Below the pieces are notes generated by a model. The model made no database searches and had not been told where the DNA came from. It saw only the letters and a list, made by a program, of their open reading frames with translations. A stretch of 64,000 nucleotides of DNA from Calditrichia bacterium (lineage in GTDB: Bacteria > Calditrichota > Calditrichia > RBG-13-44-9 > J075): assembly GCA_028284905.1 (NCBI GenBank), contig JANQQU010000003.1, forward strand, positions 1 through 64,000, written 5' to 3'. The position numbers were made by a program, and so were the translations under genes. Shown here piece by piece: positions 1 to 64,000 of this stretch. Positions within the stretch are counted from its first letter, which is position 1. The number at the start of each line of letters is the position of its first letter.

Positions 1-7
1 TTCACTA

Positions 8-72
8 TACCTCCTTGACCATGACCTTAATTGATGAGTTCTTTTAATATGGCAAGGAGGTATCTTTTTTTC
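8..72 (+). terminator. Candidate intrinsic terminator (14-bp stem with one bulge: TACCTCCTTGACCAT / ATGGCAAGGAGGTA, long loop, then T8)
   Basis: Inverted repeat 8-22 / 49-62 followed by TCTTTTTTTTC at 63-72. Implies a plus-strand transcript ending at the window edge. Confidence 0.45.
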
Positions 73-286
73 AAATATAGTTACTTTGGGGCGAGGAGTG
101 CAGCGACGAAGCAATCTCTATCCTACAACTAAGAGATTGCTTCACTGGGCAAAAAACGCCCGTTCGCAATGACGGTATCACGTTACTCTTATTGCTGCGT
201 AACATGTGTATAATAAGCGCTTCAAACATCGAAGACTGATATAGCTGGGTGTTGCAGAAGCAAGTGCAGTATCCCACCGGCCAAAA

Positions 287-652
287 TCAAAAACGCTCAA
301 CGAGTGCCCGAAACTCCCCGAGACGAAAAGGTTTAGCGATGAAAACGTTGCCCGTCTGTTCGAGAATATCATCCAGTGCCTGATCGGTTTCGTAACCGGA
401 CATAAAGATAAAGGCATTCTCCAGGTCGGGCAGCCGGTTTACTATTTTTTGATACAATTGAGTGCCGGTCATATCCGGCAGGGAAAGATCCAATACAATA
501 ATGTCAACCGATTCATTATCCAGGTGCGCAAGTGCCTGATCTGCCCGTCTCACCCGGCTAATCTCATAAGCATTCATGCGCGTAAGCACATTGACGACCA
601 GGTCTGCAATATCCGGTTCATCCTCGACAACCAGCACCTTTTTTCGGGACAT
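287..652 (-). CDS. Single-domain response regulator (CheY-like receiver)
   Basis: 121 aa. VLVVEDEPDIADLV...IIVLDLSLPDMTG...KPF receiver motifs with conserved Asp pocket. Overlaps gatB start by 1 nt. Confidence 0.85.
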   Translation of the reverse strand: MSRKKVLVVEDEPDIADLVVNVLTRMNAYEISRVRRADQALAHLDNESVDIIVLDLSLPDMTGTQLYQKIVNRLPDLENAFIFMSGYETDQALDDILEQTGNVFIAKPFRLGEFRALVERF

Positions 653-653
653 T

Positions 654-2084
654 TTATGCTTTCAGTTGCTTCCTTAATATTTCATTCACCATGCCGGGAT
701 TCGCTTTACCGCGAGTGGCTTTCATTACCTGCCCGACAAAATAGGAGATAATTTTTTCTTTTCCCGCACGGAATTGTTCCACCTGCTTAGGATTATCGGC
801 AATTACCTGGGCAACTATACCTTCCAGTTCACTGGTATCGGATATTTGTGCTAATCCCTTCTTCTCTACGATAGCGAGGGCTTCATCCTCATTGCCGAGC
901 ATTTCTTCAAAAATATCCCGGGCAATCTTTGCGCTAATGGTATTTTTCAGAATCAAATTCAGTAAACCGGCAAGGCGCTGGGCGGAAATCGTAAAATCCT
1001 CCACATCGATCTTTTGCTCTTTCAAAACACGCAACACATCGGTCATCACCCAGTTACTGACGAGCTTGCTGTCCTCGCAGGATTTCGCCACGGCTTCAAA
1101 ATAATTGGCCAACGCTTTCGAAGCTGTCAGCACTTCGGCGTTATAAACCGGCAGCTTATATTCACTGACAAAACGCTGCTTCTTTTCCTCAGGCAGCTCG
1201 GGCAGTTCTGCGCGCACAGCCGCAATCCATTCCTCGGAAATTTGCAGCGGCAGCAGGTCCGGCTCGGGAAAATAGCGATAGTCGTGCGCTTCTTCTTTGC
1301 TACGCATGGCGCGAACAGTGCCGACATTTGCATCCCAGAGCAGTGTTTCCTGAACGATGGTGCCACCGTTGGAAACGATATCGGTTTGGCGCTCAATCTC
1401 ATAATTAATTGCGCGTTCCACATTGCGGAAGGAATTCATGTTTTTCAGCTCGGTCTTGGTACCAAATTCGCTACTGCCACGCGGGCGGATGGAAACGTTG
1501 GCATCGCAACGCAGACTACCTTCTTCCATATTGCCGTCGCAAATTTCCAGGTAGGTAACGATCTGCTTTAATCCGGCCAGGTAGGCGTGCGCTTCCGCAG
1601 CACTGCGCATATCCGGCTCGCTGACAATTTCCAGCAACGGTACGCCGCTGCGATTAAGATCGACTAAAGTATCGACACCAGCATCATGAATCGATTTGCC
1701 GGCATCTTCTTCCATGTGGATACGCGTGATGCCAATTCTTTTTGTCGGTTGATCTTCCAGGGTAATATCCAGGTGCCCATGTTCGCAGATCGGCAATTCG
1801 TATTGGGAAATCTGGTAGCCTTTCGGCAGGTCCGGATAGAAATAATGTTTGCGGGCAAAGCGATTGTAAGGAACGATCGTGCAATTGGTTGCCAGTCCCA
1901 GACGGATGGCAAAGTCCACCACCTTTTTGTTTAACACCGGCAATACGCCGGGCATTCCGAGAACAACCGGATCGGTTTGCGAGTTCGGTTCACCACCGAA
2001 AGCGGTACTGGACCCGGAAAATATTTTCGCGTCGGTTAACAACTGGGTGTGAACTTCCAATCCGATAACTACTTCAAAATCCAT
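654..2084 (-). CDS. gatB: Asp-tRNA(Asn)/Glu-tRNA(Gln) amidotransferase subunit B
   Basis: 476 aa. N-terminal [15 protein letters not shown]... is classic GatB; GatB/YqeY C-terminal region present. Confidence 0.95.
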
Positions 2085-2269
2085 GTTAAGCTCTGTTTTT
2101 AAGATAGTCTATGCGCCAATTCTGTTAATGCCCAATTTCCAATCTAAAATGTCCAATTTCGAAGGAAAGAAGCGAAAATTTATCAGCTTAGGGCAATAGC
2201 ATACTTCGAAATTGAAAATTGAGTATTGGACATTGGATATTTCAATCTTTGTTGTTCAATTTGCCCACT

Positions 2270-3712
2270 TTATTCCGCAAGCAAATTCTCAATATATCCT
2301 GCCATCCGGAACAGTTTTTCTTCCTGGAAAGCACCGGCGATTAGCTGTAGCCCAATTGGCAACCCTTCCGTCGTTTTCCCAGAGGGCATGCTGAGGGCAC
2401 AAATACCTGCCAGATTAACGGTGACGGTGTAAATATCCGAAAGATACATTTGTAACGGATCGTCGACCTTTTCGCCGATCTTAAATGCCGGACTCGGTGT
2501 TGTTGGCGTTAGCAGCAGATCGACATCTTTGAAGGCATCATCAAACTGATTTTTTATCAGGCGGCGAACCTGCTGGCCTTTTTTATAATAGGCGTCATAG
2601 TAGCCGGAAGACAGCACGTGTGCACCGAGCATGACTCGTCGTTTCACTTCCGCGCCGAATCCCTCTGAGCGGGAACGGGTATACATTTCGTTTAAATCGC
2701 CAACCTCCTCTGCACGATGGCCATAGCGAACGCCGTCGTAGCGGGCCAGGTTCGAAGAGGCTTCCGCAGTAGCGATAATGTAATAGGCGGCAATGGCATA
2801 ATCATTCAGGGAAAGGTCTACCGGCTTGATGGTCATGCCGGCATCTTCCAGTTGCTTAGTGACGGCTTTTATATTATCGGCAATTTCACTATCCAACCCT
2901 TCCTGAAAAAACTGGGTCGGTAATCCGATTGTTAAACCTGTTACATCGCCACCGACAGCTGCGGTATAATCCGGCACCATTTCATCCATGGAAGTAGAAT
3001 CATTCGGATCCAGGCCGGAAATGACATTGAGCATCAGCGCTGCATCACTCACATTTTTCGCGAATGGCCCGATTTGGTCCAGCGACGAGGCAAATGCCAC
3101 CAGCCCGTAGCGGGAAACCCGCCCGTAAGTCGGCTTCATCCCGACGATGCCACAAAAGGCCGCCGGCTGACGAATAGAACCGCCGGTATCACTCCCCAGG
3201 GATAGATCTGCCATACCAGCAGCAACGGCAACTGCCGAACCGCCACTGGAACCGCCGGCCACCCTTTCCGGATCAATCGGATTACGGGAATGGCCATAAT
3301 AGGAATTTTCGGTGGAAGAGCCCATCGCGAACTCGTCGAGGTTGGTTTTGCCGATAATGATACCATCTTCAGCAATAATTTTACGCACGACAGTAGCGTC
3401 ATACGGGGAAACAAACTGATCGAGTATTCGGGATCCGCAGGTAGTGCGCTGACCTTTCATGCACATATTATCTTTCAGGGCGATAAATAATCCCGCGAGG
3501 CTTCCCAGTTTGGCGCCACCGGCACGCTTTGCATCAATCGCTGCCGCTTGCTGTCGCGCTTCGTCTCCGTAAACCTGAATAAATGCGTTCAGAGATTTAT
3601 TCGCTTCGATTCGCTTCAAATATTCTTCAACGGCATCGACTAAAGTAAAATCACCAGCGATATATTGCCGATGCCTTTGTAATGCATTCTCCAAAGACCC
3701 GCTCCTGTTCAT
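2270..3712 (-). CDS. gatA: Glutamyl-tRNA(Gln) amidotransferase subunit A (amidase signature family)
   Basis: 480 aa. Amidase signature [14 protein letters not shown] and Ser-cisSer-Lys context. Confidence 0.95.
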
Positions 3713-3842
3713 TATGGGTAGCGTATGAGGTTTGTGTGCTGCAAAGAAGCTGACGGCATTTACATTCGAAAGCGGACCAAGCCGTATATTTCAGACAAAT
3801 ACCGGCAGCGACAGGCGGATTGTATACTGCAGATATTGTGAA

Positions 3843-4076
3843 TTATTGATCTTTTTGAGCTTGCTCTTTTGCTTCAGACGGCTGTGTATTGCTACGAGGC
3901 TTTTCGTCAATCTGGCTCATATCAAATTCTTCTCTTAATCCCGATGTCGCATGCTTGAACTCTTTGATGGAGCGTCCCAGGGAACGTGCAAGCTCCGGCA
4001 GCCGCTTAGCGCCGAATAACATCAAAATAACAAAAAAGATAACGATTAATTCGCCGGCACCCATTCCAAATGGCAT
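3843..4076 (-). CDS. tatA: Twin-arginine translocase TatA/E
   Basis: 77 aa. MPFGMGAGELIVIFFVILMLFGAKRLPELARSLGRSIKEFK is typical TatA TM + amphipathic helix. Confidence 0.85.
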   Translation of the reverse strand: MPFGMGAGELIVIFFVILMLFGAKRLPELARSLGRSIKEFKHATSGLREEFDMSQIDEKPRSNTQPSEAKEQAQKDQ

Positions 4077-4200
4077 AATAAAATCTCCTGGTTGTTAAAT
4101 ATTCTGGCAACTCATATTGCTTGAAAATTATTTCGAAAACATCCGGTTTTCTGTCTTAATAAAGGCCATAAATAGTTATAAAACAATATTCGAAAAAAAA

Positions 4201-4461
4201 TTACTCCATTACTTTAAAGAGCCAGGCCACGAGAAAAATCCCGATAACACTGACGATATTTAAATTAACGCCAAAGCCCAGAGTAAAATTGATGACTCGT
4301 AAATCCAATTTTGCCGGGCCGGCTGCAAAGCTTAAGGGTCGCAACAGTGCTTCTTTAAATCCCCCGGGTGGCAGAAAATTTACCATACTGCTCAGGAAAT
4401 ACCCAACAACCGTTCCCAGAATCAATATGAGCAAATAGTAGCCAAGATTTTTCTTCTTCAT
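4201..4461 (-). CDS. Small membrane protein (DUF4321-like)
   Basis: 86 aa with two hydrophobic segments. Located immediately downstream of purQ as in many genomes. Confidence 0.45.
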   Translation of the reverse strand: MKKKNLGYYLLILILGTVVGYFLSSMVNFLPPGGFKEALLRPLSFAAGPAKLDLRVINFTLGFGVNLNIVSVIGIFLVAWLFKVME

Positions 4462-4479
4462 CGGTCAATTCCCTCCAAA

Positions 4480-5154
4480 CTAAGCAGTTAAAGATTCAAA
4501 AATCCAGCGGCCATCATCGGAGCCGAGCAGGCTTTCCACGGCGCGTTCCGGATGTGGCATCATACCGAGCACATTCCCTTCCCGATTAACGATTCCGGCG
4601 ATATTATCCAGAGAGCCATTGGGATTGGCAGCTTCGGTAACATCATTGCCTGGCGTGGCATATCGAAAAACAATCTGATTATTCTCTTGTAGAGATTCAT
4701 ATCCTGCCGGATCAATGAAATAGCGGCCTTCGCCATGGGCGATAGGGATTTGCAAGGCCTGATCGGGAATTGCCCGGCTAAAGCGCGTATCACTATTTTC
4801 CGTCTTCAAATAAACCTGCTTGCAGATAAAGCGCAGGTTGGCATTGCGCATCAGGGCGCCGGGTAACAAACCGGCTTCCACTAATATTTGAAATCCATTA
4901 CAAACCCCGATAACGGTCTTGCCGCTTTTCGCAAAACCCACCACCGCTTTCATAATCGTGGAAAAACGGGCAATGGCTCCGGCGCGGAGATAGTCGCCAT
5001 AGGAAAATCCCCCTGGTAATGCAACCAGGTCATATTCGGACAGATCGGCGGTTTTATGCCAAACATATTCGGCATCATGCCCAAGCATATTTAGCGCATG
5101 GTGCATATCATGATCGCAGTTGGAACCTGGAAATACAACAACGGCTGACTTCAC
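4480..5154 (-). CDS. purQ: Phosphoribosylformylglycinamidine synthase subunit PurQ (glutaminase)
   Basis: 224 aa. VVFPGSNCD...GVCNGFQIL class-I GATase motifs. Overlaps purS by 4 nt. Confidence 0.9.
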
Positions 5155-5405
5155 GCTTTTTCTCCCAGGTATTCAATTTCAAAATCTTCGATAACAGTAT
5201 TCGCTAATAATTTACGGCTGGCTTCTTCTACCATATTATGAATGGTTTCCGGCGTGCCGTCGTCCGGCACTTCCAGTTCGATCAGCTTACCGACCCGCAC
5301 ATCGTTAATACCATCGAATCCCAGGTTTTGCAGCGCATGGTGCACAGCTTTTCCCTGCGGATCGAGAATGCTCTTTTTTAATCTGATTTTTACAGCAACT
5401 TTCAT
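5151..5405 (-). CDS. purS: Phosphoribosylformylglycinamidine synthase subunit PurS
   Basis: 84 aa. Typical PurS size and sequence; sits directly upstream of purQ. Confidence 0.85.
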
Positions 5406-6157
5406 TTTCGTTCCTTTGTTTTCGATACACCGGCTTTTTCCTGTTGGGAAAATATCAAGAGCCAGATAATTCTGATCGGCCCGGAAAGAATGTAGATCAT
5501 TATTAGCGGAAAGAACGTCCGCTGCGGATAGATGAGGATAATGATGATACCGATAATTACCGCAAGAATTTTCAGGCGATTAATCCGGCTGCTTTGCAGG
5601 GAAAAATTCGGCATGATCTCGTAACGGATATTGGTAATCATCAGAATTGACACGAGGAGAACGATGGTCATAAAAATCTTTTCCCAGCGAAGTTCTCCCC
5701 AGATATCATAGTTGAACAGCACAAATGTACAAATCGTAATCGCCGCGGCCGGGCTCGGCACTCCTTCGAAAGCGTCTTTATCAAAACCTTCCAGGCGGGC
5801 ATTAAAACGGGCGAGGCGAATAGCGCCAAACACCAGCGGCACAAAACTGAGCATCAGTCCGGTAGTGCCCCATTCCTGAAAGAGCACGTAATAGGATAAG
5901 GCGGAAGGCGCAAGGCCGAAGGAAATGACATCTGCGAGGGAATCGTATTGTACCCCAAACTCCGAGGCGCCATCGACCATTCTGGCCAGCTTGCCGTCCA
6001 GTACGTCCAGTACGCCAGCAGCGATAATCAACCAGGCGGCCGTAGTAAAACGGCCTTGAGCGGCAAGTAATACCGAATAATATCCGCAGAACATATTGGC
6101 CATGGTAAAGAAACCCGGCACCAACGATGCTCGCGCACGCATTCGATCTTCCAGCAT
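5402..6157 (-). CDS. pssA: CDP-diacylglycerol--serine O-phosphatidyltransferase (CDP-alcohol phosphatidyltransferase family)
   Basis: DGKLAR...DSLADVISFGLAP CDP-OH phosphotransferase motif. The ORF extends to 6217 but the likely start is the internal Met (MLEDRM...) at about 6157. The first 20 codons overlap a conserved upstream motif. Confidence 0.8.
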   Translation of the reverse strand: MLEDRMRARASLVPGFFTMANMFCGYYSVLLAAQGRFTTAAWLIIAAGVLDVLDGKLARMVDGASEFGVQYDSLADVISFGLAPSALSYYVLFQEWGTTGLMLSFVPLVFGAIRLARFNARLEGFDKDAFEGVPSPAAAITICTFVLFNYDIWGELRWEKIFMTIVLLVSILMITNIRYEIMPNFSLQSSRINRLKILAVIIGIIIILIYPQRTFFPLIMIYILSGPIRIIWLLIFSQQEKAGVSKTKERK

Positions 6158-6244
6158 GTTCTTTATTTTTTCGATGACTGATACCCACTTATTTAATGGC
6201 CAATGCCCAACTTTCAATTTCCAATGCCAAAAGGCAACATCCCA

Positions 6245-6961
6245 TCAGGAAGACAATTCGGTCTTCGGTAATTCTACCACGCGCTGCTCTTCGGATTGCT
6301 GGTCCCCCTCATTGGGGAACGTCGCCAGAATACTGACACCGCCACGGACCATCTGCCCGGATTTAACATTGATTTTCGCATCCAGCGGTACGAAGACATC
6401 CGCCCGGCTGCCGTAACGGATTAATCCCATCCGTTCGCCGGCCTTACACCAGTCGCCTTCGCGAATGTTGCAAACAATTCGACGGGCAATCAATCCGGCA
6501 ATTTGCTTAAACATTACCTGGTGACCGTATTGGTTTACCATTCCGATTGCCGTTTGCTCATTTTCCACGGAAGCGTCTTCCTTAAATGCCGCTAAAAATT
6601 TCCCGGTCCGGTGCACCACATAATTGACGGTACCGGCCATCGGCGTTCGGTTGACATGAACGTTAAAGACCGAAAGAAAAATGCTAATCCGCCGGACTTC
6701 CCGGTTAAAATATTCCGTATCCTTGACGCGCTTAATTTCCATCACCTTACCATCTGCCGGTGATAAAACAGCCAATGGGTTTTTCGGGATTTCCCGGTCA
6801 GGATCCCGAAAAAAGAACAGGTTAAAAATAGATAAAACACCAAGAATCACCGTTGCAACCAACGATACCGGATGCGGAAAAGCAAACCACAAGATCAGGC
6901 TCACCAGAAACGCCACAAATGTTCCGATGATGATACCATAACCATCTTTTGCAAACACCAT
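6245..6961 (-). CDS. psd: Phosphatidylserine decarboxylase proenzyme (short type)
   Basis: 238 aa with Psd-related core and N-terminal TM. Adjacent to pssA. Confidence 0.8.
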   Translation of the reverse strand: MVFAKDGYGIIIGTFVAFLVSLILWFAFPHPVSLVATVILGVLSIFNLFFFRDPDREIPKNPLAVLSPADGKVMEIKRVKDTEYFNREVRRISIFLSVFNVHVNRTPMAGTVNYVVHRTGKFLAAFKEDASVENEQTAIGMVNQYGHQVMFKQIAGLIARRIVCNIREGDWCKAGERMGLIRYGSRADVFVPLDAKINVKSGQMVRGGVSILATFPNEGDQQSEEQRVVELPKTELSS

Positions 6962-7028
6962 ATTCTCCTTCTACACATGCACCGGAAGCGCCATGCTGAA
7001 CCATGGATCGCCCACGAGGGGCAATACA

Positions 7029-7721
7029 TTATTCGCCAAAAATGCGGGCTTTCAGCTGCTGATATTCATCTTTGCTCTTATCGGATCCTTCCGGCACTCT
7101 ATCGAAACTACCATCTTCTTTGACAAACCACAGATTCAGCGTATCCAGAGATACTTCATCCGCGAGCACAATTTGATTATGAATACGACCAAATTCCAGA
7201 CTAAAATTAACTAATTTCAGCTTTTTCCGGTCAAAGAAAGATTTGAAAACCGCATTCACTTTTGTGGCAATTCTCATAATGCTGGTCATGTCTTTTCGCT
7301 CGCACAATCCCAGTGCATAGGCATGATATTCATTGATCATCGGACGGGTGTTTTTCTCATCCTTGTAGTATAATTCGACGATCGGATATTCCAGAACAGT
7401 GCCTTCATCGATGCTTAAACGTTCAGCCAATTTTTTAGATGCAACATTGTAAACATCTACAACCATGCTGATACTCTCGCTCTTCTTTGCCAGGAAACTC
7501 TTCGAATCAAGTTTCTTCGCAAAATGAGTCGGGACGTTATAGCTTTCGAGATACTCAAACAGATAAGATGTAACTGTGTTATTCATTTCAGCAATCTCGC
7601 CACCATCTTTTTTCTTGCCTTTACCAGTAGAATCATTGTAGGCAACAATCACCTGATCACTTTGATTCGTCGAATATACTTTCTTGGTAGGGCCGTCAAC
7701 CAGTAAGTCTTTAATCTCCAC
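7029..7721 (-). CDS. purC: Phosphoribosylaminoimidazole-succinocarboxamide synthase (SAICAR synthetase)
   Basis: 230 aa. Global similarity to PurC (YSTNQSDQVIVAYNDSTGKGKKKDG...). Confidence 0.9.
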   Translation of the reverse strand: MEIKDLLVDGPTKKVYSTNQSDQVIVAYNDSTGKGKKKDGGEIAEMNNTVTSYLFEYLESYNVPTHFAKKLDSKSFLAKKSESISMVVDVYNVASKKLAERLSIDEGTVLEYPIVELYYKDEKNTRPMINEYHAYALGLCERKDMTSIMRIATKVNAVFKSFFDRKKLKLVNFSLEFGRIHNQIVLADEVSLDTLNLWFVKEDGSFDRVPEGSDKSKDEYQQLKARIFGE

Positions 7722-7804
7722 GAGTTGTTCCTCCGCTTTAAAGTAGTAATCTGCGCTTTCGCGTTTATTTATTTTATTTTATTTATTATCAATATCTTAA
7801 AGAA

Positions 7805-9103
7805 CTAGCTGTCCAGTCCCAGTCGCTGAAATACGGTGTTAATATTTCTCAATCGATTTTCCAGACTGCAAATATTATCGAGCGTTTCCGCAGAGAGATA
7901 TTGCAGCACCGTTTCATCTTTTTTCAACTCGTCCAGCAGCGTTGTCTGATTATGCCAGACGTTTAAGGCATTTCGCTGCACCAGGCGATAAGCCTCTTCC
8001 CGACTAACGCCCTGATCCACCAGGTTGAGCAGGATCGACTGGGAAAATACCAGTCCACGATTCGCTTCCAGGTTTTCTTTCATGCGGTCGGCATTTACTA
8101 CCATCCCATCGAGCAGGAAGCGGGTTTTCTCCAGCATGTAATAGAGCGTAATGGTTGCGTCCGGCATAATGACTCTTTCTACTGAAGAATGGGAAATATC
8201 CCGTTCATGCCAAAGCGCGACATTTTCCAGGGCGGCAACCAGATGCCCCCGTAACAAGCGGGCCATACCGCTAATCCGCTCGGACACGATCGGATTTTTC
8301 TTATGCGGCATCGCAGACGACCCTTTCTGGCGGGAACCAAAGGGTTCTTCCACTTCCAGCACTTCTGTGCGCTGCAGATGGCGAATCTCCACGGAAATCT
8401 TCTCCAGTGTCGCAGCGATAACGGCCAGCATGGACATATATTCCGCATGGCGATCCCGTTGCAAAATCTGCGTAGAAATCGCCGCCGGCTTCAGGCCCAT
8501 TTGCTCACAGACATATTCTTCCACGAAAGGCTCGAGATGGGCAAAGGTTCCCACGGCACCGGAAATCTTACCGGCTGATACCGTTTCAATCGCTCGTAGC
8601 AGGCGTTCCCGGTTCCGTAACATTTCACTATACCAAACTGCCAGCTTAAATCCAAATGTCAGCGGCTCGGCATGTACGCCATGGGAACGTCCCACAGCTA
8701 CTGTATCCTTATATTTAACTGCCTGCTTTTTTAGAACGGCGATTACGCTATCGACTTTTTCCAGGATCAATTCGCCGGCTTGCTTCATTTGCACTGCCAG
8801 TGTGGTATCCAGTACATCCGAGGAGGTCATGCCGTAATGAATGTGGCGGGAAGGTTCACCGACATATTCAGCAACATTGGTTAGAAAGGCGATCACATCG
8901 TGATGGACTTCCGCTTCAATATCGAGTATGCGCTGGACGTTAAAGTCCGCTTTTTCCCGAATAACTGCGACATCCTCGGCGGGAATGTCTCCTAATTTTG
9001 CACGTGCTTCGCAGGCATGAATCTCAATGTCCAGCCAAATGCGAAACCTGTTTTCGTCTTCCCAAATTTTCCCAATTTCCGGGAGCGTATAACGTTCGAT
9101 CAT
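7805..9103 (-). CDS. purB: Adenylosuccinate lyase
   Basis: 432 aa. SSDVLDT, GRSHGVHAEPLTFG fumarate-lyase signature. Confidence 0.95.
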   Translation of the reverse strand: MIERYTLPEIGKIWEDENRFRIWLDIEIHACEARAKLGDIPAEDVAVIREKADFNVQRILDIEAEVHHDVIAFLTNVAEYVGEPSRHIHYGMTSSDVLDTTLAVQMKQAGELILEKVDSVIAVLKKQAVKYKDTVAVGRSHGVHAEPLTFGFKLAVWYSEMLRNRERLLRAIETVSAGKISGAVGTFAHLEPFVEEYVCEQMGLKPAAISTQILQRDRHAEYMSMLAVIAATLEKISVEIRHLQRTEVLEVEEPFGSRQKGSSAMPHKKNPIVSERISGMARLLRGHLVAALENVALWHERDISHSSVERVIMPDATITLYYMLEKTRFLLDGMVVNADRMKENLEANRGLVFSQSILLNLVDQGVSREEAYRLVQRNALNVWHNQTTLLDELKKDETVLQYLSAETLDNICSLENRLRNINTVFQRLGLDS

Positions 9104-10389
9104 CTTCTTTCTGGCCTCGATTCCAAAGTGACTTGTATTTGAAATTTTCTTTCTTCCCGCACAACGTCAAACGTAATGACGCTACCGACCTTTAAATCCA
9201 GATCGCGCAGGTTCTTGATTAAATTATCAACATTCGTGACGGATTTGCCTTCCAGGGCGACAATAATATCATATTCGCGCAGACCGGCTTTATAGGCTGG
9301 GCCACGGCGATCAATTTCCGTAATGATCGCTCCCTGACGTACCGATAGTCCCAGTGCATTAACAATCCGGTTGTTCAGGCTTTGCGCATAGATGATGCCA
9401 TGCCAATATTCCCGGTCGATGCCCCCTTTTTCACGAATTTCCGCAACAACCTCTTCGATGTGCTGCATGGGAATGGCAAACCCGATCCCGATATTGCCTT
9501 CGTTCCCCTGGCTACCGGTGTAAATGAAGGTGTTCATTCCAATCACCTGACCCAGCGCATTTACCAGCGGGCCACCACTATTCCCATGGTTGATAGCGGC
9601 ATCCGTTTGGATCATATCCTGGTAAAGGCGCTCTTCCCGGGTGCGGCCCCAGTCGCGGTCCAGCGCACTGATGACCCCAACGGTTACCGTTGGCTGGTCG
9701 TTAAGTGCTACCAGGCCGAAGGGATTTCCCAGGGCAATGACCCATTCGCCAACCATTAAATCATCGGAGCGTCCCAATTCGAGGTAAGGATATTCCCCCG
9801 GTTCAATAATTTTTAGCAGGGCGATATCGCTAAGCCGGTCACTGCCTTCTACCTGGGCAGTTTTATGGCGGCCGTCCGGCAGGGTAATAACGATCTCTGT
9901 GGCATCTTCCACCACGTGTTCATTGGTAATGATATATCCATCTTTCGAAATCAGAAAACCGGAGCCCAACGACTGGATTTCCTGTTTGTACCAACGATTT
10001 CGATACAGTTCCGGAAACAGTTCCGCAAAAGGATTGCGCTCCCGATACCGTTTAACCTGGGTGACGTTAATGCCCACAACCCCGGGGCTGGCTTTTGCCA
10101 CTGCCCGGGTAATAGCGGTTTGCCGGGATGTATAAATGCTGTCCGTAATAACATGCTTTGTTTCCGTTTGCGCATAAGCGTTGTTGATGAGCGAAGAATC
10201 GCTGCTGCTCCCACTGTCACTACCGGATTGGCAAGCAGCGCCGCCAACAAAAAAATACGCCATCAGCAAACCGCTAATGATGGCGAAACGGCTACGGCCC
10301 TGAAAAGTCAATCTTAACAACTTCATTATCTTCGACGGTATGTTCATAAACCTGAATTGCGGCGCTAAAAAACGGTTGTTTTCTTTCAT
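9100..10389 (-). CDS. HtrA/DegP-family periplasmic serine protease with PDZ domain
   Basis: 429 aa. Signal/TM segment, trypsin-like core (TNEHVV, GNSGGPL) and a C-terminal PDZ. Overlaps purB by 4 nt. Confidence 0.85.
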   Translation of the reverse strand: MKENNRFLAPQFRFMNIPSKIMKLLRLTFQGRSRFAIISGLLMAYFFVGGAACQSGSDSGSSSDSSLINNAYAQTETKHVITDSIYTSRQTAITRAVAKASPGVVGINVTQVKRYRERNPFAELFPELYRNRWYKQEIQSLGSGFLISKDGYIITNEHVVEDATEIVITLPDGRHKTAQVEGSDRLSDIALLKIIEPGEYPYLELGRSDDLMVGEWVIALGNPFGLVALNDQPTVTVGVISALDRDWGRTREERLYQDMIQTDAAINHGNSGGPLVNALGQVIGMNTFIYTGSQGNEGNIGIGFAIPMQHIEEVVAEIREKGGIDREYWHGIIYAQSLNNRIVNALGLSVRQGAIITEIDRRGPAYKAGLREYDIIVALEGKSVTNVDNLIKNLRDLDLKVGSVITFDVVREERKFQIQVTLESRPERR

Positions 10390-10422
10390 TTTTTACCTGC
10401 CGATAATTTCCCAACTTGTAAA

Positions 10423-11157
10423 TTAATTATAGTCTACTTTCTCCAGCACCAATCCCTTCGCGGGTGCAGCCGCACCGGCGGCTTTTCGGTTGCGGGAAGC
10501 AAATATTTTTTCAAACTCGGCCTCGGAGGACTTCCCCCGGGCAACGTCGATAATCGTACCGACAATCGTCCGGACCATGCCGTGCAGGAAGCGGTTAGCG
10601 CCGACCCGGTAAATCCAGACATTTTCTTCCTGTCGCCAAAACGACTCATAAACAATACAGCGCTTGTGCGAGCTTTGCACCTGCACACGGGAGAAAGCGC
10701 CAAAATCATGATCTCCCAACAATTTTTCCGCGAGCGGATTTAACAACGAAGTATCGAGCTTTTGAAACAACTGCCAACAGAAAGCGCGCATTAAAGCAGT
10801 TCTCTCCGTGGAGATGTAATACTGATAGGTTCGCCGGGTCGCATCGAACCGGGCATTAAACTCCGGTGCAACAACCGCCGCGGATCTCACCGCAATATCG
10901 TCCGGCAAGTGGTGATTCAGCCCCATCTCGATGCTGTGCATCGGTAAATCCTTTTCAAGCTGAAAGTTCACGACCTGACCACGGGCATGAACACCGGTAT
11001 CGGTACGACCAGCAGCGGTAACTCTTAAGCGTTCCCCGCTTAGCTTATAAATCGCCTCTTCCAGACACCCCTGGACGGTGGTCAGATTATCCTGATACTG
11101 CCAGCCATGGTATGCCGTCCCTTCATACTCGACCACTACTTTAATATTCCGTTTCAT
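10423..11157 (-). CDS. truA: tRNA pseudouridine(38-40) synthase
   Basis: 244 aa. YEGTAYHGWQ...RTDTGVHA TruA motifs. Confidence 0.9.
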   Translation of the reverse strand: MKRNIKVVVEYEGTAYHGWQYQDNLTTVQGCLEEAIYKLSGERLRVTAAGRTDTGVHARGQVVNFQLEKDLPMHSIEMGLNHHLPDDIAVRSAAVVAPEFNARFDATRRTYQYYISTERTALMRAFCWQLFQKLDTSLLNPLAEKLLGDHDFGAFSRVQVQSSHKRCIVYESFWRQEENVWIYRVGANRFLHGMVRTIVGTIIDVARGKSSEAEFEKIFASRNRKAAGAAAPAKGLVLEKVDYN

Positions 11158-11912
11158 CCCTGTCCCACCATTCTAAAGAGCGGTAGATGAACAAGGGCAA
11201 CTGTAACGGTTACCAACGCATGCCGCATTGTTTGCCAGCGCTGGGCAGCCGCGGCGACAGTCTGCTCGGTCTGCTGCTTAAATGCCGCATATTCTTTTTC
11301 GCTGCTATCGAGTATATGCGCGATAAAACGGTAGATTTGGTCGAGCAGATGGAGGAAACGATCTTTCAGAGAAACTTCTTTCTTCGCTTTTGCCGTTTTC
11401 AATTCCGCTGATACGGTTTGGCGGTAATCCAATGCTTTCGGCAACAGATACATCACATACAAGCCAATGCGCAACCAACCCTGCAAAACGGTCTTCCAGC
11501 CTCTTTCCGATCCACTCAATGCCCGGTAATAATGCACCACTTCCGGTTTGTCCGCGGTATAAATCGCTGCAGCAAAAAGCAGGAAAATTAATACCACCTG
11601 ACTAACAAACAGAAACGCAGTTAACAAGCCATCATCGGTAATCGTAATATTGAGGGGAAGTTGCAGTAGAATTTTGCCGTAGCCATTGACGGCTTGCAGA
11701 ATAAACATAACGAATAAAAGCGCCGCAAAAAAATAACCCTGCCGGGGGAAGCGAAATATGGACACTTTTTCGAAACGTATTAGCAGAATAAGCAGTGTGA
11801 TCAGGGCGGTATTGTAAACCCAGTTCTGAAACCATACCGCAAATCCTAATAAAAATAAAGCTAAACAGAGTTTATAAACCAAATTTAACTTCTTCAAACA
11901 ATACCTGCACAC
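11154..11912 (-). CDS. Polytopic membrane protein of unknown function (possibly ECF-transporter T-component-like)
   Basis: 252 aa with at least 5 hydrophobic segments and no recognisable catalytic motif. Overlaps truA by 4 nt. Confidence 0.4.
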   Translation of the reverse strand: MCRYCLKKLNLVYKLCLALFLLGFAVWFQNWVYNTALITLLILLIRFEKVSIFRFPRQGYFFAALLFVMFILQAVNGYGKILLQLPLNITITDDGLLTAFLFVSQVVLIFLLFAAAIYTADKPEVVHYYRALSGSERGWKTVLQGWLRIGLYVMYLLPKALDYRQTVSAELKTAKAKKEVSLKDRFLHLLDQIYRFIAHILDSSEKEYAAFKQQTEQTVAAAAQRWQTMRHALVTVTVALVHLPLFRMVGQG

Positions 11913-12122
11913 TAATTTTAGACAGCTTATAATATAATATCTTTTCTCAGGAAGTCAAATCGAATAAGAATTGAGCGGAGGGCTTAAAACTACAGGGGAA
12001 AACAGAGATAGGCCGGTAAGAATTTGCCGGGGAAAAGTGGTGGTTATTAAGCGGAGACTTAAGGGGCTTGGGCCGGCAGTAGCAGTGAATTTTGCTTAAT
12101 TTTTTAGCCTCAGGAAAATCTT

Positions 12123-12791
12123 TTAGATCAGGCGTTCCTTAAGGGCTTTTGAAACCACATCGATTTGGGAATGCACCTGAAGTTTGGCATAAATGTTTTT
12201 TAAGTGCGTATCAACCGTAAAAAGACTGATACACAACTCTCCGGCAATATGCTTTTTATTCATTCCATTCACCAATAGCTGCAGAATCTCTTTTTCCCGG
12301 CCGGTAAGCCCATACTCTTTTTTCGGCTGGGAATATTGGGTGAACATTTTTAGCACTTTCGCAGCGATATGCGGATTCATTGCCGCACCTCCGCTGAGCA
12401 CATCAGTCATATACTGACAAATATTCTCCGAAGAAGCAGATTTGAGCAGATAGCCGGAAGCCCCATAGCAGAGGGCATTAAAAATATTATCATCATCATC
12501 AAAGACTGTCAGCATAACGCTTTTGGAAGCCGGTGACAATTGCTTGAAATGGCGAATCCCTTCGATGCCGTTCATCCCCGGCAAATCGATATCGATGAGA
12601 ATAATCTCCGGGGCAAAGCCCTCTTCTACAGCCTGAATTCCCGCCTCACAAGATTCATAGGCATGATTGCATTGTAACGATTCGCAATCGTTGATCAGTT
12701 CTTGAATCGATTCCCGGTAGAGTTCATCATCTTCGATAATCATTACGTTAATCTGGTTGTCCAAAGGCTGCTCTGCTGGTTTCATGGGCAT
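12123..12791 (-). CDS. Two-component response regulator, NarL/FixJ (LuxR HTH) family
   Basis: 222 aa. N-terminal receiver (VMIIEDDELY...ILIDIDLPGMNG) and C-terminal LuxR-type HTH (LTGREKEILQLLVNGMNKKHIAGELCISLFTVDTHLKNIYAKL). Confidence 0.9.
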   Translation of the reverse strand: MPMKPAEQPLDNQINVMIIEDDELYRESIQELINDCESLQCNHAYESCEAGIQAVEEGFAPEIILIDIDLPGMNGIEGIRHFKQLSPASKSVMLTVFDDDDNIFNALCYGASGYLLKSASSENICQYMTDVLSGGAAMNPHIAAKVLKMFTQYSQPKKEYGLTGREKEILQLLVNGMNKKHIAGELCISLFTVDTHLKNIYAKLQVHSQIDVVSKALKERLI

Positions 12792-12890
12792 TATCCTGAG
12801 TTATTAGCTATCAAGTATGGCATAACATACATAACTTTTCCAAAATTTTCCATACCCGGATCGCGGTATATTTTTTTCCTTCATTAATTT

Positions 12891-13053
12891 CCATTCATCC
12901 TGAGCTTGTCGAAGGGTGAATTGCTGCACGGCCTAATCATCCTTCACAAAAACGTAGGACATCTAACCTACCGGTTAATTCATCCTACAAAGTCCAATCC
13001 TCCTACCAACATCCTTGCAGTAAATCCCCCTTCGACGGGCTCAGGATGATTGG
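12891..13053. mobile_element. MITE-like element: ~25-29 bp imperfect terminal inverted repeats (CCATTCATCCTGAGCTTGTCGAAGGGTGA / TCCCCCTTCGACGGGCTCAGGATGATTGG) flanking ~105 bp
   Basis: Direct reading: left arm 12891-12919, right arm 13025-13053, about 22/25 core matches. Non-coding position between divergent genes. Confidence 0.5.
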
Positions 13054-13090
13054 GGGTGGTTTGGTCAGCATTTTCTTACTTTTTCCACCA

Positions 13091-13140
13091 TTTCAAACGC
13101 GGAATTTTTCCGCATTTCCCCGGAGTTTCCGCATTTCTCT
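13091..13140. promoter_or_regulatory. Perfect palindrome GCGGAA-TTT-TTCCGC followed by direct repeat TTTCCGCATTTC x2 (candidate operator)
   Basis: Seen at 13091-13105 and about 13097-13137, upstream of the outer-membrane protein gene and divergent from the LuxR-type regulator. Confidence 0.3.
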
Positions 13141-13211
13141 CTTTCGTGAAGCGCCAATCAACCAAACACTTAAACTATTGTTTTAAAATTACATACAAGT
13201 GTTTTTAAAAA

Positions 13212-13228
13212 GTTGGCACCATCCTTGT
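13212..13228 (+). promoter_or_regulatory. Possible sigma-54 promoter variant (TGGCAC-N5-TTGT)
   Basis: TTGGCACCATCCTTGTC lies ~50 bp upstream of the ATG at 13280. The -12 is TTGT rather than TTGC, the same variant seen upstream of hsp20. Confidence 0.3.
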
Positions 13229-13279
13229 CTTATACATAAGCGAAACAGAAACTGAAAAATTAACAGAGTGGAGTTTAGA

Positions 13280-13930
13280 ATGAAAAATTTACGTCTTTTA
13301 TCAAGTGTTATCGTCTTGCTCCTGCTGGCAAGCAGTAGCAGTTGGGCGAATAACTGCCGATCCAAGAGCGGCATTGGCTTCCGGGGAAATTACTGGAATA
13401 TGATTGATGGCCAGCAGCGAATTTATGTCTATAATGATGGCGAAATCAGCAGCGTTAATGTTGGCGGCTTTGGTGGTTCGCTGTTCTTTTTTACCCGGGT
13501 GCAGGAACAACTCTCTATGGAATTTACCCTTGGCGCACTCGCGGCAGTTGTAGAACACCGGGAATATTATCATTGGGAAGATGTGGAAGTGAATGCCGTT
13601 TTTCCGCTATTATTTGGCTTCCGCTACGATCTGATGTCGGAAAAATCCCGCAGTGCCATGCAGCCTTACCTGATGTTTGGTGCCGGGGCTTACATTCTCA
13701 ATGATATTTCCGTGCAGGAATATGATTACCATGAAGAAGAGGTATCCGTCAGCTCAGTCAGTCGCCCGGGTGTTTATGTCGGTGGCGGCGCCAACCTGAT
13801 GCTTAGCAACACTTTCGGATTTTCCTATGATATTAAATACCATTGGGTTGACTTCGATGATTCCCAATACCAAAACGGATTTGAATTCGGCCTGGGGCTG
13901 GTGTTCCAATGGGGCCGCTTCCGGAAATAA
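13280..13930 (+). CDS. Outer-membrane beta-barrel protein (OmpW/OmpA-like 8-strand barrel family)
   Basis: Signal peptide MKNLRLLSSVIVLLLLASSSSWA, alternating hydrophobic beta-strand pattern, C-terminal aromatic (FQWGRFRK). Paralogous to the N-terminus of the next gene. Confidence 0.6.
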   Translation: MKNLRLLSSVIVLLLLASSSSWANNCRSKSGIGFRGNYWNMIDGQQRIYVYNDGEISSVNVGGFGGSLFFFTRVQEQLSMEFTLGALAAVVEHREYYHWEDVEVNAVFPLLFGFRYDLMSEKSRSAMQPYLMFGAGAYILNDISVQEYDYHEEEVSVSSVSRPGVYVGGGANLMLSNTFGFSYDIKYHWVDFDDSQYQNGFEFGLGLVFQWGRFRK

Positions 13931-14099
13931 CGTTCAGGAACAAAATTGATAACTATGTTGAAAATTAACGATTTCCACTTTACGCATGCAGATGACCGGA
14001 TTAAATTATTAGGCAGAAACATATTAGCGCTTATTCCCATAAAGAAACGGTTAATGTCTCGAATAACTAAATTTTCAATATAGCAAAGCAGGTGAAAAA

Positions 14100-15761
14100 T
14101 TGCGGGTTAAGAAACTATTCATTTTGATAATAGCTGGCTTTATTATGACAGCACTACACAGCACATCACTCCTGGGACAGGGCATGCTTCGCTCTCACGG
14201 CCTGGGGTTACGAGCTGGCTTCTGGAATGCCGGGGGCGGATCACTCAGCCTTAGCGTGACGAACTCTACGGACCCCACGAACCAGGGCACACCGGCCGTC
14301 GAACTGGACGGCTACGTTGGTGGATGGCTGTATTATTTCTCCCGGCTGGATAAGGAATGGTTCCTGGAGTTCAACCTTGGGGGACTGAGCAGCGTTAGTG
14401 CCGCTACGGAAGCAAACGATTCTGTTTCCGTCGATGTGAATGCGATTGTCCCGATGCTCATTGGTATTCGCCGCTACATTTTTTCATTTCGTTTTCCTTC
14501 CCGGGTAATGCCTTATCTGAATGCCGGCATCGGCCCGTACTGGCAAAGCGCTATCGAAGTAGAGGACTCGATTGATGAAACGGAAACAGTATTTCTCGAA
14601 TCGAAGATGGACATGGGTGGATTTCTCGGCGGCGGTACCGATATCGCCCTGAGCAGCTGGCTCGCCTTGAATATGGATGTCAAATATCATTTTGTCGATT
14701 TTCAATCGAAGAATGTCAACAGCGGCGCGGAGATTAATTTCGGCCTTAGTTTTCGCTGGGGAAAACGTCCGCAGCTCTTTCGGGTGAAGGATACCAAAAC
14801 GATCACCGCGAATATTTACCCGGCATATTATCAATATTACAATGGCGCGCCGCTGGCATTGGTGACCGTGGAGAATACCGCTGGTTTCCCGATCGACATC
14901 AATATTCGCAGCCGGATGCATCCGTTCTCCCATCGTTGGAAAAACAGCGGCTTTGCCCGTCTGGCGAAAAATGAAACGAAAGATTTCACCGTGAAAGCAG
15001 TGCTTGGTAACGACATTACCAACGTGGATGAACATCAGCCGGCAGTGCTGGAGGTGCAGGTAGAAGGGAAAGGCGGCACCACTTTGAAGCAGGAAGTATC
15101 TTTGCCGCTCACCGTGCACTCCCGCAATTCCTGGAATGGCGACATGGATATGCTCTCATTCTTTTTAACCCCGGATGCCCCGGATATTCTCAACTTTAGC
15201 CGGGAACTGGTGCGGGAAACCAGCAAGCTCGATCAACCGTCGATTGGTAATTTGACCATCGCCCGGGTCCTTTTTGAAGAATTAAAGCAGATGGGCCTGT
15301 TGTATCAGAGTGATCCGAATATTCCCTTTTACAAGGATGACCGGGTGCAATTTGCCTCGGAAACCCTGCGCCTCGGTAGTGGTGATTGCGATGACCTGGT
15401 AGTGCTCTATGCTTCGCTCCTGCAAAGTCTCGGCATTAACACCTCATTCGTGCGGGTGCAGGATCCGGAAAAAAGTATCGCCCACCTTTACTTGATTTTT
15501 GATTCCGGAGTGCCGATTGAGCAAGCTGCACAAATCAGCAGTAATGAAAAGCGCTATGTTGTTCGGGAAACCCCGGAAGATGAACGCTTTGCCGGCAGCG
15601 AAGAACAAGCATTCAGCACCGTCTGGATTCCAATAGAAACAACAAAAATTCCGGAAGGATTCGAAGCCAGCTGGAATGCCGGCGCCCTGCAATATCTGCA
15701 GGAAGGTGTCGTTCGAAACGGCCTGCTGGAGGGTTGGGTCGAAGTCATTGATGTCGAGTAA
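14100..15761 (+). CDS. Fusion protein: N-terminal outer-membrane beta-barrel domain + C-terminal transglutaminase-like (Cys-protease fold) domain
   Basis: Residues 1-220 parallel the preceding ORF (DVKYHFVDFQ vs DIKYHWVDFD; FGLSFRWGKR vs FGLGLVFQWGRFRK). The C-terminus has GSGDCDDLVVLYASLLQSLGI...AHLYLIF...VWIPIETT, resembling the transglutaminase-like Cys/His/Asp core. Confidence 0.6.
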   Translation: MRVKKLFILIIAGFIMTALHSTSLLGQGMLRSHGLGLRAGFWNAGGGSLSLSVTNSTDPTNQGTPAVELDGYVGGWLYYFSRLDKEWFLEFNLGGLSSVSAATEANDSVSVDVNAIVPMLIGIRRYIFSFRFPSRVMPYLNAGIGPYWQSAIEVEDSIDETETVFLESKMDMGGFLGGGTDIALSSWLALNMDVKYHFVDFQSKNVNSGAEINFGLSFRWGKRPQLFRVKDTKTITANIYPAYYQYYNGAPLALVTVENTAGFPIDINIRSRMHPFSHRWKNSGFARLAKNETKDFTVKAVLGNDITNVDEHQPAVLEVQVEGKGGTTLKQEVSLPLTVHSRNSWNGDMDMLSFFLTPDAPDILNFSRELVRETSKLDQPSIGNLTIARVLFEELKQMGLLYQSDPNIPFYKDDRVQFASETLRLGSGDCDDLVVLYASLLQSLGINTSFVRVQDPEKSIAHLYLIFDSGVPIEQAAQISSNEKRYVVRETPEDERFAGSEEQAFSTVWIPIETTKIPEGFEASWNAGALQYLQEGVVRNGLLEGWVEVIDVE

Positions 15762-15797
15762 CATTAAATACTGAACTTTTAGAGAGATAGGAACAAC

Positions 15798-16508
15798 GTG
15801 ATGAAAAAGATTTTGATTAGCCTGTTTATGATTTGTTTGTCGCTGCAGCTGGCGGCGGAAACCAACGCGAAAATTGTCGCGATGGATGGGGATGTAAAAA
15901 TCCGCCGGGGCATCGAAGAGACCTGGCAGCCAGCTGGACTGCAGGTACTTCTGAAAGAGATCGATACCATCACGACCGGAGAAGACGGAGAAGTCACCCT
16001 GGCAATTTACGACGGACTGGAATTCCGCCTCGGTCCCAACGCAATCCTCGATATTGCCGATCTGAAAAAAGTCAGCGAACAGGAAATGTTCTTATTCCTG
16101 ACTCGTCAAAAAGTTGACCGCCTGAAAAAACGGGAAGGCAAGCGAAAGCTGCGCACGACTAACATTAGCGCCCCGCATGGCGAAGATAAATCCGCAAAGA
16201 TGAATGAGGAAAGACCGGTCGTTCAGACGCCCTGGGAAAGTGAAAAGAATGGCGCCACGGCATTGTTCTCCCAGGCATATTACACCAATGCGGTTGTGAA
16301 ACTACACAAGATTGCAACCCGCTATCCGCGTATTGAAAAGTGCAGTGAGTTTCATTTCCTCCTGGGCAGATCATTTGAACTGCTCGAGCAAAACGGACAG
16401 GCGATCGACGCGTATCGCGCTGCGGCATCTGCTGCTGGGGACAAAGACTGTGATAATCCCAAATGGGTAGAAGAAGCCCGCAAGGGATTGGATAGATTGA
16501 AGAATTAA
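15798..16508 (+). CDS. Secreted protein with FecR-like beta domain and helical (TPR-like) C-terminus
   Basis: Signal peptide MMKKILISLFMICLSLQLAA. GDVKIRRG...AILDIAD resembles a FecR domain. Confidence 0.45.
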   Translation: MMKKILISLFMICLSLQLAAETNAKIVAMDGDVKIRRGIEETWQPAGLQVLLKEIDTITTGEDGEVTLAIYDGLEFRLGPNAILDIADLKKVSEQEMFLFLTRQKVDRLKKREGKRKLRTTNISAPHGEDKSAKMNEERPVVQTPWESEKNGATALFSQAYYTNAVVKLHKIATRYPRIEKCSEFHFLLGRSFELLEQNGQAIDAYRAAASAAGDKDCDNPKWVEEARKGLDRLKN

Positions 16509-16672
16509 CGCATACTACAGGGGCTTTCTAAGCATCAGAAAGCGTTAGCAAGAGAATAAACACAAGCAGCAAACAACATCCGGCCGGAAAGTGCCACTCT
16601 CCGGTAACAGGATAGCTTTGTCTAAAAAATTCCCGTCAGCCCCGCTGCGGGAGAAAGAGAAGGAGAAAAATC

Positions 16673-17539
16673 ATGTATTCATTACTGACCTGGAAAAGAG
16701 CACTTTTTTACTGTGGTGTAATCCTCATCGTCTTATTTACATCCTGCGTTGTGGAACCTTATGACGACGATTATGTCCATAATTTACGTTACTCGGCATC
16801 GGAAGATTTTTCCTTCCAGCTGTCGCCGAACGACCAGACCCGTTTTACCCTGGACGCCATCAATGGCACGGTAGAAATTATCGGCCGAAGCGATCGCAAC
16901 ATCGTCGAGATTTGGGGTGAGCGGATTGCGGAATCAGACAGCCGGAGAGACGCCGAGAATTATCTTGATCGTCTCGATGTAGAAGTTACCCAGCGCACTG
17001 AGGAAATTTTTGTGCAAACACTGCAGCCGAATGATACCCACGGCCGCAATCTCATCGTGCATTATTTTGTGCGGATTCCGAAAAGTTGGGATGTCGAAGC
17101 CTATCTCACCAATGGCGAGATGACCATCAAAAACCTCACCGGCTATGTCGATGCAGAATTGACCAACGGCGAATTTAACCTGGAAAGTGTTGCTAATACG
17201 GTCGATATCAACATGACCAACGGTAATATGTTTCTGAATGACGTTCGCGGCAGCGTTGATGCCGATGTTACCAACGGTAATATCGATACCCGGATGATTC
17301 TCCCTGCTTTTGGTACTTGCAATATGAATACCGTCAACGGGCAGATTCGCCTCTATATTCCCGAAAGCACTTCCGCGGAATTTAGTGCGAACGTTACCAA
17401 TGGGACTATTTCGTTGAACAACCTCGATCCCCAGGATCTTCAGTCGACATTGCGCAGCAAGTCTGGCGTTCTCGGCAGCGGCGAAGGCGAAATTGATCTG
17501 AAAACAGTGAACGGCAACATCATCATTAATGGCTTGTAA
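16673..17539 (+). CDS. DUF4097-family putative adhesin (repeated beta-helical TNG/VNG motifs)
   Basis: N-terminal TM/lipoprotein-like signal. Repeated 'x-TNG-x-I' units (LTNGEMTI, LTNGEFNL, MTNGNMFL, VTNGNIDT, VNGQIRL, VTNGTISL, VNGNIIING). Confidence 0.65.
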   Translation: MYSLLTWKRALFYCGVILIVLFTSCVVEPYDDDYVHNLRYSASEDFSFQLSPNDQTRFTLDAINGTVEIIGRSDRNIVEIWGERIAESDSRRDAENYLDRLDVEVTQRTEEIFVQTLQPNDTHGRNLIVHYFVRIPKSWDVEAYLTNGEMTIKNLTGYVDAELTNGEFNLESVANTVDINMTNGNMFLNDVRGSVDADVTNGNIDTRMILPAFGTCNMNTVNGQIRLYIPESTSAEFSANVTNGTISLNNLDPQDLQSTLRSKSGVLGSGEGEIDLKTVNGNIIINGL

Positions 17540-17615
17540 ATAAAAATATTTATCCACATGAGGCAGCAGTTACCCTGGAGGGGGTAAGGACTATTTTAGA
17601 ACAGGAGAAGAAACG

Positions 17616-19946
17616 TTGAAAAAGTATCTGTTTAGTTTACTCTTGATAATTATGACCAGCGGCAGCGGATTCGCACAGGCAGCAGATGAAAGCTCCCTCA
17701 GCGGTTACGTCTATGATAATGCCAACAAGGAAGCACTGATTGGGGTGAACGTTTACATCGCCGATCTGCTGGTTGGCGCTGCGACAAACACCAGCGGGTA
17801 TTACATTATCCCGAAGGTGCCGCCGGGAGATTATACCATTATCTTCGAATACCTCGGCTATCGAACCGCTTCCCGGAAAGTGACGCTTGAAGCGGAAGAA
17901 GACAAAGTTCTCGACTTTTTCCTCAGTGAAGCTGTAGTGGAAGGGCAAGTCGTGCAAGTCGTTGCGGATTCGATTCGGGTGAGTGAAAAGCTTTATCGCA
18001 AACCGGTTTCCAATGTGCAGTTAAATGCCCGCCAGATTAATGCGATTCCGCAGGTGGCGGAGTCGGACTTGCTCCGTTCCCTGCATAGCTTACCGGGTAT
18101 TTTGCCGGTATCAGATTTTTCCTCGGCGCTTTACGTGCGGGGCGGTACGCCGGATCAAAACCTTTATTTGCTGGACGGCACCGACGTTTACAATCCGGAA
18201 CATGCTTTCGGGATTTTTTCCACCTTTAACACCGATGCCATTAAGCATGTGGATATTTCCAAGGGCGGTTTTAGCGCAGCCTATGGCGGCCGCCTCTCTT
18301 CCGTATTGGATGTGATCAACCTGGACGGCAATCGCGAGGAATTTGAGGGCAGTGCAGCAATTAGTCTACTTTCTGCGAAAACCACTCTGCAGATGCCCAT
18401 TGGGAACAGTGGGGCAATTTCCGGATCCATTCGCCGCACCTATTTCGATCAAACGATTGCCGGCGCCATTGATGAAATCCCCGATTACTATTTCTATGAC
18501 GGCAACCTGAAAGCATTTTACGAGATCGACAAAAAGAACAAACTCACCCTCAGCGGTTATGGCGGCCGGGATGTTCTTCGGGTCATTTTTAACGAAGACG
18601 CCAGCGAAGAAGCGGCATTGGAAACCGATTGGGGAAATAAGACCGGTAGCCTGAAATGGACCCGGGTGTTTAATCCGCGCCTGTTTGCCAATTTCTGGAT
18701 TACCGGCAGCCGTTTTACCGGCAACCTGAATCTGGGAGAAACGATTCCGGTTAATGAGCGAAATTTCATCTCGGACCTGACTTTCAAAGGAAACATGGAA
18801 TATCATTATTCCCAGGAATTCCTCGCGCAATTTGGCTTCGAGCAAAAAAATCTTCATGTCATATTTCGGCAGGATTTTCCCGGAGGCGAGGTTGATGTTG
18901 ACGAAAATGGCACTCACTACGTCGGCTATCTGCAGGGCAACTGGCGCCCGGGCAGCCGCTGGGATATTGAAGCAGGATTGCGCTTCAACGTCTTCAACTC
19001 TGATACCACTTATCGGAATGCCGAGCCGCGCCTCTCGCTCAAATATCGCCTGAATAAAACCACCAATCTCAAGCTGGCCAGTGGCGTTTATTATCAATAC
19101 TTACAGCGGATTCCGCGCTCGTTCGTTACGGATATTTGGGCGAACACCAATAGCTTTCAGCCGCCCTCGAACGCCCGGCATTTCATCCTTGGTTTCCAGA
19201 AAGAGATTGCTGAGAACTACCAGTTTGAAGTAGAAACCTATTACAAGGAATATGAAAATATTTATCGTTTCGACCCGAACTTCCTCACTAGTCTGGAAGC
19301 GGGGCGTTTTAATGACGATAATGAACCAGTATTCACTTCTGCCAAAGGTTTGTTCAACCAGGGCGATGGCGAATCTTACGGCTTCGAGATGATTCTCCGT
19401 AAGGATGTTGGCGCAATGACCGGCTGGATCGGCTATTCTTATGCCCGTACGGAATACAAATTTCCAAGTATCAACGATGGGGAAGTATTTTTACCGCGCC
19501 ACGATCGTCGCTCGACGCTCAATGTGGTTGGTAACATCGACGTGAAGAACCTGATTAACCACACCCAGGGGAAACCGTTCCGGAAGCATCGGGGCAACTG
19601 GCGGGTTGGCGTCAACCTGATTTATGCCAGCGGGCAACCGATTACCATGCCCGGCTCGGCTTATATTACCGGCTCGGCGCCGAATGCGAATAATCGTTTC
19701 GTCAGCTATTATCCGGCGGCGATCAACAATTATCGTTTGCCTCATTATGCCCGGCTGGACCTCAGTATTTCCTATAAGCGGCAATATAGCGGCTGGACCT
19801 TCTCTCCCTATCTGCAGATTTACAACATCGGTAATCGCAAAAATGTCTGGTTCATCGATTACGATTACAGCAATGGCATCAGCGATATTGAAACGATCAA
19901 TATGTTCCCGATTCTGCCGACCATCGGGGTGAACTTTACATTCTAA
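17616..19946 (+). CDS. TonB-dependent outer-membrane receptor with N-terminal carboxypeptidase-regulatory-like (CarbopepD_reg) domain
   Basis: 776 aa. Signal peptide, LSGYVYD...GVNVYI...TNTSGYYII CarbopepD_reg, plug domain, C-terminal beta-barrel ending in aromatic F. Confidence 0.85.
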   Translation: MKKYLFSLLLIIMTSGSGFAQAADESSLSGYVYDNANKEALIGVNVYIADLLVGAATNTSGYYIIPKVPPGDYTIIFEYLGYRTASRKVTLEAEEDKVLDFFLSEAVVEGQVVQVVADSIRVSEKLYRKPVSNVQLNARQINAIPQVAESDLLRSLHSLPGILPVSDFSSALYVRGGTPDQNLYLLDGTDVYNPEHAFGIFSTFNTDAIKHVDISKGGFSAAYGGRLSSVLDVINLDGNREEFEGSAAISLLSAKTTLQMPIGNSGAISGSIRRTYFDQTIAGAIDEIPDYYFYDGNLKAFYEIDKKNKLTLSGYGGRDVLRVIFNEDASEEAALETDWGNKTGSLKWTRVFNPRLFANFWITGSRFTGNLNLGETIPVNERNFISDLTFKGNMEYHYSQEFLAQFGFEQKNLHVIFRQDFPGGEVDVDENGTHYVGYLQGNWRPGSRWDIEAGLRFNVFNSDTTYRNAEPRLSLKYRLNKTTNLKLASGVYYQYLQRIPRSFVTDIWANTNSFQPPSNARHFILGFQKEIAENYQFEVETYYKEYENIYRFDPNFLTSLEAGRFNDDNEPVFTSAKGLFNQGDGESYGFEMILRKDVGAMTGWIGYSYARTEYKFPSINDGEVFLPRHDRRSTLNVVGNIDVKNLINHTQGKPFRKHRGNWRVGVNLIYASGQPITMPGSAYITGSAPNANNRFVSYYPAAINNYRLPHYARLDLSISYKRQYSGWTFSPYLQIYNIGNRKNVWFIDYDYSNGISDIETINMFPILPTIGVNFTF

Positions 19947-19975
19947 AGACAGCGACAAGTATTAAGGAGATACCA

Positions 19976-20884
19976 ATGAACCTGAAAACATATATCAAGA
20001 ATGGATTGCTGATTTTATTCTTCGCTGTCCTGTTCAATGCCTGCGGAGAAGGTACGGTTAACATCGATGAAAATCAGTATGAAGCGAAGATCGCCATCGA
20101 AGCGATTCTCGTTCCCAATCAGCCAGTAGAGAAGATTTACATTTCCCGTAATTTCCGGGTAAATCAGAATCTGCAACGCACCAACATTTTTCTTCCCAAT
20201 GCCGATGTCGTCTTGACGGACGTAGATAATGACGAGATCTATACCCTACAATTCGATTCGGATAAATTATGGTTTTATTATCCGGGAAATGACCTGACCA
20301 TCGGCTACGAACAGACCTATCGTTTGGATGTGACGGCAAGAATCGAAGGGGAAGTATTACAAGCCAGCGCCACCACTACCACCCCGAAAGCCGGTCTGGA
20401 CATTGTTGGCGTCAATTACGATACCCTTGCTTATTTTCAACGCAATGCCAATGACGAGCTGCTTTTCTTCGAATTGGCATTTCAGCGAGCGCCCGGCACC
20501 GATTTTTATTTACAAACCACCACGGCACTGGATGCCGAGGTGAGCAGCTTCGTTTACGATAATCCCTACGACGACTATACCGAAGAAGAAGTGCTGGACG
20601 ATCTCACCGATTTTAGTTACGAATGGGAGTGGATCCAGAACACTCCGATGACACCGGGCATTACCAATATGGAAATCTTCTGGTTCGATATCTGGTTTTA
20701 TGGCCGCTATGAAATTGTGGTCTATGCAGCAGATCCGAATTACCAGGATTTCCTACGCACCTACAGTGAAGTACAGGATGATGACGGCAACTTCCACGCG
20801 CCGGTGTTTCATATTGAGGGAGATGGCATTGGGGTGTTTGGGTCGGCTGTTGCGGATACGGTTTATTTGACGGTTATACCGTAA
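19976..20884 (+). CDS. DUF4249-family lipoprotein (partner of CarbopepD_reg TonB receptors)
   Basis: Lipobox LFNACG. Size, position immediately downstream of the TonB receptor, and sequence character fit DUF4249. Confidence 0.6.
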   Translation: MNLKTYIKNGLLILFFAVLFNACGEGTVNIDENQYEAKIAIEAILVPNQPVEKIYISRNFRVNQNLQRTNIFLPNADVVLTDVDNDEIYTLQFDSDKLWFYYPGNDLTIGYEQTYRLDVTARIEGEVLQASATTTTPKAGLDIVGVNYDTLAYFQRNANDELLFFELAFQRAPGTDFYLQTTTALDAEVSSFVYDNPYDDYTEEEVLDDLTDFSYEWEWIQNTPMTPGITNMEIFWFDIWFYGRYEIVVYAADPNYQDFLRTYSEVQDDDGNFHAPVFHIEGDGIGVFGSAVADTVYLTVIP

Positions 20885-20913
20885 TATATATAAATTGTGT
20901 ATGGGTAATTCAT

Positions 20914-20941
20914 GTAGAGACAGTTCATGAACTGTCTCTAC
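20914..20941. repeat. 28-bp perfect palindrome GTAGAGACAGTTCATGAACTGTCTCTAC (family copy 1)
   Basis: Perfect self-complementarity. Lies between convergent genes (DUF4249 / pspA), so it may act as a bidirectional terminator hairpin. Confidence 0.6.
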
Positions 20942-20969
20942 AATGTTTTGTTAATTAAACTTCGGAGCG

Positions 20970-21704
20970 TTATTCGCTTTTTGCGGTATCATCACTACCG
21001 GCGTTCAACCCCATTTTTGCCTTCAGGGCGGCCAGTGAGTCGGATGCGGCAACAGCAGTGTCATCTGCAAGCGCGCGTTCGATTTCTTCGTCGGTGCTCA
21101 ATGAAGCATCACTCATTTCGCCATAAGCTTCTGCCAGTGCTTCTTCTTCCGTTACCTTGTCCTTCATTTTTTCCAGCATAGCGACTGTACTGGAAGAATC
21201 TACCTGGGACATCTGCTTGTTAATCTTTTTCATAGATTCAGCAGTGCGTGCCCGGGCACGTAAGGTAATCAGTTCATTTTCATATTTGGTGATAGCAGAC
21301 TTAAGCTTATTGACCTTGCTCTGCAGCTGGTCAGCCAATTTTTGCTGATGGGAATGGTTGGTCAAAAACTCCTTGGAGCGGTTTTCTGCTTCTTCTTTGC
21401 GGGTTAAAGATTCCATCGCCAGGCGATCGGCATCGGCCATTTCCATCGTGCCCTTCTCGGCTTTCTGCAGTAACAGCATAGCTTTTCTTTCATAATCAAG
21501 GGCGCGTTTTTTCTGGTCTTCGCCATCTTTACGCATGCGGATAGAAATTGCTTTTACTTCTGCCAGACTTTTCATGGCACCGGCGAGGTCTTTTTTAAGA
21601 TCGCGAATGCCCTGCTCAGTCATTTTGATCGGATCTTCCAGTTTATCGACAACGGAATTTGCTTCTGCTTTGGTGATTCGAAAAATTCTCGAAAAGATAC
21701 CCAT
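20970..21704 (-). CDS. pspA: PspA/IM30/Vipp1-family membrane-stress protein (copy 1)
   Basis: 244 aa all-helical. MGIFSRIFRITKAEANSVVDKLEDPIKMTEQGIRDLKKDL is the canonical PspA N-terminus. Confidence 0.9.
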   Translation of the reverse strand: MGIFSRIFRITKAEANSVVDKLEDPIKMTEQGIRDLKKDLAGAMKSLAEVKAISIRMRKDGEDQKKRALDYERKAMLLLQKAEKGTMEMADADRLAMESLTRKEEAENRSKEFLTNHSHQQKLADQLQSKVNKLKSAITKYENELITLRARARTAESMKKINKQMSQVDSSSTVAMLEKMKDKVTEEEALAEAYGEMSDASLSTDEEIERALADDTAVAASDSLAALKAKMGLNAGSDDTAKSE

Positions 21705-21740
21705 GTTCTATACTCCTTTCATCAAGGTTTATCGTCGTTT

Positions 21741-22133
21741 TTAGTGTTTAATATATTCCAGCAATTCATTACCATTTTCGGCCAGGGCCAGGGAAAGGGC
21801 CTGTACCGATGCTTCCAGTTCGTTGTGATCGAGATTTTCCAACTGCAGCGTATCGCGGAAAATAACGTATTTTGCTTCATCATCAAGAACGAAAGCGCCA
21901 TGAACCATCGAACGGTTCATCTGTAACAAACGCTTGAAGAAAGTGTCAGTATCATCCGGAACCGGCATAATGCGCTGTTCCAGAACCACGATCGGATCTT
22001 CACAATCGATTACCAAGTTATTGATACCATCATCGGGATCTTGAACGACGACCAACTCTTCGCCTTCATCTTCATAAGAGATTTTCATGTTCATGTCCAA
22101 GAGATAACTTTTTACCATTTCATACTTACTCAT
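21741..22133 (-). CDS. YbjN-like (T3SS-chaperone-like) domain protein, PspA-associated
   Basis: 130 aa acidic protein. Pattern compatible with the YbjN/putative sensory transduction regulator fold. Directly upstream of pspA in the same orientation. Confidence 0.5.
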   Translation of the reverse strand: MSKYEMVKSYLLDMNMKISYEDEGEELVVVQDPDDGINNLVIDCEDPIVVLEQRIMPVPDDTDTFFKRLLQMNRSMVHGAFVLDDEAKYVIFRDTLQLENLDHNELEASVQALSLALAENGNELLEYIKH

Positions 22134-22197
22134 TTTTTCCTCCTTTGATAATAATATGGTTCGGTAAAAGGGTTATAATGTTTGTTGATTTTTGAAA

Positions 22198-22560
22198 TTA
22201 TTTACTCAAATGTTTTTGTAACTGATCATAGGCATAATTCAACTGCTGCACCAATTCGTTGGCGGTTTTTTGTTTTACGCTATCGCTGCTGTGTTTGTCA
22301 GGGTGATACTGCTTTAGCAGCCGCTTCCAGGCTTTCGTAACCGTTTCCAGATCCGCGCCATAGGGCAATTCCAGGTTGGCATAATATTGGGCGATTTTCG
22401 GATCCAGGCCGCTGTCAGCGCTGCCGCCATGGTTGCTGCCGGTTTCCCATTTGTTTCGTTTTTTCTGACGATTGCTGCTGTCGACCGTTGGCGTATCATC
22501 ATTCCGTCCGGCGTTGAAATTTGCCCGGAGAATATTATACACACGAGAGAATATTGACAT
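22198..22560 (-). CDS. J-domain protein (DnaJ-like co-chaperone, no Zn-finger/CTD)
   Basis: C-terminal J domain with HPD motif (KAWKRLLKQYHPDKH...LNYAYDQL). N-terminus is low complexity. Confidence 0.8.
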   Translation of the reverse strand: MSIFSRVYNILRANFNAGRNDDTPTVDSSNRQKKRNKWETGSNHGGSADSGLDPKIAQYYANLELPYGADLETVTKAWKRLLKQYHPDKHSSDSVKQKTANELVQQLNYAYDQLQKHLSK

Positions 22561-22653
22561 TTTGTATCGCCTTTCCAGCGCTTTTAAATCGAATATTTAT
22601 TTAGTTTTAATTTACTACTGAAATCCTTTTCAAGAACCATGCCGAATTTTGGT

Positions 22654-23697
22654 TCAAACCGTCACTTCCGGCTGGCCGTGGGCAATCAGGATCAGGTGAT
22701 CCTCATCGACGAGTTTATAGTCCGTTGCCGGATTGGAAATCACCCGTTCGCTTTGCTCCTTGTAAATGGCTAAAACAATACTGTTGTATTCCTGTTTCAT
22801 CGCGGTAAAAACTTCGATAAATGTTTTTTCCTGCAGATGCTCCGGCACGGGAATCCGGTAAAAATCATTACCGGTACCGGCACTCAGCAATTCGGAAACC
22901 ACTTTCGAGATACCATGATTCAATGCCGTGCGGGAAATCAGGTGACTACTGAATTCGTTGGTAACAATAATTTCATCCGCACGCGCCCGTTGGCAATGGC
23001 GCACATTGCGCTCATCAACCAGCTCGACAATGGTATACGCACCGCGGTTCATGCCTTCTACCGTAAGGGTTGAGAGCACCACCTGGGCATCGCGGGCATT
23101 ATCATCCAGTTTATCATCACCGAGAATAATGACCGTATTGGCCGAAGCGAGATGCGCCCGCTGCATATTTTCCTCATTAACATCCCCGTTAATGAAAAAG
23201 AGATTTTCGTCCTCTACCGGCTTTTCGTCGATTTTGGCAATCAGCACAATTGGCGACGTTGCGGTGCGGCTGTCTGATCGTAAATCGCGGAGAATTTCCC
23301 GGGCCCGGTAATTCCATTCGCAAATGATGATGTGATCGGTTAACGTAAATGATCCCATACCACGGTTTTCCTTCAGTTTTCTTTCCACAAAAACACTGGC
23401 AATTGTTGCTGTAAACATACCGAGAATGCCGATTCCCAGTAACATTGTAATCGCCCCTATCGTCCTACCACCCAGGGTTTGCGGGGTAATGTCGCCATAT
23501 CCCACAGTGGTCATGGTAACAATACTCCACCAGAATGCGTTTGTCCAGCTGACATCTTTCTCAAAAATGACCAGGCCGACAGTGCTGGTGACGAGCAAGG
23601 CAAGTATGATGAACAGTATCCGATGAATATTTTCCCGGATAATGAAATAGTTAATCTGATAAAGAACCTTACCGAGTTTTTCTTTTATTTTCACCAA
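22654..23697 (-). CDS. Potassium channel (2TM + pore loop TVGYGD) with cytoplasmic RCK/TrkA domain
   Basis: K+ selectivity filter TTVGYGDITP. RCK_N (IIICEWNYRAREIL...) and RCK_C-like region. Confidence 0.85.
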   Translation of the reverse strand: MVKIKEKLGKVLYQINYFIIRENIHRILFIILALLVTSTVGLVIFEKDVSWTNAFWWSIVTMTTVGYGDITPQTLGGRTIGAITMLLGIGILGMFTATIASVFVERKLKENRGMGSFTLTDHIIICEWNYRAREILRDLRSDSRTATSPIVLIAKIDEKPVEDENLFFINGDVNEENMQRAHLASANTVIILGDDKLDDNARDAQVVLSTLTVEGMNRGAYTIVELVDERNVRHCQRARADEIIVTNEFSSHLISRTALNHGISKVVSELLSAGTGNDFYRIPVPEHLQEKTFIEVFTAMKQEYNSIVLAIYKEQSERVISNPATDYKLVDEDHLILIAHGQPEVTV

Positions 23698-23768
23698 TCG
23701 TCTCTGCCTTAACTGCTGCGAGTATTTTTGAATCTCGCTGTCAACGTATTCATCATTGTTCTATTAAA

Positions 23769-25358
23769 TCAATAAATTTCCCAGTCACCGGCCTTGTAAT
23801 AATGAAACAGCGCCAGCTCCAGCTCCTGGTTAATTTTAATATCCTCAAAACCAGCCAATTCATTTTTTCCGAAATGCAGCATACTGATCATGGCGTCATT
23901 ATTCAGGAAGCGCGTCTCCAAATTTTCAAATTGCAAATTGCCCAACCGTTTTTTCAATGCATCCGGAGAATTTGCCTTTGCGTTTACACCAAGCACCCAG
24001 CCCCATTCTCCCAAAGTCGGAATATGATTATGATAGGGCTGCGTAGTAAGGCCGCTCGCTTCCATTGTTTTCAATATACAGAGAAATGCTTCCCGGGAAA
24101 AGAACGGACTGCCGGCCTGGGTGACCATCACGCCTCCCTTGGAAAGATGCCGTTGCGCCAGCTGATAAAACTCCCGGCTGTAAAGCCGCGCCAGTTCGAT
24201 GGTTTTCGGATCCGGTAAGTCGATAATGATCACATCATATAATTCCGGATCTTCTTTCAGGAAAGCGTAGGCGTCTGTGTTCAGGATGTCTACCCGTTCA
24301 TCTTTTAGGGCGCCTTTATTGACCTGCTTAAATAATGGGTGATTAAGTCCCAGCTCGGTGACTGCCGGATCCAGATCGACCAGGCGAACTAAGGTCACTT
24401 CCGGATATTTGAGAATTTCCCGAACGGCCATACCATCGCCGCCGCCCAGCACCAACACGCGCTCGCGGGAAACACTGGCGCTCATTGCCGGATGCACCAG
24501 CGGCTCGTGGTAGCGTTCTTCATCATAGCTGCTGAACTGTTCGTTCCCATTCAAATAGAGCCAAAAATTGTCTTTCCATTGCGTCAGCACGATACGCTGA
24601 TACGGCGTTTGTGCCTGGTAAATGACCCGGTCTACGTATTTCTGCTGCTCCCCATACAGCACAATCGGTTGCGCGGTAATCATTAACGTGATCAATAAAA
24701 GCGGCACAATGACAAAGCCGGCAGTAAGTGACTTCCGATATTCCAAAGCATCGCGATGTCGATAAAAAAGCGCAGCGGCAACGGCAAAATTAACCATTCC
24801 CAGCAGGATTGGGGTATAGGTCAATCCCAGATAAGGCAGTGCGATAAAGGCAAAGGTCAAACCGCCAAACAAAGCACCGTAATAGTCTTTTTCCATTACC
24901 GAGCTAATATTAATACGCAAATCCTCAAAGAACTGATTCAGGCGGGTAGCGATAGGAATTTCCAACCCGATTAACAGGCCGATGGAAAATGACATCGGAT
25001 AAATGATCAGACCGAGCATGGAGACATAAATCGAGAGGAAATAGGTTGTAATCGCACTGACCGCACATAGCACGGAAAGCATTAACTCCAGGGTGATGAA
25101 TGCATCCAGCATGGCAGAACGAATGTATTTACTGAGGCGACTCCCGACGCCCATGGCAAAGAGCATGATGCTAATCGTCAGCGTCCACTGCAGGACCGAA
25201 TTGCCAAGCAGGTAACTGGCCAGGGTGGACATCACATACTCGGCGACGATGCCGGCCAGTCCGGTGGCGAAGATACAGGCTTTTAGCAGCCAGTTGCCGT
25301 TGATGGACTGTGGCTGGCTGCTACTGGTTTCGTTGATGTTGTGTTCTGCTGTGCTCAC
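23769..25358 (-). CDS. Membrane-anchored polyamine aminopropyltransferase (spermidine/spermine synthase-like) with N-terminal multi-TM domain
   Basis: About 7 N-terminal TM helices. C-terminal SpeE fold: VLVLGGGDGMAVREILKYPEVTLVRLVDLDPAV...VIIIDLPDP. Confidence 0.85.
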   Translation of the reverse strand: MSTAEHNINETSSSQPQSINGNWLLKACIFATGLAGIVAEYVMSTLASYLLGNSVLQWTLTISIMLFAMGVGSRLSKYIRSAMLDAFITLELMLSVLCAVSAITTYFLSIYVSMLGLIIYPMSFSIGLLIGLEIPIATRLNQFFEDLRINISSVMEKDYYGALFGGLTFAFIALPYLGLTYTPILLGMVNFAVAAALFYRHRDALEYRKSLTAGFVIVPLLLITLMITAQPIVLYGEQQKYVDRVIYQAQTPYQRIVLTQWKDNFWLYLNGNEQFSSYDEERYHEPLVHPAMSASVSRERVLVLGGGDGMAVREILKYPEVTLVRLVDLDPAVTELGLNHPLFKQVNKGALKDERVDILNTDAYAFLKEDPELYDVIIIDLPDPKTIELARLYSREFYQLAQRHLSKGGVMVTQAGSPFFSREAFLCILKTMEASGLTTQPYHNHIPTLGEWGWVLGVNAKANSPDALKKRLGNLQFENLETRFLNNDAMISMLHFGKNELAGFEDIKINQELELALFHYYKAGDWEIY

Positions 25359-25471
25359 TTTTTGCCTTCTACTTCCCGGAATGAATCCCGGGATTAAGTT
25401 CGAACGTCCGATGAATCGGACTTTTAATCAATCTTTGATTTACAGCTACTGCCACTGTTTACTTCTACTTG

Positions 25472-26317
25472 TCAAACGACCCAGCCTACCAGGAAGGAGG
25501 CGCCGATGTAGGAGAATGCTTCGATGGCGCCGGCGCCGATATTCGGGCGTTCCTGATTCACCAGCTCATCCGTCAGGCGCTCGCCCGGCAGCAACACTTT
25601 ATCGGTGATGTAGCGAAGAATCGGTAAGAGTAACAGGCCGAATGCCACGAAACCGGCAAAGGTCGACAAATTGTATTCCCAGGAAACAAAGTCCCCGGCA
25701 GCACCGATGCGGATAATATTGCCGATTGCTATTAGCACGCCGGCAAATGCGACGCCCACAGCTGCATTGTCTTTTTCGATTTCCGCATGCAGGTCGAATG
25801 GCAGGATCTTATTATAGACGATACCGGCAACAATCAGCACTGCTTGTCCGAGAATCCAGAAAGTCGCGGCTGTCCCCCAATCGCCTTCACCGGACATTGC
25901 GCCAAAAATCACCATACCAATCGCAATATGATTGGCCGCTTCGACGATACCGGTGCCAGGGTTTTGATCGTCGATAATCTCTTTAACATTATCGAAACCG
26001 CGGAGGATAATTTTATCATTGATATAAATGGAAAAGTTCAGCAGGATAATCGAAATAACACCGTAGAAAAAGATATCGATCAAATCCACCATCCACCCTT
26101 CGGATTCGCTGGAAAGCACGCCCCCGAGCGCGATAACCAGCCCGAAATAATAACCGGCAACCGCCAGGGCCAGGGCAAAATTGTCTTTCTTAACCAATTC
26201 TTCCCGCACATTAATGCGGCGATTGCTGAAATCGTAGAAAACTTTTCCCAGGTAGAATAAAATGAAAACTGCAACTAGGTAGATTAACGCTGTTACTATT
26301 TGGTCGAGTGTCATCAC
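25472..26317 (-). CDS. DUF350-family membrane protein (two DUF350 repeats; YjfL-like)
   Basis: 281 aa with two ~130-aa internal repeats of 4 TM segments with Gly-rich helices, typical of DUF350. Confidence 0.65.
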   Translation of the reverse strand: MMTLDQIVTALIYLVAVFILFYLGKVFYDFSNRRINVREELVKKDNFALALAVAGYYFGLVIALGGVLSSESEGWMVDLIDIFFYGVISIILLNFSIYINDKIILRGFDNVKEIIDDQNPGTGIVEAANHIAIGMVIFGAMSGEGDWGTAATFWILGQAVLIVAGIVYNKILPFDLHAEIEKDNAAVGVAFAGVLIAIGNIIRIGAAGDFVSWEYNLSTFAGFVAFGLLLLPILRYITDKVLLPGERLTDELVNQERPNIGAGAIEAFSYIGASFLVGWVV

Positions 26318-26391
26318 CTCTCCTTTATTAAATCGATTGCCGCCTGTCGCTTACCACTGTCAATTGTTAATCATACTTCAAATTTATTCGC

Positions 26392-27114
26392 TTATTTACC
26401 GAAGCCACCACTTCGGCTGCGCGACCGGCTCATATTACTGCGGCGGGTCCGATTCTTCACTTTCTCGGAAAAGGAACGCTTTCGTTGTGCTTCCCGAACC
26501 TGGCGGCGCTGGAAAAAGTTTGGATTGGATTTTTTGGTGTAATTACCATAGGTGCCGTATTGATTTTTGTTGCCGAAATAAGGCTTTCCGCGGTTGCGGT
26601 AGTTGCGGTAGCTGTCGTAGTCGTTACGATAGACCGGGCGGTCAAACATGCCAAATACTGTTTGTAGCATCGCATATTTACCGTAAAATTCCCAGAAAGA
26701 AGTGCCGTTGGAATCAGTGCGCCATTGACCATATTGCGGGTTGCCAACATACTGATAGCCAGGAGGATATTGATTGTTATCGACATCACCATCTGGCGAT
26801 TTGGACGCCAGGGTCATGCCAAGATATTGATCGTACTTTTCATATTCCCGCTTGTCAACCCGCTCCCAGTCGGAAACTTCACTCCGGTAAACCATGCTAT
26901 CGCTGCCGCTTCCCCGTTCACCATAGATCGTTTTATAGCGATGATAGTATTCCGGAAAGAAATTCCCGTCCTGCTTCATATCCTCCAGAACAATCGAATA
27001 TTCCGGATACTGCTCCATACTGGATTGCAGCTTGCTAATCGGCGAAGATTTGTTACAGGCGGTAAGAAATATGCCCGCAAACAATAAGGTAAGAATGATA
27101 TAATGTCGCCTCAC
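26392..27114 (-). CDS. Lipoprotein, Tyr/Asn/Gly/Arg-rich with basic Ser/Arg tail (function unknown; occupies the position of DUF4247/YjfM-type partners)
   Basis: The ORF-track start (27219) overlaps DUF4178. A GTG at 27112-27114 preceded by AGGAGA gives VRRHYIILTLLFAGIFLTAC, a lipoprotein signal with lipobox. Confidence 0.45.
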   Translation of the reverse strand: MRRHYIILTLLFAGIFLTACNKSSPISKLQSSMEQYPEYSIVLEDMKQDGNFFPEYYHRYKTIYGERGSGSDSMVYRSEVSDWERVDKREYEKYDQYLGMTLASKSPDGDVDNNQYPPGYQYVGNPQYGQWRTDSNGTSFWEFYGKYAMLQTVFGMFDRPVYRNDYDSYRNYRNRGKPYFGNKNQYGTYGNYTKKSNPNFFQRRQVREAQRKRSFSEKVKNRTRRSNMSRSRSRSGGFGK

Positions 27115-27187
27115 AGTAATTCTCCTGATTTTGTCCCAAATGCGTGATTTGATGTGTCTCCGATCTCCATACCGCTCCGCCTTGCTA

Positions 27188-27733
27188 TTACTGTCCCGGT
27201 AAAATGTTACTAAACTCATATTCCTCTACATACCTGCCCCGGGCAGCTTCAAATTCTTCCTCTCCCCATTGCTCGATGGCAATAAAGTTCTCCTCATCGT
27301 CATCAATGAATTCCCATTGAATAAAGCCGATTTTCGGTCCCTTGCCACCTTTCATAAAATAGGCGGATCCGGATTCATCTAAATAGTAGGAGGTTGCTTC
27401 CACGACAATCTCATTGGGTGGATCATCATTGTCCATAATGTAGCGATGGATATTGCCATCGATTTTCCCGATGGGCATTTTTTTACTGATGCTCCAATAG
27501 ACCTCATCATCTTCCGTGCGTTCCAAAAAAATTTTTTCCCGGCCAGTAGTCAATTCCCACTCATCTCCATAAAGTCCATCCCCGTAATCGTAGCGGTTAC
27601 AGGCGGTTACTTCCCAGGTTTTCAGGTCATAATCGACGTAATAACCGACCTTCATCTTCACCAGTTCGAGATCCGCTAATGGATCAAAATCATCATTCTC
27701 GTTTTTGTCTTTGAACATGTCAAAAATGCCCAT
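27188..27733 (-). CDS. DUF4178-family protein
   Basis: 181 aa, acidic, Trp/Tyr-rich. Size, composition and neighbourhood (DUF350 + membrane SpeE) match the conserved DUF4178 association. Confidence 0.55.
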   Translation of the reverse strand: MGIFDMFKDKNENDDFDPLADLELVKMKVGYYVDYDLKTWEVTACNRYDYGDGLYGDEWELTTGREKIFLERTEDDEVYWSISKKMPIGKIDGNIHRYIMDNDDPPNEIVVEATSYYLDESGSAYFMKGGKGPKIGFIQWEFIDDDEENFIAIEQWGEEEFEAARGRYVEEYEFSNILPGQ

Positions 27734-27810
27734 TTTTCCTCCGGTTTACTGCTCAAAAATTCAATCTGTTACAATATTTTTAATATAGATTTTCTAATTC
27801 TGTGAATCAA

Positions 27811-27851
27811 GGTGACTGCTAAAAAACGGGTGGCCGTTTTCAGGGCCACCC
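27811..27851. terminator. Bidirectional intrinsic terminator (AACGGGTGGCC-gttttcag-GGCCACCCGTT flanked by A-run and T-run)
   Basis: Perfect 11-bp stem. TTGGTTTT follows on plus and TTTT on minus. Lies downstream of flotillin (minus strand). Confidence 0.7.
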
Positions 27852-27872
27852 GTTTTGGTTTTCACCATGGTA

Positions 27873-29396
27873 TTACTTACTATCAGCGCTATCAATCGCT
27901 TTATCAGGGTTTTCATCTTGATCAGATTGGGTGTGTCCATTTTGCGGCGGATAAGGTAATTCCTGCTTCTGGAACTGACTGAGGATGTTCACACCAGTGG
28001 CGTTTTCAATTTGCTCCGAAAGGGAGATCAGCGCGCTGGGGAGCTGATTGATAAATCGGGAAACCCCGTTGCCGTTGCCATTTCCGGAATCGATGACGCT
28101 CACCTTGTCGATAGTTACCTTGCCAACCGTATCGGTCAACTGCTGCATAATGTCCGGCAACATGTTGAGCATAAAGACTTTCTCGCCATCGCCATTAGCA
28201 TTCTGATAAACCGAGATCATCTCTGCCAATACTTCCAGGTTTGCTTTACCTTTTTCCAGGATCGGTGCGGCTTCACCCTGGGCAGCAAGTTCTTTCGCTT
28301 GCTTATCGGCGCGGGCCGGCTCGATTATGTCAGCCATCAAGCGCTTCTTCTGTAAGAGAATCCGCTCTTCTTCCATTTCCTGCTCGTATTTCGCCTTGGC
28401 TTTTTCGCCGGCAACTTCTGCTTCTCTTTCCTTAATAATCGCTTCCCGTTCCAGCTCTGCTTTCTTAATACGCAAGTTATTCTCTTCCTGCTCAATACTC
28501 TGCTGAGCAACCGCATGAGAGACTTCAACTTCCTGGCGGGCTTTAATTTGTGCAGTTTTGATTTCCTGCTCGGCCTGTGCTTTCGCGATCTCCGCCATTT
28601 GCTGGGCATGTGCTTCGGAAACTTCTACGCCTTGATGCGCATTAATTTGCGCGGTCTTAATTTCCTGCTCCGCCTTTGCTTTCGCGATTTCCGCCTGCTG
28701 ACGGGAAAGTGCTTCTGCTTCTTCCGCCTCTGCGGTTCGTAATGCTTCCGCTTTCCGCGCTTCGGCAATAACTTCCGCAGTTTTCCGGCGGCCGATCGAA
28801 TCCAGATATCCGGCATCGTCGGAAACATTTTGGATTTTCAGAGTATCTAACTGCAGACCGAGCTGGTCCAGATCGTTGTCCGCTTCGCCAATCAGGCTTT
28901 GAGCAAATTTCAAGCGATCTTCATTAACTTCTTCCGGTGTTAATGTTGCCAGAACACCTCTCAGGTTTCCTTCCAATGTATCCTTGGCAATCTTGTGAAT
29001 ATCGTTAAACGGCTTTCCTAAGAAACGCTCAACAGCATTACCGAAAGAAGGTTCATTGGAATTAATTTTAACATTGGCGATTGCCTCCACACTCAGTGGA
29101 ATGCCACCTTTGGAATATGCATTCTTCACTGATAATTCGATCGGAATTGTTTCCAGGGACATCCGGGCGGCTCTCTCCACAACCGGCCAACGGATTGATC
29201 TGCCTCCACTAATTAAACGATATCCGACCACTGAGCCATCCGGCATTTTCCGTTTTTTACCGGAAATAACGATGACTTCATTGGGATGACAAACCATCAA
29301 CAGTTTGTTAATCATCATTACTACGACAATGGCGATAATCCCCAGAATAAATATTCCGCCCGCAAAAAAATTTTCAACGCCCATAATACCCTCCAA
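27873..29396 (-). CDS. Flotillin / SPFH (band 7) family protein, YqiK-like
   Basis: 507 aa. N-terminal TM, SPFH domain, long Ala/Glu-rich coiled region with an internal 33-aa tandem duplication. Confidence 0.9.
   Translation of the reverse strand: MEGIMGVENFFAGGIFILGIIAIVVVMMINKLLMVCHPNEVIVISGKKRKMPDGSVVGYRLISGGRSIRWPVVERAARMSLETIPIELSVKNAYSKGGIPLSVEAIANVKINSNEPSFGNAVERFLGKPFNDIHKIAKDTLEGNLRGVLATLTPEEVNEDRLKFAQSLIGEADNDLDQLGLQLDTLKIQNVSDDAGYLDSIGRRKTAEVIAEARKAEALRTAEAEEAEALSRQQAEIAKAKAEQEIKTAQINAHQGVEVSEAHAQQMAEIAKAQAEQEIKTAQIKARQEVEVSHAVAQQSIEQEENNLRIKKAELEREAIIKEREAEVAGEKAKAKYEQEMEEERILLQKKRLMADIIEPARADKQAKELAAQGEAAPILEKGKANLEVLAEMISVYQNANGDGEKVFMLNMLPDIMQQLTDTVGKVTIDKVSVIDSGNGNGNGVSRFINQLPSALISLSEQIENATGVNILSQFQKQELPYPPQNGHTQSDQDENPDKAIDSADSK
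28522..28720. repeat. ~99-bp tandem duplication (2 units, ~80% identity) inside the flotillin coiled-coil region
   Basis: Units ...CTTTAATTTGTGCAGTTTTGATTTCCTGCTCGGCCTGTGCTTTCGCGATCTCCGCC... and ...CATTAATTTGCGCGGTCTTAATTTCCTGCTCCGCCTTTGCTTTCGCGATTTCCGCC... Confidence 0.6.
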
Positions 29397-29482
29397 TTAT
29401 GTTTGGTTACTATTTTATATTATTCAATGCATCTGTATCGCTTTTCCAGCGAACATTCACTGCTGTGGGCATCCTGCACCGA

Positions 29483-30130
29483 TTAGACGAATTCCTTTTC
29501 CACCACATATGCTGTATTGTCTTTCACGCGTAACACAATCACCGTTTCTCCCTCCTGAAAATTATCCCGGTCTGCTTCATCAGCGGTAATTGCCAACAGT
29601 TGAAACTTGCGTCCATTGGCATTGAGGGTAATTTTTCCCTTGTTTTGCCGCGATAAATTGATGGTAACATTTGCCGGCATACCGGTTAATGAATTTAGGT
29701 TGAGAGAGCTGTCCACTTCGTTGCGAACGAGGTGATTGAGTGTTTTGTGCATTAGAAAACTGGCAATACCTCCCATTACGATAGCACTTGGGAGGGTAAT
29801 AAAGGCAGGAATGTTAAGTAGATTAAAAATGGTGCCAGTCATTCCGAAAAAAGCGACAAAGAAGATTGCATTGCGAAAGCTGAGAAACTTCGCGCCTTCC
29901 ACCAGGCCTTCGCTATCGGCAGCATCCCCCGCGGCGTCACTGTCTACGTCGACGTCCGCATCTGCATCAATGTCCATATCGCTCTGAAAATCTACATCGC
30001 CGTCGACATCGACATCCATTTCAACATCCGCATCCACATCAACATCCGCGTCTGTATCTCCACCAAAGAATAAAGAGATCGCAATAAATATTCCCCCTAC
30101 TATGAAACAGGCGAGATAAATTTTAAACAT
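29483..30130 (-). CDS. NfeD-like / YqiJ-like membrane protein (flotillin partner) with poly-acidic (D-V/A)n linker
   Basis: 215 aa. N-terminal TM, acidic repeat DADVDVDADVEMDVDVDGDVDF...DIDADADVDVDSD, 2 TM, C-terminal OB-fold-like beta domain. Lies immediately downstream of flotillin. Confidence 0.6.
   Translation of the reverse strand: MFKIYLACFIVGGIFIAISLFFGGDTDADVDVDADVEMDVDVDGDVDFQSDMDIDADADVDVDSDAAGDAADSEGLVEGAKFLSFRNAIFFVAFFGMTGTIFNLLNIPAFITLPSAIVMGGIASFLMHKTLNHLVRNEVDSSLNLNSLTGMPANVTINLSRQNKGKITLNANGRKFQLLAITADEADRDNFQEGETVIVLRVKDNTAYVVEKEFV
29935..30065. repeat. Hexanucleotide-periodic GACATC/GACGTC-type repeat encoding the (Asp-Val/Ala)n tract
   Basis: Seen directly as ...GTCGACATCGACATCCATTTCAACATCCGCATCCACATCAACATCCGCGTC... 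Confidence 0.5.
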
Positions 30131-30273
30131 GGCGCGCTCCTCAGTTTGTCATCGGTTCTGTCGATTATTTTTTTAAAAGGTAGAGCCGGGACAGGCGGTC
30201 AACCTGCCCGTGCTCTGGCATACCGGATGGGCACAACCGGTTGCTATCTATGTTAAAGGCATTGGCAATGGGA

Positions 30274-30996
30274 TTAGGAATCTTTCTTCTTGCCGGCTAA
30301 TTTCTTTTTCAACTGTGCTAATGCATCTTCTACGGATTTATCCTTCATTGCCTTATCGAGATCGATTTCTTTCTCTTTATCGGCACTTTCCAGCTTTAGC
30401 AATTCTTCCGATGCTTCCGCTTCTGCTTCCATTTGCAGGATCTTACCTTCGTAGGATTCCAGGGCTTTAATGGAGTCCAGATCACTAATGGAACTGGAAA
30501 TACTTCCCATTGCTTCCCGGGATTTCTTCAGAGCATTCTGGGTGCGCATTTGCGCGTCTGCGGCCAGCTTGCGCCGAATCAATTCTTCTTTCTTCCGCCG
30601 GGCGGTCTGAACCTGATCTTCCAGTTTATCCAGATTTTCCTTCATCTTTTCCGCGAGTGCTGTGGCAGTTTCTATTTCAGTTTCCAGGGCGCTTACCCGG
30701 TTGTCCAGTTCCAGCTTTTTCGTAATAATCTGACGGGCAAATTCCTCGTCGCCGCTCTCCAGGGCTGCTGCTGCCTTTTTCTCCAGCACCTCCGCCTGTC
30801 CACGGGTCATTTCGATTTTCTTCTCCAATTGCTTTTGCTGACCAATCGCTTTCACGGTTTCCCGGCGGAGTTCGATAATGCTTTCTTCCATATCGCGGAT
30901 AAGCTGTTTTACCATTACCTCCGGATCTTCAGCGGCATCCAGCATATGATTCACATTTGCTGAAATCAATTTGGAGATACGTTGTAAGATGTTCAT
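30274..30996 (-). CDS. pspA: PspA/IM30/Vipp1-family membrane-stress protein (copy 2)
   Basis: 240 aa. MNILQRISKLISANVNHMLDAAEDPEVMVKQLIRDMEESI is the canonical PspA N-terminus. Confidence 0.9.
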   Translation of the reverse strand: MNILQRISKLISANVNHMLDAAEDPEVMVKQLIRDMEESIIELRRETVKAIGQQKQLEKKIEMTRGQAEVLEKKAAAALESGDEEFARQIITKKLELDNRVSALETEIETATALAEKMKENLDKLEDQVQTARRKKEELIRRKLAADAQMRTQNALKKSREAMGSISSSISDLDSIKALESYEGKILQMEAEAEASEELLKLESADKEKEIDLDKAMKDKSVEDALAQLKKKLAGKKKDS

Positions 30997-31053
30997 GATA
31001 GAACCTCCATTAAGGATTTGTATTTACTTCGGACAGTCTGTGCTTGTCCCCCG

Positions 31054-31443
31054 TTAAGCCTGCATGATCCGCCGGATGTCTAGCCCTTCCTTATCGAGAG
31101 TGATTAACAAACCGGTCGATGCTTTGCAGTGCTTCAGGTAATTTCTTAATTTCACTTCATCGGTCAGGTTAATTTTTCTGTCCAGGCGGATAAACACCGC
31201 CAGGTCGTCAAAACACAAGAAGTCTTCTGTTACTTCTTTTCCTGATACTGCCGCAACTGCTCTGAGATTTTGAAATTTAACATTCTTCAGTTCGAATTCT
31301 TTCATCAATGCTTTTGCATAACTGCTGTTATTGTTATGCTGGGCGGTGCGATAAAAAGCGCGTTGCGCAGCGCGGATGATTAAAAAGGTTTTGGCCTCCC
31401 AGATGTCGGCCGCTTTGTTTTGATGTTTGCTTGTGTGTACCAT
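31054..31443 (-). CDS. GxxExxY-family (PD-(D/E)XK-like fold) small protein
   Basis: 129 aa. The pattern ...YAKALMKEFELKNVKFQNL...DFLCFDDLAVFIRLD...LRNYLKHCKASTGLLITL matches the GxxExxY architecture. First gene downstream of the sigma-54 promoter. Confidence 0.45.
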   Translation of the reverse strand: MVHTSKHQNKAADIWEAKTFLIIRAAQRAFYRTAQHNNNSSYAKALMKEFELKNVKFQNLRAVAAVSGKEVTEDFLCFDDLAVFIRLDRKINLTDEVKLRNYLKHCKASTGLLITLDKEGLDIRRIMQA

Positions 31444-31535
31444 TGCCCTCTACCCTCGTCAGCACATTAAATCTTCTGACTTTGCCTTCTTTAAGGCTTT
31501 TTCTTTTTCTCTTTTAACTTGCTACTTGTGCTATT

Positions 31536-31552
31536 CGCAACAGGTGTGCCAA
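31536..31552 (-). promoter_or_regulatory. Sigma-54 (RpoN) promoter, -24/-12: TTGGCACACCTGTTGCG
   Basis: Exact TGGCAC-N5-TTGC on the minus strand. Lies ~90 bp upstream of the GxxExxY gene and 0.54 kb upstream of pspA copy 2, and immediately downstream of the pspF-like gene. Confidence 0.7.
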
Positions 31553-31587
31553 ACAAGGGAATGCGGGTTTCAGGGGTTTTTCGGGGG

Positions 31588-31634
31588 AAATTTGGTGGTT
31601 TTTTTCGCCAACTTGGTTTTTTTCACCACCAATT
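31588..31634. promoter_or_regulatory. Inverted repeat AATTTGGTGG-N27(T-rich)-CCACCAATT upstream of the sigma-54 promoter (candidate enhancer/UAS)
   Basis: Arms at 31588-31598 and 31626-31634, lying 40-100 bp upstream of the -24 element. Confidence 0.35.
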
Positions 31635-31644
31635 ATCTGGTGTT

Positions 31645-32619
31645 TTACACCATTAATTCTTCAAGCTTGTATTTCTTATAGAAGTGCCGAAACTGATCGT
31701 AAGTCATTCCGAGCATCTCCGCGGCACTGCGCTGATTGCCTTCGGCTTCTTTCAATGCATTTAGGAGGAGGGTCTTTTCGTAGGCGCGAACTTTCTCGTA
31801 AAAATTTCCGCGAATGGGTTCTACCGAGGTAATTTCCATTGGCAGCTCGCTGGCGTGGATCGTGCCGTCTTCATCATAAAAATAAAGCCGCTCTATCATG
31901 TTTTTTAGTTGGCGGATATTGCCGGGCCAATAATAATTTTTCAGTTCGTTAATGGCCGAGGGCGTAAAGTTTTTTTCATCCAGATTGGGAATTTCCCGAT
32001 GGAGTTTGTCGATGAAATGGGCGATCAGGGCGGGAATGTCCTCCCGACGCTTTCGTAGGGGTGGGAGGGTTAGCTCTGCAAAAGAGAGGCGATCGTAGAG
32101 GTCTTCCAGGAATTCGCCATTTTTCATCATCTTTTCCAGGTCGGCATTTGTCGCGGCGATAATCCGTACATCGACGGTAATCGATTTGGTGCCCCCTAAT
32201 CTTTCGAACTTCTGATATTCAATTACCCGCAGCAACTTCTCCTGCACCGTGCGATTCATGTTCGCCACTTCATCGAGGAACAATGTACCGCCGTCGGCAA
32301 TCTCCAGTTTGCCGGCCTGGGCGTCAACCGCGCCGGTATAAGCCCCTTTCTCCCGGCCAAACATTTCAGCGATGATCAAATCTTCCTGAAAAGCGGCACA
32401 GTTTACAACAATATATGGTGCCTCGCCACGGCCGCTCTCGTTGTGAATGAATTGGGCAAGCAGCTCCTTGCCGGTGCCTCGCTCTCCACGGATCAACATG
32501 GGGCGGGCAATTTTTGCATAAGTAGATGCCTGCTGTAAGACTTTTACATATGCTTCGCTGTTCCCGATGCCAAAAGGAATTTTATTTTCGATTATTTGTT
32601 TTTTCATTTCGCCGGCCAT
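31645..32619 (-). CDS. pspF: PspF-like sigma-54-dependent transcriptional activator (AAA+ domain + C-terminal HTH, no receiver domain)
   Basis: 324 aa. Walker A GERGTGKE, GAFTGA-like loop (GAYTGA), Walker B/R-finger region, C-terminal Fis-type HTH. The receiver-less architecture is typical of PspF. Confidence 0.85.
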   Translation of the reverse strand: MAGEMKKQIIENKIPFGIGNSEAYVKVLQQASTYAKIARPMLIRGERGTGKELLAQFIHNESGRGEAPYIVVNCAAFQEDLIIAEMFGREKGAYTGAVDAQAGKLEIADGGTLFLDEVANMNRTVQEKLLRVIEYQKFERLGGTKSITVDVRIIAATNADLEKMMKNGEFLEDLYDRLSFAELTLPPLRKRREDIPALIAHFIDKLHREIPNLDEKNFTPSAINELKNYYWPGNIRQLKNMIERLYFYDEDGTIHASELPMEITSVEPIRGNFYEKVRAYEKTLLLNALKEAEGNQRSAAEMLGMTYDQFRHFYKKYKLEELMV

Positions 32620-32743
32620 TGGAATTTTATCTTGCTGCTATCTGAGGGTTTCGGACGATTACAATGCCCATACAACGGGCGGTGGACTGGAAAATAGTAA
32701 ACATATGGGAAAAATGAAAGTGCGATGATAATCGATAATCGTA

Positions 32744-32771
32744 GTAGAGACGATTCATGAATCGTCTCTAC
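32744..32771. repeat. 28-bp perfect palindrome GTAGAGACGATTCATGAATCGTCTCTAC (family copy 2)
   Basis: Perfect self-complementarity. Differs from copy 1 (20914-20941) only at two symmetric positions (AG/CT to CG/CG). Confidence 0.6.
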
Positions 32772-32914
32772 TCTACCACAAAGGTTAACCTGACAGCCCT
32801 AAAAATAACCATTGTTCGGAGAAGCAAAATGGAAAATGCCACAAAATGGGTATTTTTTAAGGAGATATCCTTTGTAGATTTCAATATATCTAAAGTTCCG
32901 GATATTGCCGGTCC

Positions 32915-33646
32915 ATGAAACCGAAGGAGTTCTCCATGCGATTTTATCTACCGATATTATTTGTGCTGCTGATAATATCATCCCTTACATTTGCCCAAAG
33001 CATCTATTTAGGTGCTAGCGGGACACTATCCACCAGTATTAGTGAGAGCAATGCAGAAGCGCCAATAGTCGATCATCGCAATGTTGGCATTGCCGGCCTT
33101 GACTTCCGCTACAAATTTCAGAATGAGTTGCCGTTATCTATCGGCTTGCAGGCCCGCTACGGGGAACGCACTTTACTGGATCGCGGCCCGGTTTTCGGCG
33201 ATGGCACTGCAAATCCTACCGGACTAAACCGGGAATTGAAAATTTTTCTGATGGAGGTTCCGCTATTATACCATCGCCCGCTTTCCCAAACCTGGGCTTT
33301 AAACGGTGGATTGCAAAGCGGTTTCGCTTATTTGAAAGTAAATGAGCTGGCAACTTTTCATGCATCTGGCGATGGTGAAGCGGTTGCTCAGGCTACCGGC
33401 TCAGGTTCGGGAACATCTTTTTCCCTTACACCGGTTCTGCAGTTAACGCATCAGCTGAGCGCACCGGCCTTTCTCACCATTGGCGCCGAATATCGCTTAC
33501 TGCAGTTTGACGTCACCTGGATCAAAGATTTCGAATTTGCCGAGAATCTCAATCCCTTGCTTTCCGATGCCACCGGCACTTTTGACCTCGACGGCTTTTT
33601 CTTCAATGTCGGGCTGCATTTTAAACTGTGGGAATCGGACGATTAG
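32915..33646 (+). CDS. Outer-membrane beta-barrel protein (hypothetical porin-like)
   Basis: Signal peptide MRFYLPILFVLLIISSLTFAQS, amphipathic beta-strand periodicity, C-terminal ...FKLWESDD. Confidence 0.5.
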   Translation: MKPKEFSMRFYLPILFVLLIISSLTFAQSIYLGASGTLSTSISESNAEAPIVDHRNVGIAGLDFRYKFQNELPLSIGLQARYGERTLLDRGPVFGDGTANPTGLNRELKIFLMEVPLLYHRPLSQTWALNGGLQSGFAYLKVNELATFHASGDGEAVAQATGSGSGTSFSLTPVLQLTHQLSAPAFLTIGAEYRLLQFDVTWIKDFEFAENLNPLLSDATGTFDLDGFFFNVGLHFKLWESDD

Positions 33647-33715
33647 ATTACAATTGTCAATCGACCTTTGGGTTATAGTTTATACACATCTTTTACGTTG
33701 GGCAAAAGAAGGTTA

Positions 33716-33890
33716 GCGATATTTCGCCCTTACAGGGCTTATGATTATTTATAGATAACTTGGCTATAAATATTTTGCCCTACAGGGCATTCGATTTGTT
33801 TCTAAATCACGTTTCAGAAGAGAAATCCCGTAGGGACGATCTATTTATAGCTAAAGTGATAACAAGAAATATTTCGGCCCCATGGGGGCG
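33716..33890. repeat. Tandem ~50-bp repeat (4 units), each with an AT-rich leader (ATATTTCG) and a short GC hairpin (GCCCTTACAGGGC / GCCCTACAGGGC / TCCCGTAGGGA / GCCCCATGGGGGC)
   Basis: Hairpins at 33725-33737, 33776-33787, 33825-33835 and 33876-33888. Spacer-like segments share TATTTATAG. Confidence 0.5.
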
Positions 33891-34063
33891 TCATGTATAC
33901 CTGCTTGCAAAGCGGAAAATAACCATAGCCTAAAGGACTACTACAAGACCTTACCTCTTTCTTTAAAACGTATTTATATTCTCCACGAAAAATGCGCTGG
34001 ACTTTCAACTCCGGAAAAAGCATATTTACAGACAAATCAATCCTAAACGGAGAAAGGGAGTCT

Positions 34064-34480
34064 ATGAAACAGCAATATTTTTTAGCAGCAATTTTCGTTT
34101 CGTTATTTCTGTGGGTGGTATCCTATAGCGCCTACCAGGAAGGAGATGCGGTATCCGTTAAGAATTTTGTTTTCTGTACCGGCGTGGAAGAAAGACAGCC
34201 GGTCGGGCAGGATACTGTATTTAGCAATACCATCGAACGGATTTACTGCTACACAGAATTTACCAGCAGCACCGGAAACGAAACCGTCCACCATGTTTGG
34301 TATCATGGGGAAGAAGAACGGGCCCGGGTCGCGCAAAACATCAAATCGACGCGCTGGCGGAGCTGGAGTTCCAAACGAATCGTTCCTTCCTGGAGCGGTG
34401 ATTGGCGGGTCGATATCGTTGCAGCAGACGGTAGCGTTCTGGCCAGCAAATCGTTTACGGTTCGGAAAGACGGGGAATAG
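34064..34480 (+). CDS. Membrane-anchored hypothetical protein (possibly DUF2914-like beta-sandwich)
   Basis: Likely start at the Met at 34064 (RBS GGAGAAAGGGAG), not 33992. Single N-terminal TM then a soluble domain. Confidence 0.4.
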   Translation: MKQQYFLAAIFVSLFLWVVSYSAYQEGDAVSVKNFVFCTGVEERQPVGQDTVFSNTIERIYCYTEFTSSTGNETVHHVWYHGEEERARVAQNIKSTRWRSWSSKRIVPSWSGDWRVDIVAADGSVLASKSFTVRKDGE

Positions 34481-34536
34481 ATTTTCGGTCTTCCCGATTA
34501 TTACCTGATTTTTTTATCTATTTAGTGGCACTTGGC

Positions 34537-34590
34537 AGTGGCAGTCGGCAGTTAACAATTACGGCTTACTGCAACTGCCACTTATTTATT
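34537..34590. terminator. Hairpin between convergent genes (AGTGGCAGTCGGCAGTT...ACTGCAACTGCCACT, then TATTTATT)
   Basis: Imperfect 15-17 bp stem between the end of the 34064-34480 gene and the end of rfbB. Confidence 0.45.
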
Positions 34591-35656
34591 GTTCTCCATA
34601 TTGCTCCTTCATCCACTGTTGATATTCACCGCTTTTCACTCGAGATACCCACTGATCATTTTCCAGATACCACTCGATGGTTTTGCGGATGCCGGTCGTA
34701 AAGGATTCCGCCGGACGCCAGCCAAGCTCTTGATTAATTTTGCTGAAATCGATCGCATAGCGCCAATCATGGCCGGGGCGATCCTTAACAAAGGTAATTA
34801 GCTCTTCCCGGGGGGCGCCACCATCTGCCGGCAGAATTTCGTCCAGGCAGCGACAAATTTCCCGAACAACCTCAAGATTTTTCATTTCGTTATCACCACC
34901 GACATTATAAGTCTCTCCGTGGCGGCCACGGTTCATAATTGCCCAGATGGCAACGCAGTGATCCCGCACGTAGAGCCAATCCCGCACGTTGCTGCCATCG
35001 CCATACACCGGCAGCGGCTTGCGCGCCTGCGCATTGAGCACCATTAAAGGAATCAGCTTCTCCGGAAATTGAAAAGGCCCGTAATTGTTGGAGCAATTGG
35101 AGATAGTAACCGGGATGCCGTAAGTTTTATAATACGCCCGCACCAGATGGTCGGAAGAAGCTTTCGAGGCGGAATAGGGACTGTTTGGCTTGTAAGAGGT
35201 TGTTTCGGTAAAAAATCCTTCATCCCCCAGACTGCCAAACACTTCATCGGTACTGACGTGGTGAAACAGCTTCAACCCATCCTGACGCTCGCGGGCAATT
35301 TCCAGCAAGTTGAAAGTACCGATAACGTTTGTCTGGATAAAAGCACCGGGGCTAACGATCGAGCGATCCACATGGGATTCCGCCGCAAAGTGACAGATTG
35401 TATCAACGTCATACTTTTCAGCAATCAGCCGCAGTTTTTCCAGATCGCAGATGTCGGCATTTTCGAAGATGTACCGCTCGGGAAAGTCTTTCTCGATGCT
35501 CTGCAGGTTTTCCGGATTACCAGCGTAGGTAAGCACATCAACATTGATAATTCTACCGGAAAAATCGGTTTCTCCTAATACATAATGGATAAAATTTGCG
35601 CCAATGAATCCACTGCCGCCAGTTACTAAAATGTTTTTCATTCGTGTCTCTTTCAT
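34586..35656 (-). CDS. rfbB: dTDP-glucose 4,6-dehydratase
   Basis: 356 aa. NILVTGGSGFIGANF Rossmann motif, YSASK catalytic motif, global RmlB similarity. Confidence 0.95.
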   Translation of the reverse strand: MKETRMKNILVTGGSGFIGANFIHYVLGETDFSGRIINVDVLTYAGNPENLQSIEKDFPERYIFENADICDLEKLRLIAEKYDVDTICHFAAESHVDRSIVSPGAFIQTNVIGTFNLLEIARERQDGLKLFHHVSTDEVFGSLGDEGFFTETTSYKPNSPYSASKASSDHLVRAYYKTYGIPVTISNCSNNYGPFQFPEKLIPLMVLNAQARKPLPVYGDGSNVRDWLYVRDHCVAIWAIMNRGRHGETYNVGGDNEMKNLEVVREICRCLDEILPADGGAPREELITFVKDRPGHDWRYAIDFSKINQELGWRPAESFTTGIRKTIEWYLENDQWVSRVKSGEYQQWMKEQYGEQ

Positions 35657-35821
35657 TTATTAGCCACTGATAAACACTGATTTTCACAGATAAAGAACTT
35701 ATCTCCCATAGTGCTCTTTATCCGTAAGAGTACGTGTATTTTCGAGGGAAAATTCATTAAAAAAATTGGTTCTATTACATATTTTGTGATTCGATATTAT
35801 TTGTAGCACCTTTTATGTAGC

Positions 35822-35965
35822 ACCTTCAGGGTTAAAACTTATAACCGACTCTCCCTTTGGAACTTTGCGGTAATAATACGCCAAAGGCGTTACAGATCTC
35901 AACCGTGGGGCGTTGTTTTTTCGCGCCCCACGGTTAGAGATAATTTTTACAAACCCTGAAGGGGT
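35822..35965 (-). other. Structured intergenic element: outer helix (ACCTTCAGGGTT / AACCCTGAAGGGGT) enclosing a perfect 12-bp hairpin (AACCGTGGGGCG / CGCCCCACGGTT) and a second small hairpin (ACGCC-AAA-GGCGT); candidate cis-regulatory RNA or small repeat element
   Basis: Nested inverted repeats read directly. GC-rich stems in an AT-rich 465-bp spacer between the exonuclease gene and rfbB. Confidence 0.4.
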
Positions 35966-36121
35966 TACAGAATTTTTCATCTTAAATATTGCCAGTAAAT
36001 TCATTTTCACAAAATTTAGCAAGCAACAGATCAATATCGTTACGTTAAGTATTTACACCGCTGATTAGAAAACGTTTGAAAGGAAAGTATTTTCGGCAAG
36101 CAAAACAGGCGAGAAGCAAGG

Positions 36122-36802
36122 CTACTTCGCGCCGCTAAACTCATAATTTGCTTCGCTAATGACCGGTTCATAGCGGTAAACTTTATTCCAAAGATTCAAG
36201 GTTGTCGCAACATCAAATTCGCAGTACCGGACAATTCGCTCCCATTCATTTTCGATATAAGCATCAAACACTTTACCGCCGCTTAAATCCCCTTTCGGGC
36301 TGGGAATGCCATGTAATTCCGCTAAAATTCCCAGGGACATCACCTTGCTGAAATCCCAGTTATAGTAATGCATCATCAAATCGAAGTGCGGGTCGCTGCG
36401 ATAGCGGGCGAGCATACGAAAGCGATCATTAGACGGCTTGATGCCATGATAGGTCATTCGCTGCAGAATGAAGGGTATATCGAAACCGATACCATTGTAA
36501 TGAACAAACACCCCACGCACCGTTTTGATGACATGATTAAACTCTTCGAGGATCTTGTATTCGTCATGCCCGTAAAGGGACTTCAACTTTATTTTTTCGC
36601 CATCATGAATGTAGCCGAGGGAAATACAGATCACCTTTCCAAAATCACCATTGATGCTGGCAAAATAGCGAAAGTCAAAATCCGGATTACGCTCCTTTTG
36701 ACGATCGATTTTTCCCTGAACATATGCCTGCACTGTTTCGCTATATTCCGAAAAATCGGCGGCCGGAACGGTTTCAATATCTAGCGCGAGATGGTCTGCC
36801 AT
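36122..36802 (-). CDS. Predicted 3'-5' exonuclease, RNase H-like fold, PolB-exonuclease-related (COG3298-like)
   Basis: 226 aa. LALDIETVP (Exo I DxE), YNGIGFDIPF (Exo II), conserved Asp/Tyr in the C-terminal part. Confidence 0.65.
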   Translation of the reverse strand: MADHLALDIETVPAADFSEYSETVQAYVQGKIDRQKERNPDFDFRYFASINGDFGKVICISLGYIHDGEKIKLKSLYGHDEYKILEEFNHVIKTVRGVFVHYNGIGFDIPFILQRMTYHGIKPSNDRFRMLARYRSDPHFDLMMHYYNWDFSKVMSLGILAELHGIPSPKGDLSGGKVFDAYIENEWERIVRYCEFDVATTLNLWNKVYRYEPVISEANYEFSGAK

Positions 36803-36919
36803 AATATATCCTCTGGATGAAAATGTTTGCGGTGGCTGTCTGCTGAATAAAAACTAATCAATCCCTGATGCGTTTGCAAGGGCTAAGAGAGTTACAAATT
36901 CGGAATTCGGAATTCCGAA

Positions 36920-37420
36920 TTATGGAATGTAGCCTTCAAACTTCTTTAGTAAATCCTGCATGGAAGGCATTTCCAGGTGGCGCACTTTCGCCCCGGATGA
37001 TGTAAAGATCAATTCCGATGCCTGGTGAAAATCCTGCCCACGATATTTATCGGAAAGATAAATGACTTCCTTGATTTTCTTTTGGGCAATCTGTTTAGCA
37101 CATTCGTTACAAGGAAAAAGTGTGGCATAAATACGGCAATTACGGAGGTCATTGGTGGTTGAACTGAGAATAGCATTCGCTTCCGCATGAACGACGTAGG
37201 GATACTTGGTATTAATCCAGTCGCCTTCCCTTTCCCAGCTGAAATTCGCCTCGTCTACCCCGGCGATAAAACCATTGTAGCCAGTACCAACAATATGGTT
37301 TTCATCATTAACGATCACTGCGCCCACTTTACTGCTGGGATCTTTTGATCGCAATGAAGTAAAGATCGCGATTCCCATAAAATATTCATCCCAGCTTAGA
37401 GAAATGGATGACTGCGCCAT
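36920..37420 (-). CDS. dCMP deaminase (ComEB/cytidine-deoxycytidylate deaminase family)
   Basis: 166 aa. HAEANAI and PCNECAKQI zinc-binding motifs. Confidence 0.85.
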   Translation of the reverse strand: MAQSSISLSWDEYFMGIAIFTSLRSKDPSSKVGAVIVNDENHIVGTGYNGFIAGVDEANFSWEREGDWINTKYPYVVHAEANAILSSTTNDLRNCRIYATLFPCNECAKQIAQKKIKEVIYLSDKYRGQDFHQASELIFTSSGAKVRHLEMPSMQDLLKKFEGYIP

Positions 37421-37591
37421 TAATACCTCCGCTTATTTGTAGTTATTTCCTGCATAAAAAAGCAGCGTCACGACTATTTTTAAGTGATTATAGACAATTC
37501 GAAGTCTATCAAAAAAAGACATTCCAATATAACATTTCAGGAGTGAATAACAATCCCCAATCAGGAGATTTCGGCGGGGAAATAGTTCCGG

Positions 37592-38974
37592 CTAAGGTTG
37601 TCGCCAAACAGCGCTTTCCGGGAAAAAAGCATACCATCCAAACCAAAAGGATAGGTGACCGGGAATTCGTGATAAGGTAATCGCTCCATCGCTGCGGCGC
37701 AGTTGTTCTTCGCTAATTTCCCATTCATGGCCTTCAGAATCCAGCATGCGATTCCCGGGGCGTTTTTCCAGGAATTCAACGTCATTACGTTCATATATCC
37801 GTACCGCCATATTTTCCGCATCGGCGATCACCAGTAAGTTTTTTTCATTGAATGTATCGTTGATCAATGACTGTTTTGCCAGCTCCTTTAACGGATAGGC
37901 AAGAGAACGTCCATTGATATGAGCCCCATAGATCCAGTCTTTCGCCTGCAGGCGATTATCCCGCCAGGCAACCGGGAACATGGTTTTATCGCTATCGAAG
38001 TAAGCTTTGTAAGCGGCGCCGGGACTGTAATCCCGTTCATGCCCGGTCTTAATATCCAACACCTTTGTTGCCGGATAACGCTGGCGCCACTCTCCCCAGG
38101 TGGTGCGCACGGTATAAAACGGCCGCAGCTTCATATCAGCATCGGCAGCCGGTCCGGAAACCGCTTCACCGGTTAAGCTGGACCAAAGGGAATTGGTCTG
38201 GCGGTCATACATTAGCTTGTTGCTGCGGTATAACAATCCGGACGATCCAAAGGTGGCTGTAAGGCTATCATTTATTTTACCAAAGTAGGCAATCGCCGCC
38301 CCGCAAAGCGTGCAATAGGTTAATGAAATTGCTTCACCACCGATAGTAGTGTTAAGCATCTCGTGCCAGTTCAAAATCCGCAACGGATAAGCCCGGAACT
38401 CACCATTCAGCGCAATACCAAAAACGTCATCGCTATCGCTTAGATAGAATGCCTCCTCTGCCGGCAACAGGGGCGGGTTATCCAGTGCCGGGATGCCATC
38501 TTTGGCAACGCCGCCCCAAACCACCTCATCGAGACGAATTCGAAAATTACGGTCATCAGCAAAAAATGCAGCGATGGCCGGGTCGATATTGTTGTATAAA
38601 TAGAATTTGTAGGATTGATAAACCGGATGGGGCGTAACTTCCTGCTGACCAAGCCATTCCATCCAGCGTGGCCAGTCTGCATCCATTTTTTTACCAGATA
38701 TTTTTCGGAGCGGCTTTTTCCATTCTTTTGGAAAACGGATCAGCTGCATGGCATCCATAAATGCCGGCAAAAGTGAGAGATCTTCTTTCGCTGCCAGCCA
38801 ATCTGCCGACTTCTTTTGGATCGTCGGACTTTTGCTAAGCAGTCCTTTCATTTTTTGCAAAATTTCCTGATCGTTCCCATACGATCCCTGGCCTAGTGCT
38901 GCCGATATCAGAAAGGTAATGAGGATGGTTATCTGAGTCCATAAATTTGCCGGCATGTTTTTTCTAAAGCGCAT
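37592..38974 (-). CDS. DUF3179-family protein (secreted/membrane-anchored)
   Basis: 460 aa. N-terminal TM. C-terminal signature ...LSFWFGWYAFFPESAVW typical of DUF3179. Confidence 0.7.
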   Translation of the reverse strand: MRFRKNMPANLWTQITILITFLISAALGQGSYGNDQEILQKMKGLLSKSPTIQKKSADWLAAKEDLSLLPAFMDAMQLIRFPKEWKKPLRKISGKKMDADWPRWMEWLGQQEVTPHPVYQSYKFYLYNNIDPAIAAFFADDRNFRIRLDEVVWGGVAKDGIPALDNPPLLPAEEAFYLSDSDDVFGIALNGEFRAYPLRILNWHEMLNTTIGGEAISLTYCTLCGAAIAYFGKINDSLTATFGSSGLLYRSNKLMYDRQTNSLWSSLTGEAVSGPAADADMKLRPFYTVRTTWGEWRQRYPATKVLDIKTGHERDYSPGAAYKAYFDSDKTMFPVAWRDNRLQAKDWIYGAHINGRSLAYPLKELAKQSLINDTFNEKNLLVIADAENMAVRIYERNDVEFLEKRPGNRMLDSEGHEWEISEEQLRRSDGAITLSRIPGHLSFWFGWYAFFPESAVWRQP

Positions 38975-39061
38975 TATGCGTCCTTTCCGATCCTATATAC
39001 CAATTGCGCCAACATAATAAAACTGGTAGTAACAATGCCTCACAAAAGAATAACATCCTGT

Positions 39062-39104
39062 AAAAAAAAGGGGGGCTGCTCGGTCTTTCGACACCAGCAG
39101 CCCC
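39062..39104 (-). terminator. Strong intrinsic terminator on minus strand (GGGGGCTGCT...AGCAGCCCC followed by T8 on the minus strand)
   Basis: 9-10 bp GC-rich stem. On the minus strand it is followed by CCCCTTTTTTTT. Located ~310 nt downstream of the stop of the 39417-39908 gene. Confidence 0.65.
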
Positions 39105-39416
39105 TGGAGGGGAGGGAAGGAGTATAAATAAACTTAATTGGGGTTTTGCTACTGTTCTCCTCAACAACTTTACATAGAACAAACCTCATGCCATATTCTG
39201 GTCACGTTTAAAAAACGCAACACCAAATTCCATAAACTCAATTTTTACAAAATCTTAAACAAAGACCCTTATTAGTAAGCCCTGGCTAATAATGCCCGTT
39301 TGTGCGTATTAATACACAGCGAATCAGTAAAACTGGGGGATATGCCTCAGATGCAAAAAAAACGGCAGACATTAAAAAATGCCCGCCGTGAAATATGCTT
39401 CGTAGCTGTCGATTAA

Positions 39417-39908
39417 TTACTTGATTTCTTTTCCATACTTTTTATGAAAATGGTCTCTTGCGCCAATCACCCAGCCGTCGCGGCGAATGCGCCCGGGAAA
39501 CTCACCGATTTTACCGGACAGCTCATCGATATCCTTATCGTCCATTGTTGCGATCTGGCTAAAACGAAAAATGCCCATATCGTTCAGGCGTTTTTCAAGC
39601 ACTTTTCCGATCCCCCAGATCTTCTTGAGATCATCCCGCTCATCTTCTTCGACATCCGGAACAACAACAGCTGCGACCGGTGTCGCTTTCAATGATTTCC
39701 GGCAGTCTTCCAGATCGGATGTTAGACTATCCACTTTTATCCGATAAGCCTGAATTTCTTCTTCCAGGCTATAGAGATTCGCCTTGGAAATATTCCGGTC
39801 TTTTTCATCGCGTTCATAGCGCGCTTTGCTCCAGAAATAGCCGATAATAAATCCCAGGATAAACGCTGCCAAGAGGCACAAAATGATTTGAGTAATCAGG
39901 TAGGTCAT
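39417..39908 (-). CDS. Membrane-anchored protein with C-terminal helix-hairpin-helix-like domain (DUF4332-like)
   Basis: 163 aa. N-terminal TM, central coiled coil, C-terminus ...LKKIWGIGKVLEKRLNDMGIFRFSQIA...GRIRRDGWV resembling HhH modules. Confidence 0.4.
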   Translation of the reverse strand: MTYLITQIILCLLAAFILGFIIGYFWSKARYERDEKDRNISKANLYSLEEEIQAYRIKVDSLTSDLEDCRKSLKATPVAAVVVPDVEEDERDDLKKIWGIGKVLEKRLNDMGIFRFSQIATMDDKDIDELSGKIGEFPGRIRRDGWVIGARDHFHKKYGKEIK

Positions 39909-39909
39909 C

Positions 39910-40638
39910 TTAATTTTCCTCCAGAACGTTAAATTCTACACGACGATTTTGCTGCTTGCCGCTCTCTTCATCATTATTAGCCAACGGCTTAGTTGCGCCA
40001 TAGCCAGCACTCTTCAGGCGGGCACCATCAATATTTTTCCCGATCAAATATTGGCGAACAGCGTTGGCGCGATTTTTACTTAAGTCCAGGTTATACTGAG
40101 CATCGCCTGTGGCGTCTGTGTGCCCGGCAATTTCAATAACAGATGAAGGCTTCTGATTTAAAATGCCGGCAATTTCATCTAGTAATGTATAATTGGCGAC
40201 ATCGATAACCGCACTGTTAGACTCAAACTCGATCGTTTTCCCGGCCAGCAACGCATCCAGCTTAATCTGTGTTTCGGTTTTAGGCTTCGCTGGTGCTGCT
40301 GTAGTATCCAGCGGTGGCGGGGCTGGTGCCGCGACGGTCAGATTGTTTACCACACCGGCCACCCCATACACATCGCCAACGATGCCCGTTGCCTGGTCAG
40401 CAACCTCCTCGCTGGCAACTTCCCCGGCCAGGATTGCGTGGCGACCATTAAAACTCACATCCGACAACGAAATACCAGCATTTGTTAACGCTTCCCGGGA
40501 GCGATCGGTAAGATCCCGGGCCATCTCATCTGCATGAAGAAAAATGCAAAGCAGGCAAATGATCAAAAATCCCAGGAGCCCCAAAATAGCAAGGGTAAAT
40601 CTGCGTTTCATCTTAAACCTCAGTATTATTGGTAGCAA
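39910..40638 (-). CDS. OmpA-family protein with BON domain (peptidoglycan-associated, OmpA/MotB C-terminal domain)
   Basis: 242 aa. BON-like segment, then OmpA_C: IEIAGHTDATGDAQYNLDLSKNRANAV...NRRVEF. Confidence 0.85.
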   Translation of the reverse strand: MLPIILRFKMKRRFTLAILGLLGFLIICLLCIFLHADEMARDLTDRSREALTNAGISLSDVSFNGRHAILAGEVASEEVADQATGIVGDVYGVAGVVNNLTVAAPAPPPLDTTAAPAKPKTETQIKLDALLAGKTIEFESNSAVIDVANYTLLDEIAGILNQKPSSVIEIAGHTDATGDAQYNLDLSKNRANAVRQYLIGKNIDGARLKSAGYGATKPLANNDEESGKQQNRRVEFNVLEEN

Positions 40639-40802
40639 AAATTTTTCTCAGCTTCGTTTGAAAATAGCTTTTAAAAAAATTTGCCCTGTAAAATAAATGA
40701 TATTTTTTGATTATAAGTTTGCTGCAAAGTGAGTGATTTCCCATAGCTCCGAAAAGAAAATGCGGCAAAAGACACTATTTTAACAAATATCAATAGAATT
40801 CC

Positions 40803-42179
40803 TTAAATCAAGTGATACTTCTCCAGGCGATAGCGAAAGGTATCCCGGCTAAGGTGCAGCAGCTTTGCTGCCCGGGACTGATTGCCCTCGGCAATCGCCA
40901 TTGCATCCTGCAACAGTTTTTTCTCAATTTCATCGAATGAAATGCCTTCCGGTGGTAATTTAAACCGTTCCAGCGGCGAGGCGGATGGTTCGCTGCTACT
41001 GAGCATACCGATCTGCAGATCTTCCGCATCAATCGCATCTCCTTCGACAAAGATCATCGCTCGTTCAATAGCATTGCGCAATTCCCGGACATTCCCAGGC
41101 CATTCGTGATTTCGCAATTTATTCCGCGCTTCCGAGGTAAATCCCTTTACTGATTTTTTGTAGCTGATATTCAGCCCATTAACGAAATTACTAGCCAGCG
41201 TGAGAATATCATCCCCCATCACTCTCAAGGAGGGAAGATCAATATTAACAACGCTTAAGCGATAAAATAAATCTTCCCGAAATGCTTGTTCGTGGACCAG
41301 TTTCTTTAAATGACGATTGGTAGCGGTAATCAATCGAATATCTACGGATATTTCTTTATTACTGCCCAGTCGGCGAAAACGGCGAGTTTCCAAAAAGGAG
41401 AGCAGCTTTGCCTGCAGCTTCGGCGGCATTTCCCCAATTTCATCGAGGAATAATGTGCCATTATGTGCTGTTTCCAACAGTCCGGGCTTCGTGGTCATCG
41501 CATTGGTGAATGCACCCTTTTCGTAGCCAAACAGTTCGGATTCCAGCAATGTATCCGGAATCGCCGCACAGTTGATTTCGACAAATGGCGCCTGGCTTCC
41601 CTGGGATGAGTAATGGATAATGCGGGCTATCATGCTTTTTCCGGTGCCGCTTTCTCCGGTAAGCAGGATTGTTGCTGTCGGGATCTTCGCAATCTTTTCG
41701 ATCGTACGCTTCACTTTGCTAATCGGCTCGGAGTCTCCCCAGATATGAGCAAATCCTTCGCTGGATTGTGCTTTTAAAATGCCTTCAAGTAGTTGTATTT
41801 CATTGCGTTGTTGGTTGACTTGCTGTTGCAGTGTCGCTTTATCGGTAACATCCGTTATCAGGCAAAAGAGCGGCTTATCCGCATCATCAGTGGGATGAAA
41901 CGAAATATTAAAATAGTTAATCTCGCCATCTTCAGATTCGCGGTTGATATTTTCCAGGGAGAATGTCGGTTGGCTGCCATCGATAATGGCAGAAAGGATT
42001 GCTTCCAGGCCAAAAGTTTCCGGGAATAGCTGGGTAATGGACTGCCGCTGAACATCCCCGGTGGAAACTGTAAAGCGAGCAAACCGTTTGTTCGCAGTCA
42101 CTACCCGGCTCTCCGGGGAGAGATAGGCGAAACCGTAAAGGTTCTGACTCAGTAAATTTTCAAAAAACAGCGTGTCCAT
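40803..42179 (-). CDS. Sigma-54-dependent transcriptional activator with N-terminal PAS domain (no receiver domain)
   Basis: 458 aa. PAS, AAA+ (GESGTGKS, GAFTNA variant of GAFTGA, ESELFGYEKGAFT), C-terminal HTH. Confidence 0.9.
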   Translation of the reverse strand: MDTLFFENLLSQNLYGFAYLSPESRVVTANKRFARFTVSTGDVQRQSITQLFPETFGLEAILSAIIDGSQPTFSLENINRESEDGEINYFNISFHPTDDADKPLFCLITDVTDKATLQQQVNQQRNEIQLLEGILKAQSSEGFAHIWGDSEPISKVKRTIEKIAKIPTATILLTGESGTGKSMIARIIHYSSQGSQAPFVEINCAAIPDTLLESELFGYEKGAFTNAMTTKPGLLETAHNGTLFLDEIGEMPPKLQAKLLSFLETRRFRRLGSNKEISVDIRLITATNRHLKKLVHEQAFREDLFYRLSVVNIDLPSLRVMGDDILTLASNFVNGLNISYKKSVKGFTSEARNKLRNHEWPGNVRELRNAIERAMIFVEGDAIDAEDLQIGMLSSSEPSASPLERFKLPPEGISFDEIEKKLLQDAMAIAEGNQSRAAKLLHLSRDTFRYRLEKYHLI

Positions 42180-42182
42180 AAT

Positions 42183-42710
42183 TTAGCTGGATGCAATAAG
42201 TAGACCAAGTTTTTCAAATGCGGCTTCAACATTATTATTTTCTTTTGCACTGGTCAGCAAGACCGGCGCTTTTAATGTCTCACCCAGTTCTTCAAGTTGC
42301 TGGATATTCTCACTCTCGGCAGCAATTAAATCAAATTTATTTCCGGCGAGCACAAATGGCGTACCGGGTGCAGTTTGCTGATAGGCTTCGACAATATTAT
42401 TCGCGACCGAAATACTATCCGGGCGGGTAAGATCGGAGACAATTAGCGCACCGTGGGCGCCAATCATATAATTCTGAATTTGTGGCGTAATCACTTCCGC
42501 GCCTTCAATATCCCAGAGCAAAAAGTTAAACTGCACTATTTTGTGTTGATCGGTTTCTATTGGAGAGAGGAGTTTTTGACAAACTTTGATACCGATGGTA
42601 GATTTGTATTCATCATCAAATTTGTTATATACAAATCGTTCGACCAGGCTCGTTTTACCGACCCCGAACATTCCCAGTATACATATCTTCTTCTGATTCA
42701 TGCTGTTCAT
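42183..42710 (-). CDS. Ras-superfamily small GTPase (MglA/Rab-like)
   Basis: 175 aa. P-loop GMFGVGKTS, switch I T (TIGIKV), WDIEG (DxxG), GNKFDL (NKxD), SAK. Start is 4 nt after the upstream activator's stop... tight spacing with both neighbours. Confidence 0.8.
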   Translation of the reverse strand: MNSMNQKKICILGMFGVGKTSLVERFVYNKFDDEYKSTIGIKVCQKLLSPIETDQHKIVQFNFLLWDIEGAEVITPQIQNYMIGAHGALIVSDLTRPDSISVANNIVEAYQQTAPGTPFVLAGNKFDLIAAESENIQQLEELGETLKAPVLLTSAKENNNVEAAFEKLGLLIASS

Positions 42711-42711
42711 T

Positions 42712-43596
42712 TTAGCTGTTCTGTGTTACTTCCAGATAGGACTTTAAGGGTTGTTCGATTTCTTTCAGGTGAGAGTTGTCGCCATCATGGTCTCTTAATT
42801 TGCGATAGAAACGACCATGAATGTTTTCATGAAGCTCCCGGACACTTTTCGAGAAATCTTCCGGAGGAATGCCATTATAAACAACTGCAAGATAGCTGTA
42901 AATGGCACTATCGATGCGAATGGTTGATTTGCTGTGCTCAATTTCCCGAAGCTCGCCGGGGTCATCGTTCGAAAAAGATGTTTCCACAAAGGATTTAATT
43001 GCCGTCAGCATTCCCCCGATAATATGCGCATCATCATTTTCAGGAGATAATCCTTCCCGGTTGGCGTAAGAGACTAATAAACCGGAGTTCTTTGCAATCA
43101 GAAAAACCCGCTGTATCTCAAATGGTAGTGCATCTCTCATTATCAATTCTGCCTGGCTAACGCCTTTGAAGCGAGCAATAAGCGATCGAAACCAACGGGA
43201 GAAGTTGAAAGTTTTGTTCAGCTGTTGATTGATATTCGCCGCGAATTTTTTCATCGCTTCAGTGACGGCTTTGCTGACCATTCGCCCGACAATCGGGTAC
43301 ATCGCATCAACCATATCTTCTTTGGCATCGCGAATTTGGACTTTGATCGCCTCGCTCATCACCGGTGCCAGGGACTCCGCCATTTCCGCTTTGGAATTAC
43401 GAATCTTATTTTCCAGTAACTCCGCGATTACCGGTTGCAGGGTTTCGATGAGATGATCTTTCTCGTTCAGCTGTTCATGAAGCCGCTGAATTTCCGCTTC
43501 AAGTTGCTGGATACGATTCTGATCTTCGGTAAGCAGCAGATGCTTTAACTGTTTGAAGGGGTCATCAAAAGAATTTGGTATGTCCCGATTATTCAT
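42712..43596 (-). CDS. Roadblock/LC7 (MglB-like) domain protein with N-terminal coiled-coil extension
   Basis: 294 aa. C-terminal ~110 aa alpha/beta segment (FLIAKNSGLLVSYANREGL...IIGGMLTAIKSF...RIDSAIYSYLAVVYNG) consistent with the Roadblock fold. Ends 2 nt before the GTPase start. Confidence 0.55.
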   Translation of the reverse strand: MNNRDIPNSFDDPFKQLKHLLLTEDQNRIQQLEAEIQRLHEQLNEKDHLIETLQPVIAELLENKIRNSKAEMAESLAPVMSEAIKVQIRDAKEDMVDAMYPIVGRMVSKAVTEAMKKFAANINQQLNKTFNFSRWFRSLIARFKGVSQAELIMRDALPFEIQRVFLIAKNSGLLVSYANREGLSPENDDAHIIGGMLTAIKSFVETSFSNDDPGELREIEHSKSTIRIDSAIYSYLAVVYNGIPPEDFSKSVRELHENIHGRFYRKLRDHDGDNSHLKEIEQPLKSYLEVTQNS

Positions 43597-44011
43597 CGTT
43601 ATTCAGTGCGTCACTTTGTCCGTTAGTTAGCTGAACTTTTTTGCCTGTCTGCAACCGCTCTCCCATTTCTATCAGATACTCTGCCAGTGTAGACCGCTGT
43701 ACGCTGTTTTGGTCACATGATTTTATCATGCCACTCAAACGAGTGTCGAGATCTTGCAAACGATCCTGAAAATTTTTGTCCAGATCGGATATCTGCGAGC
43801 GCAGTTCCTGATGTTTTTCTTCATTTGTCGTTTTCAAGGTGTCGATCGATTTTTGAAGCGCGTCCAGGGATTGCTCGACTCTTTTTTGCAACGCAGCGAC
43901 TTCGCCGGTTACAGAATTAAACTTTTCATTTAATGCATCTACCTGTTGCCCAAAAAGCAACTGGCGAATTTGATCCATGGTGTTTTCAGAAGGGGCATTA
44001 CTCTTGCTCAT
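43589..44011 (-). CDS. Coiled-coil protein of unknown function
   Basis: 140 aa, all-helical heptad character. Overlaps the downstream gene by 8 nt (translational coupling). Confidence 0.5.
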   Translation of the reverse strand: MSKSNAPSENTMDQIRQLLFGQQVDALNEKFNSVTGEVAALQKRVEQSLDALQKSIDTLKTTNEEKHQELRSQISDLDKNFQDRLQDLDTRLSGMIKSCDQNSVQRSTLAEYLIEMGERLQTGKKVQLTNGQSDALNNDE

Positions 44012-44178
44012 GACAGCTAAATCTCCCTTTTATTTTATCCAGCAAGTAACATATCCCTGATTGATTTACTATAGCATATACCTATTCGACCGGAAGGCGA
44101 ACAGTGTAGTGTGGTGGTATTATAACGTTTTAATATCTGCATAATTTTTTATGAATGCAAGAATTAGAACGTTTTCCG

Positions 44179-45063
44179 CTATCGGGTAATATTCAGGTTA
44201 CCAGAACGATTTACCGGCAAATCAATATTTTTTAACAGTGGCAAAGAAGTATCAAAACCAAATGTGCCATCAAAATTGTAATTCACACTGTTATTCCCGG
44301 AAAGCAGGTTAAATACGGTTTGACCGACTTCCAGAAAGTTCAGAGAAATCGGCACACGCAGGTTTCCTTTGCCATTTCCGGCAATCTGCATCGCCTGACT
44401 GCTTAACCCTTCTGCCCAATTTTGGCCATTCACATTAAAATTGTAGTTCATATTTTTTAAGGAGAATGCAAATCCATTCGGGTTATCCACTTCGATGTTC
44501 AGGGCTAAATCCGCGCCGGTCAGGTTTAATTTATCCAATTTCAGTGAAGCAACTTTCACTTTCGGCACCTTAATCATTGGCACCTCGCCACTATGACTGA
44601 CAGGAATTCGGGTTTTGCCAAGCAGGGGAAGGTCTACGGTTACCCCGACGTCAATCTTGTAACCAGAGTTATCCTGATTTTTCAAAGCGGCGAAAGTGTT
44701 ATACAGATCTTTAAAATTTAGGGTGAGCGGAATTTCAAAGTTACTGGTTTGGGCGGCGCCGATTTCCTGCGGCGAGTCCTGCTGCCCGGTGAGGAATGAT
44801 GACTGATTGATCTGGAAATCGTAATCGAATCCCATCAGATTAGCGGACACCTGATTCGGATTTTCTACGGCCAACTCAACTGCCAAATCGATATCACTCA
44901 GGCTCATACCGGTAAAACGGACATTTTTTACACTCACATTCGGCTTCTGCACATTCATCAGGTTCTGAACGGTGGCACAGCCAGCAAACCATAAACAAAG
45001 CGTCATTAGCATCCAGAAAGAGAGTCGCTTTTGTAGTAACTTAGTCATATGAAATTCCTTCAA
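44179..45063 (-). CDS. LEA type-2 (water-stress/hypersensitive-response domain) lipoprotein, two LEA_2 repeats
   Basis: Lipobox WFAGCAT. Repeated VKNVRFTGMSLSDIDLAVELAVENPN / LKLDKLNLTGADLALNIEVDNPN motifs. Confidence 0.7.
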   Translation of the reverse strand: MKEFHMTKLLQKRLSFWMLMTLCLWFAGCATVQNLMNVQKPNVSVKNVRFTGMSLSDIDLAVELAVENPNQVSANLMGFDYDFQINQSSFLTGQQDSPQEIGAAQTSNFEIPLTLNFKDLYNTFAALKNQDNSGYKIDVGVTVDLPLLGKTRIPVSHSGEVPMIKVPKVKVASLKLDKLNLTGADLALNIEVDNPNGFAFSLKNMNYNFNVNGQNWAEGLSSQAMQIAGNGKGNLRVPISLNFLEVGQTVFNLLSGNNSVNYNFDGTFGFDTSLPLLKNIDLPVNRSGNLNITR

Positions 45064-45078
45064 TTTTATCTTTCAATA

Positions 45079-46383
45079 TTATAATACGCTTTTTAGTATC
45101 TCTACAAAGTGATATATATCGGAATAACTATTATAGAGCGGCACCGGCGCTACACGGATGACATCCGGCTCCCGCCAGTCGCAAACCACACCACGTTCGC
45201 TGATGGCATCATACACCCGTTTCCCTTCGGAAGCAACTACTAAGGAAAGCTGGCATCCACGCGATTCGACTTCGTGCGGAGTAATGTAGCTAATTTTTTC
45301 CGGGCCAATTTCGTCAACAAGAAAGGCCAGGTAATTGGTTAACTGAATACTTTTCTCCCGCAGAGCCTCCATACCCGCTTCGTCAAAAATATCCATGGAG
45401 GCACGTAAAGCAGCCATCGGTAGTATGGGTGGATTGCTTAACTGCCAGCCTTCCGCGCCGGGGATTGCCTGAAAGTCCGGCCCCATTTTAAAACGGGTAT
45501 GTTTATCATGGCCCCACCAGCCGGCAAATCTTGGTAAATCCTGACGATCCGCGTGTCGCTCGTGGACGAAGCAGCCAGCCAGGCTTCCCGGCCCGCTATT
45601 CAAATATTTGTAGGAACACCAAGCAGCAAAATCTGCATCCCAGTCATGTAACTGCAATGGCACATTACCGGCCGCATGGGCAAGATCATACCCCACCACA
45701 CAACCCTGCTTATGCGCCAACGTGCTAATTTGCCCCAAATCGAAGAATTGCCCGGTGTAATAATTCACCCCGCCCAAAAGCACCAGGGCGATTTGCGATC
45801 CTTCTCTTTCGAGCATATCGGCGATATCTGCCATTCGGTGGGTTACTTCCCCTTCCCGCAAAGGCAACTCCAGAAAAGCATCGGCGGGATCGTATCCGTG
45901 AAAAGAGATTTGAGACTTTACCGCATATTGATCGGATGGGAAGGCATTCGCTTCGATCAGTATCTTATAGCGTTGTGGGGTCGGGCGATAAAAGGAAACC
46001 ATCAGCAGGTGCAGATTAACCGTCAGACTGTTCATCACCACCACTTCCTGCGCCTGCGCCCCAACCAGGCGGGCAGTCGCGCGGGTTAAATTCTCGTGGT
46101 ATGGCATCCAGGGATGTTTCGCGCGAAAATGTCCTTCAACCCCATGCGCTTCCCAATCGGCTAATTCCTGCTCGACGTAGGCCCGCACGGATTTCGGTTG
46201 CAGGCCGAGAGAATTACCGCAGAGGTAAATCACTGGGTTGCCATCATGATGTTTGGGGTGATTAAAAAGATCCCGATAGCGAGCAAGTGGGTCCGATGTG
46301 TCTAAATGCTGGGCGAATTCCCGATCCGTTTTAAATGTCATCAATATATCCCGGTTGATATAAAAGGCATATTCAGCAAACAA
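45079..46383 (-). CDS. kynU: Kynureninase
   Basis: 434 aa. PLP-fold type I. N-terminus FAQHLDTSDPLARYRDLF..IYLCGNSLGLQPK is typical of kynureninase. Confidence 0.9.
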   Translation of the reverse strand: MFAEYAFYINRDILMTFKTDREFAQHLDTSDPLARYRDLFNHPKHHDGNPVIYLCGNSLGLQPKSVRAYVEQELADWEAHGVEGHFRAKHPWMPYHENLTRATARLVGAQAQEVVVMNSLTVNLHLLMVSFYRPTPQRYKILIEANAFPSDQYAVKSQISFHGYDPADAFLELPLREGEVTHRMADIADMLEREGSQIALVLLGGVNYYTGQFFDLGQISTLAHKQGCVVGYDLAHAAGNVPLQLHDWDADFAAWCSYKYLNSGPGSLAGCFVHERHADRQDLPRFAGWWGHDKHTRFKMGPDFQAIPGAEGWQLSNPPILPMAALRASMDIFDEAGMEALREKSIQLTNYLAFLVDEIGPEKISYITPHEVESRGCQLSLVVASEGKRVYDAISERGVVCDWREPDVIRVAPVPLYNSYSDIYHFVEILKSVL

Positions 46384-46442
46384 ACAAGGTTACAGCATCA
46401 GAATACGATTGTCAACGGTCGATTAAAGATTTTCGAGAGGCG

Positions 46443-46488
46443 GGGAAACATCCCCTAAAACGCAAAAAGCGGGACAAGCCCGCTTTTC
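46443..46488 (-). terminator. Intrinsic terminator(s) downstream of clpP (AAAAGCGGG-acaag-CCCGCTTTT plus second hairpin GGGGA-aaca-TCCCC)
   Basis: On the minus strand the stem is followed by TTTTTGCGTTTT. Confidence 0.65.
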
Positions 46489-46512
46489 TGCACAAAAAAT
46501 TTAGTAAAACAA

Positions 46513-47115
46513 TTAGATCTCGTCTTCGGATTTGACAACCTTACCAACCAGGCCATATTTGATGGCTTCGTCGGCAGACATCCAAAAATTACGATCGCTG
46601 TCTTTTTCGATGCGGCTGACCGACTGTCCGGTCGCATCGGCAAAAATCTGGTTCAGGCGACCGCGCATTTTCACGATCTCTTTTGCCTCGATGCCAATAT
46701 CAGTGGCTTGTCCCATTACGCCGCCGCTCGGCTGGTGCAGCAAAAAACGGGTATTCGGCAGGCAGAGGCGATCTTCTTTTTCTGCGGCAGCAAAAATCAA
46801 TGCGCCGGCACTGGCCACCCAGCCGGTACCAATGATTTTAACCCGCGGCTTTACGAAACGAATCATATCGAAAATGGTATCGCCGGATTCCACATGGCCG
46901 CCCTGGGAATTGATAAAAATCTTGATGTCTTCATCAGAATCAGCCGCCAGCACCAGCAATTTTCGACTGACATCTTCCGCCAGTTTTTGATTGATGCCGC
47001 CGTAGATCAGTATCGTCCGGGTTTTTAAAAGTTTTTCACCCAGCCCCCGGCTTTTTTCTTCTTTATCTTTCTTTTGATCTTCCAGACGAATGTCCAACAT
47101 CCAATTCTCCTTCAA
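46513..47115 (-). CDS. clpP: ATP-dependent Clp protease proteolytic subunit
   Basis: 200 aa. Ser (GWVASAG), His (LLHQPSGG) and Asp (SDRNFWMSA) triad context; global ClpP similarity. Confidence 0.9.
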
Positions 47116-47287
47116 GGTTATTACTGTAAGTCCTGCTTATTTTCATTCGTTAAATATAATCAATCCCAACAGGGAAATATAAAAAAAATTCCCGCGCTGG
47201 CGAAAGCCATAATTTAGCTTTTTTCCCGCTGCCGAAACTCGCTGTAGTCACGGATTTTAAATTTTCTTCTCAATTCCGCTGCTCCCG

Positions 47288-48028
47288 TCAGGGTAATAAA
47301 GGCGCAAAGGGATCCTGATGGTGAAAAAGTTCATTCAAATCTTTTCCGGCAACAACATCGCGAACATAGACTTCGGCAAGCTTACTCTTATGCCGCGTCG
47401 AAATTTTTACGCCTGTCGATATTGTCATCCACTCTTCCCAGCTAAATTTTAACCCGCCAAAAGGCAACATAGATACCCACATTTGCCAGTGCGTTGGCAA
47501 TCCATCCTCTCCAACAATCCAAAGATAACTATCCCCGGGAGTAACACCGCCACTTTGATAAGTAATCAGCAATCCTTTGCCACCATCTTCCAGGTCTACA
47601 ATGCTGCGAACAGTACCATCGTCAAACAGTTTGGAGATTGGGTTGAGCCAAAAAGAATCATTCGCCCAAATGCTCCATCCTTTCTTTACTAGTTCATCAG
47701 CAGCTTCTCCCGATACCGGCGCACCATTCTGAAAAGCGATGCCGCTTCGCTGATTAATGTTTACCAGCGCTTCATTGTCTTCCCAGCGTACCCGGGCGAA
47801 ATGGCGATCTTTGTCCCATAACACTTCATGAATACCCCGAAAGTTCCAGCTGATAGCACCGGTGCTGTCCCATTGCGCATGGTTTATTGCCTGCATCATC
47901 TTTTTTGCCAGCGCATCTGCTTCCGGGCCCGGCGTTCCCTCCGGTTGCGGTTCATGTAAAAAGAAATATACACCGGCGATGAATAACACAATTAGCGCCA
48001 GGATTGTGATTACTATTTTCTTGAGCAT
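47288..48028 (-). CDS. Membrane-anchored periplasmic protein of unknown function
   Basis: 246 aa. N-terminal TM (ITILALIVLFIAGVYFF), Trp-rich soluble domain. Confidence 0.45.
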   Translation of the reverse strand: MLKKIVITILALIVLFIAGVYFFLHEPQPEGTPGPEADALAKKMMQAINHAQWDSTGAISWNFRGIHEVLWDKDRHFARVRWEDNEALVNINQRSGIAFQNGAPVSGEAADELVKKGWSIWANDSFWLNPISKLFDDGTVRSIVDLEDGGKGLLITYQSGGVTPGDSYLWIVGEDGLPTHWQMWVSMLPFGGLKFSWEEWMTISTGVKISTRHKSKLAEVYVRDVVAGKDLNELFHHQDPFAPLLP

Positions 48029-48207
48029 TTTTTTTCCGTCCAGTCAGTTTCATCTGTTTTTGAGTCCCGAAATATAATTGTATTGCGCCCGGAAACAACC
48101 GGAAACATTAAAACGGGCATTCCATTCCCGCACCATTTCGAACATCATTCTGTTCCGGCAGGGACAAAAACAGCCCATTTTCTTTAAAAATAGCGCTTTT
48201 TAGCAAC

Positions 48208-48223
48208 TGGCACGGCATTCGCA
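48208..48223 (+). promoter_or_regulatory. Sigma-54 promoter candidate: TGGCACG-GCAT-TCGCA
   Basis: The -24 TGGCACG is perfect. The -12 is TCGC (GC retained) with correct spacing. It lies ~45 bp upstream of the ATG at 48267. Confidence 0.5.
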
Positions 48224-48266
48224 AAAGGCAGTGATGAAAACGAAACAGACAACGGAGGTTATCAAC

Positions 48267-48578
48267 ATGCAATATTCAAAAAAGTTATTATCGCTGATTT
48301 TCCCGGCAGTGCTTGCCGTATTAATGTTTAGCAGCTGTGCCACTCGTACCGTCTATGTTCGCACCGGCCCACCGGTAGCGAAAGTAGAGGTGCGCACCGC
48401 CAAACCTTACAATAATGCTGTATGGATTTCCGGGCATTATGTTCGTAAAGGAAATACTTATGTCTGGAAAAAAGGATACTGGACAAAACCGAAAAAAGGA
48501 TTTGTTTGGGTGCCCGGCCATTGGAAAAAATCGCGCGCTGGCTGGACCTGGAAAGCCGGCCATTGGAGACGCGCCTAG
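48267..48578 (+). CDS. YXWGXW-repeat lipoprotein
   Basis: Start at 48267 (RBS GGAGG), not the upstream GTG. Lipobox MFSSCAT. Repeats GHYVRKGNTYVW / GYWTKP / GFVWVPGHW / GWTWKAGHW. Confidence 0.6.
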   Translation: MQYSKKLLSLIFPAVLAVLMFSSCATRTVYVRTGPPVAKVEVRTAKPYNNAVWISGHYVRKGNTYVWKKGYWTKPKKGFVWVPGHWKKSRAGWTWKAGHWRRA

Positions 48579-48721
48579 GAGACACCGGCTGATGAGTTTT
48601 CCAGCTCATCAGCCGTTTTTTATTTTCCTCCCACCTACTTCCCCTGTAACGAAGAATTATCATTCAAAGAACTTCTTTAGTCGCTCACCTTCGGCAACTG
48701 CGTTTATTCATTTTTTCAAAA

Positions 48722-48807
48722 ACACCTGTGGTAGATTATTCACACCTGTGGTGGAGATTCATTGTTGAGCTACGTTGTTCGTTGTTCGTTCTTCGTCCTT
48801 CGTTGTT
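48722..48807. repeat. Direct repeat ACACCTGTGGT(A/G)GAGATT x2 followed by 5 tandem heptamers (CGTTGTT/CGTTCTT/CGTCCTT)
   Basis: Seen at 48722-48759 and 48773-48807, upstream of the lipoprotein gene at 48949. Confidence 0.45.
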
Positions 48808-48948
48808 CATTTCACATCTGTTTTTATTAAACTTAGACTCAGAACAAAAATCTCGTTTCGGTTTTGGCACAGTTTTAGACTTACTGTCTGGTGAAGTGAG
48901 TGACGCGGGCACCCGCTTTCCAAACAAACTCAGTAAAGGAGATTTCTG

Positions 48949-50412
48949 ATGAAACGCTATTTAAAGAATTTTAGACTCAACCAATTATTCCTTTTGGCCG
49001 GCCTGTTATTTTTCCTGAGCAGCTGTGAAAATACGGTCGACCCTCCCGATGATAATAACAACCCGGATTTTTCCGTCAATGCCGGTGTAAAATCGACTGC
49101 CCAGTTTGGCTGGCAAATGATGCATCAGGTAAATACCAGTCGCCAGTTTAACGACATCCTCGAAGGGGAGGATGGTGCCGTTACTGATGAAATGGGCATG
49201 ATCAACACCATGGGGAAGGTTCGCAAGCAAGCGTCCAAGATGTATCAGGTTCGGGACTACGCCCGGGCAGCGAATATCATCCGGAAAGGCGCCGGCGATA
49301 GCCTGGTATGGTATGAAGAGTGGACCGATCCGGAAAGTGGTATCTCCGGACGGCGTGGTTTATTTTATGATCCGGAAAGCGGCAACGCTCGCATCTACGA
49401 AGTTATCTTCGATTTTCCAGCGGACGTGGAAATTAGCTACGATTCCACCAGTGTAGCAGCATTCCTGGGGCCGGATTTAAATGATGATAGCGATGACCGG
49501 GTACTTTCGCTGGATAAGGAAACTCGTTTTAACCCAGGCTTTCAATTGATCAGTGTTCTCAGCAATGTCACCCCAACCGCCTATGATGACGACAACGAAA
49601 TCATCAGTGCGACGGCAGAAAACATTGTTAATTATGCCGGTGAGGCCGAATTAAGCAAGTTGACGCAAAACGCTGAGTTCAACCATGAAGAGAACAGCAC
49701 TTTCAGCGAGCTGCTCGAATTTCGAGATAACACCACTCACAGCCGCTCCATCACTTTCTATCCCAGCAACACCGGTATTTTTTCCGAATCCTGGCGCGAT
49801 GGCAGCACCGTCACCGGCGACTTTGACGATTTTGAAGATGATAACCAGGGCTCGGTAAATCGTATTATCAATTTTGCCAGCAATCCGCTGGTCACCCGTC
49901 TGGAGCAGGGTGCTGCCTACGCACTCAACCCGGATGATTCTTCCAGCACTGCCACCCTCACTGAAATCATCGACTTTACCACCGGCAATGTGGATTCTAC
50001 CAAAGTTAACCTGCAGCGCCGCATGGAAGACGGATTTTGGAGAGAGTATTTAACCATTCGCACCAACAATGAAGGCCAGGCCTCGCTGAAGATTTCCTAC
50101 TTCGATGAATACAAGGAGATCGAGGCCGAGCATATCGATACCGAAGATCGCTACTATCGCCTCAATGCAGTGGAATATCCCGATGGCAGCGGCGAACTCT
50201 GGCTGAAAGTTTATACCTCACAAGCCAGCTATAATAATGGCGATGCGCCGATTTACACCTTGCACATCATCTACGGCCCGGATGGCAGCGGTAGTGGCGA
50301 GCTTGCCGATGGAAATACCACCTACCAGGTAACACTTTCCGCGGACGGTGAAATCGAGGTCGTGAATAATACCGGCGAAAGCGAAGCATTCAGCGCCTAT
50401 AGCAGCAATTAA
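48949..50412 (+). CDS. Lipoprotein of unknown function
   Basis: 487 aa. Signal peptide with lipobox LSSCEN. No recognisable catalytic motifs. Confidence 0.5.
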   Translation: MKRYLKNFRLNQLFLLAGLLFFLSSCENTVDPPDDNNNPDFSVNAGVKSTAQFGWQMMHQVNTSRQFNDILEGEDGAVTDEMGMINTMGKVRKQASKMYQVRDYARAANIIRKGAGDSLVWYEEWTDPESGISGRRGLFYDPESGNARIYEVIFDFPADVEISYDSTSVAAFLGPDLNDDSDDRVLSLDKETRFNPGFQLISVLSNVTPTAYDDDNEIISATAENIVNYAGEAELSKLTQNAEFNHEENSTFSELLEFRDNTTHSRSITFYPSNTGIFSESWRDGSTVTGDFDDFEDDNQGSVNRIINFASNPLVTRLEQGAAYALNPDDSSSTATLTEIIDFTTGNVDSTKVNLQRRMEDGFWREYLTIRTNNEGQASLKISYFDEYKEIEAEHIDTEDRYYRLNAVEYPDGSGELWLKVYTSQASYNNGDAPIYTLHIIYGPDGSGSGELADGNTTYQVTLSADGEIEVVNNTGESEAFSAYSSN

Positions 50413-50442
50413 AACAGACTTTTGTTACCTCATCATCCCAAA

Positions 50443-50481
50443 AATTCCCGGGGAGATGCTACTTCCCGGGAATTGAATTTT
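50443..50481 (+). terminator. Intrinsic terminator (AATTCCCGGG-N12-CCCGGGAATT + GAATTTT)
   Basis: Perfect 10-bp stem immediately after the 48949-50412 gene. Confidence 0.65.
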
Positions 50482-50553
50482 AGACGAGAATTTCCTTGAA
50501 AGGCATATGATGTTCTCATACATTCAACGTATCATTAAAAGACAATCGCTTAA

Positions 50554-51882
50554 ATGAGACACTTTATTCTACATTTCTCCCTCTGCATCTTAATGCTGAC
50601 AATTTCCCTGCAGGGGCAGGCGCAAAATGAACGGACGTTGCTGGTAGAAGCCATTCAATATGATGGCAATACCAAAACGAACGCGTCTGTGATTCGCAAC
50701 TACCTGACCATCCAGGAAGGGCTGCCAATAACCAAACAGCAGTTAGCGGATGATGAACAACGGTTGCGCCAAACCAATTTCTTTCAGGATGTAGAAATAC
50801 TGATTATGCCGGGTAGCGGGCAGGCGCAGGCGGTCGTCACCGTAAAAGTGAAAGAGCGACGTTGGCCTTATCTTCAGTTCAAGAGCGGATTCAATGAGCT
50901 GGACGGCTGGTACATTAGTCCCCTGGGCGTACGGTTGGACAACCTTACCGGCCATGGCAATTATTTGGGGTATGAGTTTCTTCTCGGTGATCGCTTTGTC
51001 GGTTCTTATTTTGATTTTGTTATGCCTTTCCTTGCTGGCACGGAATACAATCTAAATGCGCAAGTTCTCGGAGAGCGCCGCAATTTTATTCATTTTGTTG
51101 AGCAGGAAAGATTTGGGCAGGATGTTACCTTTGCCGGGCTAATGTTAGGCGTCAATGGCAACAGTGGACTGGCAAAGCTTTTTTCCGTAGCTGTCCGGGC
51201 AGAAAATGTGCGGGCAGACAGCATACTGAAAACTTTTCCCAACGATTCCCTGGTAATTCCATCGCCGGAATTTCTCTCTCCTTACGATGAAGATCACGGG
51301 ATCTTCAAATTTATCGCATCAATGAATATCGATACCCGTGACCGTCAGGTGAACCCGTCGAGTGGCTGGTGGGGCAGCCTGACGTTCGAGCGTGCCGCGA
51401 TGAACCGTAGTCAAACCGATTCGATACAAAATTTCAATCGTTTTATTATCGACCTCCGCCGCTATCAACCCATCTGGAAAGGGTTAACCGGCGCTATCCG
51501 TTTGAAGTATGCCGAATCCAGTGAAAATGCACCGTTTTTTGAGAGATTCTATCTCGGGGGGCCGAACTCTTTACGCGGTTATGAAGATCGAATTCTGACG
51601 CCGGACGGATACGCCTCGCATCTCTCCCAGGCCAGTGCGGAGTTGCGATTTCCACTCTCGGCGCGCCTGAAAGATAAAAGCCGTTTATCCGGCGTACTCT
51701 TCTACGATGCTGGCTATGCCTGGAATGATCCCGAGAAATGGACATTCGACAAATTGAAAACCGGGCTGGGTTTTGGCGCCCGGGTGCGAATGCCGGTTGT
51801 TGGTCTGCTCCGCCTGGATTTTGCTTATCCGATTCCCAGTTATGATTTCCGGTTCCACTTGTCGTTGGGACATACATTTTAA
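50554..51882 (+). CDS. Omp85-family outer-membrane protein (single POTRA + surface-antigen D15 barrel; BamA/TamA-like)
   Basis: 442 aa. Signal peptide, POTRA-like N-terminus, C-terminal barrel ending ...FRFHLSLGHTF. Confidence 0.7.
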   Translation: MRHFILHFSLCILMLTISLQGQAQNERTLLVEAIQYDGNTKTNASVIRNYLTIQEGLPITKQQLADDEQRLRQTNFFQDVEILIMPGSGQAQAVVTVKVKERRWPYLQFKSGFNELDGWYISPLGVRLDNLTGHGNYLGYEFLLGDRFVGSYFDFVMPFLAGTEYNLNAQVLGERRNFIHFVEQERFGQDVTFAGLMLGVNGNSGLAKLFSVAVRAENVRADSILKTFPNDSLVIPSPEFLSPYDEDHGIFKFIASMNIDTRDRQVNPSSGWWGSLTFERAAMNRSQTDSIQNFNRFIIDLRRYQPIWKGLTGAIRLKYAESSENAPFFERFYLGGPNSLRGYEDRILTPDGYASHLSQASAELRFPLSARLKDKSRLSGVLFYDAGYAWNDPEKWTFDKLKTGLGFGARVRMPVVGLLRLDFAYPIPSYDFRFHLSLGHTF

Positions 51883-51904
51883 CTTATTTTTGTAGAACAC
51901 TAAA

Positions 51905-52582
51905 ATGGTTGTGCTCTTGAAGCATTGCTATCGAACATTATTACTGCTGATATTCCTGTTGCTGTTTACCGGCGTTTACATGCCCTCACGGCAGTCACCG
52001 GATATTACAGTAACTCCGCTGCTGGAAAATGACAGCCTGATGTGCGAAATATCCTGCCCGGAATTGATTGTCGGGGATGTCCGGCAGACATTGCTATCCG
52101 GGTTGCCGGTGCTGCTGGAATTTATTCCGGAGATCACCGTTGGGGAAACAGCCACACGGCGCCTCTCCAGTTTCAAATACCGCTTAACGTACGACATCTG
52201 GGAAGACCGCTACCGGGTGGAAGGCAGGGAGCAGGACAAGTATTTTACCAGTCTGGAAGCGCTGCAGAATTACTGGGCGCCCCTTAAGAATTTATTCCTT
52301 GTTTCGGTTGGTCAATTTGCACCGGCAGAGAAAATAGTACTGGATGTCCGCCTTAAAGTGACCTTGCTTACCCGCAACCAGGGTGAAAAACTAAAGGATT
52401 GGATTTCCAATGCCCATGAAACGGAAGAAAATCGTCCGACCCTCGACCGTGATACCGGTTTTAAACTGAACCTGAACCGTTTTATCTCTCTGTTTTTCAA
52501 TAAATCCGATGTTGATGAAAACTATCAATCCCGAACGAAATCTCCAGCTTTTACCCTTACCGGCTTGCGGAAAGATCAATAA
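51905..52582 (+). CDS. DUF4390-family protein
   Basis: 225 aa. N-terminal TM/signal and a sequence pattern consistent with DUF4390. Gene follows the Omp85 gene. Confidence 0.45.
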   Translation: MVVLLKHCYRTLLLLIFLLLFTGVYMPSRQSPDITVTPLLENDSLMCEISCPELIVGDVRQTLLSGLPVLLEFIPEITVGETATRRLSSFKYRLTYDIWEDRYRVEGREQDKYFTSLEALQNYWAPLKNLFLVSVGQFAPAEKIVLDVRLKVTLLTRNQGEKLKDWISNAHETEENRPTLDRDTGFKLNLNRFISLFFNKSDVDENYQSRTKSPAFTLTGLRKDQ

Positions 52583-52750
52583 TTCTTCCGGCAAAAAGGT
52601 GCCACATTCTTTCCTGCCTCTATTTCCATCAGACATACAATCGCTTAATAAACAAGTATTTAAAGATTGCTAGAAATAGCAATCCAAACATAATCAGTTG
52701 CAATATTAGTCTTACCCAGAAACAGCCTGCCCCTCATCTAAACCTTTGTT

Positions 52751-52799
52751 TAAATGAGGTTTACAACGATTCTTTTTTTTGGCAGACTTTTTGTTGAAT
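52751..52799 (+). terminator. Weak terminator candidate (CCTCATCTAAAC-cttt-GTTTAAATGAGG ... T8)
   Basis: Stem present, but the T8 run is 12 nt away from it. Confidence 0.3.
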
Positions 52800-52891
52800 A
52801 CGTTTATAAGTAACGTATCTCGGTTAGGCCGTATACGAAAAACGGATTGCCATACGCTGAAGAAAAACGAACTGTTGATGGGGTGTTTCTG

Positions 52892-55006
52892 ATGAAGGAA
52901 AAAGTAAAAAACAAGGAACTAAGCTGGCTTTCTTTTAACGGTCGATTATTACAGGAGGCTAACGACCCCTCGGTACCACTTGTCGAACGATTTAAATTTT
53001 TAGGCATTTTTTCCTCCAATCTGGATGAATTTTTTCGGGTACGGGTCGCTATTCTTCGCCGCTTAAAAAAACTGGGAAAAAAGGCCATTAAAGTGGTGGG
53101 GGGAGATCCCAAGGAGATCTTACAAACCATCTATGAGACCGTGCTGGCGCAACAGGCAGAGTTCGATAAAATTTATCAGGAGCTGCTCAAATTACTGGCA
53201 ACTAAAAACATTTTCATTCTGGATGAGAATGGTCTGGATGCAGCTCAGCAAACATACGTCCGCAACTTTTTCCGGCAAAAAATCCGCCCTCTCTTAATTC
53301 CTTTGATGATCGATCAGATTGAAGACTTTCCGGATCTGAAAGATCATTCCATCTACCTGGCGATTCGCATGAGTAAATCTTCTGATGCAACACGATACAA
53401 ATATGCCTTAATCGAAGTACCAACCAACCTGACCTCTCGTTTTGTCATCCTGCCGGAAAGCAATGGCAAAAAATTCATTATGCTATTGGATGATGTCATT
53501 CGATTTTCCCTGAAAAATATATTCTCGATTTTTCAATTCGATCAGTTTGAAGCATATACCATCAAATTGACCCGGGATGCGGAACTTGATTTGGATGATG
53601 ATATTTCCGAAAGCTTCCTGCGAAAAATGTCGAAAGGACTGGCGCAACGCAAGAAAGGAAATCCGGTGCGCTTCATTTATGATCAGGCGATTCCGGAAGA
53701 CTTCCTAAAATACCTGACAACCCGCTTACGGGAACAGAAAAAGCTCGAAGATAATCTTATTCCCGGAGGCCGCTATCATAATTTTAAAGATTTTATTCAG
53801 TTCCCGAACCTTGGCTCCCCGGCCCTGGTATACAAAGCAGCACCCCCGCTGCCGCACCCGCTGCTTGTCGGCAGTGCAAGCATTTTCGAGAAAATCCGTG
53901 AACAGGACATTCTCCTTCATTATCCATATCAGACCTTCAACTACATCATCGATTTTCTGCGGGAGGCGGCTATTGATCCCCATGTCGTTTCCATTAAGGT
54001 GACCCTTTACCGGGTGGCCCGCGATTCTAATGTAATTAACGCGCTGATTAATGCTTCCCGTAATGGAAAACATGTAACGGTGATGATGGAACTCCAGGCC
54101 AGATTCGACGAAGAAGCCAACATCCACTGGTCGCGGCGTCTGCAGGAAGAGGGCGTCCATGTGATTCACAGTTCCCCCGGCTTTAAAGTGCATTCCAAGC
54201 TTATTCTGGTTAAGCGCAAAGTGAGAAAGAAGGTCACCCTCTATGCTAATATTGGCACTGGAAACCTGCATGAATCGACTGCGAAACTATATAGTGACCA
54301 TGCCTTGCTTACTGCAGATCCGCGCTTGACCAATGAGGTGCGGAAGGTATTCGAGTCCCTGGAAAATAATTTCAATCGTTACGTTTATCGCCATTTGCTG
54401 GTATCTCCCTTTAATATGCGCCAAAAACTGAATAAACTGATCGATACGGAAATTAAAAATGTCGGTAAAGGAAATCCGGCATACATCTTTGTAAAACTGA
54501 ACAATCTCACCGATCCCAAAATTATTGGTAAGCTTTATGAGGCCAGCCAGGCCGGTGTGGAAATTCGTTTGATGGTAAGAGGAATGTTCTCGCTAATTCC
54601 CGGCATAAAAGGGATGAGCGAGAACATCAACGCGACCGGCACCATCGATCGCTTTCTGGAACACACCCGGATTTTTGTTTTCTGCCATAGCGGCAATGAA
54701 AAGTATTATCTTTCCTCGGCAGACTGGATGCCGCGTAACCTCGACCGGCGCATTGAAGTAGCTGCGCCTATTTACGACAAAACATTGCAAAAGGAAATTA
54801 AAGATTTTCTCAACATCCATTGGCGGGATAATGTGAAAACGCGCTTATTAAACAAAAGACTGGATAATCAATACTTTCGCAACGGTAAAGACATCCGGGT
54901 TCGCGCGCAGACGTTATTGTATCGTTATTTTCAGGATAAACTAAAACCGGCCCCGGAAGCACCTGCAGAGAAAGTACCGGAAGAAAAAACGGAAGTAATC
55001 GTTTAA
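52892..55006 (+). CDS. ppk: Polyphosphate kinase 1
   Basis: PPK1 N, H and C1/C2 (PLD-like HxK) domains throughout, including EASQAGVEIRLMVRGMFSL. Start taken at the Met at 52892. Confidence 0.95.
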   Translation: MKEKVKNKELSWLSFNGRLLQEANDPSVPLVERFKFLGIFSSNLDEFFRVRVAILRRLKKLGKKAIKVVGGDPKEILQTIYETVLAQQAEFDKIYQELLKLLATKNIFILDENGLDAAQQTYVRNFFRQKIRPLLIPLMIDQIEDFPDLKDHSIYLAIRMSKSSDATRYKYALIEVPTNLTSRFVILPESNGKKFIMLLDDVIRFSLKNIFSIFQFDQFEAYTIKLTRDAELDLDDDISESFLRKMSKGLAQRKKGNPVRFIYDQAIPEDFLKYLTTRLREQKKLEDNLIPGGRYHNFKDFIQFPNLGSPALVYKAAPPLPHPLLVGSASIFEKIREQDILLHYPYQTFNYIIDFLREAAIDPHVVSIKVTLYRVARDSNVINALINASRNGKHVTVMMELQARFDEEANIHWSRRLQEEGVHVIHSSPGFKVHSKLILVKRKVRKKVTLYANIGTGNLHESTAKLYSDHALLTADPRLTNEVRKVFESLENNFNRYVYRHLLVSPFNMRQKLNKLIDTEIKNVGKGNPAYIFVKLNNLTDPKIIGKLYEASQAGVEIRLMVRGMFSLIPGIKGMSENINATGTIDRFLEHTRIFVFCHSGNEKYYLSSADWMPRNLDRRIEVAAPIYDKTLQKEIKDFLNIHWRDNVKTRLLNKRLDNQYFRNGKDIRVRAQTLLYRYFQDKLKPAPEAPAEKVPEEKTEVIV

Positions 55007-55021
55007 AGGACTGTACATAAC

Positions 55022-55049
55022 AAAGGGCGGATAAATTTATCCGCCCTTT
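55022..55049. terminator. Bidirectional terminator palindrome AAAGGGCGGATAAA|TTTATCCGCCCTTT between ppk and hsp20
   Basis: Perfect 14-bp palindrome between convergent genes. Confidence 0.6.
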
Positions 55050-55073
55050 GCAATCACTCGCTGAAAAACCGTT

Positions 55074-55514
55074 TTAGGAGATCTTTACGTCAATCTGTTT
55101 CGGTTTTACCACTTCAGCTTTTGGGATGTTGATGGTGAGGAGGCCATCTTTAAAAGTTGCATCAATTTTGTCGCTTTTAACCGCTACCGGCAATTTAAAA
55201 GTCCGGCGAAACTTACCATAACGACGCTCAACGCGATGCACATTGACATCTTTATTCTCAATTTCGGACTTTCGTTCGCCTTCGATGGTCAACAAACCAT
55301 CGGTAAGGGTAATGTTAACATCATCTTTTTTCAAACCGGGAAGTTCCATGTTCATCAGGAAGCCATCTTTATCCTCGGAGACATCTATGCTGGGTAACCA
55401 GCCAAAGCTATCCTGATCGAACAGGTCTGGTGAAAAGAAACGATCTACAAAACGGTTCATATCATTTTGAATCGAGAACAAATCTTTTCCAGGATTCCAA
55501 CGTACTAATGACAT
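55074..55514 (-). CDS. Hsp20/alpha-crystallin small heat-shock protein (copy A)
   Basis: 146 aa. Alpha-crystallin domain (F..W.PS.DV.E....F......LPG) and C-terminal I-x-I-like motif. Confidence 0.9.
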   Translation of the reverse strand: MSLVRWNPGKDLFSIQNDMNRFVDRFFSPDLFDQDSFGWLPSIDVSEDKDGFLMNMELPGLKKDDVNITLTDGLLTIEGERKSEIENKDVNVHRVERRYGKFRRTFKLPVAVKSDKIDATFKDGLLTINIPKAEVVKPKQIDVKIS

Positions 55515-55596
55515 GTTTCTTCCTCCTATTTCATTGGGTTAATGGTATCTATATTAAAGTAAAATTATAAGGTTATTTGCCTCCCAACTCGGAGGT

Positions 55597-56049
55597 TTAT
55601 TTTCCAACTTTCACTTTGATGCTTTTCGGTTTTACTTCTTCTGATTTCGGAAGCGTAATCGTCAATAGGCCATTCTCATAACCAGCTTCAATTTTGTCTG
55701 CATTCACACGGGTATTTACTTTAAAAGAGCGATTGAATTTGCCAAAAACTCTTTCACTACGAAGCACATTGATATTTTCGTCTTCGCTATTGCTTTTGCG
55801 CTCACCGCTAATTCTCAGCACGCTGTCTTCGAATTCTATTTTCAAATCATCTTTGCTAATGCCCGGCAATTCAGCGACCAGTAAAAACGCATCTTCAGTT
55901 TCGCGAACGTCTACTCGCGGCTGCCAATTGTGATCCGATTTTCTTTCTGTATTAACTCGAGTAGACTCATCAAAGAAAGAATTGAATACACTATCAATTT
56001 CTTTGGTAAGGCCATTTAATGAGTTGGGGTAAAAGTGAACTAATTTCAT
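55597..56049 (-). CDS. Hsp20/alpha-crystallin small heat-shock protein (copy B)
   Basis: 150 aa. Paralog of copy A. Confidence 0.9.
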   Translation of the reverse strand: MKLVHFYPNSLNGLTKEIDSVFNSFFDESTRVNTERKSDHNWQPRVDVRETEDAFLLVAELPGISKDDLKIEFEDSVLRISGERKSNSEDENINVLRSERVFGKFNRSFKVNTRVNADKIEAGYENGLLTITLPKSEEVKPKSIKVKVGK

Positions 56050-56120
56050 TGTATTTCCTCCTAAAAGGTTTTTAAAGTTTGGTTTTCAAAATTCTGCTCA
56101 TGCAGTTGCTTTTACTATTT

Positions 56121-56135
56121 ACAACCAGTGTGCCA
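56121..56135 (-). promoter_or_regulatory. Sigma-54-type promoter variant upstream of hsp20: TTGGCACACTGGTTGT (AAATAG follows)
   Basis: TGGCAC-N5-TTGT. The ~35-bp region is near-identical in layout to the pspA-operon sigma-54 promoter (TTGGCACACCTGTTGCGAATAGCACAAG vs TTGGCACACTGGTTGTAAATAGTAAAAG). Confidence 0.5.
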
Positions 56136-56277
56136 AAAACAAAACCGAAACCATAAACAACTGTTTAAAAACGACTTAAAAGAAAATGTTTTTTTAGATA
56201 CAGTTTAGGAGGTCAGAAAAAATTTCCGGCATGCGGACAGCGCTTGTCAGGGAAAATGTAACAGATTCACACCCGAC

Positions 56278-56310
56278 TGACAGTTTGGCAAAACTTGCGA
56301 CAAACTGTCA
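56278..56310. promoter_or_regulatory. Perfect inverted repeat TGACAGTTTG-N13-CAAACTGTCA (candidate enhancer-binding-protein UAS), with additional TGTCA/TGACA half-sites nearby
   Basis: 10-bp arms at 56278-56287 and 56301-56310, ~150 bp upstream of the sigma-54-type promoter. Extra half-sites at 56245, 56329. Confidence 0.45.
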
Positions 56311-56500
56311 AAACGCTGATTTCGCTACTGACAAATGTGGATATCACGGGTGGCGAGAATGCCTTCAATATATAAACATTGCCCAATGATTTTTAAAAGC
56401 CGCTCACAGGATACTCAAACGGAACTGGGTATTGAATTTCCCTCTCGCTGGCTTTACCTTCCAGAGATACCTAATGCCATTTCAAGATCGGATATTCACA

Positions 56501-58081
56501 ATGAATTTATATGCTGTTCCCATGCTAATTTCCGGCATTCTCTGCATGCTGCTGGCTATTGTTACCTGGCTATTTCGCCGGCGCGAACGCATTAACCGGA
56601 TTTTCTCTTTCTTTACCCTGGCATTGGCTTTGGATGCATTTGCTTTCTTTGCCTGGTTTCAATTTGGCACTCTGGAAAGCATTCATACCTGGATGCGCCT
56701 CACTTTTTCCGCAGGCTTCATTGTTCCCGCCGGACTAATCCTCTTCTTTCTTGCCTTTACCGGCTATGACAAAAATTTGTCAGCCAAAATCATGGGCATC
56801 CGGGTAAAACATTTTCTCATTGTTACCCTGACGTTCATTTTCATCACCGCACTGCTTAGCCAGTTTACCGACCTGGTGAACAAGATCCCTGAGAATCCCC
56901 AACATATCTGGGATACACCTGCAGGGCCTTTGGGAATTTTAATGCTGCCGATTTTTGCCCTAATCTTTCTCTATCTGTTTACGATGGCTTATAAAAGTTA
57001 TCGAAAGGCTGAAAGTCTTGCGCAACAGCGGTTTATCTTAATACTGATCATTGGCACATCCCTGTGGATACTTTTCGGTTATGTTGGCGCGCTGGCATTC
57101 CCGGTAGGTAGCAAAACCTGGTCTGCCATTAGTTATCTTGGCACGGGAATTATGGCGGTGTTTTACTTTGTCGCTATCGTCAACTTTCAATCAGACAAAG
57201 TGCACGCGCTTAACATCGGCCTCGAAGAAAAGGTCGCAGAGCGGACGCGCGAACTTAGCGAGAAAAACATTGAACTGGAGGATGCATTCAACCAATTAAA
57301 GGAGATGCAAAAACAAATAATCGTTCAGGAAAAGATGGCTTCGCTGGGACAGCTCGTAGCCGGGCTAACCCATGAGTTCAACACACCGATCGGTGCCATG
57401 CGTAGCATGCAAAGCACAAAGTCGAAAGCGTTGAAACGGCTGGAGAAAACATTGGCCGATGGGCATAGTGCAAACAGCGCAGACAGCCGGGAAATCAACA
57501 AAATGATGAAGGTGATATCTGACGCGGACCAACTGATCGATGAAGGCACCGGGCGCCTGCATGGCATTATTGAAAATTTGAAAAATTTTGTAAGGCTGGA
57601 TGAATCCGAGACGGTGAAAGCCGACATTCATGATGGCATCGAGAGTGTGCTGTCTTTATTGGAAAGTGATATTCTGAAAGGTATTCAGGTTACCCGCAAT
57701 TATGGGGTAGTGCCGGAAATTCTTTCTCAACCCCGCAAACTAAACCAGGTATACCTAAATATTATTAAAAATGCTGCCCAGGCAACAACCGGTAAAAATG
57801 GGCGTATCACCGTCACTACTGTTTTACAGGAAAATAGTATTCATATTTCCATCCGGGATAACGGTAAAGGCATTGAGCAGAAAGATCTCACAGCGATTTT
57901 TGAGCCGGGCTTTACCACCAAGAACGCGATCGTCCGGGCCCGGCTTGGATTGGCGATTAGCCTGCAGATCGTTCAGGAGCATCAGGGTAGTATACAGGTC
58001 GACAGCGAGCCGGGAAAAGGCTCAGTTTTCACCATCATTCTCCCGGTTGAACCTCTGCAGGATGCCCACGCAGAAAATTGA
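56501..58081 (+). CDS. Sensor histidine kinase with N-terminal polytopic membrane sensor domain
   Basis: About 7 TM helices. HisKA (LTHEFNTPIGAMRS), HATPase_c (N, G1 DNGKGI, G2 GLGL boxes). Confidence 0.85.
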   Translation: MNLYAVPMLISGILCMLLAIVTWLFRRRERINRIFSFFTLALALDAFAFFAWFQFGTLESIHTWMRLTFSAGFIVPAGLILFFLAFTGYDKNLSAKIMGIRVKHFLIVTLTFIFITALLSQFTDLVNKIPENPQHIWDTPAGPLGILMLPIFALIFLYLFTMAYKSYRKAESLAQQRFILILIIGTSLWILFGYVGALAFPVGSKTWSAISYLGTGIMAVFYFVAIVNFQSDKVHALNIGLEEKVAERTRELSEKNIELEDAFNQLKEMQKQIIVQEKMASLGQLVAGLTHEFNTPIGAMRSMQSTKSKALKRLEKTLADGHSANSADSREINKMMKVISDADQLIDEGTGRLHGIIENLKNFVRLDESETVKADIHDGIESVLSLLESDILKGIQVTRNYGVVPEILSQPRKLNQVYLNIIKNAAQATTGKNGRITVTTVLQENSIHISIRDNGKGIEQKDLTAIFEPGFTTKNAIVRARLGLAISLQIVQEHQGSIQVDSEPGKGSVFTIILPVEPLQDAHAEN

Positions 58082-58103
58082 TTCTCGGTTTTTTCTAACC
58101 AGT

Positions 58104-58547
58104 TTAATGCATCGAAAACTGTTTGGTAATTATCTGCCATCCCTCGGCCACTTTATAGAGTGTCAGATAATCTGTAAACTTCAGCTTTTCATCTTCGTAC
58201 ACGGTCAACTTCACCATTGCGGTTTGCCCGGTAACATCAATCATCACATATTCTGTTCGGTAGTTTCCCTTCGGCTTCCCGGCATTTTTTTTCCGGTTGG
58301 CCTCCAGGCGTTCGATCCAATTGTTTAGCGTTCTCTTCGAGAAAGTTTCTTTATAATAGACATACATATTAAACTCGGGGTGAATCCCTTTCCGCAAATT
58401 TTCTAATTCACCACTTCCATAAATAACGTCTACATAACTTTCCTGAACTACCTTTTTCACATCTTCTGCTTCATCAGTGGACGCCGGACCGGCCAGGCAA
58501 AAATTAGTAGCAATCAGTATTGCTAAAACCACAATCAATCGTTTCAT
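58104..58547 (-). CDS. Secreted NTF2-like/SnoaL-like fold protein
   Basis: 147 aa. Signal peptide. Cone-shaped alpha+beta pattern typical of the NTF2-like superfamily. Confidence 0.4.
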   Translation of the reverse strand: MKRLIVVLAILIATNFCLAGPASTDEAEDVKKVVQESYVDVIYGSGELENLRKGIHPEFNMYVYYKETFSKRTLNNWIERLEANRKKNAGKPKGNYRTEYVMIDVTGQTAMVKLTVYEDEKLKFTDYLTLYKVAEGWQIITKQFSMH

Positions 58548-58577
58548 GAAAAACTCCTTTATTAAGGATATTAATTA

Positions 58578-58813
58578 GGTCGTGTTGACAATCAGGTTAA
58601 ACAACAGGTTCCAGAAACTTTACAAAGCGCTGTTTATTTTGAATATAGAAATTTTCAAAAAATCCCACATTCATTCTGAGCCCCTCGTCAAGCTCAGGAT
58701 GAATAGAGGTCGTGATGTCTGTTTTTATTGTATTATCGATTCACTTTAGATATAAAATGCGATGAAAGATAGATAATGACAATTAGTAAACGTTCTTGAT
58801 TGTCATCACGACC
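58578..58813. mobile_element. MITE-like element with 17-bp terminal inverted repeats (GGTCGTGTTGACAATCA / TGATTGTCATCACGACC, 16/17) and an internal hairpin ATTCATTCTGAGC-N10-GCTCAGGATGAAT
   Basis: Read directly. The internal hairpin (58669-58704) is related to the TIR of the 12891-13053 element. An extra internal copy GGTCGTGATG sits at 58707-58716. Confidence 0.5.
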
Positions 58814-59107
58814 GAATCTAATACCCGCGAAATTTTGATAATTTTATCTCCGCTCCCGCTGGCGAGCATTTCCTCATTCCCTTAGGGCAATTCTGTAATG
58901 ATTATACGCCCAATGATAAACGGCATTCGGGGATTCAGGTTGCCGAAAAGTAGCAATTTGCGGAAATTATTTCTGCCATTCAAGCCGACGAAGACCTAGC
59001 GCCCAAAGGAATATAAATGTGTTGATTTTCCCATCGCGCATCTGCTTATTTATACCCCTTAACTGAGGGAAGACTAAACTAATTTCGAACAGCTGTGGAG
59101 GAGTGCC

Positions 59108-60577
59108 ATGCAGATAACAACACCTGATTGGGTTAAACATACCGTTTTCTATCAAATATTTCCGGATCGCTTTGCCCGAAGCGCCCGCTCGGAAACGCCT
59201 CCCGGCATTACCTTAAAGCCATGGGGCGCTCCCCCGGAAGAGCAGGGATTTCAGGGAGGAGATCTGCGCGGCATCGTCGACAAGCTGGATTATTTGCAGG
59301 ATCTCGGCATCGGTGCAATATACATGACCCCGATATTTTCTTCCGCTGCCAATCACCGCTATCACACTTTCGACTATATGCAGGTAGATCCATTGCTCGG
59401 CGGCAATGAAGCACTAAGAGAGTTGCTCGATGAAGCGCATGCCCGCAACATGAAAGTCGTCTTGGATGGCGTTTTTAATCATGCCAGTAGAGGTTTCTGG
59501 CCGTTTCACCATGTTCTGGAGAACGGTGGAAATTCTCCCTACCTCGGTTGGTTCACGATTAACGGTTGGCCGTTACGCCCTTACAATAACGACAGTGAAC
59601 ACCCGCATAATTATGCCGCTTGGTGGAACTTACCCGCATTACCGAAGCTCAACATAAAGAATCCCGGTGTTCGCCAATATATTCTCGATGTTACCCGCTT
59701 CTGGCTGGAATTCGGCATCGACGGCTGGCGCCTTGATGTTCCGGAAGATATTGACGATGAGGACTTCTGGCAGGATTTTCGGAAAGTGGTTAAATCGACA
59801 AATCCGGAAGCTTACATCTGCGGAGAGATTTGGCGGATTGCCCCGGAATGGCTGCAGGGAGATCGCTTTGACGCTCTTATGAATTATCCATTCGGCGTCC
59901 CGGCAATGAATTTCTTCGGCGCGGAAACAGTGACCGGCTATCGGAAAAATGCCCAGTATGATCTTCAACCATTGTCTGAAGATGAATTTGCCGGAAAAAT
60001 CGAGACGCTCTTTGAGACTTACGATTGGGAAGTAAACCAGGTGCAGCTCAATCTGTTAAGTAGCCATGATACGCCTCGCGCCTTGTGGGCAATGGGTGGC
60101 GATGTGAGCGCACTGAAACTGTGCACCTTTTTCCAAATGACGATGCCCGGCGCTCCGAGCATTTATTATGGTGACGAGATCGGCATGAATGCCCCGGACG
60201 ATCCCGGCTGCCGGGAAGCTTTTCCCTGGGATAATACTGCCAACTGGAATTACGAAGTGCAGGGATTTACGAAAACGGCAATAAAACTGCGCCATCGCTA
60301 TGAAGCGTTGCGGACCGGCAGTTTTCATCTGCTAACAGCGGGAAATGATATTTATGCTTTTGTCCGTAAATCCGGCGAGAGCGAAATAATCGTTGTGTTC
60401 AACCGCCGCCGGGAAGCGCAGCATATTTCCTTAAACGCAGCGTCATTTACTAAGTCCGGCACCAACTTTCAGGCCATCTATGGCAGCAGTGGTCAGTTTA
60501 CGGTCACTGATGGAGAAATTCGCGACATCACGATTGATGAGAGGGATTTGGTCATACTGACGAATTCTCCAAAATAA
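59108..60577 (+). CDS. Glycoside hydrolase family 13 (alpha-amylase superfamily) enzyme
   Basis: 489 aa. GH13 regions I-IV (DGVFNH, GWRLDVPEDI, EIW, LLSSHD). Confidence 0.9.
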   Translation: MQITTPDWVKHTVFYQIFPDRFARSARSETPPGITLKPWGAPPEEQGFQGGDLRGIVDKLDYLQDLGIGAIYMTPIFSSAANHRYHTFDYMQVDPLLGGNEALRELLDEAHARNMKVVLDGVFNHASRGFWPFHHVLENGGNSPYLGWFTINGWPLRPYNNDSEHPHNYAAWWNLPALPKLNIKNPGVRQYILDVTRFWLEFGIDGWRLDVPEDIDDEDFWQDFRKVVKSTNPEAYICGEIWRIAPEWLQGDRFDALMNYPFGVPAMNFFGAETVTGYRKNAQYDLQPLSEDEFAGKIETLFETYDWEVNQVQLNLLSSHDTPRALWAMGGDVSALKLCTFFQMTMPGAPSIYYGDEIGMNAPDDPGCREAFPWDNTANWNYEVQGFTKTAIKLRHRYEALRTGSFHLLTAGNDIYAFVRKSGESEIIVVFNRRREAQHISLNAASFTKSGTNFQAIYGSSGQFTVTDGEIRDITIDERDLVILTNSPK

Positions 60578-60665
60578 GTTGGTTAATTTTGCGGTGTTGT
60601 TTATTATAACGGCAGACGCAGCGTTCACTCGGAGCGCTGCCGATCATTAGCAGGGAAAGTAGTTT

Positions 60666-61784
60666 ATGTCGGAACAGGTTTTTGCAGCGGATGTTGGTCA
60701 TCCGGAACATCAGGAAAATATTTTGAAAGCAATGGCGCAGAATCGCCTGCCCCACGCCTTCCTTTTCTATGGTCCGGAAGGCAGCGGGAAAGACGCTTTC
60801 TCCATTGCACTGGCGCAACTACTAAACACAACTGCAGAAAATGGCGCTATTGATCCGACTTCCCCGACTTACCAAAAAATTGCCCATTTACAGCATCCGG
60901 ATGTTTTTTTCATCTTTCCGACACCAGCAAAAACCAATCTTAAAGATGAGGAGTTTATGGAAGCCTTGCGGGCCAAGGCAAATAATCCTTATCGCCGCGT
61001 AGTCTTCCCCCGGAAAAATACCTTTATTGGCATCGACACCATTCGCGGGTTGAAAAAGGAAGCACGATATAAGTTGTATGAAGGGAAGAAGAAGATCTTC
61101 ATCATCAGCGGTGCCGAGAAAATGCGGGTGGAAGCAGCCAATGCGCTCCTGAAATTGCTGGAAGAACCACCCGGCAACCTGATGTTGATCCTGATTACCA
61201 CCAATATCTACCAGATGCTGCCGACAATCAAATCCCGCTGTCAACTCATGCGTTTTTCCCCTTTGCCGGAGGCTCAGATTCAGAAAATAGTGAATCGTTA
61301 TACAAAAAATACGGATGCCAGTACACTGTCGTTATTGATCCGATTATCCGGGTATAACGTTAAACGCACCTTCGACTTTTTAGAAAAAGATATCATAAAA
61401 ATGCGGGATCAAGCAATTGACCTGCTTCGCAAAATCGTATTAATACATAGAACTCAGGAGTTGATGGAGATTGTCGAACCGTTGGTCGCCCGGCAAAGCA
61501 GTGAAGATGCAAAACTGACTCTGTGGTTTCTTTTGCTCTGGTTTCAGGATATTTTGCACCTGAAAGCAAATCTGGGCGATGAAAATTTATACAACTTTGA
61601 CAAAAAGGACACGTTAAAAAAGTTCATGGGCTTTACGCCGAATGCCGATATCACCGGTATTGTTTGGGAAATCGAATCTGCATTGCAACAACTAAGGGAT
61701 CTTCGAAATTTCAATCCTTTATTGATTTTGGCAACTCTCGCTATTAAACTTAACGAGATGCTGAAGAAAAGCAGAGCAAAATAA
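60666..61784 (+). CDS. holB: DNA polymerase III subunit delta'
   Basis: 372 aa. AAA+ HAFLFYGPEGSGKDAF. Followed by ricT/PSP1 as in the conserved holB-yaaT arrangement. Confidence 0.8.
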   Translation: MSEQVFAADVGHPEHQENILKAMAQNRLPHAFLFYGPEGSGKDAFSIALAQLLNTTAENGAIDPTSPTYQKIAHLQHPDVFFIFPTPAKTNLKDEEFMEALRAKANNPYRRVVFPRKNTFIGIDTIRGLKKEARYKLYEGKKKIFIISGAEKMRVEAANALLKLLEEPPGNLMLILITTNIYQMLPTIKSRCQLMRFSPLPEAQIQKIVNRYTKNTDASTLSLLIRLSGYNVKRTFDFLEKDIIKMRDQAIDLLRKIVLIHRTQELMEIVEPLVARQSSEDAKLTLWFLLLWFQDILHLKANLGDENLYNFDKKDTLKKFMGFTPNADITGIVWEIESALQQLRDLRNFNPLLILATLAIKLNEMLKKSRAK

Positions 61785-61800
61785 CAAGTTAGGGGCTGTC

Positions 61801-62661
61801 GTGAATACAACTTCTGAATGCAACGATATAGAATCTCCGCAGATAAATTCAACTGAAATTAGTATAGCTGAAGTTATTTTTAAAGCTGGACGAATTGGTG
61901 TCTACGCCAATCCGGCAAATCTTGATCTAAATGCAAATGACCACGTCATTGTTGAAGCAGATAAAGGTTATGATCTCGGCCGGGTAACCCTTCGTGGTAG
62001 CACTTATAATGGCTACGGCAAGAATGAGGACCTGAAGAAGATTGTTCGTAAAGCAAATGAAGACGATCTGGCGAAGTTAAAGGAAAACCGCGAAAAAGAA
62101 GATCAGGCCGTCCGCAGTTGCAAAACTAAAATTATTAAGCACCAGTTAAATATGAACCTTATTGATGTTGAATATCAGTGGGATCATAACAAACTGACCT
62201 TCTACTTCACCTCCGAAGAGCGGGTAGACTTCCGTCAACTGGTGCGAGAACTTGCCAGCCAGTACCGCACCCGTATAGAGTTACGCCAGATTGGCGTACG
62301 GGACGCCGCCCGCCATATTTCCGGTTACGGCAGCTGTGGCTGTCAACTGTGTTGCACCGTATTCCTGAAAAAATTTGAGAACATCACCACGCAATACATT
62401 AAAGACCAGTTAATCCCCACTAATCCTTCCCGGCTGACCGGCGTTTGCGGCCGTTTAAAGTGCTGCTTATCCTTTGAGCGGGATTTTTATGTGGAAGAAT
62501 TAGCAAAATATCCGACGGTGAACTCGAAGATCCGTACCCCAAAAGGCAAAGGCTACGTCGAGAAGGTAGATATCTTCAATGCCGCCGTTTACGTCAAAAT
62601 TAATGGTGATGTTGAGCGATTTAGTTTCGAAGAATTACAGCAGGAAACACAACCGGTCTAA
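61801..62661 (+). CDS. ricT: PSP1 C-terminal domain protein (RicT/YaaT-like)
   Basis: 286 aa. Cys-rich motif SGYGSCGCQLCCTVF...GVCGRLKCCLSFE. Confidence 0.85.
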   Translation: MNTTSECNDIESPQINSTEISIAEVIFKAGRIGVYANPANLDLNANDHVIVEADKGYDLGRVTLRGSTYNGYGKNEDLKKIVRKANEDDLAKLKENREKEDQAVRSCKTKIIKHQLNMNLIDVEYQWDHNKLTFYFTSEERVDFRQLVRELASQYRTRIELRQIGVRDAARHISGYGSCGCQLCCTVFLKKFENITTQYIKDQLIPTNPSRLTGVCGRLKCCLSFERDFYVEELAKYPTVNSKIRTPKGKGYVEKVDIFNAAVYVKINGDVERFSFEELQQETQPV

Positions 62662-62758
62662 AACAGTTTTTGAATAAAGAGAAACGCCGCTGCACAATCC
62701 CTGCCCTTCAGGGACGATGCAGCGGCGTTTTTTATTAGGGCCTGTCAGCAAATATAAG

Positions 62759-64000
62759 TTATTTCTCGATAAAGAAGCTCAGATACTGCAATTGCCGCCC
62801 ACGCTGAATCTGGATTACAACCGGGTCCCCGGCATTAATTTTCGCCATCTCGGCTTGCAGATTCTTTAAGCTCGTCACTTCGGCATTATTGATCGAGTAG
62901 ATTACATCTCCCGGGAAAAATTGCACATCTTCTGAAGGCGTCTCCGCGGAAATTGCTGCCACCAGCACTCCAAAGCGCTTACGTAGATTTGGCAGCATTT
63001 CTTCGACGCGACGATTGATATCGATCGCCAGCACGCCCAGGCGCGGCACCAGGTTGTCGGTACCATTTACCATTGCGCTAAAACGGCCGGGATCATCATC
63101 TCTTTCGATCACTTCCACTTCGACTTTTAGGCGCTCACTACCGCGCAGCACCTCCAGCAGAACTTTCTCACCGACTGTTTTCTGATAAAGATTCACATTA
63201 AACTGGCGGCCATTCTCCATCAGTTTGCTACCGATGGCAAAGATTACGTCACCAGGTTTTAGACCGGCAAGTGATGCCGGGCTTCCCGGATACACATCAC
63301 TCAGGATTACCCCGTAATCCTGGGACAGATTCATTACTTTTGCCATTGGCTGGGTAACTGTCTGTGCTTTCACGCCAATATATCCGCGGCGCACCCGGCC
63401 TTCCTTAAGGATTTGCTGATAGACATTTCTAACAATATTCGCCGGCACGGCAAATCCTAGACCTTCGCTGCCACCGGATTGAGAGAGGATCAGCGTATTA
63501 ATTCCCACGACCCGGCCTTCGGTATCGACCAACGGTCCACCGCTGTTTCCGGGATTGATTGGCGCATCGGTTTGAATATAGACCACCGGATCTTCCGGGC
63601 GAAACTGACGGGCAACCGAGCTGACGATTCCCATCGATACGGAATTTTCCAACCCCAGCGGACTACCAAAGGCCATCACCACCTGACCGGAGCGTAACTG
63701 ATCGGAGTCTCCTAAAGGTAGCTTTGGGAGGTTGTTACGTTCAATTTTTAATACTGCGATATCGGTTTCCACGTCGGTGCCGACAATTTTCGCCACCACT
63801 TTTTCGCCGGCTGGTTTCAGGATAGAGCGGCTGCTTTCCCGTCCCTGGCGGGATACTGGCAAGAGCACTTCCACATGGGTTGCGCCTTCGACAACATGGT
63901 TGTTGGTAACGATATAGCCGGACGCATCGAGGATGACGCCAGAGCCACTATTACGGCGTGGGGCGATAATGCTGGACGCTGTCGAGGCATCTCCCGGGCC
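62759..64000 (-). CDS. DegQ/HtrA-family serine protease with two PDZ domains (5' end beyond window)
   Basis: The ORF continues past 63874 on the minus strand: reverse translation of 63875-63950 gives GSGVILDASGYIVTNNHVVEGATH (catalytic His region). GNSGGPL Ser motif and 2 PDZ are within the window. Confidence 0.85.
   Translation of the reverse strand, partial: GPGDASTASSIIAPRRNSGSGVILDASGYIVTNNHVVEGATHVEVLLPVSRQGRESSRSILKPAGEKVVAKIVGTDVETDIAVLKIERNNLPKLPLGDSDQLRSGQVVMAFGSPLGLENSVSMGIVSSVARQFRPEDPVVYIQTDAPINPGNSGGPLVDTEGRVVGINTLILSQSGGSEGLGFAVPANIVRNVYQQILKEGRVRRGYIGVKAQTVTQPMAKVMNLSQDYGVILSDVYPGSPASLAGLKPGDVIFAIGSKLMENGRQFNVNLYQKTVGEKVLLEVLRGSERLKVEVEVIERDDDPGRFSAMVNGTDNLVPRLGVLAIDINRRVEEMLPNLRKRFGVLVAAISAETPSEDVQFFPGDVIYSINNAEVTSLKNLQAEMAKINAGDPVVIQIQRGRQLQYLSFFIEK

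Follow-up and report, generated by a model that had tools for sequence, protein, structure and literature searches.

Two short palindromes bracket the psp island of a Calditrichia bacterium, one at each end of a run of genes on the same strand. They lie on contig JANQQU010000003.1, in a stretch of 64 kb that we refer to as the window, and they raise the question of what such elements do there: they could be sites for a dimeric regulator, recombination sites that delimit the island, or REP-like repeats. The initial annotation had left these three readings side by side; only the REP-like one finds support, the core of the palindrome being present in at least 118 loci from many phyla. We consider it very probable that the palindromes are double-foot REPs of the subclass 2.4 TnpA_REP (RAYT group 4) family, and their structure, the dispersal of the family across phyla, its bias towards the 3' ends of genes and its physical link to RAYT-like genes all speak for this identity.

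The 28-mer of copy 1 (20914-20941) reads GTAGAGAC-AG-TTCATGAA-CT-GTCTCTAC and that of copy 2 (32744-32771) reads GTAGAGAC-GA-TTCATGAA-TC-GTCTCTAC; both are fully self-complementary, as had been described at the outset. Two details of that description need correction: copy 2 had been given with CG...CG where the window has GA...TC, and the copies were said to differ at exactly one mirrored pair of positions, while the actual count is three. Two of these pairs lie within the 28-mer (positions 9/20 and 10/19), and the third is the outermost pair (T..A at 20913/20942, A..T at 32743/32772) by which both palindromes extend to a perfect 30 bp, TGTAGAGACAGTTCATGAACTGTCTCTACA at 20913-20942 for the AG..CT variant and AGTAGAGACGATTCATGAATCGTCTCTACT at 32743-32772 for the GA..TC variant, neither of them assigned to a strand. 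All three differences preserve the symmetry. Each copy consists of a 5' GTAG foot (20914-20917 and 32744-32747), a stem of 12-13 bp, a loop of 4 nt (CATG in copy 1) and a 3' CTAC foot (20938-20941 and 32768-32771), and copy 2 is flanked by additional partial feet, GTAG at 32741-32744 and CTAC at 32773-32776. When folded as single-stranded DNA, the hairpin of copy 1 reaches -12.6/-12.4 kcal/mol (z about -5.3) and that of copy 2 -12.4 kcal/mol (z -5.5 to -6.5). On both strands of both copies the stem spans 13 bp and the loop 4 nt, with z ranging from -5.2 to -6.5 overall. A chance origin can be excluded, because none of 100 dinucleotide-preserving shuffles matched the pattern with up to 3 mismatches and because the 64 kb contain GTAGAGAC in these two copies only. 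Nor does the window hold any further GT[AG]G-footed hairpin with a stem of at least 8 bp.

This architecture is that of the double-foot REPs, which have a 5' GT[AG]G, a complementary 3' C[TC]AC, a length of 28 nt, a 12-bp stem and a 4-nt loop (PMC6006769). Near-identical 28-mers are given in Table S1 of the same study, namely GTAGAGACGCACGGCCGTGCGTCTCTAC, GTAGAGACGTTGCATGCAACGTCTCTAC and GTAGGGGCAATTCATGAATTGCCCCTAC under subclass 2.4 and GTAGAGACAGGGCATTGCCCTGTCTCTAC from Emticicia, listed without a subclass (PMC6006769). The GTAGAGAC...GTCTCTAC arms of the window copies also appear in this table, as does their centre TTCATGAA, there for a Chlorobium REP; a difference is that a term search of the table did not return the exact AG..CT and GA..TC variants (PMC6006769). 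The family in the window and subclass 2.4/group 4 have a common host range of Cyanobacteria, Bacteroidetes and scattered phyla (PMC6006769; PMC5581495). A second difference lies in the host, which appears, from the names given to homologues of its PspF, to be of a Calditrichota-like lineage. A further difference is that the window has only two copies in 64 kb, far below classical REP-rich genomes, and no Y1 or RAYT open reading frame; group 4 RAYTs have been reported with low-abundance repeats (RAYT groups: PMC5581495; PMC6006769).

The classical REPs and REPINs of Enterobacteria and Pseudomonas, which belong to subclass 2.2/2.5 RAYTs, resemble the window copies in their GTAG tag and hairpin, in the complementary stem changes between sub-families, and in their location mainly between tandem or convergent genes with occasional in-frame intragenic copies (PMC3733652). 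However, they have an unpaired GTAG foot at one of their ends, their stems are imperfect or bulged, they can number in the hundreds and they are species-specific (PMC3733652), whereas the window family has a GTAG that pairs with CTAC, a palindrome without any interruption at its centre, and a sequence that recurs across phyla. The subterminal hairpins of IS200/IS605 are similar in that a related Y1 HUH enzyme recognises them as single-stranded DNA; those ends flank tnpA/tnpB, and the left differs from the right, whereas the element in the window is a non-coding hairpin of 28-30 bp that stands alone, with no linked transposase in the window.

To follow the family into other genomes, the pattern AGAGAC-NN-TTCATGAA-NN-GTCTCT was used, which leaves out the outer GT..AC. 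The core was found with several copies per genome, reaching at least 6 in, for example, Phormidium R1S1 and Bacteroidales RGIG6723, and its hosts include Cyanobacteria, Bacteroidota, Patescibacteria, Calditrichia, Nitrospinota, Planctomycetota and others. Many scattered copies had been named beforehand as the outcome that would argue for a generic REP element rather than an island-specific function, and across genomes this is the outcome observed. The GT..AC bases, unsought by the pattern, are nonetheless present in 106 of 119 copies, and 114 of the 119 keep the symmetry of the variable pair. The copies are mostly at gene 3' ends: 39 of the 86 intergenic ones lie between convergent and 40 between tandem genes, and only 7 lie in a divergent promoter region, so that the setting of copy 2 is the rarest context of the family. 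The AG..CT variant of copy 1 is also found in four unrelated metagenome contigs. Other family copies lie in frame inside unrelated but real genes (UvrC, a histidine kinase and T9SS tail domains, among others), in agreement with the reported behaviour of REPs (PMC6006769). At one locus (L046) a true IS200/IS605 tnpA is located 134 bp from a family copy.

Several trivial or indirect sources of such a distribution were considered and rejected. A sequencing adaptor or linker came into question through the identity across phyla and because AGAGACAG resembles the Tn5 mosaic end; it is rejected in view of the copies found in complete isolate genomes, their natural variation, and their occurrence in partial arrays and in frame within genes. 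A phage vehicle is rejected on a single match in 2.9 million viral contigs, and a linked protein gene beside the repeat (PD-(D/E)XK_3, transposase or recombinase) on the clustering of 414 neighbouring proteins, which gave no recurrent family adjoining the palindrome. A literature search by sequence string returned primer coincidences only.

In RAYT-like genes the palindrome lies within the gene itself. Subclass-2.4-like RAYT open reading frames were found at only three of the 118 loci (L111, L026 and L048), and each contains the palindrome: in L111 and L048 it is in frame within a complete open reading frame, in L111 between the HuH and Tyr motifs, and in L026 the open reading frame is cut by the end of the locus. 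In-frame copies between HuH and Y within tnpA_REP are a feature that the window family shares with the double-foot REPs (PMC6006769). The RAYT-like sequences linked to the repeat show a match to Pfam Y1_Tnp and the motifs PNHVHGI, FWQSRFYDHIIRN and YI(R/K)xNP, with a match to NCBIfam NF047646 that is below its cut-off; at the level of the family, the palindrome is thus found inside genes with the NH[IFV]H, WQ and YIxNNP motifs of subclass 2.4 tnpA_REP. Sequences of IS200 TnpA and the E. coli RAYT were used as search seeds only, and Pfam confirmed every match. Among the 120 best homologues of the L111 protein, about 50 contain REP-encoded peptides (VETIHELSL, VETRHALSL, RDAINRVST, VGAIHELPL and others), a count to be read with the caveat that the query itself contains VETIHELSL and that a word-based pre-filter favours homologues that share it; the other variants are unaffected. 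Wherever HuH and Tyr could both be placed in one of these peptide-bearing homologues, the peptide is found between the two. The exact 28-mer of copy 2 is itself present, in frame, inside RAYT-like genes of other bacteria (L125-L128); the proteins P0140 and P0177 carry VETIHESSL, and their genes contain this 28-mer.

How such a repeat may have reached the window can be proposed by analogy. TnpA_REP of subclass 2.4 is a Y1 HUH enzyme, a relative of the IS200 transposase, and either strand of the repeat is able to form a hairpin of ~12-13 bp that opens with GTAG as its guide tetranucleotide. On the model of E. coli TnpA_REP, the RAYT would recognise the hairpin and GTAG on single-stranded DNA, and would cut and rejoin beside the hairpin, so that the repeats could spread as non-autonomous elements and come to occupy tolerated sites, here the gaps between genes on either side of a long run of same-strand genes. 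Binding and cleavage of the hairpin by a RAYT are known only for E. coli TnpA_REP, which is of subclass 2.2, and the cutting and moving of repeats by a subclass 2.4 enzyme would follow this borrowed mechanism. We infer that the source genome has, or once had, a cognate RAYT. Because recognition would need the hairpin, the variants that survive should be those with matched changes in both arms, which would explain the symmetric differences between copy 1 and copy 2. The initial annotation had taken these differences as a sign of selection for the hairpin; that part was reasonable, matching a known trait of REPs (PMC3733652), but such selection reflects recognition of the repeat and not a function of the island.

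The surroundings of the two copies are as originally described. Copy 1 lies midway in an 85-bp gap between the convergent DUF4249 (ends 20884) and PspA (ends 20970) genes. Copy 2 lies upstream of two divergent genes: one encodes a PspF-like sigma-54 activator and starts at 32619, 124 bp from the copy, and the other encodes an outer-membrane beta-barrel protein and starts at 32915, 143 bp from it. The position of copy 1 invites the explanation that the palindromes are intrinsic terminators or RNA-stabilising hairpins that evolved locally and are unrelated to mobile repeats. Indeed a simple scan for terminators accepts copy 1, on the + strand only, where its 13-bp stem leads into a ATGTTTTGTT tail, a relative (L121) has a classical bidirectional terminator at the equivalent position, and the preference of the whole family for gene 3' ends, where Rho-independent terminators also place their stem-loops, would fit. 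We nevertheless regard a purely local origin as very unlikely. Local evolution cannot yield an identical or near-identical 28-mer in many phyla and inside RAYT genes; copy 2, upstream of two genes, is not terminator-like; and the canonical terminators of the window (27823-27856 and 55021-55050, for example) differ in having GC-rich stems flanked by A/T runs. Unlike Rho-independent terminators, the palindrome keeps its sequence across phyla, is mostly without a T tract (in copy 1, one of the strands carries a T-rich tail) and is also found within genes and in a divergent promoter region. Rfam gave only noise around copy 1, with all matches far below their gathering scores. A terminator role of copy 1 is compatible with its identity as a REP, as a secondary effect: it may serve as a secondary terminator or 3'-end stabiliser for the TonB-receptor/DUF4249 genes on the + strand.

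The placement of both copies suggests another explanation, in which they are the recombination or transposition ends of a mobile psp island of 11.8 kb, either as Xer/dif-like sites or through excision by a RAYT between REPs. The only two copies in 64 kb fall in neighbouring strand-switch gaps, precisely where one same-strand run begins and where it ends; this would happen by chance with a probability of ~1% with each of the 41 gaps of 60 bp or more taken as equally eligible, and of ~22% with only the 9 strand-switch gaps. The 28-mer also allows the 11-6-11 division of a dif site, and in relatives with a PspF identity of ~77% the island has different neighbours. Against this, the palindrome is missing from the orthologous islands L121-L124, of which L121 and L124 show that the island can be present with no such repeats, and the suggestion that it delimits the island finds no support. 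In a closer relative (L120, ~93% identical in DNA) the copy 2 variant lies at the same place and the contig ends in the repeat; one relative's contig starts in one repeat and, judged by its length, probably ends in the other. Both repeats thus appear to have been kept in place at ~93% identity, with no hint of recent movement. The GC content of the island equals that of its flanks and gives no compositional sign of transfer, and the genes of 16.6-36.8 kb include no recombinase, integrase or Y1 gene. In other genomes, moreover, most copies are single or intragenic rather than paired ends of a cargo; with neither a neighbouring recombinase nor a recurrent family at the 118 loci, the palindrome does not behave as a dif/pdif-like site of a tyrosine recombinase. 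A mobile island with these ends is therefore very improbable. A special form of this idea, in which a RAYT would excise or copy the island between its two REPs as single-stranded DNA, in the manner of IS200/IS605 ends, is one to which we give hardly any credence; if true, a REP-bounded psp island would be the first known case in which cargo genes travel between paired REPs. A metagenome scan with the flotillin-like protein as query found no relatives, and look-ups of three exact protein sequences of the window (PspA, the PspF-like activator and the CesT/YbjN-like protein) gave no record.

Least tenable, and in our estimate extremely unlikely, is the explanation that makes the palindromes operators or enhancers at which a dimeric regulator of the island would bind, such as the PspF-like activator with its Fis-type HTH. 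A homodimer would suit the perfect dyad symmetry, and copy 2 does lie in the divergent promoter region upstream of the PspF-like gene, but copy 1 lies downstream of two convergent genes, where there is nothing to regulate. None of the at least 118 loci in other phyla has a PspA gene near the palindrome, and only one has a sigma-54 activator, a generic one 6 kb away. The only good match to a sigma-54 promoter in the island (TGGCAC-N5-TTGC, about 31536-31551, - strand) is 1.2 kb from copy 2; it sits downstream of pspF, with TGGTG..CACCA inverted repeats upstream of it, and promoter and repeats are kept in the window, in L120 and in L121-L123, whose PspF is 77% identical and which have no palindrome, while in L124 the conserved promoter was not found. 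Judged by sequence, this region is a better candidate for the target of PspF than the palindrome. The upstream activating sequence of a bEBP is expected 80-150 bp upstream of a sigma-54 promoter and conserved together with the regulon, and copy 2 does not have this character. An island-specific operator was therefore rejected after the cross-genome scan and the comparison of orthologous islands.

The palindromes are thus very probably ordinary copies of a known family of small selfish hairpin repeats, and not a psp-specific signal. For psp biology this has little consequence, other than that an annotation of them as psp operators or as boundaries of the island should be avoided. Beyond this locus, a perfect GTAG...CTAC palindrome of 28-30 bp in a Bacteroidota-like, cyanobacterial or candidate-phylum genome is most likely a REP of RAYT group 4. 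Such REPs break k-mer assemblies, as in the relative's contig that is bounded by repeats, and those that lie in frame in real genes add peptides to them, VETFHETSL being one. One 28-mer is near-identical across phyla, while the RAYT proteins linked to it share only ~45-50% identity, and this poses a modest question of how the repeats are maintained or transferred.

Both palindromes lie at the positions the initial annotation gave them and are perfectly self-complementary over 28 bp: copy 1, GTAGAGACAGTTCATGAACTGTCTCTAC, at 20914-20941, and copy 2, GTAGAGACGATTCATGAATCGTCTCTAC, at 32744-32771. Each gains one further base pair to become a 30-bp palindrome (20913-20942, T..A, and 32743-32772, A..T). 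Copy 2 had been given as CG..CG, which the window sequence corrects to GA..TC, and as the extra outer pair also differs, the copies are distinguished over the 30-bp extent at three mirrored pairs, not at the single one claimed, with symmetry kept at all of them. No pattern match with up to three mismatches arose in 100 shuffles of the window, and the octamer GTAGAGAC has no further occurrence in the 64 kb. Each copy can fold on either strand into a hairpin with a 13-bp stem and a 4-nt loop (-12.4 to -12.6 kcal/mol as DNA, z about -5 to -6). Copy 2 has partial extra feet at 32741-32744 and 32773-32776 (GTAG running into TAGAGAC on the left, GTCTCTAC into TCTAC on the right), which place a second GTAG/CTAC on either side, at offsets of 3 nt and 5 nt.

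The gene context was described correctly: copy 1 sits in an 85-bp gap where the second PspA gene and a DUF4249 gene converge, copy 2 in the 295 bp that separate pspF from a divergent outer-membrane beta-barrel gene. Pfam scans place a run of about 15 minus-strand genes between them, which includes, in order, a PspF-like sigma-54 activator (31645-32619), a PD-(D/E)XK_3 protein (31054-31443), the first PspA, a flotillin-like protein, DUF4178, DUF350, a spermine-synthase-like protein, a K+ channel, a DnaJ-domain protein, a CesT/YbjN-like protein and the second PspA (20970-21704). Two further hairpins in the window, a perfect 30-bp palindrome CAAAGGGCGGATAAATTTATCCGCCCTTTG in the 67 bp that two convergent genes leave free (55021-55050) and a GC-rich hairpin with flanking A and T runs after the flotillin-like gene (27823-27856), resemble ordinary bidirectional terminators and are unlike the two REP copies.

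A scan of one genome per species with the pattern AGAGAC-NN-TTCATGAA-NN-GTCTCT found at least 118 loci; many scattered copies are what the initial annotation had said would argue for a generic REP element, and they occur across genomes at loci without PspA genes. Hosts of the matches listed include many cyanobacteria, rumen Bacteroidales, Saprospiraceae, Calditrichia, Patescibacteria, Nitrospinota, Planctomycetales, Thermodesulfobacteriota, Neomarinimicrobiota and some Gammaproteobacteria MAGs, frequently with several copies per genome, and the motif is essentially absent from phage contigs. Among these matches, flanking GT..AC, which lies outside the search pattern and completes GTAG...CTAC, is present in 106 of 119 copies, and 114 of 119 show mirror symmetry at the two variable positions (GT/AC, AA/TT, GA/TC, CA/TG, AT/AT); the AG/CT variant of copy 1 also occurs in four unrelated metagenome contigs. 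Of the gene pairs around the intergenic copies among them, 39 are convergent, 40 tandem and only 7 divergent, and no protein family recurs among the 414 neighbour proteins. A PspA gene was found at none of these loci, and an unrelated sigma-54 activator at one, 6 kb away. The family is wider than the scan pattern: among the listed loci, arms GTAGAGACG...CGTCTCTAC enclose variable interiors, among them GCAAAATTTTGC, GCGATTAATCGC and GTTTCCCGAAAC, and half-unit tandem arrays are present at some. In L042, one of the scanned loci, such an array (2469-2590, e.g. six TGACTTGTAGAGACGTTTCA) abuts a full palindrome, with similar cases at L097 (7102-7160), L032 (4801-4912), L048 (1150-1240) and L014 (6549-6640); these may have been left by repeated cutting and rejoining, or may stem from slippage at the centre of the hairpin. 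At L071, a Microcoleus MAG contig, the flanks of the REP (centre about 1939-1968) are long mutual inverted copies, so that the same 353-aa gene appears on each side; the cause is either an artefact of assembly or an inverted duplication centred on the hairpin.

A search for Y1 transposases among the listed loci led to a 211-aa RAYT-like protein in L111 (HuH motif PNHVHGI, Tyr region RFYDHIIRN), whose gene contains the palindrome in frame, encoding ...VVETIHELSLQ...; the palindrome also lies within RAYT-like ORFs of L026 and L048. About 50 of the best 120 homologues of the L111 protein carry a REP-encoded nonapeptide, situated between HuH and Tyr wherever both motifs were located: VETIHELSL, its count inflated because the query itself carried it, VETRHALSL, VETRLIASL, VETQNFASL, VGAIHELPL, and RDAINRVST, which comes from a different reading frame. 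Two homologues, P0140 and P0177, carry VETIHESSL, and the exact 28-mer of copy 2 stands in their genes (L125-L128). This matches exactly the account of subclass 2.4 TnpA_REP, equivalent to RAYT group 4 of Bertels, in Quentin et al. 2018 (PMC6006769), which gives the motifs NH[IFV]H, WQ and YIxNNP, includes 'double foot' REPs with GT[AG]G at the 5' and C[TC]AC at the 3' end, and reports as unique to this subclass that REPs are inserted in frame into tnpA_REP itself, in the stretch from HuH to Y. Table S1 of that paper holds the subclass 2.4 28-mers GTAGAGACGCACGGCCGTGCGTCTCTAC (Chloroflexus), GTAGAGACGTTGCATGCAACGTCTCTAC (Cyanothece) and GTAGGGGCAATTCATGAATTGCCCCTAC (Chlorobium), and a similar Emticicia REP without a subclass. 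Copies 1 and 2 are further members of this known kind of REP, and the first of the readings offered initially, a REP-like element, is right given the dispersal and the RAYT link.

Read directly, TTCATGAA variants have one stop-free frame, the others hitting TAG or TGA, so that among the listed loci all intragenic copies read VET(F/I)HE(T/L)SL. In-frame insertions (VETFHETSL or VETIHELSL) were seen in genes for UvrC, a Ser/Thr kinase-GUN4 protein, a TPP enzyme, a PAS histidine kinase (inside HATPase_c), TerB and T9SS C-terminal sorting domains; the host genes are at L034 6061-7377, L070 4846-7380, L081 4666-6072, L094 1517-3283, L059 802-2643, L007 1472-3205 and L112 30-1094. Published reports, including PMC6006769, likewise describe in-frame intragenic REPs.

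On the plus strand, copy 1 qualifies as a terminator by a simple test, and we speculate that it may terminate or stabilise the TonB-receptor/DUF4249 transcript; copy 2 does not qualify. There is also a small possibility that the pairing of the copies at the island ends is meaningful: their placement in adjacent strand-switch gaps has a chance of about 1% when each of the 41 gaps of 60 bp or more is counted as a possible site, and of about 22% when the count is confined to the 9 strand-switch gaps, but the GC content of the island equals that of its flanks, no recombinase or RAYT gene is nearby in the window, and relatives with a PspF about 77% identical (L121-L124) share the island architecture without any palindrome of this type. 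The suggested island-delimiting recombination site is not supported on the same grounds, and the suggested island-specific operator is rejected in view of the dispersed loci and the palindrome-free islands.

In L121 a classical bidirectional terminator occupies the place that copy 1 has in the window. L124 carries an unrelated family of 40-46-bp perfect palindromes (AAATCCCCCCTCTATCTCCCCCC followed by GGGGGGAGATAGAGGGGGGATTT) at 5235-5280 and 11001-11040, one directly 3' of its pspF gene. The relative L120 (Logan contig SRR23272279_31396; PspF 98% and DNA about 93% identical) has its position 1 inside copy 2, which is of the GA..TC variant there too, and from its size (12,010 bp) and alignment offsets its far end would fall near window position 20916, inside copy 1. 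A perfect 30-bp palindrome is expected to break k=31 assembly, and such assemblies seem to have been broken here at both island borders, the copy 1 end being predicted. L120 also differs by a polymorphic insertion between its spermine-synthase-like and K+-channel genes; it is about 170 bp long (9020-9189, against window 23737-23766) and looks MITE-like, with terminal inverted repeats CTCGTTCCCAAA ... TTTGGGAACGAG.

A better candidate than the palindrome for control of the island lies just 3' of the PspF-like gene, where a predicted minus-strand sigma-54 promoter, TGGCACACCTGTTGC (TGGCAC-N5-TTGC, 31537-31551), follows inverted repeats at about 31592-31652 (TGGTGTAAAACACCA, which runs across the stop codon of pspF, and TTGGTGGTG...CCACCAA). 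Both the promoter and the TGGTG..CACCA-type (TGGYG..CRCCA) repeats are kept in the window, L120 and L121-L123, the promoter not being found in L124; the true PspF-dependent control region of the island is probably here. In the window and in L120 the PD-(D/E)XK_3 gene separates this promoter from the first PspA gene; with other small genes at its position in the 77%-identity relatives, it may be a small inserted gene.

According to Bertels et al. 2017, group 4 RAYTs are common in Cyanobacteria, Chlorobia and Caldilineae, occur in 17 bacterial classes and go with only moderately repeated 16-mers, which fits the few copies in the window. E. coli TnpA_REP recognises the REP hairpin together with a 5' GTAG on single-stranded DNA; by analogy, a subclass 2.4 enzyme would recognise and process the repeats described here. 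Under such hairpin recognition, variants would persist only with a joint change in both arms. Di Nocera et al. describe the same property, REP sub-families featuring 'alternative complementary stem residues' (PMC3733652).

Follow-up and report, generated by a model that had tools for sequence, protein, structure and literature searches.

A PspA-centred gene island in a Calditrichia bacterium is composed of three separable modules

Composition of the PspA-centred island

The PspA-centred island at positions 20970-32619 of the 64-kb stretch of Calditrichia DNA analysed here (the window) is composed of three modules, A, B and C, and is not one integrated operon. Module A carries a PspF-like activator, three upstream dyads, a sigma-54 promoter, a GxxExxY-like ORF and pspA2, module B an NfeD-flotillin pair, and module C the genes for a DUF4178 protein, a lipoprotein, a protein with two DUF350 domains, a 7TM-SpeE, a K+ channel, a J protein, a CesT-like protein and pspA1. 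All 13 genes lie on the minus strand (Table 1); a preliminary description of the locus had given their strand and order correctly and counted twelve. Gene content and the promoter, dyad and terminator sequences with their conservation were observed directly, and together they make it probable (about 0.6) that the island is a Calditrichota-specific supra-operon of three separable membrane-maintenance modules working as proposed below.

The juxtaposition of the three membrane-repair gene sets is genuine and kept in close relatives, and most of the content has been described earlier. Ravi et al. 2024 (PMC11237479) reported an operon of CesT/Tir-PspA with a 7TM-spermine synthase, YjfL/DUF350, the Ctha_1186 lipoprotein and DUF4178, a second operon type composed of PspA, TM-Band7-flotillin and YqiJ/YuaF, and a third in which a PspA-polyamine operon contains a ligand-gated K+ channel. 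Modules B and C are operon classes of that report, and the modules taken singly are not novel. A single lead is new, namely a small protein with a PspA-like front end that putatively recruits a chaperone.

Profile searches with Pfam and NCBIfam bore out all of the earlier family assignments, a structure model being needed for NfeD; DUF350, DUF4178 and YbjN, named beforehand as the test of these assignments, each had Pfam support (1e-52, 6e-22 and 4e-6). The view that the locus holds essentially every reported PspA partner theme went too far, as the PspB/C, Toastrack, LiaI/F, AAA+ ATPase, TPM and ATP-grasp themes were all missing from the 13 genes in the Pfam searches.

Table 1. Positions of genes and regulatory features of the island in the window
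Feature	Position	Strand	Basis
Perfect 13-bp hairpin, end of island	20911..20945	.	dG -19.2, z -6.2
pspA1, 244 aa	20970..21704	-	PspA_IM30 5.7e-42
CesT/Tir-like (YbjN-like) chaperone-fold protein, 130 aa	21741..22133	-	CesT_Tir_1 2e-50, YbjN 3.7e-6
Small J-domain protein, 120 aa	22198..22560	-	DnaJ 2.1e-10
2-TM K+ channel, cytoplasmic RCK domain	22654..23694	-	Ion_trans_2 1.7e-17
Membrane-anchored polyamine aminopropyltransferase, 529 aa	23769..25358	-	Spermine_synth 3.2e-39
YjfL-type membrane protein, two DUF350 domains, 280 aa	25472..26314	-	Pfam DUF350 1.3e-52, 2 stretches
Ctha_1186-family lipoprotein, 240 aa	26392..27114	-	50% identity to Ctha_1186
DUF4178 protein, 181 aa	27188..27733	-	Pfam DUF4178 5.7e-22
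Sigma-70-like promoter TTGATT-N17-TATATT, unit 2	27782..27810	-	Motif and conservation
Intrinsic terminator, end of unit 1	27817..27856	-	RNA fold, dG -24.3, z -4.7
Flotillin-type SPFH protein, 503 aa from ATG at 29384	27873..29384	-	Band_7 2.9e-22
NfeD/YuaF/YqiJ-type membrane protein, 215 aa	29483..30130	-	Homologues and predicted fold
Stable hairpin 3' of pspA2, weak U tract	30179..30224	-	RNA fold
pspA2, 240 aa	30274..30996	-	PspA_IM30 6.5e-38, full length
GxxExxY/PDDEXK_3-like protein, 129 aa	31054..31443	-	PDDEXK_3 4e-8
Sigma-54 promoter TGGCACACCTGTTGC, -24 GG / -12 GC	31537..31551	-	Exact motif match
Three tandem dyads TGGYG-N5-CRCCA	31596-31610, 31614-31628, 31638-31652	.	Putative upstream activator sites
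PspF-like sigma-54 enhancer-binding protein, 324 aa	31645..32619	-	Sigma54_activat and HTH_8

PspF-like activator and conserved sigma-54 promoter of pspA2

The activator is composed of an AAA+ domain with a GAYTGA loop, a lid and an HTH_8 domain (Pfam Sigma54_activat over residues 18-183, 8e-62; HTH_8 over residues 278-311). No N-terminal regulatory domain was found with Pfam, in agreement with the receiver-less PspF-like activator previously placed at the upstream end. Its top NCBIfam match is PspF TIGR02974, at 350.6 bits under the cut-off of 443.55. Of its orthologues, two with 73-74% identity are full-length and likewise have no regulatory domain, whereas the ORF of a third (67%) is truncated.

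The exact sigma-54 promoter reported earlier was found on the minus strand at 31551-31537, and its motif, TGGCAC-N5-TTGC, occurs once in 64 kb, where 0.19 matches are expected by chance. We examined pspA2 orthologs on contigs longer than 4 kb and found that the motif, with 0-1 mismatch, precedes those of the related loci L001, L002, L004, L083, L085 and L087, which makes all seven contexts positive including the window; the activator adjoins pspA2 in six of the seven. The dyad at 31638-31652, which overlaps the stop codon of the activator gene, is the sole exact match within the window. In L001, L002, L004, L083 and L085 an exact dyad precedes the -24 element by about 43-77 nt, another precedes the pspA2 ortholog of the short contig L086, and L087 has no more than a related, inexact dyad. 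Conservation of the promoter and upstream dyads across seven orthologous contexts supports, at the level of sequence, the PspF/sigma-54 logic suggested for the first unit; that this logic is clear outside Proteobacteria is a new point.

The first gene downstream of the promoter is the GxxExxY-like ORF (TIGR04256, 36.2 bits, cut-off 35). ORFs of 27-29% identity are found at the equivalent position in L001 (truncated), L002, L004 and L083; inspection by eye revealed no ExK catalytic motif in the GxxExxY-like sequences. The following gene, pspA2, is the more classical PspA-like of the two paralogs, which are 26% identical to each other: its TIGR02977 score is 106 bits, compared with 53 bits for pspA1. 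The hairpin behind pspA2 is stable (dG -24.4 kcal/mol, z -3.6), with none of 200 shuffles equally stable; it is a possible attenuator and may block most transcripts ahead of NfeD-flotillin.

Module A would work as an autoregulatory switch of the PspF type, in which the regulator-less activator binds the three dyads and switches on the sigma-54 promoter, and with it the GxxExxY-like gene and pspA2. PspA2 may, like its E. coli counterpart, keep the activator inactive until membrane stress pulls PspA2 to the membrane; the activator's score under the PspF equivalog cut-off leaves such repression tentative. Neither pspB nor pspC was detected among the 13 genes of the island.

At the position of W56 in E. 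coli PspF, the Trp that docks PspA, the activator has G65, and its orthologues are non-aromatic there too, which speaks against docking of PspA2 on the activator.

NfeD-flotillin pair in a variable slot

In the NfeD-like protein a TM helix is followed by an acidic D-x repeat, then by two further TM helices and, at the C-terminus, by an OB-like beta domain. The protein had no significant direct Pfam match (E 0.13), and only two lines upheld the earlier call: of 57 homologues, 13 match NfeD and eight YqiJ_N, and in an AF2 model (pLDDT 80) the best Foldseek matches are YbbJ 8z5g, YuaF 2k14 (TMt 0.75), 3wwv and 3cp0 (TMt 0.84). The start of the flotillin was chosen according to the gene call in the related locus L081 and a GGAGG ribosome-binding site; the protein scores 192 bits against FloT NF058507, under the cut-off of 700.

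The slot between pspA2 and DUF4178 contains NfeD and flotillin in the window, L001 and L002, DUF6159 in L083, and no gene in L004, indicating that the flotillin pair, formerly treated as an integrated component, sits in a variable slot and does not belong to the core. NfeD and flotillin are likewise downstream of pspA2 in L085, where the three genes lie close together, with a 13-nt gap, in support of co-transcription. The pair would form an SPFH scaffold in the cargo slot that follows pspA2. Its transcription probably depends on read-through of the hairpin, which would bring flotillin under sigma-54/Psp control. SPFH-PspA coupling has a precedent in YdjI of B. subtilis (PMC8581546), also discussed in PMC9239133.

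Distribution of the modules in related loci

To compare the neighbourhoods, we used 80 species-level loci anchored on the DUF350 gene. The core of module C is kept across many phyla: the lipoprotein was found in 78 of the 80 loci, SpeE in 73, DUF4178 in 68 and CesT with PspA in 50, the K+ channel (23) and the J protein (14) being extras. Near the same anchor, flotillin and pspA2 were each found in 3/80 loci and the activator in 2/80, all in Calditrichota. Modules A and C have separate promoters and lie apart in 77 of the 80, and C occurs without A in Acidobacteriota, KSB1, Bacteroidota and Desulfobacterota. A search of the literature for work on the Shewanella homologues gave no result.

These counts, together with the variable slot content and the promoter or terminator signals that each module has of its own, fit a coincidence, in which three independent envelope-related operons adjoin in one clade and do not interact in function. 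However, units 1 and 2 stay adjoining in all five pspA2 contexts with enough downstream sequence (the window, L001, L002, L004 and L083). This A-C adjacency has persisted while the proteins diverged to about 50-70% identity and the genes between the modules were exchanged, a pattern not easily accounted for unless linkage is under selection. PspA paralogs are also central to the two modules, and PspA has published links to SPFH proteins (PMC8581546) and to polyamine genes (PMC11237479). We therefore consider coincidence a minority reading, with perhaps a one-in-five chance of being right. The only pointer to functional coupling of A and C is their conserved adjacency in one clade.

Terminator and promoter between flotillin and DUF4178

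A bidirectional terminator had been noted at 27811-27851, and the hairpin proved genuine, with a 13-bp G+C-rich stem (27856-27823) followed by UUUUUU. The sigma-70-like promoter next to it is kept in four close relatives: its hexamers and spacing are identical 5' of DUF4178 in L001, L004 and L005, and L006 has TTGACC-N18-TATATT, L005 and L006 both being without module A. No sigma-54 motif was found 5' of DUF4178 in any of 68 loci. The strong terminator, the adjoining promoter and this absence make sigma-54 control of the whole island, as initially suggested, unlikely. The coupling of damage sensing with polyamine synthesis, ion flux and microdomains, also proposed at the outset, is a hypothesis.

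A single sigma-54/PspF-controlled system of 11.6 kb, in which membrane damage co-induces polyamine synthesis, K+ flux and flotillin scaffolding, would account for the co-orientation of 13/13 genes with short gaps, for the adjacency of A and C in the five informative contexts, and for L004, in which DUF4178 directly follows pspA2 at about 90 nt; some read-through at the terminator is always possible. It is nevertheless improbable, given the terminator that parts flotillin from DUF4178, the promoter conserved in L004 itself and in loci lacking module A, the 0/68 count, and module C standing alone in four other phyla. In the three-module arrangement that we favour, transcription of module C would start at the conserved sigma-70-like promoter that it has to itself, downstream of the strong terminator.

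Genes of module C

The DUF4178 protein begins with a peptide, MGxFDxFKK...DPLxDL, kept in more than 30 loci. The lipoprotein, with a lipobox LTAC and a basic low-complexity tail, aligns along its entire length with Ctha_1186 of Chloroherpeton thalassium at 50% identity (E 8e-77); its start, first set at 27219, was corrected to the GTG at 27114 according to the gene call in L081. The YjfL/DUF350 protein has 8 TM helices. The aminopropyltransferase combines an N-terminal multi-TM region with a SpeE domain containing GGGDG and DLPDP motifs, and exceeds the NCBIfam PRK03612 cut-off (588.8 against 472 bits). The K+ channel has a TVGYG filter and also matches Slo-like_RCK and TrkA_N in Pfam. Finally, pspA1 and the CesT-like gene form a pair like the YjfJ-type CesT/Tir-PspA dyads in Ravi et al., and the end-of-island hairpin sits between pspA1 and a convergent DUF4249 gene.

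We infer every protein-protein and physiological step of the proposed working. The membrane-anchored synthase would act at the inner membrane to produce polyamine there or across it, the K+ channel would keep cation load and membrane potential in balance, and PspA1, with the CesT-like protein as its putative chaperone, would seal or remodel damaged membrane. During osmoadaptation, E. coli regulates its polyamine and K+ pools reciprocally. On this ground, and because 23/80 loci of several phyla combine the membrane-anchored aminopropyltransferase with an RCK-gated K+ channel and K+ channels likewise accompany ATP-grasp polyamine operons (PMC11237479), module C might serve mainly cation or osmotic homeostasis by exchanging polyamine against K+, with PspA1 an accessory, and would then not be a system for repair of membrane damage, but this is the least probable reading, since the channel is missing in 57/80 loci, the CesT-PspA dyad, DUF4178 and lipoprotein recur much more regularly than the channel, and Pfam detected neither a SAM decarboxylase nor a polyamine transporter in the island.

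PspA-like N-terminus of the J-domain protein

In the J protein, an amphipathic N-terminus and a disordered linker are followed by an HPD-containing J domain. We compared 815 Met-started 18-mers of the window with the profile of the PspA1 N-terminus, and that of the J protein ranked third, behind both PspAs. Its hydrophobic moment is 0.52, compared with 0.47 and 0.53 for the PspAs, and the motif is retained in 13 J-protein orthologues. These sequence comparisons suggest that the J-protein N-terminus mimics PspA helix alpha0, which is a new point.

The J protein plausibly recruits Hsp70. Its alpha0-like helix would serve for targeting, and the protein may thereby bring DnaK/Hsp70 to assemble or disassemble PspA polymers; the precedent for Hsp70 and a J protein on a PspA-family polymer is HSP70B-CDJ2-CGE1, which acts on VIPP1 (PMC12798727). 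The J-CesT-PspA triad is also present in the ATP-grasp type operon L163, in favour of this role; against it, relatives of the J protein with a similar N-terminus occur away from any pspA in L162 and L164.

Organization of the island

PspA, IM30 and Vipp1 are bacterial ESCRT-III proteins and, to our knowledge, their regulation and recycling outside enterobacteria are largely unknown. The PspA-centred island of the window contains 13 co-oriented ORFs on the minus strand; the preliminary description gave this orientation correctly but counted twelve genes, while its own list holds 13. Its family calls, including DUF350, DUF4178 and YbjN, were backed by Pfam and NCBIfam profile searches, apart from those of the NfeD-type protein and the lipoprotein (see below). 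The statement that the locus holds essentially every reported PspA partner theme was overstated, as none of the 13 genes was found to belong to the PspB/C, Toastrack, Lia, AAA+ ATPase, TPM or ATP-grasp themes.

A division into three modules describes the island best. Module A comprises the PspF-like activator, upstream dyads, a sigma-54 promoter, the GxxExxY-like gene and pspA2; in module B, the NfeD-type gene is paired with the flotillin gene; and module C is a second unit that runs from DUF4178 through the lipoprotein, 2xDUF350, SpeE, K+ channel, J protein and CesT-like genes to pspA1. The operon boundaries are predictions from sequence. Modules A and C were adjacent in each of the five informative contexts although the genes between them have turned over, which argues for a selected linkage, not for co-transcription. 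An Rfam scan of 20500-33200 at E values up to 0.1 returned no RNA family, indicating that the region has no known riboswitch or leader. At the pspA1 end, a TonB-dependent receptor and a DUF4249 protein converge on the island; the pair delimits the island and is in keeping with an organism of the FCB group.

All protein families of the island, as well as both its operon classes, are known from earlier descriptions. Compared with the literature searched, the new features are, in Calditrichota, a PspF/sigma-54/pspA module that is predicted with good support and has defined enhancer dyads, a flotillin-NfeD pair placed downstream of that sigma-54 promoter, and the recurrence of a K+ channel and an alpha0-mimicking J protein in an aminopropyltransferase-type operon. 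They extend the published comparative-genomic framework and do not overturn current views.

For the comparison with related loci, one genome per species was used with the 2xDUF350 protein as anchor, which yielded 80 loci, and all 13 proteins were searched by tblastn. The nearest relatives of the window locus were Calditrichia MAGs (74-79% identity in the anchor protein), which makes Calditrichota the most likely source of the window. Three further informative contexts (loci L083, L085 and L087) came from a metagenome scan with pspA2 as anchor, bringing the pspA2 contexts to seven.

Features of the island and of related loci (names beginning with L). Positions refer to the window unless a locus is named; the last column gives the number of loci among the 80 in which the protein was found.
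Feature	Position	Strand	Evidence or content	Loci (of 80)
TonB-dependent receptor with CarboxypepD_reg, and DUF4249 protein	17616-20884	plus		
Island	20970-32619	minus		
pspA1	20970-21704	minus	PspA_IM30 (PF04012) 5.7e-42, profile positions 1-217 of 220	50 (CesT + PspA1)
CesT-like gene		minus	CesT_Tir_1 2e-50, also YbjN	50 (CesT + PspA1)
J protein gene	22198-22560	minus	120 aa; DnaJ (PF00226) 2.1e-10	14
K+ channel gene		minus	Ion_trans_2, Slo-like_RCK and TrkA_N matches	23
SpeE gene		minus	529 aa; PRK03612 588.8 bits (cut-off 472)	73
2xDUF350 gene		minus	DUF350 twice, 1.3e-52	anchor
Lipoprotein gene	start 27114	minus		78
DUF4178 gene	27188-27733	minus	Pfam DUF4178 5.7e-22	68
Terminator	27817-27856		dG -24.3 kcal/mol, z -4.7	
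Flotillin gene	27873-29384	minus	Band_7 2.9e-22	3 (Calditrichota only)
pspA2-DUF4178 slot	27873-30130		NfeD + flotillin	
Intergenic region of module B	29385-29482		98 nt	
NfeD-type gene	29483-30130	minus	Pfam NfeD E 0.13	
Hairpin after pspA2	30179-30224	minus	dG -24.4, z -3.6	
pspA2	30274-30996	minus	PspA_IM30 6.5e-38, profile positions 1-217 of 220	3 (Calditrichota only)
GxxExxY-like gene	31054-31443	minus	Pfam 34.1 bits (cut-off 22); TIGR04256 36.2 bits (cut-off 35)	
Sigma-54 promoter	31551-31537	minus	TGGCACACCTGTTGC	
Dyads TGGYG-N5-CRCCA	31596-31652		three tandem copies	
Activator gene	31645-32619	minus	324 aa; PspF (TIGR02974) 350.6 bits (equivalog cut-off 443.55)	2 (Calditrichota only)
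Second enhancer-binding paralog	40803-42179	minus	458 aa	
L001, GxxExxY-like ORF	4500-4832			
L002, GxxExxY-like ORF	2977-3417			
L004, GxxExxY-like ORF	1406-1798			
L083, GxxExxY-like ORF	9583-9960			
L001, pspA2-DUF4178 slot			NfeD + flotillin	
L002, pspA2-DUF4178 slot	4841-5422		NfeD + flotillin, IS200-like ORF between pspA2 and NfeD	
L083, pspA2-DUF4178 slot	10823-12119		103-aa ORF without Pfam match + DUF6159 membrane protein	
L004, pspA2-DUF4178 slot	2528-2620		empty	
L083, ClpB-like gene	5037-8393		1118 aa	
L001, palindromes	~8200-8330			
L163, ATP-grasp-type operon	1544-9623			

PspF-like activator and predicted sigma-54 promoter of pspA2

The AAA+ domain of the activator begins at residue 18, indicating that the protein has no regulatory domain; it carries the loop GAYTGA, and an HTH_8 domain lies at 278-311. 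PspF was its top-ranked NCBIfam family. The surface tryptophan W56, which E. coli PspF needs for PspA binding, aligns to G65 in the activator, and the activator orthologues have K or D at this position. The gene adjoins a pspA gene that has a sigma-54 promoter and upstream dyads, which we take as the activator sites.

The sigma-54 consensus (-24 TGGCAC and -12 TTGC with a 5-nt spacer) is intergenic, correctly oriented and located 83 nt upstream of the first ATG. As the preliminary description had proposed, the match is exact; it is the only exact one in the window, where 0.19 would be expected by chance. The motif recurs with 0-1 mismatch in all seven pspA2 contexts (window, L001, L002, L004, L083, L085 and L087), in six of which the activator is adjacent to pspA2. 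All three dyad copies lie upstream of the promoter; one of them is exact and overlaps the activator stop codon. An exact dyad was also found upstream of pspA2 in L001, L002, L004, L083, L085 and the short contig L086, and in the first five of these it is ~43-77 nt upstream of the -24 element. By their conservation, the motif and dyads constitute a phylogenetic footprint of a predicted working promoter and enhancer.

E. coli PspF has about 325 amino acids. The island shares with the E. coli pspF-pspABCDE locus an AAA+ and HTH_8 activator of similar length that lacks a regulatory domain and sits beside pspA, which lies behind a consensus sigma-54 promoter with upstream dyads. The two differ in that the island activator is co-directional with pspA, whereas the E. 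coli one is divergent; pspB, pspC, pspD and pspE are missing from the island; a GxxExxY-like gene precedes its pspA; the activator falls under the PspF equivalog cut-off and has glycine in place of W56; and the host belongs to Calditrichota, an FCB-group phylum. PspF has been characterised only in Enterobacteriaceae (Popp et al. 2022, PMC9239133). The island would be a PspF-type circuit outside Proteobacteria in which activator, dyads, sigma-54 promoter and pspA are all footprinted, with no PspB or PspC among its genes. By analogy with E. coli, PspA2 may sequester the activator until membrane stress occurs. Since the W56 equivalent is glycine, such repression, if any, must use another interface, and the circuit bears on how PspA controls its activator without the W56 contact.

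A second enhancer-binding paralog of the window is 40% identical to the activator over the AAA+/HTH part; given its length of 458 residues, it probably has an N-terminal regulatory domain. Its presence fits a general use of sigma-54 by the organism. In L083, the gene directly upstream of the PspF-like activator encodes a ClpB-like double AAA+ protein that ends in a PCRF (release-factor) domain.

GxxExxY-like gene and the two pspA paralogs

The first gene after the sigma-54 promoter encodes a GxxExxY/PDDEXK_3 protein that scored above the Pfam and TIGR04256 cut-offs. A homologous ORF occupies the same position in five contexts (the relatives' ORFs are 27-29% identical), and a random selfish insertion was rejected on this ground. 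The ExK of the PD-(D/E)xK motif was not apparent by eye in the window protein or in its L002 and L004 orthologues.

Both pspA genes encode proteins that cover nearly the whole PspA_IM30 profile, with only 26% identity to each other. Their N-termini, MGIFSRIFRITKAEANSV and MNILQRISKLISANVNHM, form the amphipathic helix alpha0, with hydrophobic moments of 0.47 and 0.53. Directly after pspA2, we found a stable hairpin with a weak U tract (four U only), which the preliminary description did not mention; it could shift expression in favour of pspA2 over NfeD and flotillin.

NfeD-flotillin pair in a variable slot

The NfeD-type protein matched neither the NfeD nor the YqiJ profile of Pfam significantly, and in this respect the profile searches did not bear out the earlier NfeD-like call. 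Among its homologues, 13 of 57 matched NfeD and 8 of 57 matched YqiJ_N. In the AlphaFold (AF2) model (pLDDT 80), the TM helices lead into an OB-like beta domain at the C-terminus that has the NfeD fold, and the top five Foldseek matches (8z5g YbbJ, 2k14 YuaF, 3wwv (1510-C), 3cp0 and 2k5h) are all annotated as NfeD-family or similar small beta domains. Together, the homologue matches and the model with its PDB matches show that the call is correct at fold level. The flotillin gene starts downstream of the NfeD-type gene after the intergenic region, and its product aligns to FloT over model positions 4-469 of 477, but its equivalog score of 192 bits stays below the cut-off (700); the protein is of flotillin type and is not a FloT ortholog.

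The NfeD-SPFH pairing was also found in L001, L002 and L085. In L085, pspA2, NfeD and flotillin are tightly packed, and the contig ends before any DUF4178. The slot between pspA2 and DUF4178 differed among the loci (Table), so that module B is an exchangeable cargo behind pspA2, probably reached by read-through from the predicted sigma-54 promoter. Unit 1 ends at a good intrinsic terminator between flotillin and DUF4178, in agreement with the preliminary description.

An SPFH/flotillin protein and a 3-TM NfeD/YuaF-type protein adjoining pspA are shared with the flotillin and YqiJ/YuaF operons of the 'first group' of Ravi et al. 2024 and with B. subtilis pspA-ydjGHI. The SPFH protein YdjI of B. 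subtilis is required for linking PspA to the membrane (PMC8581546, PMC9239133). Unlike these systems, the island has neither a coiled-coil/beta-propeller AAA+ ATPase nor a phospholipase D, the adjoining PspA2 has no CesT partner, and the pair is downstream of a sigma-54 promoter and is swapped in relatives for DUF6159 or nothing. Flotillin and NfeD would be under predicted Psp control, and the genetic evidence presents them as replaceable cargo in this clade.

Polyamine-type operon of module C

SpeE is a membrane-anchored polyamine aminopropyltransferase that scored above the cut-off of a TM-fused synthase model, and the multi-TM YjfL-type protein contains DUF350 twice. The lipoprotein had no Pfam or NCBIfam match but shares 50% full-length identity with Ctha_1186 of Chloroherpeton thalassium, after which this lipoprotein domain was named (PMC11237479). 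With the start called on an identical public contig, it has a standard lipobox signal peptide. Its AF2 model was weak (pLDDT 63.6) and Foldseek found no match in the PDB at E <= 0.001, so the fold gives no functional hint. The K+ channel is a 2-TM protein with the filter TTVGYGD (TVGYG) and a cytoplasmic RCK region, and the CesT-like gene is separated from pspA1 by 36 nt.

Right after the terminator, we found a sigma-70-like promoter (TTGATT-N17-TATATT), 49 nt before the DUF4178 start, which likewise was not mentioned before. By regular-expression search upstream of DUF4178, the promoter was located with the same hexamers and a spacing of 17-18 nt in L001, L004, L005 and L006. Sigma-54 control of this unit was rejected, because no sigma-54 motif was present upstream of DUF4178 in the 68 scanned loci beyond chance-level matches with two mismatches. 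Module C is therefore predicted to be a separately promoted operon. In L001, the leader between this promoter and DUF4178 contains inserted G+C-rich palindromes, CCCCCCTTACCAAGGGGGG and CTCCCCTTAGTAAGGGGAG among them, which look like REP-type repeats.

Module C resembles the CesT/Tir-PspA polyamine operon, the 'second group' of Ravi et al., whose type example is Shewanella oneidensis SO_3765 with its neighbours (PMC11237479). Both contain DUF4178, a Ctha_1186 lipoprotein with a low-complexity tail, a multi-TM YjfL/DUF350 protein, a TM-fused spermine/spermidine synthase, a CesT/Tir-like protein and PspA. The order is permuted, DUF4178 being first in the island and after PspA in Shewanella. An RHH regulator ends the group-2 operon 'in some cases' (PMC11237479), whereas the island has no such terminal ORF, and pspA1 is followed by a hairpin and the convergent DUF4249 gene. 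The island adds an RCK K+ channel and a J-domain protein between SpeE and CesT. Of these, Ravi et al. reported the K+ channel only for the ATP-grasp 'third group', and made no mention of a J-domain protein (PMC11237479). A literature search on the Shewanella homologues SO_3763-3766 found no papers.

The third group (E. coli yjfIJKLMC and Alteromonas-type operons) also has a CesT/Tir-type protein with PspA, YjfL/DUF350, a lipoprotein and a polyamine-modifying enzyme, and the Alteromonas type shares the Ion_trans_2 and TrkA K+ channel with the island. In contrast, its enzyme is a glutathionylspermidine-synthetase-like ATP-grasp ligase rather than an aminopropyltransferase, and it carries a DUF1190 lipoprotein and DUF2491 where the island has Ctha_1186 and DUF4178.

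An N-terminal peptide of the DUF4178 protein, MG[LFI]FDxFKK...DPLxDLxL, is kept in the window and in more than 30 related loci, and its first residues resemble the PspA and J-protein starts. The peptide may serve all of them as a signal for membrane targeting or chaperone docking; that the CesT-like protein binds N-terminal peptides such as MGxFDxFKK is speculation.

Small J-domain protein with an alpha0-like N-terminus

In the J protein, an alpha0-like N-terminus is followed by a disordered linker and then by the J domain, which has HPD within YHPDKH. Its N-terminus, MSIFSRVYNILRANFN, closely resembles PspA helix alpha0. When the 815 Met-started 18-mers of the window were ranked with a profile built from 27 PspA1 N-termini, it came third, behind PspA1 and PspA2, and its hydrophobic moment of 0.52 is on par with those of the PspA helices. 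Orthologues were found in L001, L002, L004-L008, L015, L018-L020, L022, L024, L058 and L083, and the alpha0-like motif has persisted in 13 orthologues, which come from several phyla. A J-CesT-PspA triad is also part of the ATP-grasp-type operon of locus L163, and more distant J-protein relatives are sited away from any pspA.

A related case is known from Chlamydomonas, where the plastid chaperones HSP70B-CDJ2-CGE1 both build and take apart VIPP1 rods in vitro (PMC12798727). The two cases have in common a PspA/IM30-family polymer with a dedicated J-domain co-chaperone, a predicted one in the island. CDJ2 is a eukaryotic plastid protein whose gene is not beside VIPP1, whereas the island protein has only the alpha0-like helix, linker and J domain in 120 aa. 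The action of HSP70B-CDJ2-CGE1 on VIPP1 makes a PspA-directed Hsp70 adaptor plausible by analogy. We propose tentatively, considering it possible but rather unlikely, that the J protein is a dedicated adaptor that brings DnaK/Hsp70 to PspA assemblies. Its alpha0-like helix would either enter the stressed patches of membrane along with PspA or bind within the PspA polymer itself, whereupon the J domain would set off disassembly or recycling of PspA by Hsp70. If this is true, the J protein and Hsp70 would supply the energy-dependent remodelling step that Vps4 gives to ESCRT-III, as a bacterial counterpart of CDJ2-HSP70B acting on VIPP1. For PspA homologues lacking an AAA+ partner, this step is unknown (Ravi et al., PMC11237479); the recurrent triad suggests Hsp70 as a candidate for the missing motor that remodels PspA polymers.

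The L163 operon, in which themes of the published groups 2 and 3 are combined, encodes 2xDUF350, a TPR histidine kinase, a GSP_synth ATP-grasp enzyme, three unknown proteins, the J protein, the CesT-like protein and PspA.

Follow-up and report, generated by a model that had tools for sequence, protein, structure and literature searches.

A probable Group 1 Rup small-GTPase cassette with a sigma-54 enhancer-binding protein as output in a Calditrichia bacterium

Four closely packed genes on the minus strand (40803-44011, ORF call) were found in the window, the whole 64,000-nucleotide stretch of DNA from a Calditrichia bacterium that we analysed. They encode proteins of 140, 294, 175 and 458 aa. 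These genes probably form a Group 1 Rup signalling cassette whose output is a sigma-54 enhancer-binding protein (EBP), a judgement that takes in the mechanism proposed below. The genes, in order of transcription, are as follows.

43589..44011, minus strand: DUFY-type coiled-coil protein of 140 aa, cassette gene 1 (ORF call)
42712..43596, minus strand: DUFX-type protein, short soluble form, 294 aa (ORF call)
42183..42710, minus strand: Group 1 Rup small GTPase of 175 aa (ORF call, Pfam Ras)
40803..42179, minus strand: sigma-54 EBP of 458 aa (ORF call, Pfam, NCBIfam)

A separate gene call on a Logan assembly of the same sequence returned the identical four genes. The 140-aa and 294-aa genes overlap by 8 nt (ATGAATAA), the 294-aa and 175-aa genes are separated by 1 nt (TAA-A-ATG) and the 175-aa and 458-aa genes by 3 nt (TAA-ATT-ATG). 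A clear Shine-Dalgarno sequence (AAGGGAG) is present only before the first cassette gene. Thus, the original prediction of four co-oriented, tightly coupled genes was confirmed, including the 8-nt overlap, but its spacings of +2 and +4 were coordinate differences and not true spacers. The unit was also expected to be conserved in related genomes, and it is: the 294-aa homologue and the GTPase gene adjoin or stand one gene apart in nearly all of 80 loci from many phyla. This arrangement is far beyond chance.

The 175-aa protein matches Pfam Ras (3.1e-28) and Roc, and its best solved relatives are Rab31, Rab22, Rab5 and Rab6 (E about 1e-19). It carries G1 (GMFGVGKT), G2 (T38), G3 (W66-D67-I-E-G70), G4 (NKFD) and G5 (SAK) motifs, and G13, G18, K19, S21, T38, D67, N124, K125, D127, S154 and A155 are invariant in the family alignment (A3). 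Judged by these motifs, Rup is Ras/Rab-like and is predicted to bind nucleotide. It had been described as having full G1-G5 motifs; it is indeed Ras-like with G1-G5, but that phrase hides the fate of the catalytic Gln. The position of Ras Gln61 is Ala71 in the window protein (DIEGA) and is A, V, I, F, S or G in 27 of the 29 aligned sequences, Gln being found only in loci L012 and L069 (A3). This alignment indicates that the catalytic Gln has been lost family-wide. The G3 glycine is also absent in five of the 12 aligned EBP-linked Rup orthologues (DIAH, DLAN, DIAS), which agrees poorly with a classical switch II.

The Group 1 Rup system was defined computationally by Wuichet & Sogaard-Andersen in 2014 as a DUFY coiled-coil protein, DUFX(:OmpA), Rup and an output with an invariant N-terminal Gln, in which Rup has no Gln after DxxG (PMC4316618). 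The window has the same four components in the same gene order, DUFY>DUFX>Rup>output. Its GTPase is a single-domain member of the Ras superfamily with eukaryote-like G1-G5 motifs and no catalytic Gln, a coiled-coil DUFY protein is encoded nearby, DUFX often continues into a transmembrane (TM) segment and OmpA in homologues, and the output carries the invariant Gln. Each of the four window proteins has its homologue in a four-gene Lacinutrix cassette, in which P0106 is the DUFX homologue; the GTPase shares 35% identity with the Lacinutrix Rup (E = 2e-30) and DUFY shares 25% with the product of the first gene (E = 6e-12). They also match Chloroflexus and Roseiflexus loci that have the order Rup>DUFY>DUFX. 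These three genera and gene orders are listed as Rup Group 1 (Table S2, PMC4316618). From these gene orders and from 35-40% identity to the Lacinutrix and Chloroflexus cassette GTPases, we infer that the window GTPase belongs to Rup Group 1. Because the cassette matches Group 1 Rup feature by feature, the architecture is already described, contrary to what had been proposed; only the sigma-54 output is new.

The window differs from the published system in several respects. Outputs named for Group 1 Rup are histidine kinases and GGDEF/EAL proteins, and the term sigma54 is absent from the supplements of that paper (PMC4316618). DUFX in the window stops where the membrane junction would be, and a gene of its own downstream encodes the TM-BON-OmpA half. 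DUFX was left as a domain of unknown function (PMC4316618), whereas it is predicted to be longin-type here. The 27 Group 1 members listed in the same paper do not include the host lineage (Calditrichota-like). Neither the sigma-54 output, the DUFX/TM-BON-OmpA split nor the longin fold of DUFX was found in PMC4316618 or in the literature searched, in which only the 2014 paper uses the term Group 1 Rup and no experimental work on such systems was found. Group 1 Rup cassettes are widespread, in Chloroflexota, Cyanobacteria, Bacteroidota, Calditrichota, Ignavibacteriota and Campylobacterota (e.g., Sulfurimonas), and are also reported in Nitrospirae and alpha-, gamma- and delta-Proteobacteria (PMC4316618).

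The actinobacterial conservon (CvnA histidine-kinase-like, CvnB Roadblock, CvnC DUF742 and CvnD GTPase) is likewise a four-gene bacterial G-protein cassette that combines a GTPase, a partner of the longin/Roadblock superfold and a signalling protein, and its analogy to Group 1 Rup has already been proposed (PMC4316618). Unlike in the window, however, the conservon pairs an MglA group 2 GTPase with a true Roadblock protein and has a DUF742 protein where DUFY would stand; no DUF742 match was obtained among the cassette proteins (Pfam). The conservon kinase sits in the membrane, carries HAMP and an LPxR tail, and has no PAS/Q-linker module such as that of the window output.

In DUFX, an N-terminal motif and coiled coil lead into a conserved helical region, which is followed by a C-terminal domain; two parts can be mapped.

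43219..43560, minus strand: helical N-terminal part of DUFX, residues 13-126 (AF2 helix, pLDDT about 55-87)
42718..43155, minus strand: longin-type domain of DUFX, residues 148-293 (alpha-beta-beta-alpha-beta-beta-beta-alpha-alpha)

A coiled-coil extension of about 180 aa had been claimed; the helical part is shorter than this, and only roughly residues 20-60 form a coiled coil, which is variable (alignment A1). The conserved helical region spans about residues 65-125 and includes the motif DAxYPIxGxMV and two invariant prolines, P78 and P101 (alignment A1). The 294-aa protein matches no Pfam or NCBIfam family and has no Robl_LC7 match at E <= 0.1, giving only sub-threshold coiled-coil noise in Pfam, and none of 238 DUFX homologues has a Pfam domain in the region that it covers. 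The family is large, with 2,459 clusters at 50% identity (E <= 1e-30). Its most conserved element is the invariant alpha-1 helix GMLTAIKSF, and P78, P101, G172, M196, L197, I200 and F203 are invariant residues; the family alignment has no invariant Arg, Gln or Asn. Structure prediction placed the C-terminal domain in the superfold of Roadblock, as had been suggested, but closer to longin. The predicted domain has the longin topology beta-beta-alpha-beta-beta-beta-alpha-alpha, its two C-terminal helices packing against the sheet, and in structure comparison 29 longin domains ranked above Roadblock proteins with higher scores and more residues aligned. By profile, DUFX matched only Bet5 in PDB, and weakly (E = 0.16-0.41). 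The structure comparison suggests that DUFX carries a predicted longin-type GTPase-platform domain that is closer to longin than to Roadblock. Its likeness to eukaryotic and Asgard longin platforms (Mon1-Ccz1, TRAPP Bet5/Trs23, DENN, FLCN-FNIP, NPRL2/3 and Loki longin 8yqg) lies in the fold, and sequence identity is only 6-13%. In contrast to these, DUFX is bacterial, has a coiled coil before the domain and, in most homologues, a TM helix directly after it. A longin-type DUFX, as predicted, would tie a bacterial Rab/Ras-like GTPase to the regulator class that eukaryotes use for Rabs and Rags. Roadblock and longin families are viewed as archaeal in origin (PMC10933270), and a bacterial longin-type DUFX bears on that view.

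In 13 loci, DUFY homologues immediately precede the 294-aa homologue. They share the motifs IDQIRxLxFG at the N-terminus and KVDRxxLGxxLIELG at the C-terminus, and the 140-aa protein matched no Pfam family above cutoff, with only sub-threshold coiled-coil noise. The N-terminus of DUFY resembles that of the DUFX family by profile (hhalign 83%, E = 9e-6).

Most relatives have a bitopic membrane form of DUFX, in which longin is followed by a TM segment (at about residues 295-345) and periplasmic BON-OmpA; forms with SH3_3 also occur. No TM segment is predicted in the short window DUFX, which ends exactly where the long forms have theirs. Two genes follow the EBP gene.

39910..40638, minus strand: TM-BON-OmpA protein (Pfam BON and OmpA; TM at residues 11-40), with a likely start at ATG 40611 giving 233 aa
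39417..39908, minus strand: protein of 163 aa with TM (residues 1-29), coiled coil and helix-hairpin-helix (Pfam IMS_HHH and HHH_5)

The TM-BON-OmpA protein aligns with the C-terminal halves of long DUFX proteins (L007, E = 7e-21; L008, E = 9e-16), and a short DUFX with a separate OmpA gene also occurs in L001, L003 and L005. The window protein, whose gene comes directly after that of the EBP, is thus probably the periplasmic half of DUFX in detached form. With the longin half naturally soluble and separate from the TM-BON-OmpA half, a soluble construct for biochemistry is already at hand. No single polypeptide fusing DUFX, Rup and output was found among the homologues.

The 458-aa protein has PAS_9/PAS_4 at residues 17-114, just above cutoff, Sigma54_activat (PF00158, 1.8e-67), AAA_lid_14 and HTH_8 (PF02954, 2e-12). 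No Response_reg domain was detected (Pfam), so that the description of a PAS-type activator without a receiver was borne out. The Walker A motif is GESGTGK, and the L1 loop is GAFTNA and not GAFTGA, in which F and T are kept and the second Gly is replaced. Walker A and HTH are present in the window EBP, and its gene is conserved in 11 further loci. Since GAFT[N/H]A replaces GAFTGA in 11 of the 12 cassette EBPs, their engagement of sigma-54 may be atypical. Like the PAS-type EBPs NifA, PrdR and DhaR, the protein combines a sensory N-terminal domain with a Sigma54_activat AAA+ domain and HTH_8, and NCBIfam gave partial matches well below the cutoffs, with no equivalog model reaching cutoff. It differs from them in its L1 loop and in its N-terminal module, which is the one specific to Rup cassettes.

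41799..42179, minus strand: Rup-cassette input module of the EBP, a PAS-like domain (residues 1-113) and linker helix Q119-Q-V-N-Q123-Q-R125-N-E127

Gln123, encoded at 41811-41813 (translation checked), is invariant in all 69 output proteins of related loci, whatever the output domain, and E54, G57, R80, Y89, D110, T112, Q119, N126, E127 and L130 are each kept in at least 87% of them. The module of roughly 140 aa stands before HisKA/HATPase in 43, Sigma54_activat in 12, Guanylate_cyc in eight, HD in four and SpoIIE (PP2C) in two of these proteins, and it occurs together with Rup and DUFX in at least seven phyla and with five output types. By sequence, the PAS-like domain and Q-linker are a cassette-specific input module found on all outputs of the Rup system. 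GTPase and output genes have been duplicated as a unit without a DUFX of their own in L011, L035 and L038, and probably in L044 (contig end). Use of sigma-54 by the host is supported by a locus 9 kb from the cassette with PspA, a PspF-like EBP and a perfect TGGCAC-N5-TTGC promoter. The promoter search returned no sigma-54 promoter within or immediately beside the cassette operon and none that could be assigned to this EBP. With a sigma-54 output, signalling that in other cassettes ends in kinases or second messengers can be followed by simple genetics, through reporter fusions or RNA-seq.

The mechanism that we infer as most plausible is a transcription switch gated by the GTPase. DUFX longin domains, dimerised via the coiled coil and possibly with DUFY, would form a platform that sets the nucleotide state of Rup. 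As no Arg, Gln or Asn is invariant in the family, this platform would probably serve as a scaffold or exchange factor. A cell-envelope or peptidoglycan cue passed on by the BON-OmpA partner would be the trigger. Rup-GTP would then bind the PAS/Q-linker module of the EBP and free or promote assembly of the AAA+ ring, leading to sigma-54-dependent transcription. Gln123 on the linker helix, with R125 and N126, would complete the Rup active site in trans; the effector would therefore also be the GAP and reset the switch. In TBC RabGAP and Rap1GAP catalysis, the partner supplies a residue in trans to a GTPase without a usable catalytic Gln. This type of catalysis has been cited as an analogy for Rup (PMC4316618), although no TBC or RapGAP fold is present here and the candidate Gln lies on a linker helix of the effector itself. 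The assignment of longin as GEF or platform and of the Q-linker as GAP is made by analogy only. The switch idea is strengthened because the same N-terminal module is reused on other outputs, and the invariant output Gln makes the 2014 trans-catalysis hypothesis testable by a single point mutant.

The roles might be reversed, with the DUFX longin dimer as the GAP, the EBP module only reading Rup-GTP, and Gln123 a structural residue of a signalling helix common to all outputs. Roadblock and longin proteins are GAPs in the MglB and Rag systems (FLCN-FNIP, NPRL2-NPRL3; PMC10933270), and the linker helix must also relay the signal to very different output domains. However, DUFX offers no invariant Arg, Gln or Asn that could complement a GTPase lacking the catalytic Gln, and an invariant partner Gln beside conserved Arg and Asn is the expected look of a trans-acting catalytic residue, so that we regard this arrangement as unlikely. 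It is less probable still that Rup does not cycle and is a pseudo-switch or GTP-pool sensor, a permanent subunit of a DUFX/DUFY/output complex through which the signal passes with no GAP/GEF cycle. This would agree with the lost catalytic Gln and with the G3 Gly losses in EBP-linked orthologues, but the invariant P-loop, Thr38, G3 Asp, NKxD and SAK argue for Mg-GTP binding and a functional switch I, and the invariant partner Gln points to retained hydrolysis.

The matches of the EBP to the generic PAS_9 and PAS_4 models would suit a domain that senses its own small ligand, the GTPase genes being merely co-expressed (e.g., in envelope stress) without direct signalling. We consider this quite improbable, as the module travels with Rup and DUFX over all those phyla and output types and was co-duplicated with the GTPase gene. 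The original prediction was that a polarity module of the MglA/MglB type, including a Roadblock GAP, is hard-wired to the sigma-54 activator. MglA/MglB of Myxococcus and Thermus likewise pair a small GTPase with a dimeric alpha/beta platform protein, the superfold of which is that of the window partner. MglA retains its own catalytic Gln. In the MglA-type G3, Thr replaces the conserved Asp (PMC3000849). This G3 is not present in the cassette GTPase family, in which the Asp is invariant. The GTPase is of another family, Rup, and closest to Rabs; the partner lacks a Robl_LC7 match, has longin-like C-terminal helices and no known polarity link, and longin outscores Roadblock; Group 1 Rup was kept apart from the MglA family and MglB partners (PMC4316618). 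The MglA/MglB reading is hence hardly credible.

Returning to the GTPase-gated switch, we propose, tentatively and as somewhat doubtful when taken as a whole, that the large un-annotated DUFX family has a genuine longin-type domain, operon-linked to Rup1 GTPases (which group with eukaryotic Rab/Ras/Rho/Ran), and that the pair gates a sigma-54 AAA+ activator directly, with linker Gln123 acting in trans. If this is true, the partnership of longin with Rab-like GTPases is not confined to Asgard archaea and eukaryotes, and the EBP would be the first enhancer-binding protein controlled by a small GTPase, with the effector also acting as GAP.

The transcription unit may extend beyond the OmpA gene. 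The 163-aa gene starts 1 nt after it (TAA-G-ATG) and retains this position behind OmpA in L001 and, in part, in L003, which makes it a possible sixth gene of the unit. On the transcribed strand, no terminator-like site was seen from the cassette start through the OmpA gene. The only weaker hairpins, two with 5-bp stems, both lie within the 163-aa gene, and a terminator-like hairpin with a 12-bp stem followed by T8 is located at 39362..39389 on the minus strand.

The cassette consists of four ORFs on the minus strand (40803-44011), and two further genes on the same strand and a strong terminator-like hairpin follow it.

43589-44011, minus: ORF of the 140-aa protein (DUFY)
42712-43596, minus: ORF of the 294-aa protein (DUFX)
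42183-42710, minus: ORF of the 175-aa protein (Rup GTPase)
40803-42179, minus: ORF of the 458-aa protein (sigma-54 enhancer-binding protein, EBP)
39910-40638, minus: gene of a TM (11-40)-BON-OmpA protein, starting 164 nt after the EBP gene
within 39417-40638, minus: gene of a protein with TM, coiled coil and helix-hairpin-helix (HhH), 1 nt after the OmpA gene
39362-39389: strong terminator-like hairpin after the HhH gene (terminator scan)

The junctions were read directly from the sequence. The DUFY and DUFX genes overlap by 8 nt (ATGAATAA), the DUFX and GTPase genes are separated by 1 nt (TAA-A-ATG), and the GTPase and EBP genes by 3 nt (TAA-ATT-ATG). Among the four genes, a clear ribosome-binding site precedes DUFY only. 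The same four genes were called independently in a public assembly of this sequence. Thus, the ORFs, junctions and independent gene call all bear out the tightly packed four-gene unit of the original prediction. The OmpA and HhH genes are 1 nt apart and the terminator scan found the sole strong terminator of the unit after this sixth gene, so the transcription unit may contain six genes. A sigma-70 scan revealed no promoter enrichment, and alignment with the closest relative, a Calditrichia MAG locus (L001), revealed no conserved element in the two intergenic regions. L001 carries a long perfect palindrome (CGTGAAGATGGGGGATTTCCCCC...GGGGGAAATCCCCCATCTTCACG) between its EBP and OmpA genes (8798-8850), which is absent from the window; this suggests that the EBP side and the OmpA side are maybe separate transcription units there. 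Directly upstream of the cassette, across a 167-nt gap, lies a gene for an LEA_2 (LEA14-like) lipoprotein (44179-45063, minus), which has a counterpart in L001 (4502-5383, 68% identity) and is not conserved in other loci.

Comparison with described systems indicates that the window cassette is very probably a Group 1 Rup system. The Rup family and its Group 1 were defined by Wuichet & Sogaard-Andersen 2014 (PMC4316618). Rup1 groups with Rab/Ras/Rho/Ran in published trees. Group 1 GTPases are without the G3 Gln, and their conserved four-gene neighbourhood encodes a coiled-coil protein (DUFY), a protein whose unknown domain (DUFX) in many cases precedes a TM helix and an OmpA domain, the Rup GTPase, and a signal-output protein, which is "typically" a GGDEF/EAL protein or a histidine kinase and has an invariant Gln in its N-terminal region (PMC4316618). 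In the authors' speculation this Gln works in trans; they also compared the system with the conservon of actinobacteria (PMC4316618). In Table S2 of that paper, Lacinutrix has the order DUFY>DUFX>Rup, and Chloroflexus and Roseiflexus have Rup>DUFY>DUFX; the Table S2 orders recur in our Chloroflexus and Roseiflexus loci, and also in a cassette of Lacinutrix iliipiscaria, which encodes proteins of 119 aa and 272 aa (the DUFX homologue P0106), a GTPase of 162 aa and a hybrid kinase of 506 aa. Homology between the window proteins and those of Lacinutrix was seen for DUFX (E = 6.7e-34), Rup (35% identity, E = 2e-30) and DUFY (E = 6e-12), and the N-termini of the output proteins align weakly, Q-x-R-N-E motif included. 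All descriptive features of Group 1 are therefore present in the window. The cassette departs from that description in its sigma-54 EBP output, its split DUFX, the longin-type domain of DUFX and an altered L1 loop. The architecture had been predicted to be undescribed; this type of cassette is in fact known computationally (PMC4316618). In the searchable literature we found no characterisation beyond the 2014 paper for Rup GTPases, bacterial longin domains, or a small GTPase with a sigma-54 EBP. In summary, the locus is a real and biologically coherent signalling cassette, computationally known and experimentally untouched, with a sigma-54 output and a split sensor.

The 175-aa protein is a Ras-family GTPase (Pfam Ras, 3.1e-28), and its nearest solved structures are Rab31, Rab22, Rab5 and Rab6 (E about 1e-19). 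It carries GMFGVGKT (G1), T38, D67-I-E-G70, NKFD and SAK. All of the G1-G5 motifs that had been claimed are therefore present, but the catalytic Gln is replaced; Ala71 occupies the position of Ras Gln61. An alignment of 29 family members shows no variation in the P-loop, T38, D67, NKxD and SA, and the Gln61 position is non-Gln in 27. Both the G3 glycine and the catalytic Gln have been lost (WDIAH, WDLAN, WDIAS) in five orthologues of Cytophagia-, Calditrichaceae- and Deferribacteres-labelled MAGs, which suggests an unusual switch II.

L007, 3688-4212: Rup gene lacking the G3 glycine, followed by an EBP gene
L008, 7609-8142: Rup gene lacking the G3 glycine; the contig ends just past it
L012, 3315-3833: Rup gene lacking the G3 glycine, followed by an EBP gene
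L020, 7760-8305: Rup gene lacking the G3 glycine, followed by an EBP gene
L039, 7718-8251: Rup gene lacking the G3 glycine, followed by an EBP gene

DUFX is predicted to be a bacterial longin-type GTPase platform. Neither it nor DUFY matched a Pfam or NCBIfam family beyond sub-threshold coiled-coil noise, or the Roadblock model (Robl_LC7) of these collections, and no Pfam domain covered the shared region in any of 238 DUFX homologues from a 90%-clustered database. The family is large: a profile search of 1.84 billion representatives recovered 2,459 clusters at E <= 1e-30 and 4,816 at E <= 1e-10. An AlphaFold2 model built from a 52-sequence alignment predicted residues 13-126 as a long helix and residues 148-293 as a C-terminal domain of alpha-beta-beta-alpha-beta-beta-beta-alpha-alpha order; this domain was also modelled confidently by itself (pLDDT 83, pTM 0.77). 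At E about 1e-4 to 1e-3, Foldseek matched it in the PDB to longin proteins (TRAPP Bet5, AP sigma, COPI zeta, Mon1-Ccz1, Sec22b) and to Roadblock proteins (Rag C-terminal domains, MglB, Ego3). Longin scores above Roadblock. Compared with PDB sequences, the family profile found Bet5 only, at a non-significant E = 0.16-0.41. Two C-terminal helices are a longin hallmark (PMC10933270). Both are confidently predicted, so the domain is better called longin-type. Thus, the Roadblock/LC7-like fold proposed originally was right at the level of the superfold, but the longin type fits better; a longin-type fold of DUFX is described in no paper that we found. The long N-terminal coiled coil proposed for this protein is shorter than claimed, and some of that stretch is a conserved helical region in which P78 and P101 are invariant. 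This segment (residues 65-126; 43219-43404, minus) is strongly conserved (LxPVMxxAIKxQI...MVDALYPIxGxMVxKxVxEAMK), and AlphaFold2 drew it within one long helix with only moderate confidence. The helical region varies widely in length. Four homologues of 1,079-1,211 aa (P0155, P0157, P0202 and P0227) have their N-terminal coiled coil expanded to 500-650 residues of repeated segments, followed by the conserved helical region, longin domain, TM, BON and OmpA. Unusually long homologues contained longer coiled coils and BON-OmpA only, and no Rosetta-stone fusions. By profile comparison, DUFY and DUFX are similar at their N-termini (hhalign 83%).

Two known modules were considered and rejected. An MglA/MglB-like module, as originally proposed, is contradicted by the G3 motif and the partner family: the GTPase retains the G3 Asp, Robl_LC7 did not match, and longin outscored Roadblock. 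The cassette is also not a conservon, because it has no DUF742 protein and its GTPase belongs to a different family.

In long DUFX homologues, the longin domain leads straight into a single TM helix (about residues 295-345), and beyond it lie BON and OmpA or SH3_3. The window DUFX ends at residue 294, and the separate TM-BON-OmpA protein aligns with the C-terminal halves of the long forms (e.g., that of L007, E = 7e-21). It is probably the periplasmic half of DUFX in detached form. A short DUFX with a separate OmpA gene is also found in L001, L003 and L005. The split is not in the 2014 description (PMC4316618).

In Pfam, the N-terminus of the 458-aa protein is PAS-like, with PAS_9 and PAS_4 scoring just over the cutoff. 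Sigma54_activat (1.8e-67), AAA_lid_14 and HTH_8 also match, and a receiver domain is absent, as had been predicted of a PAS-type activator; no NCBIfam equivalog reached cutoff. Its sigma-54-contacting loop is GAFTNA, not GAFTGA (residues 218-227, 41500-41530 region), and 11 of the 12 cassette EBPs have GAFT[N/H]A as their L1 loop, the exception being Ignavibacteriae L070. This is a lineage-specific change absent from the 2014 description (PMC4316618). The fourth gene encodes a true sigma-54 EBP (34-65% identity) in 11 loci (L001, L003-L007, L012, L013, L020, L039 and L070), and in non-EBP loci the fourth protein resembles the window EBP over residues 1 to about 141 only. Among 69 proteins sharing this N-terminal module, the output was HisKA/HATPase_c in 43 (14 of the 69 proteins additionally have a receiver domain), Sigma54_activat in 12, Guanylate_cyc in eight, HD in four and SpoIIE in two. 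Gln123 (window EBP numbering) is invariant in all 69, and E54, G57, R80, Y89, D110, T112, Q119, N126, E127 and L130 are each present in at least 87%. A sigma-54 EBP output is not in the 2014 description of Group 1; "Sigma54" is absent from the supplements of PMC4316618, and we found no small GTPase linked to an EBP in the searchable literature.

We scanned one genome per GTDB species with the 294-aa protein, which gave 589 relatives, and analysed 80 loci. A GTPase homologue lies directly after, or one gene before, the DUFX homologue in nearly all 80, and this pair bears out conservation of the unit in related genomes; a DUFY homologue was detectable directly upstream of DUFX in 13. Carriers include Calditrichia, Chloroflexota, Cytophagia, Ignavibacteriae and Deferribacteres-labelled MAGs, and also Cyanobacteria, Sulfurimonas and Cellvibrionaceae. 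The EBP-type locus L013 is assigned to Caldithrix abyssi, a species with a type strain in culture. L001 is syntenic with the window from the LEA_2 gene through the six-gene set (36-68% identity). The GTPase and output pair is duplicated without a second DUFX gene in three Chloroflexi loci (L011, L035 and L038), and probably in L044 (Chloroflexota), where the end of the contig cuts off the second GTPase gene; L075 has one GTPase followed by two output genes. Because second pairs stand beside a single DUFX gene, Rup and output form the tightest functional pair, and one longin protein may serve several such pairs.

The component identities, their conservation and the modular reuse of the input domain are observed, as is the loss of the catalytic Gln from the GTPase alongside an invariant Gln on the output protein. 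A mechanism can be proposed tentatively, at somewhat under an even chance. The longin domains of DUFX, dimerised by the coiled coil, perhaps with DUFY, would act as a platform or exchange factor that sets the nucleotide state of Rup, and a cue from the envelope or peptidoglycan would be relayed via the BON-OmpA half. Rup-GTP would bind the PAS/Q-linker module and thereby control AAA+ assembly and sigma-54 transcription. Gln123, with R125 and N126, would complete the Rup active site, and the effector would then also be the GAP. The main rival keeps the same parts and differs in the source of GAP activity: the longin dimer would be the GAP and Gln123 purely structural. The most conserved element of DUFX is the alpha-1 helix GMLTAIKSF, and no Arg, Gln or Asn is invariant across the family. 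In another rival, Rup is a non-cycling subunit, which would fit the finding that five of 12 aligned EBP-linked orthologues (counting L008, whose contig ends after the GTPase gene) have lost the G3 glycine.

The host very probably uses sigma-54 and has a working sigma-54 regulon, because the window contains a classical phage-shock-type locus (30274-32619, minus) with a PspF-like EBP, a perfect promoter and PspA.

31645-32619, minus: PspF-like EBP, 324 aa, AAA+ and HTH only, GAYTGA loop
31537-31551, minus: perfect sigma-54 promoter TGGCACACCTGTTGC (TGGCAC-N5-TTGC)
31054-31443, minus: PDDEXK_3 ORF, following the promoter
30274-30996, minus: PspA/IM30 gene, after the PDDEXK_3 ORF

We searched for TGGCAC-N5-TTGC with up to 2 mismatches and then by a scored scan with GG and GC fixed. 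Neither the region upstream of the cassette nor the one separating the EBP and OmpA genes contained a sigma-54 promoter, and no -24/-12 element was found in or beside the Rup operon; visual inspection of both intergenic regions showed near-miss sites, which are wrongly spaced. The window-wide count was 61 sites vs 60.5 expected from shuffling. On the opposite strand, 2-4.5 kb upstream of the cassette, four loci have sigma-54-like -24/-12 sites matching 10-11 of 11 consensus positions.

Window, 48208-48223, plus: precedes a small WXXGXW-repeat lipoprotein ORF (48231-48578)
L001, 4269-4284, minus: precedes a secreted acidic 281-aa protein
L003, 3533-3548, minus: sigma-54-like site
L012, 41-56, minus: sigma-54-like site

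They are possible targets of the EBP, but such sites are only mildly above chance in the loci (about 4 observed vs about 1.2 expected).
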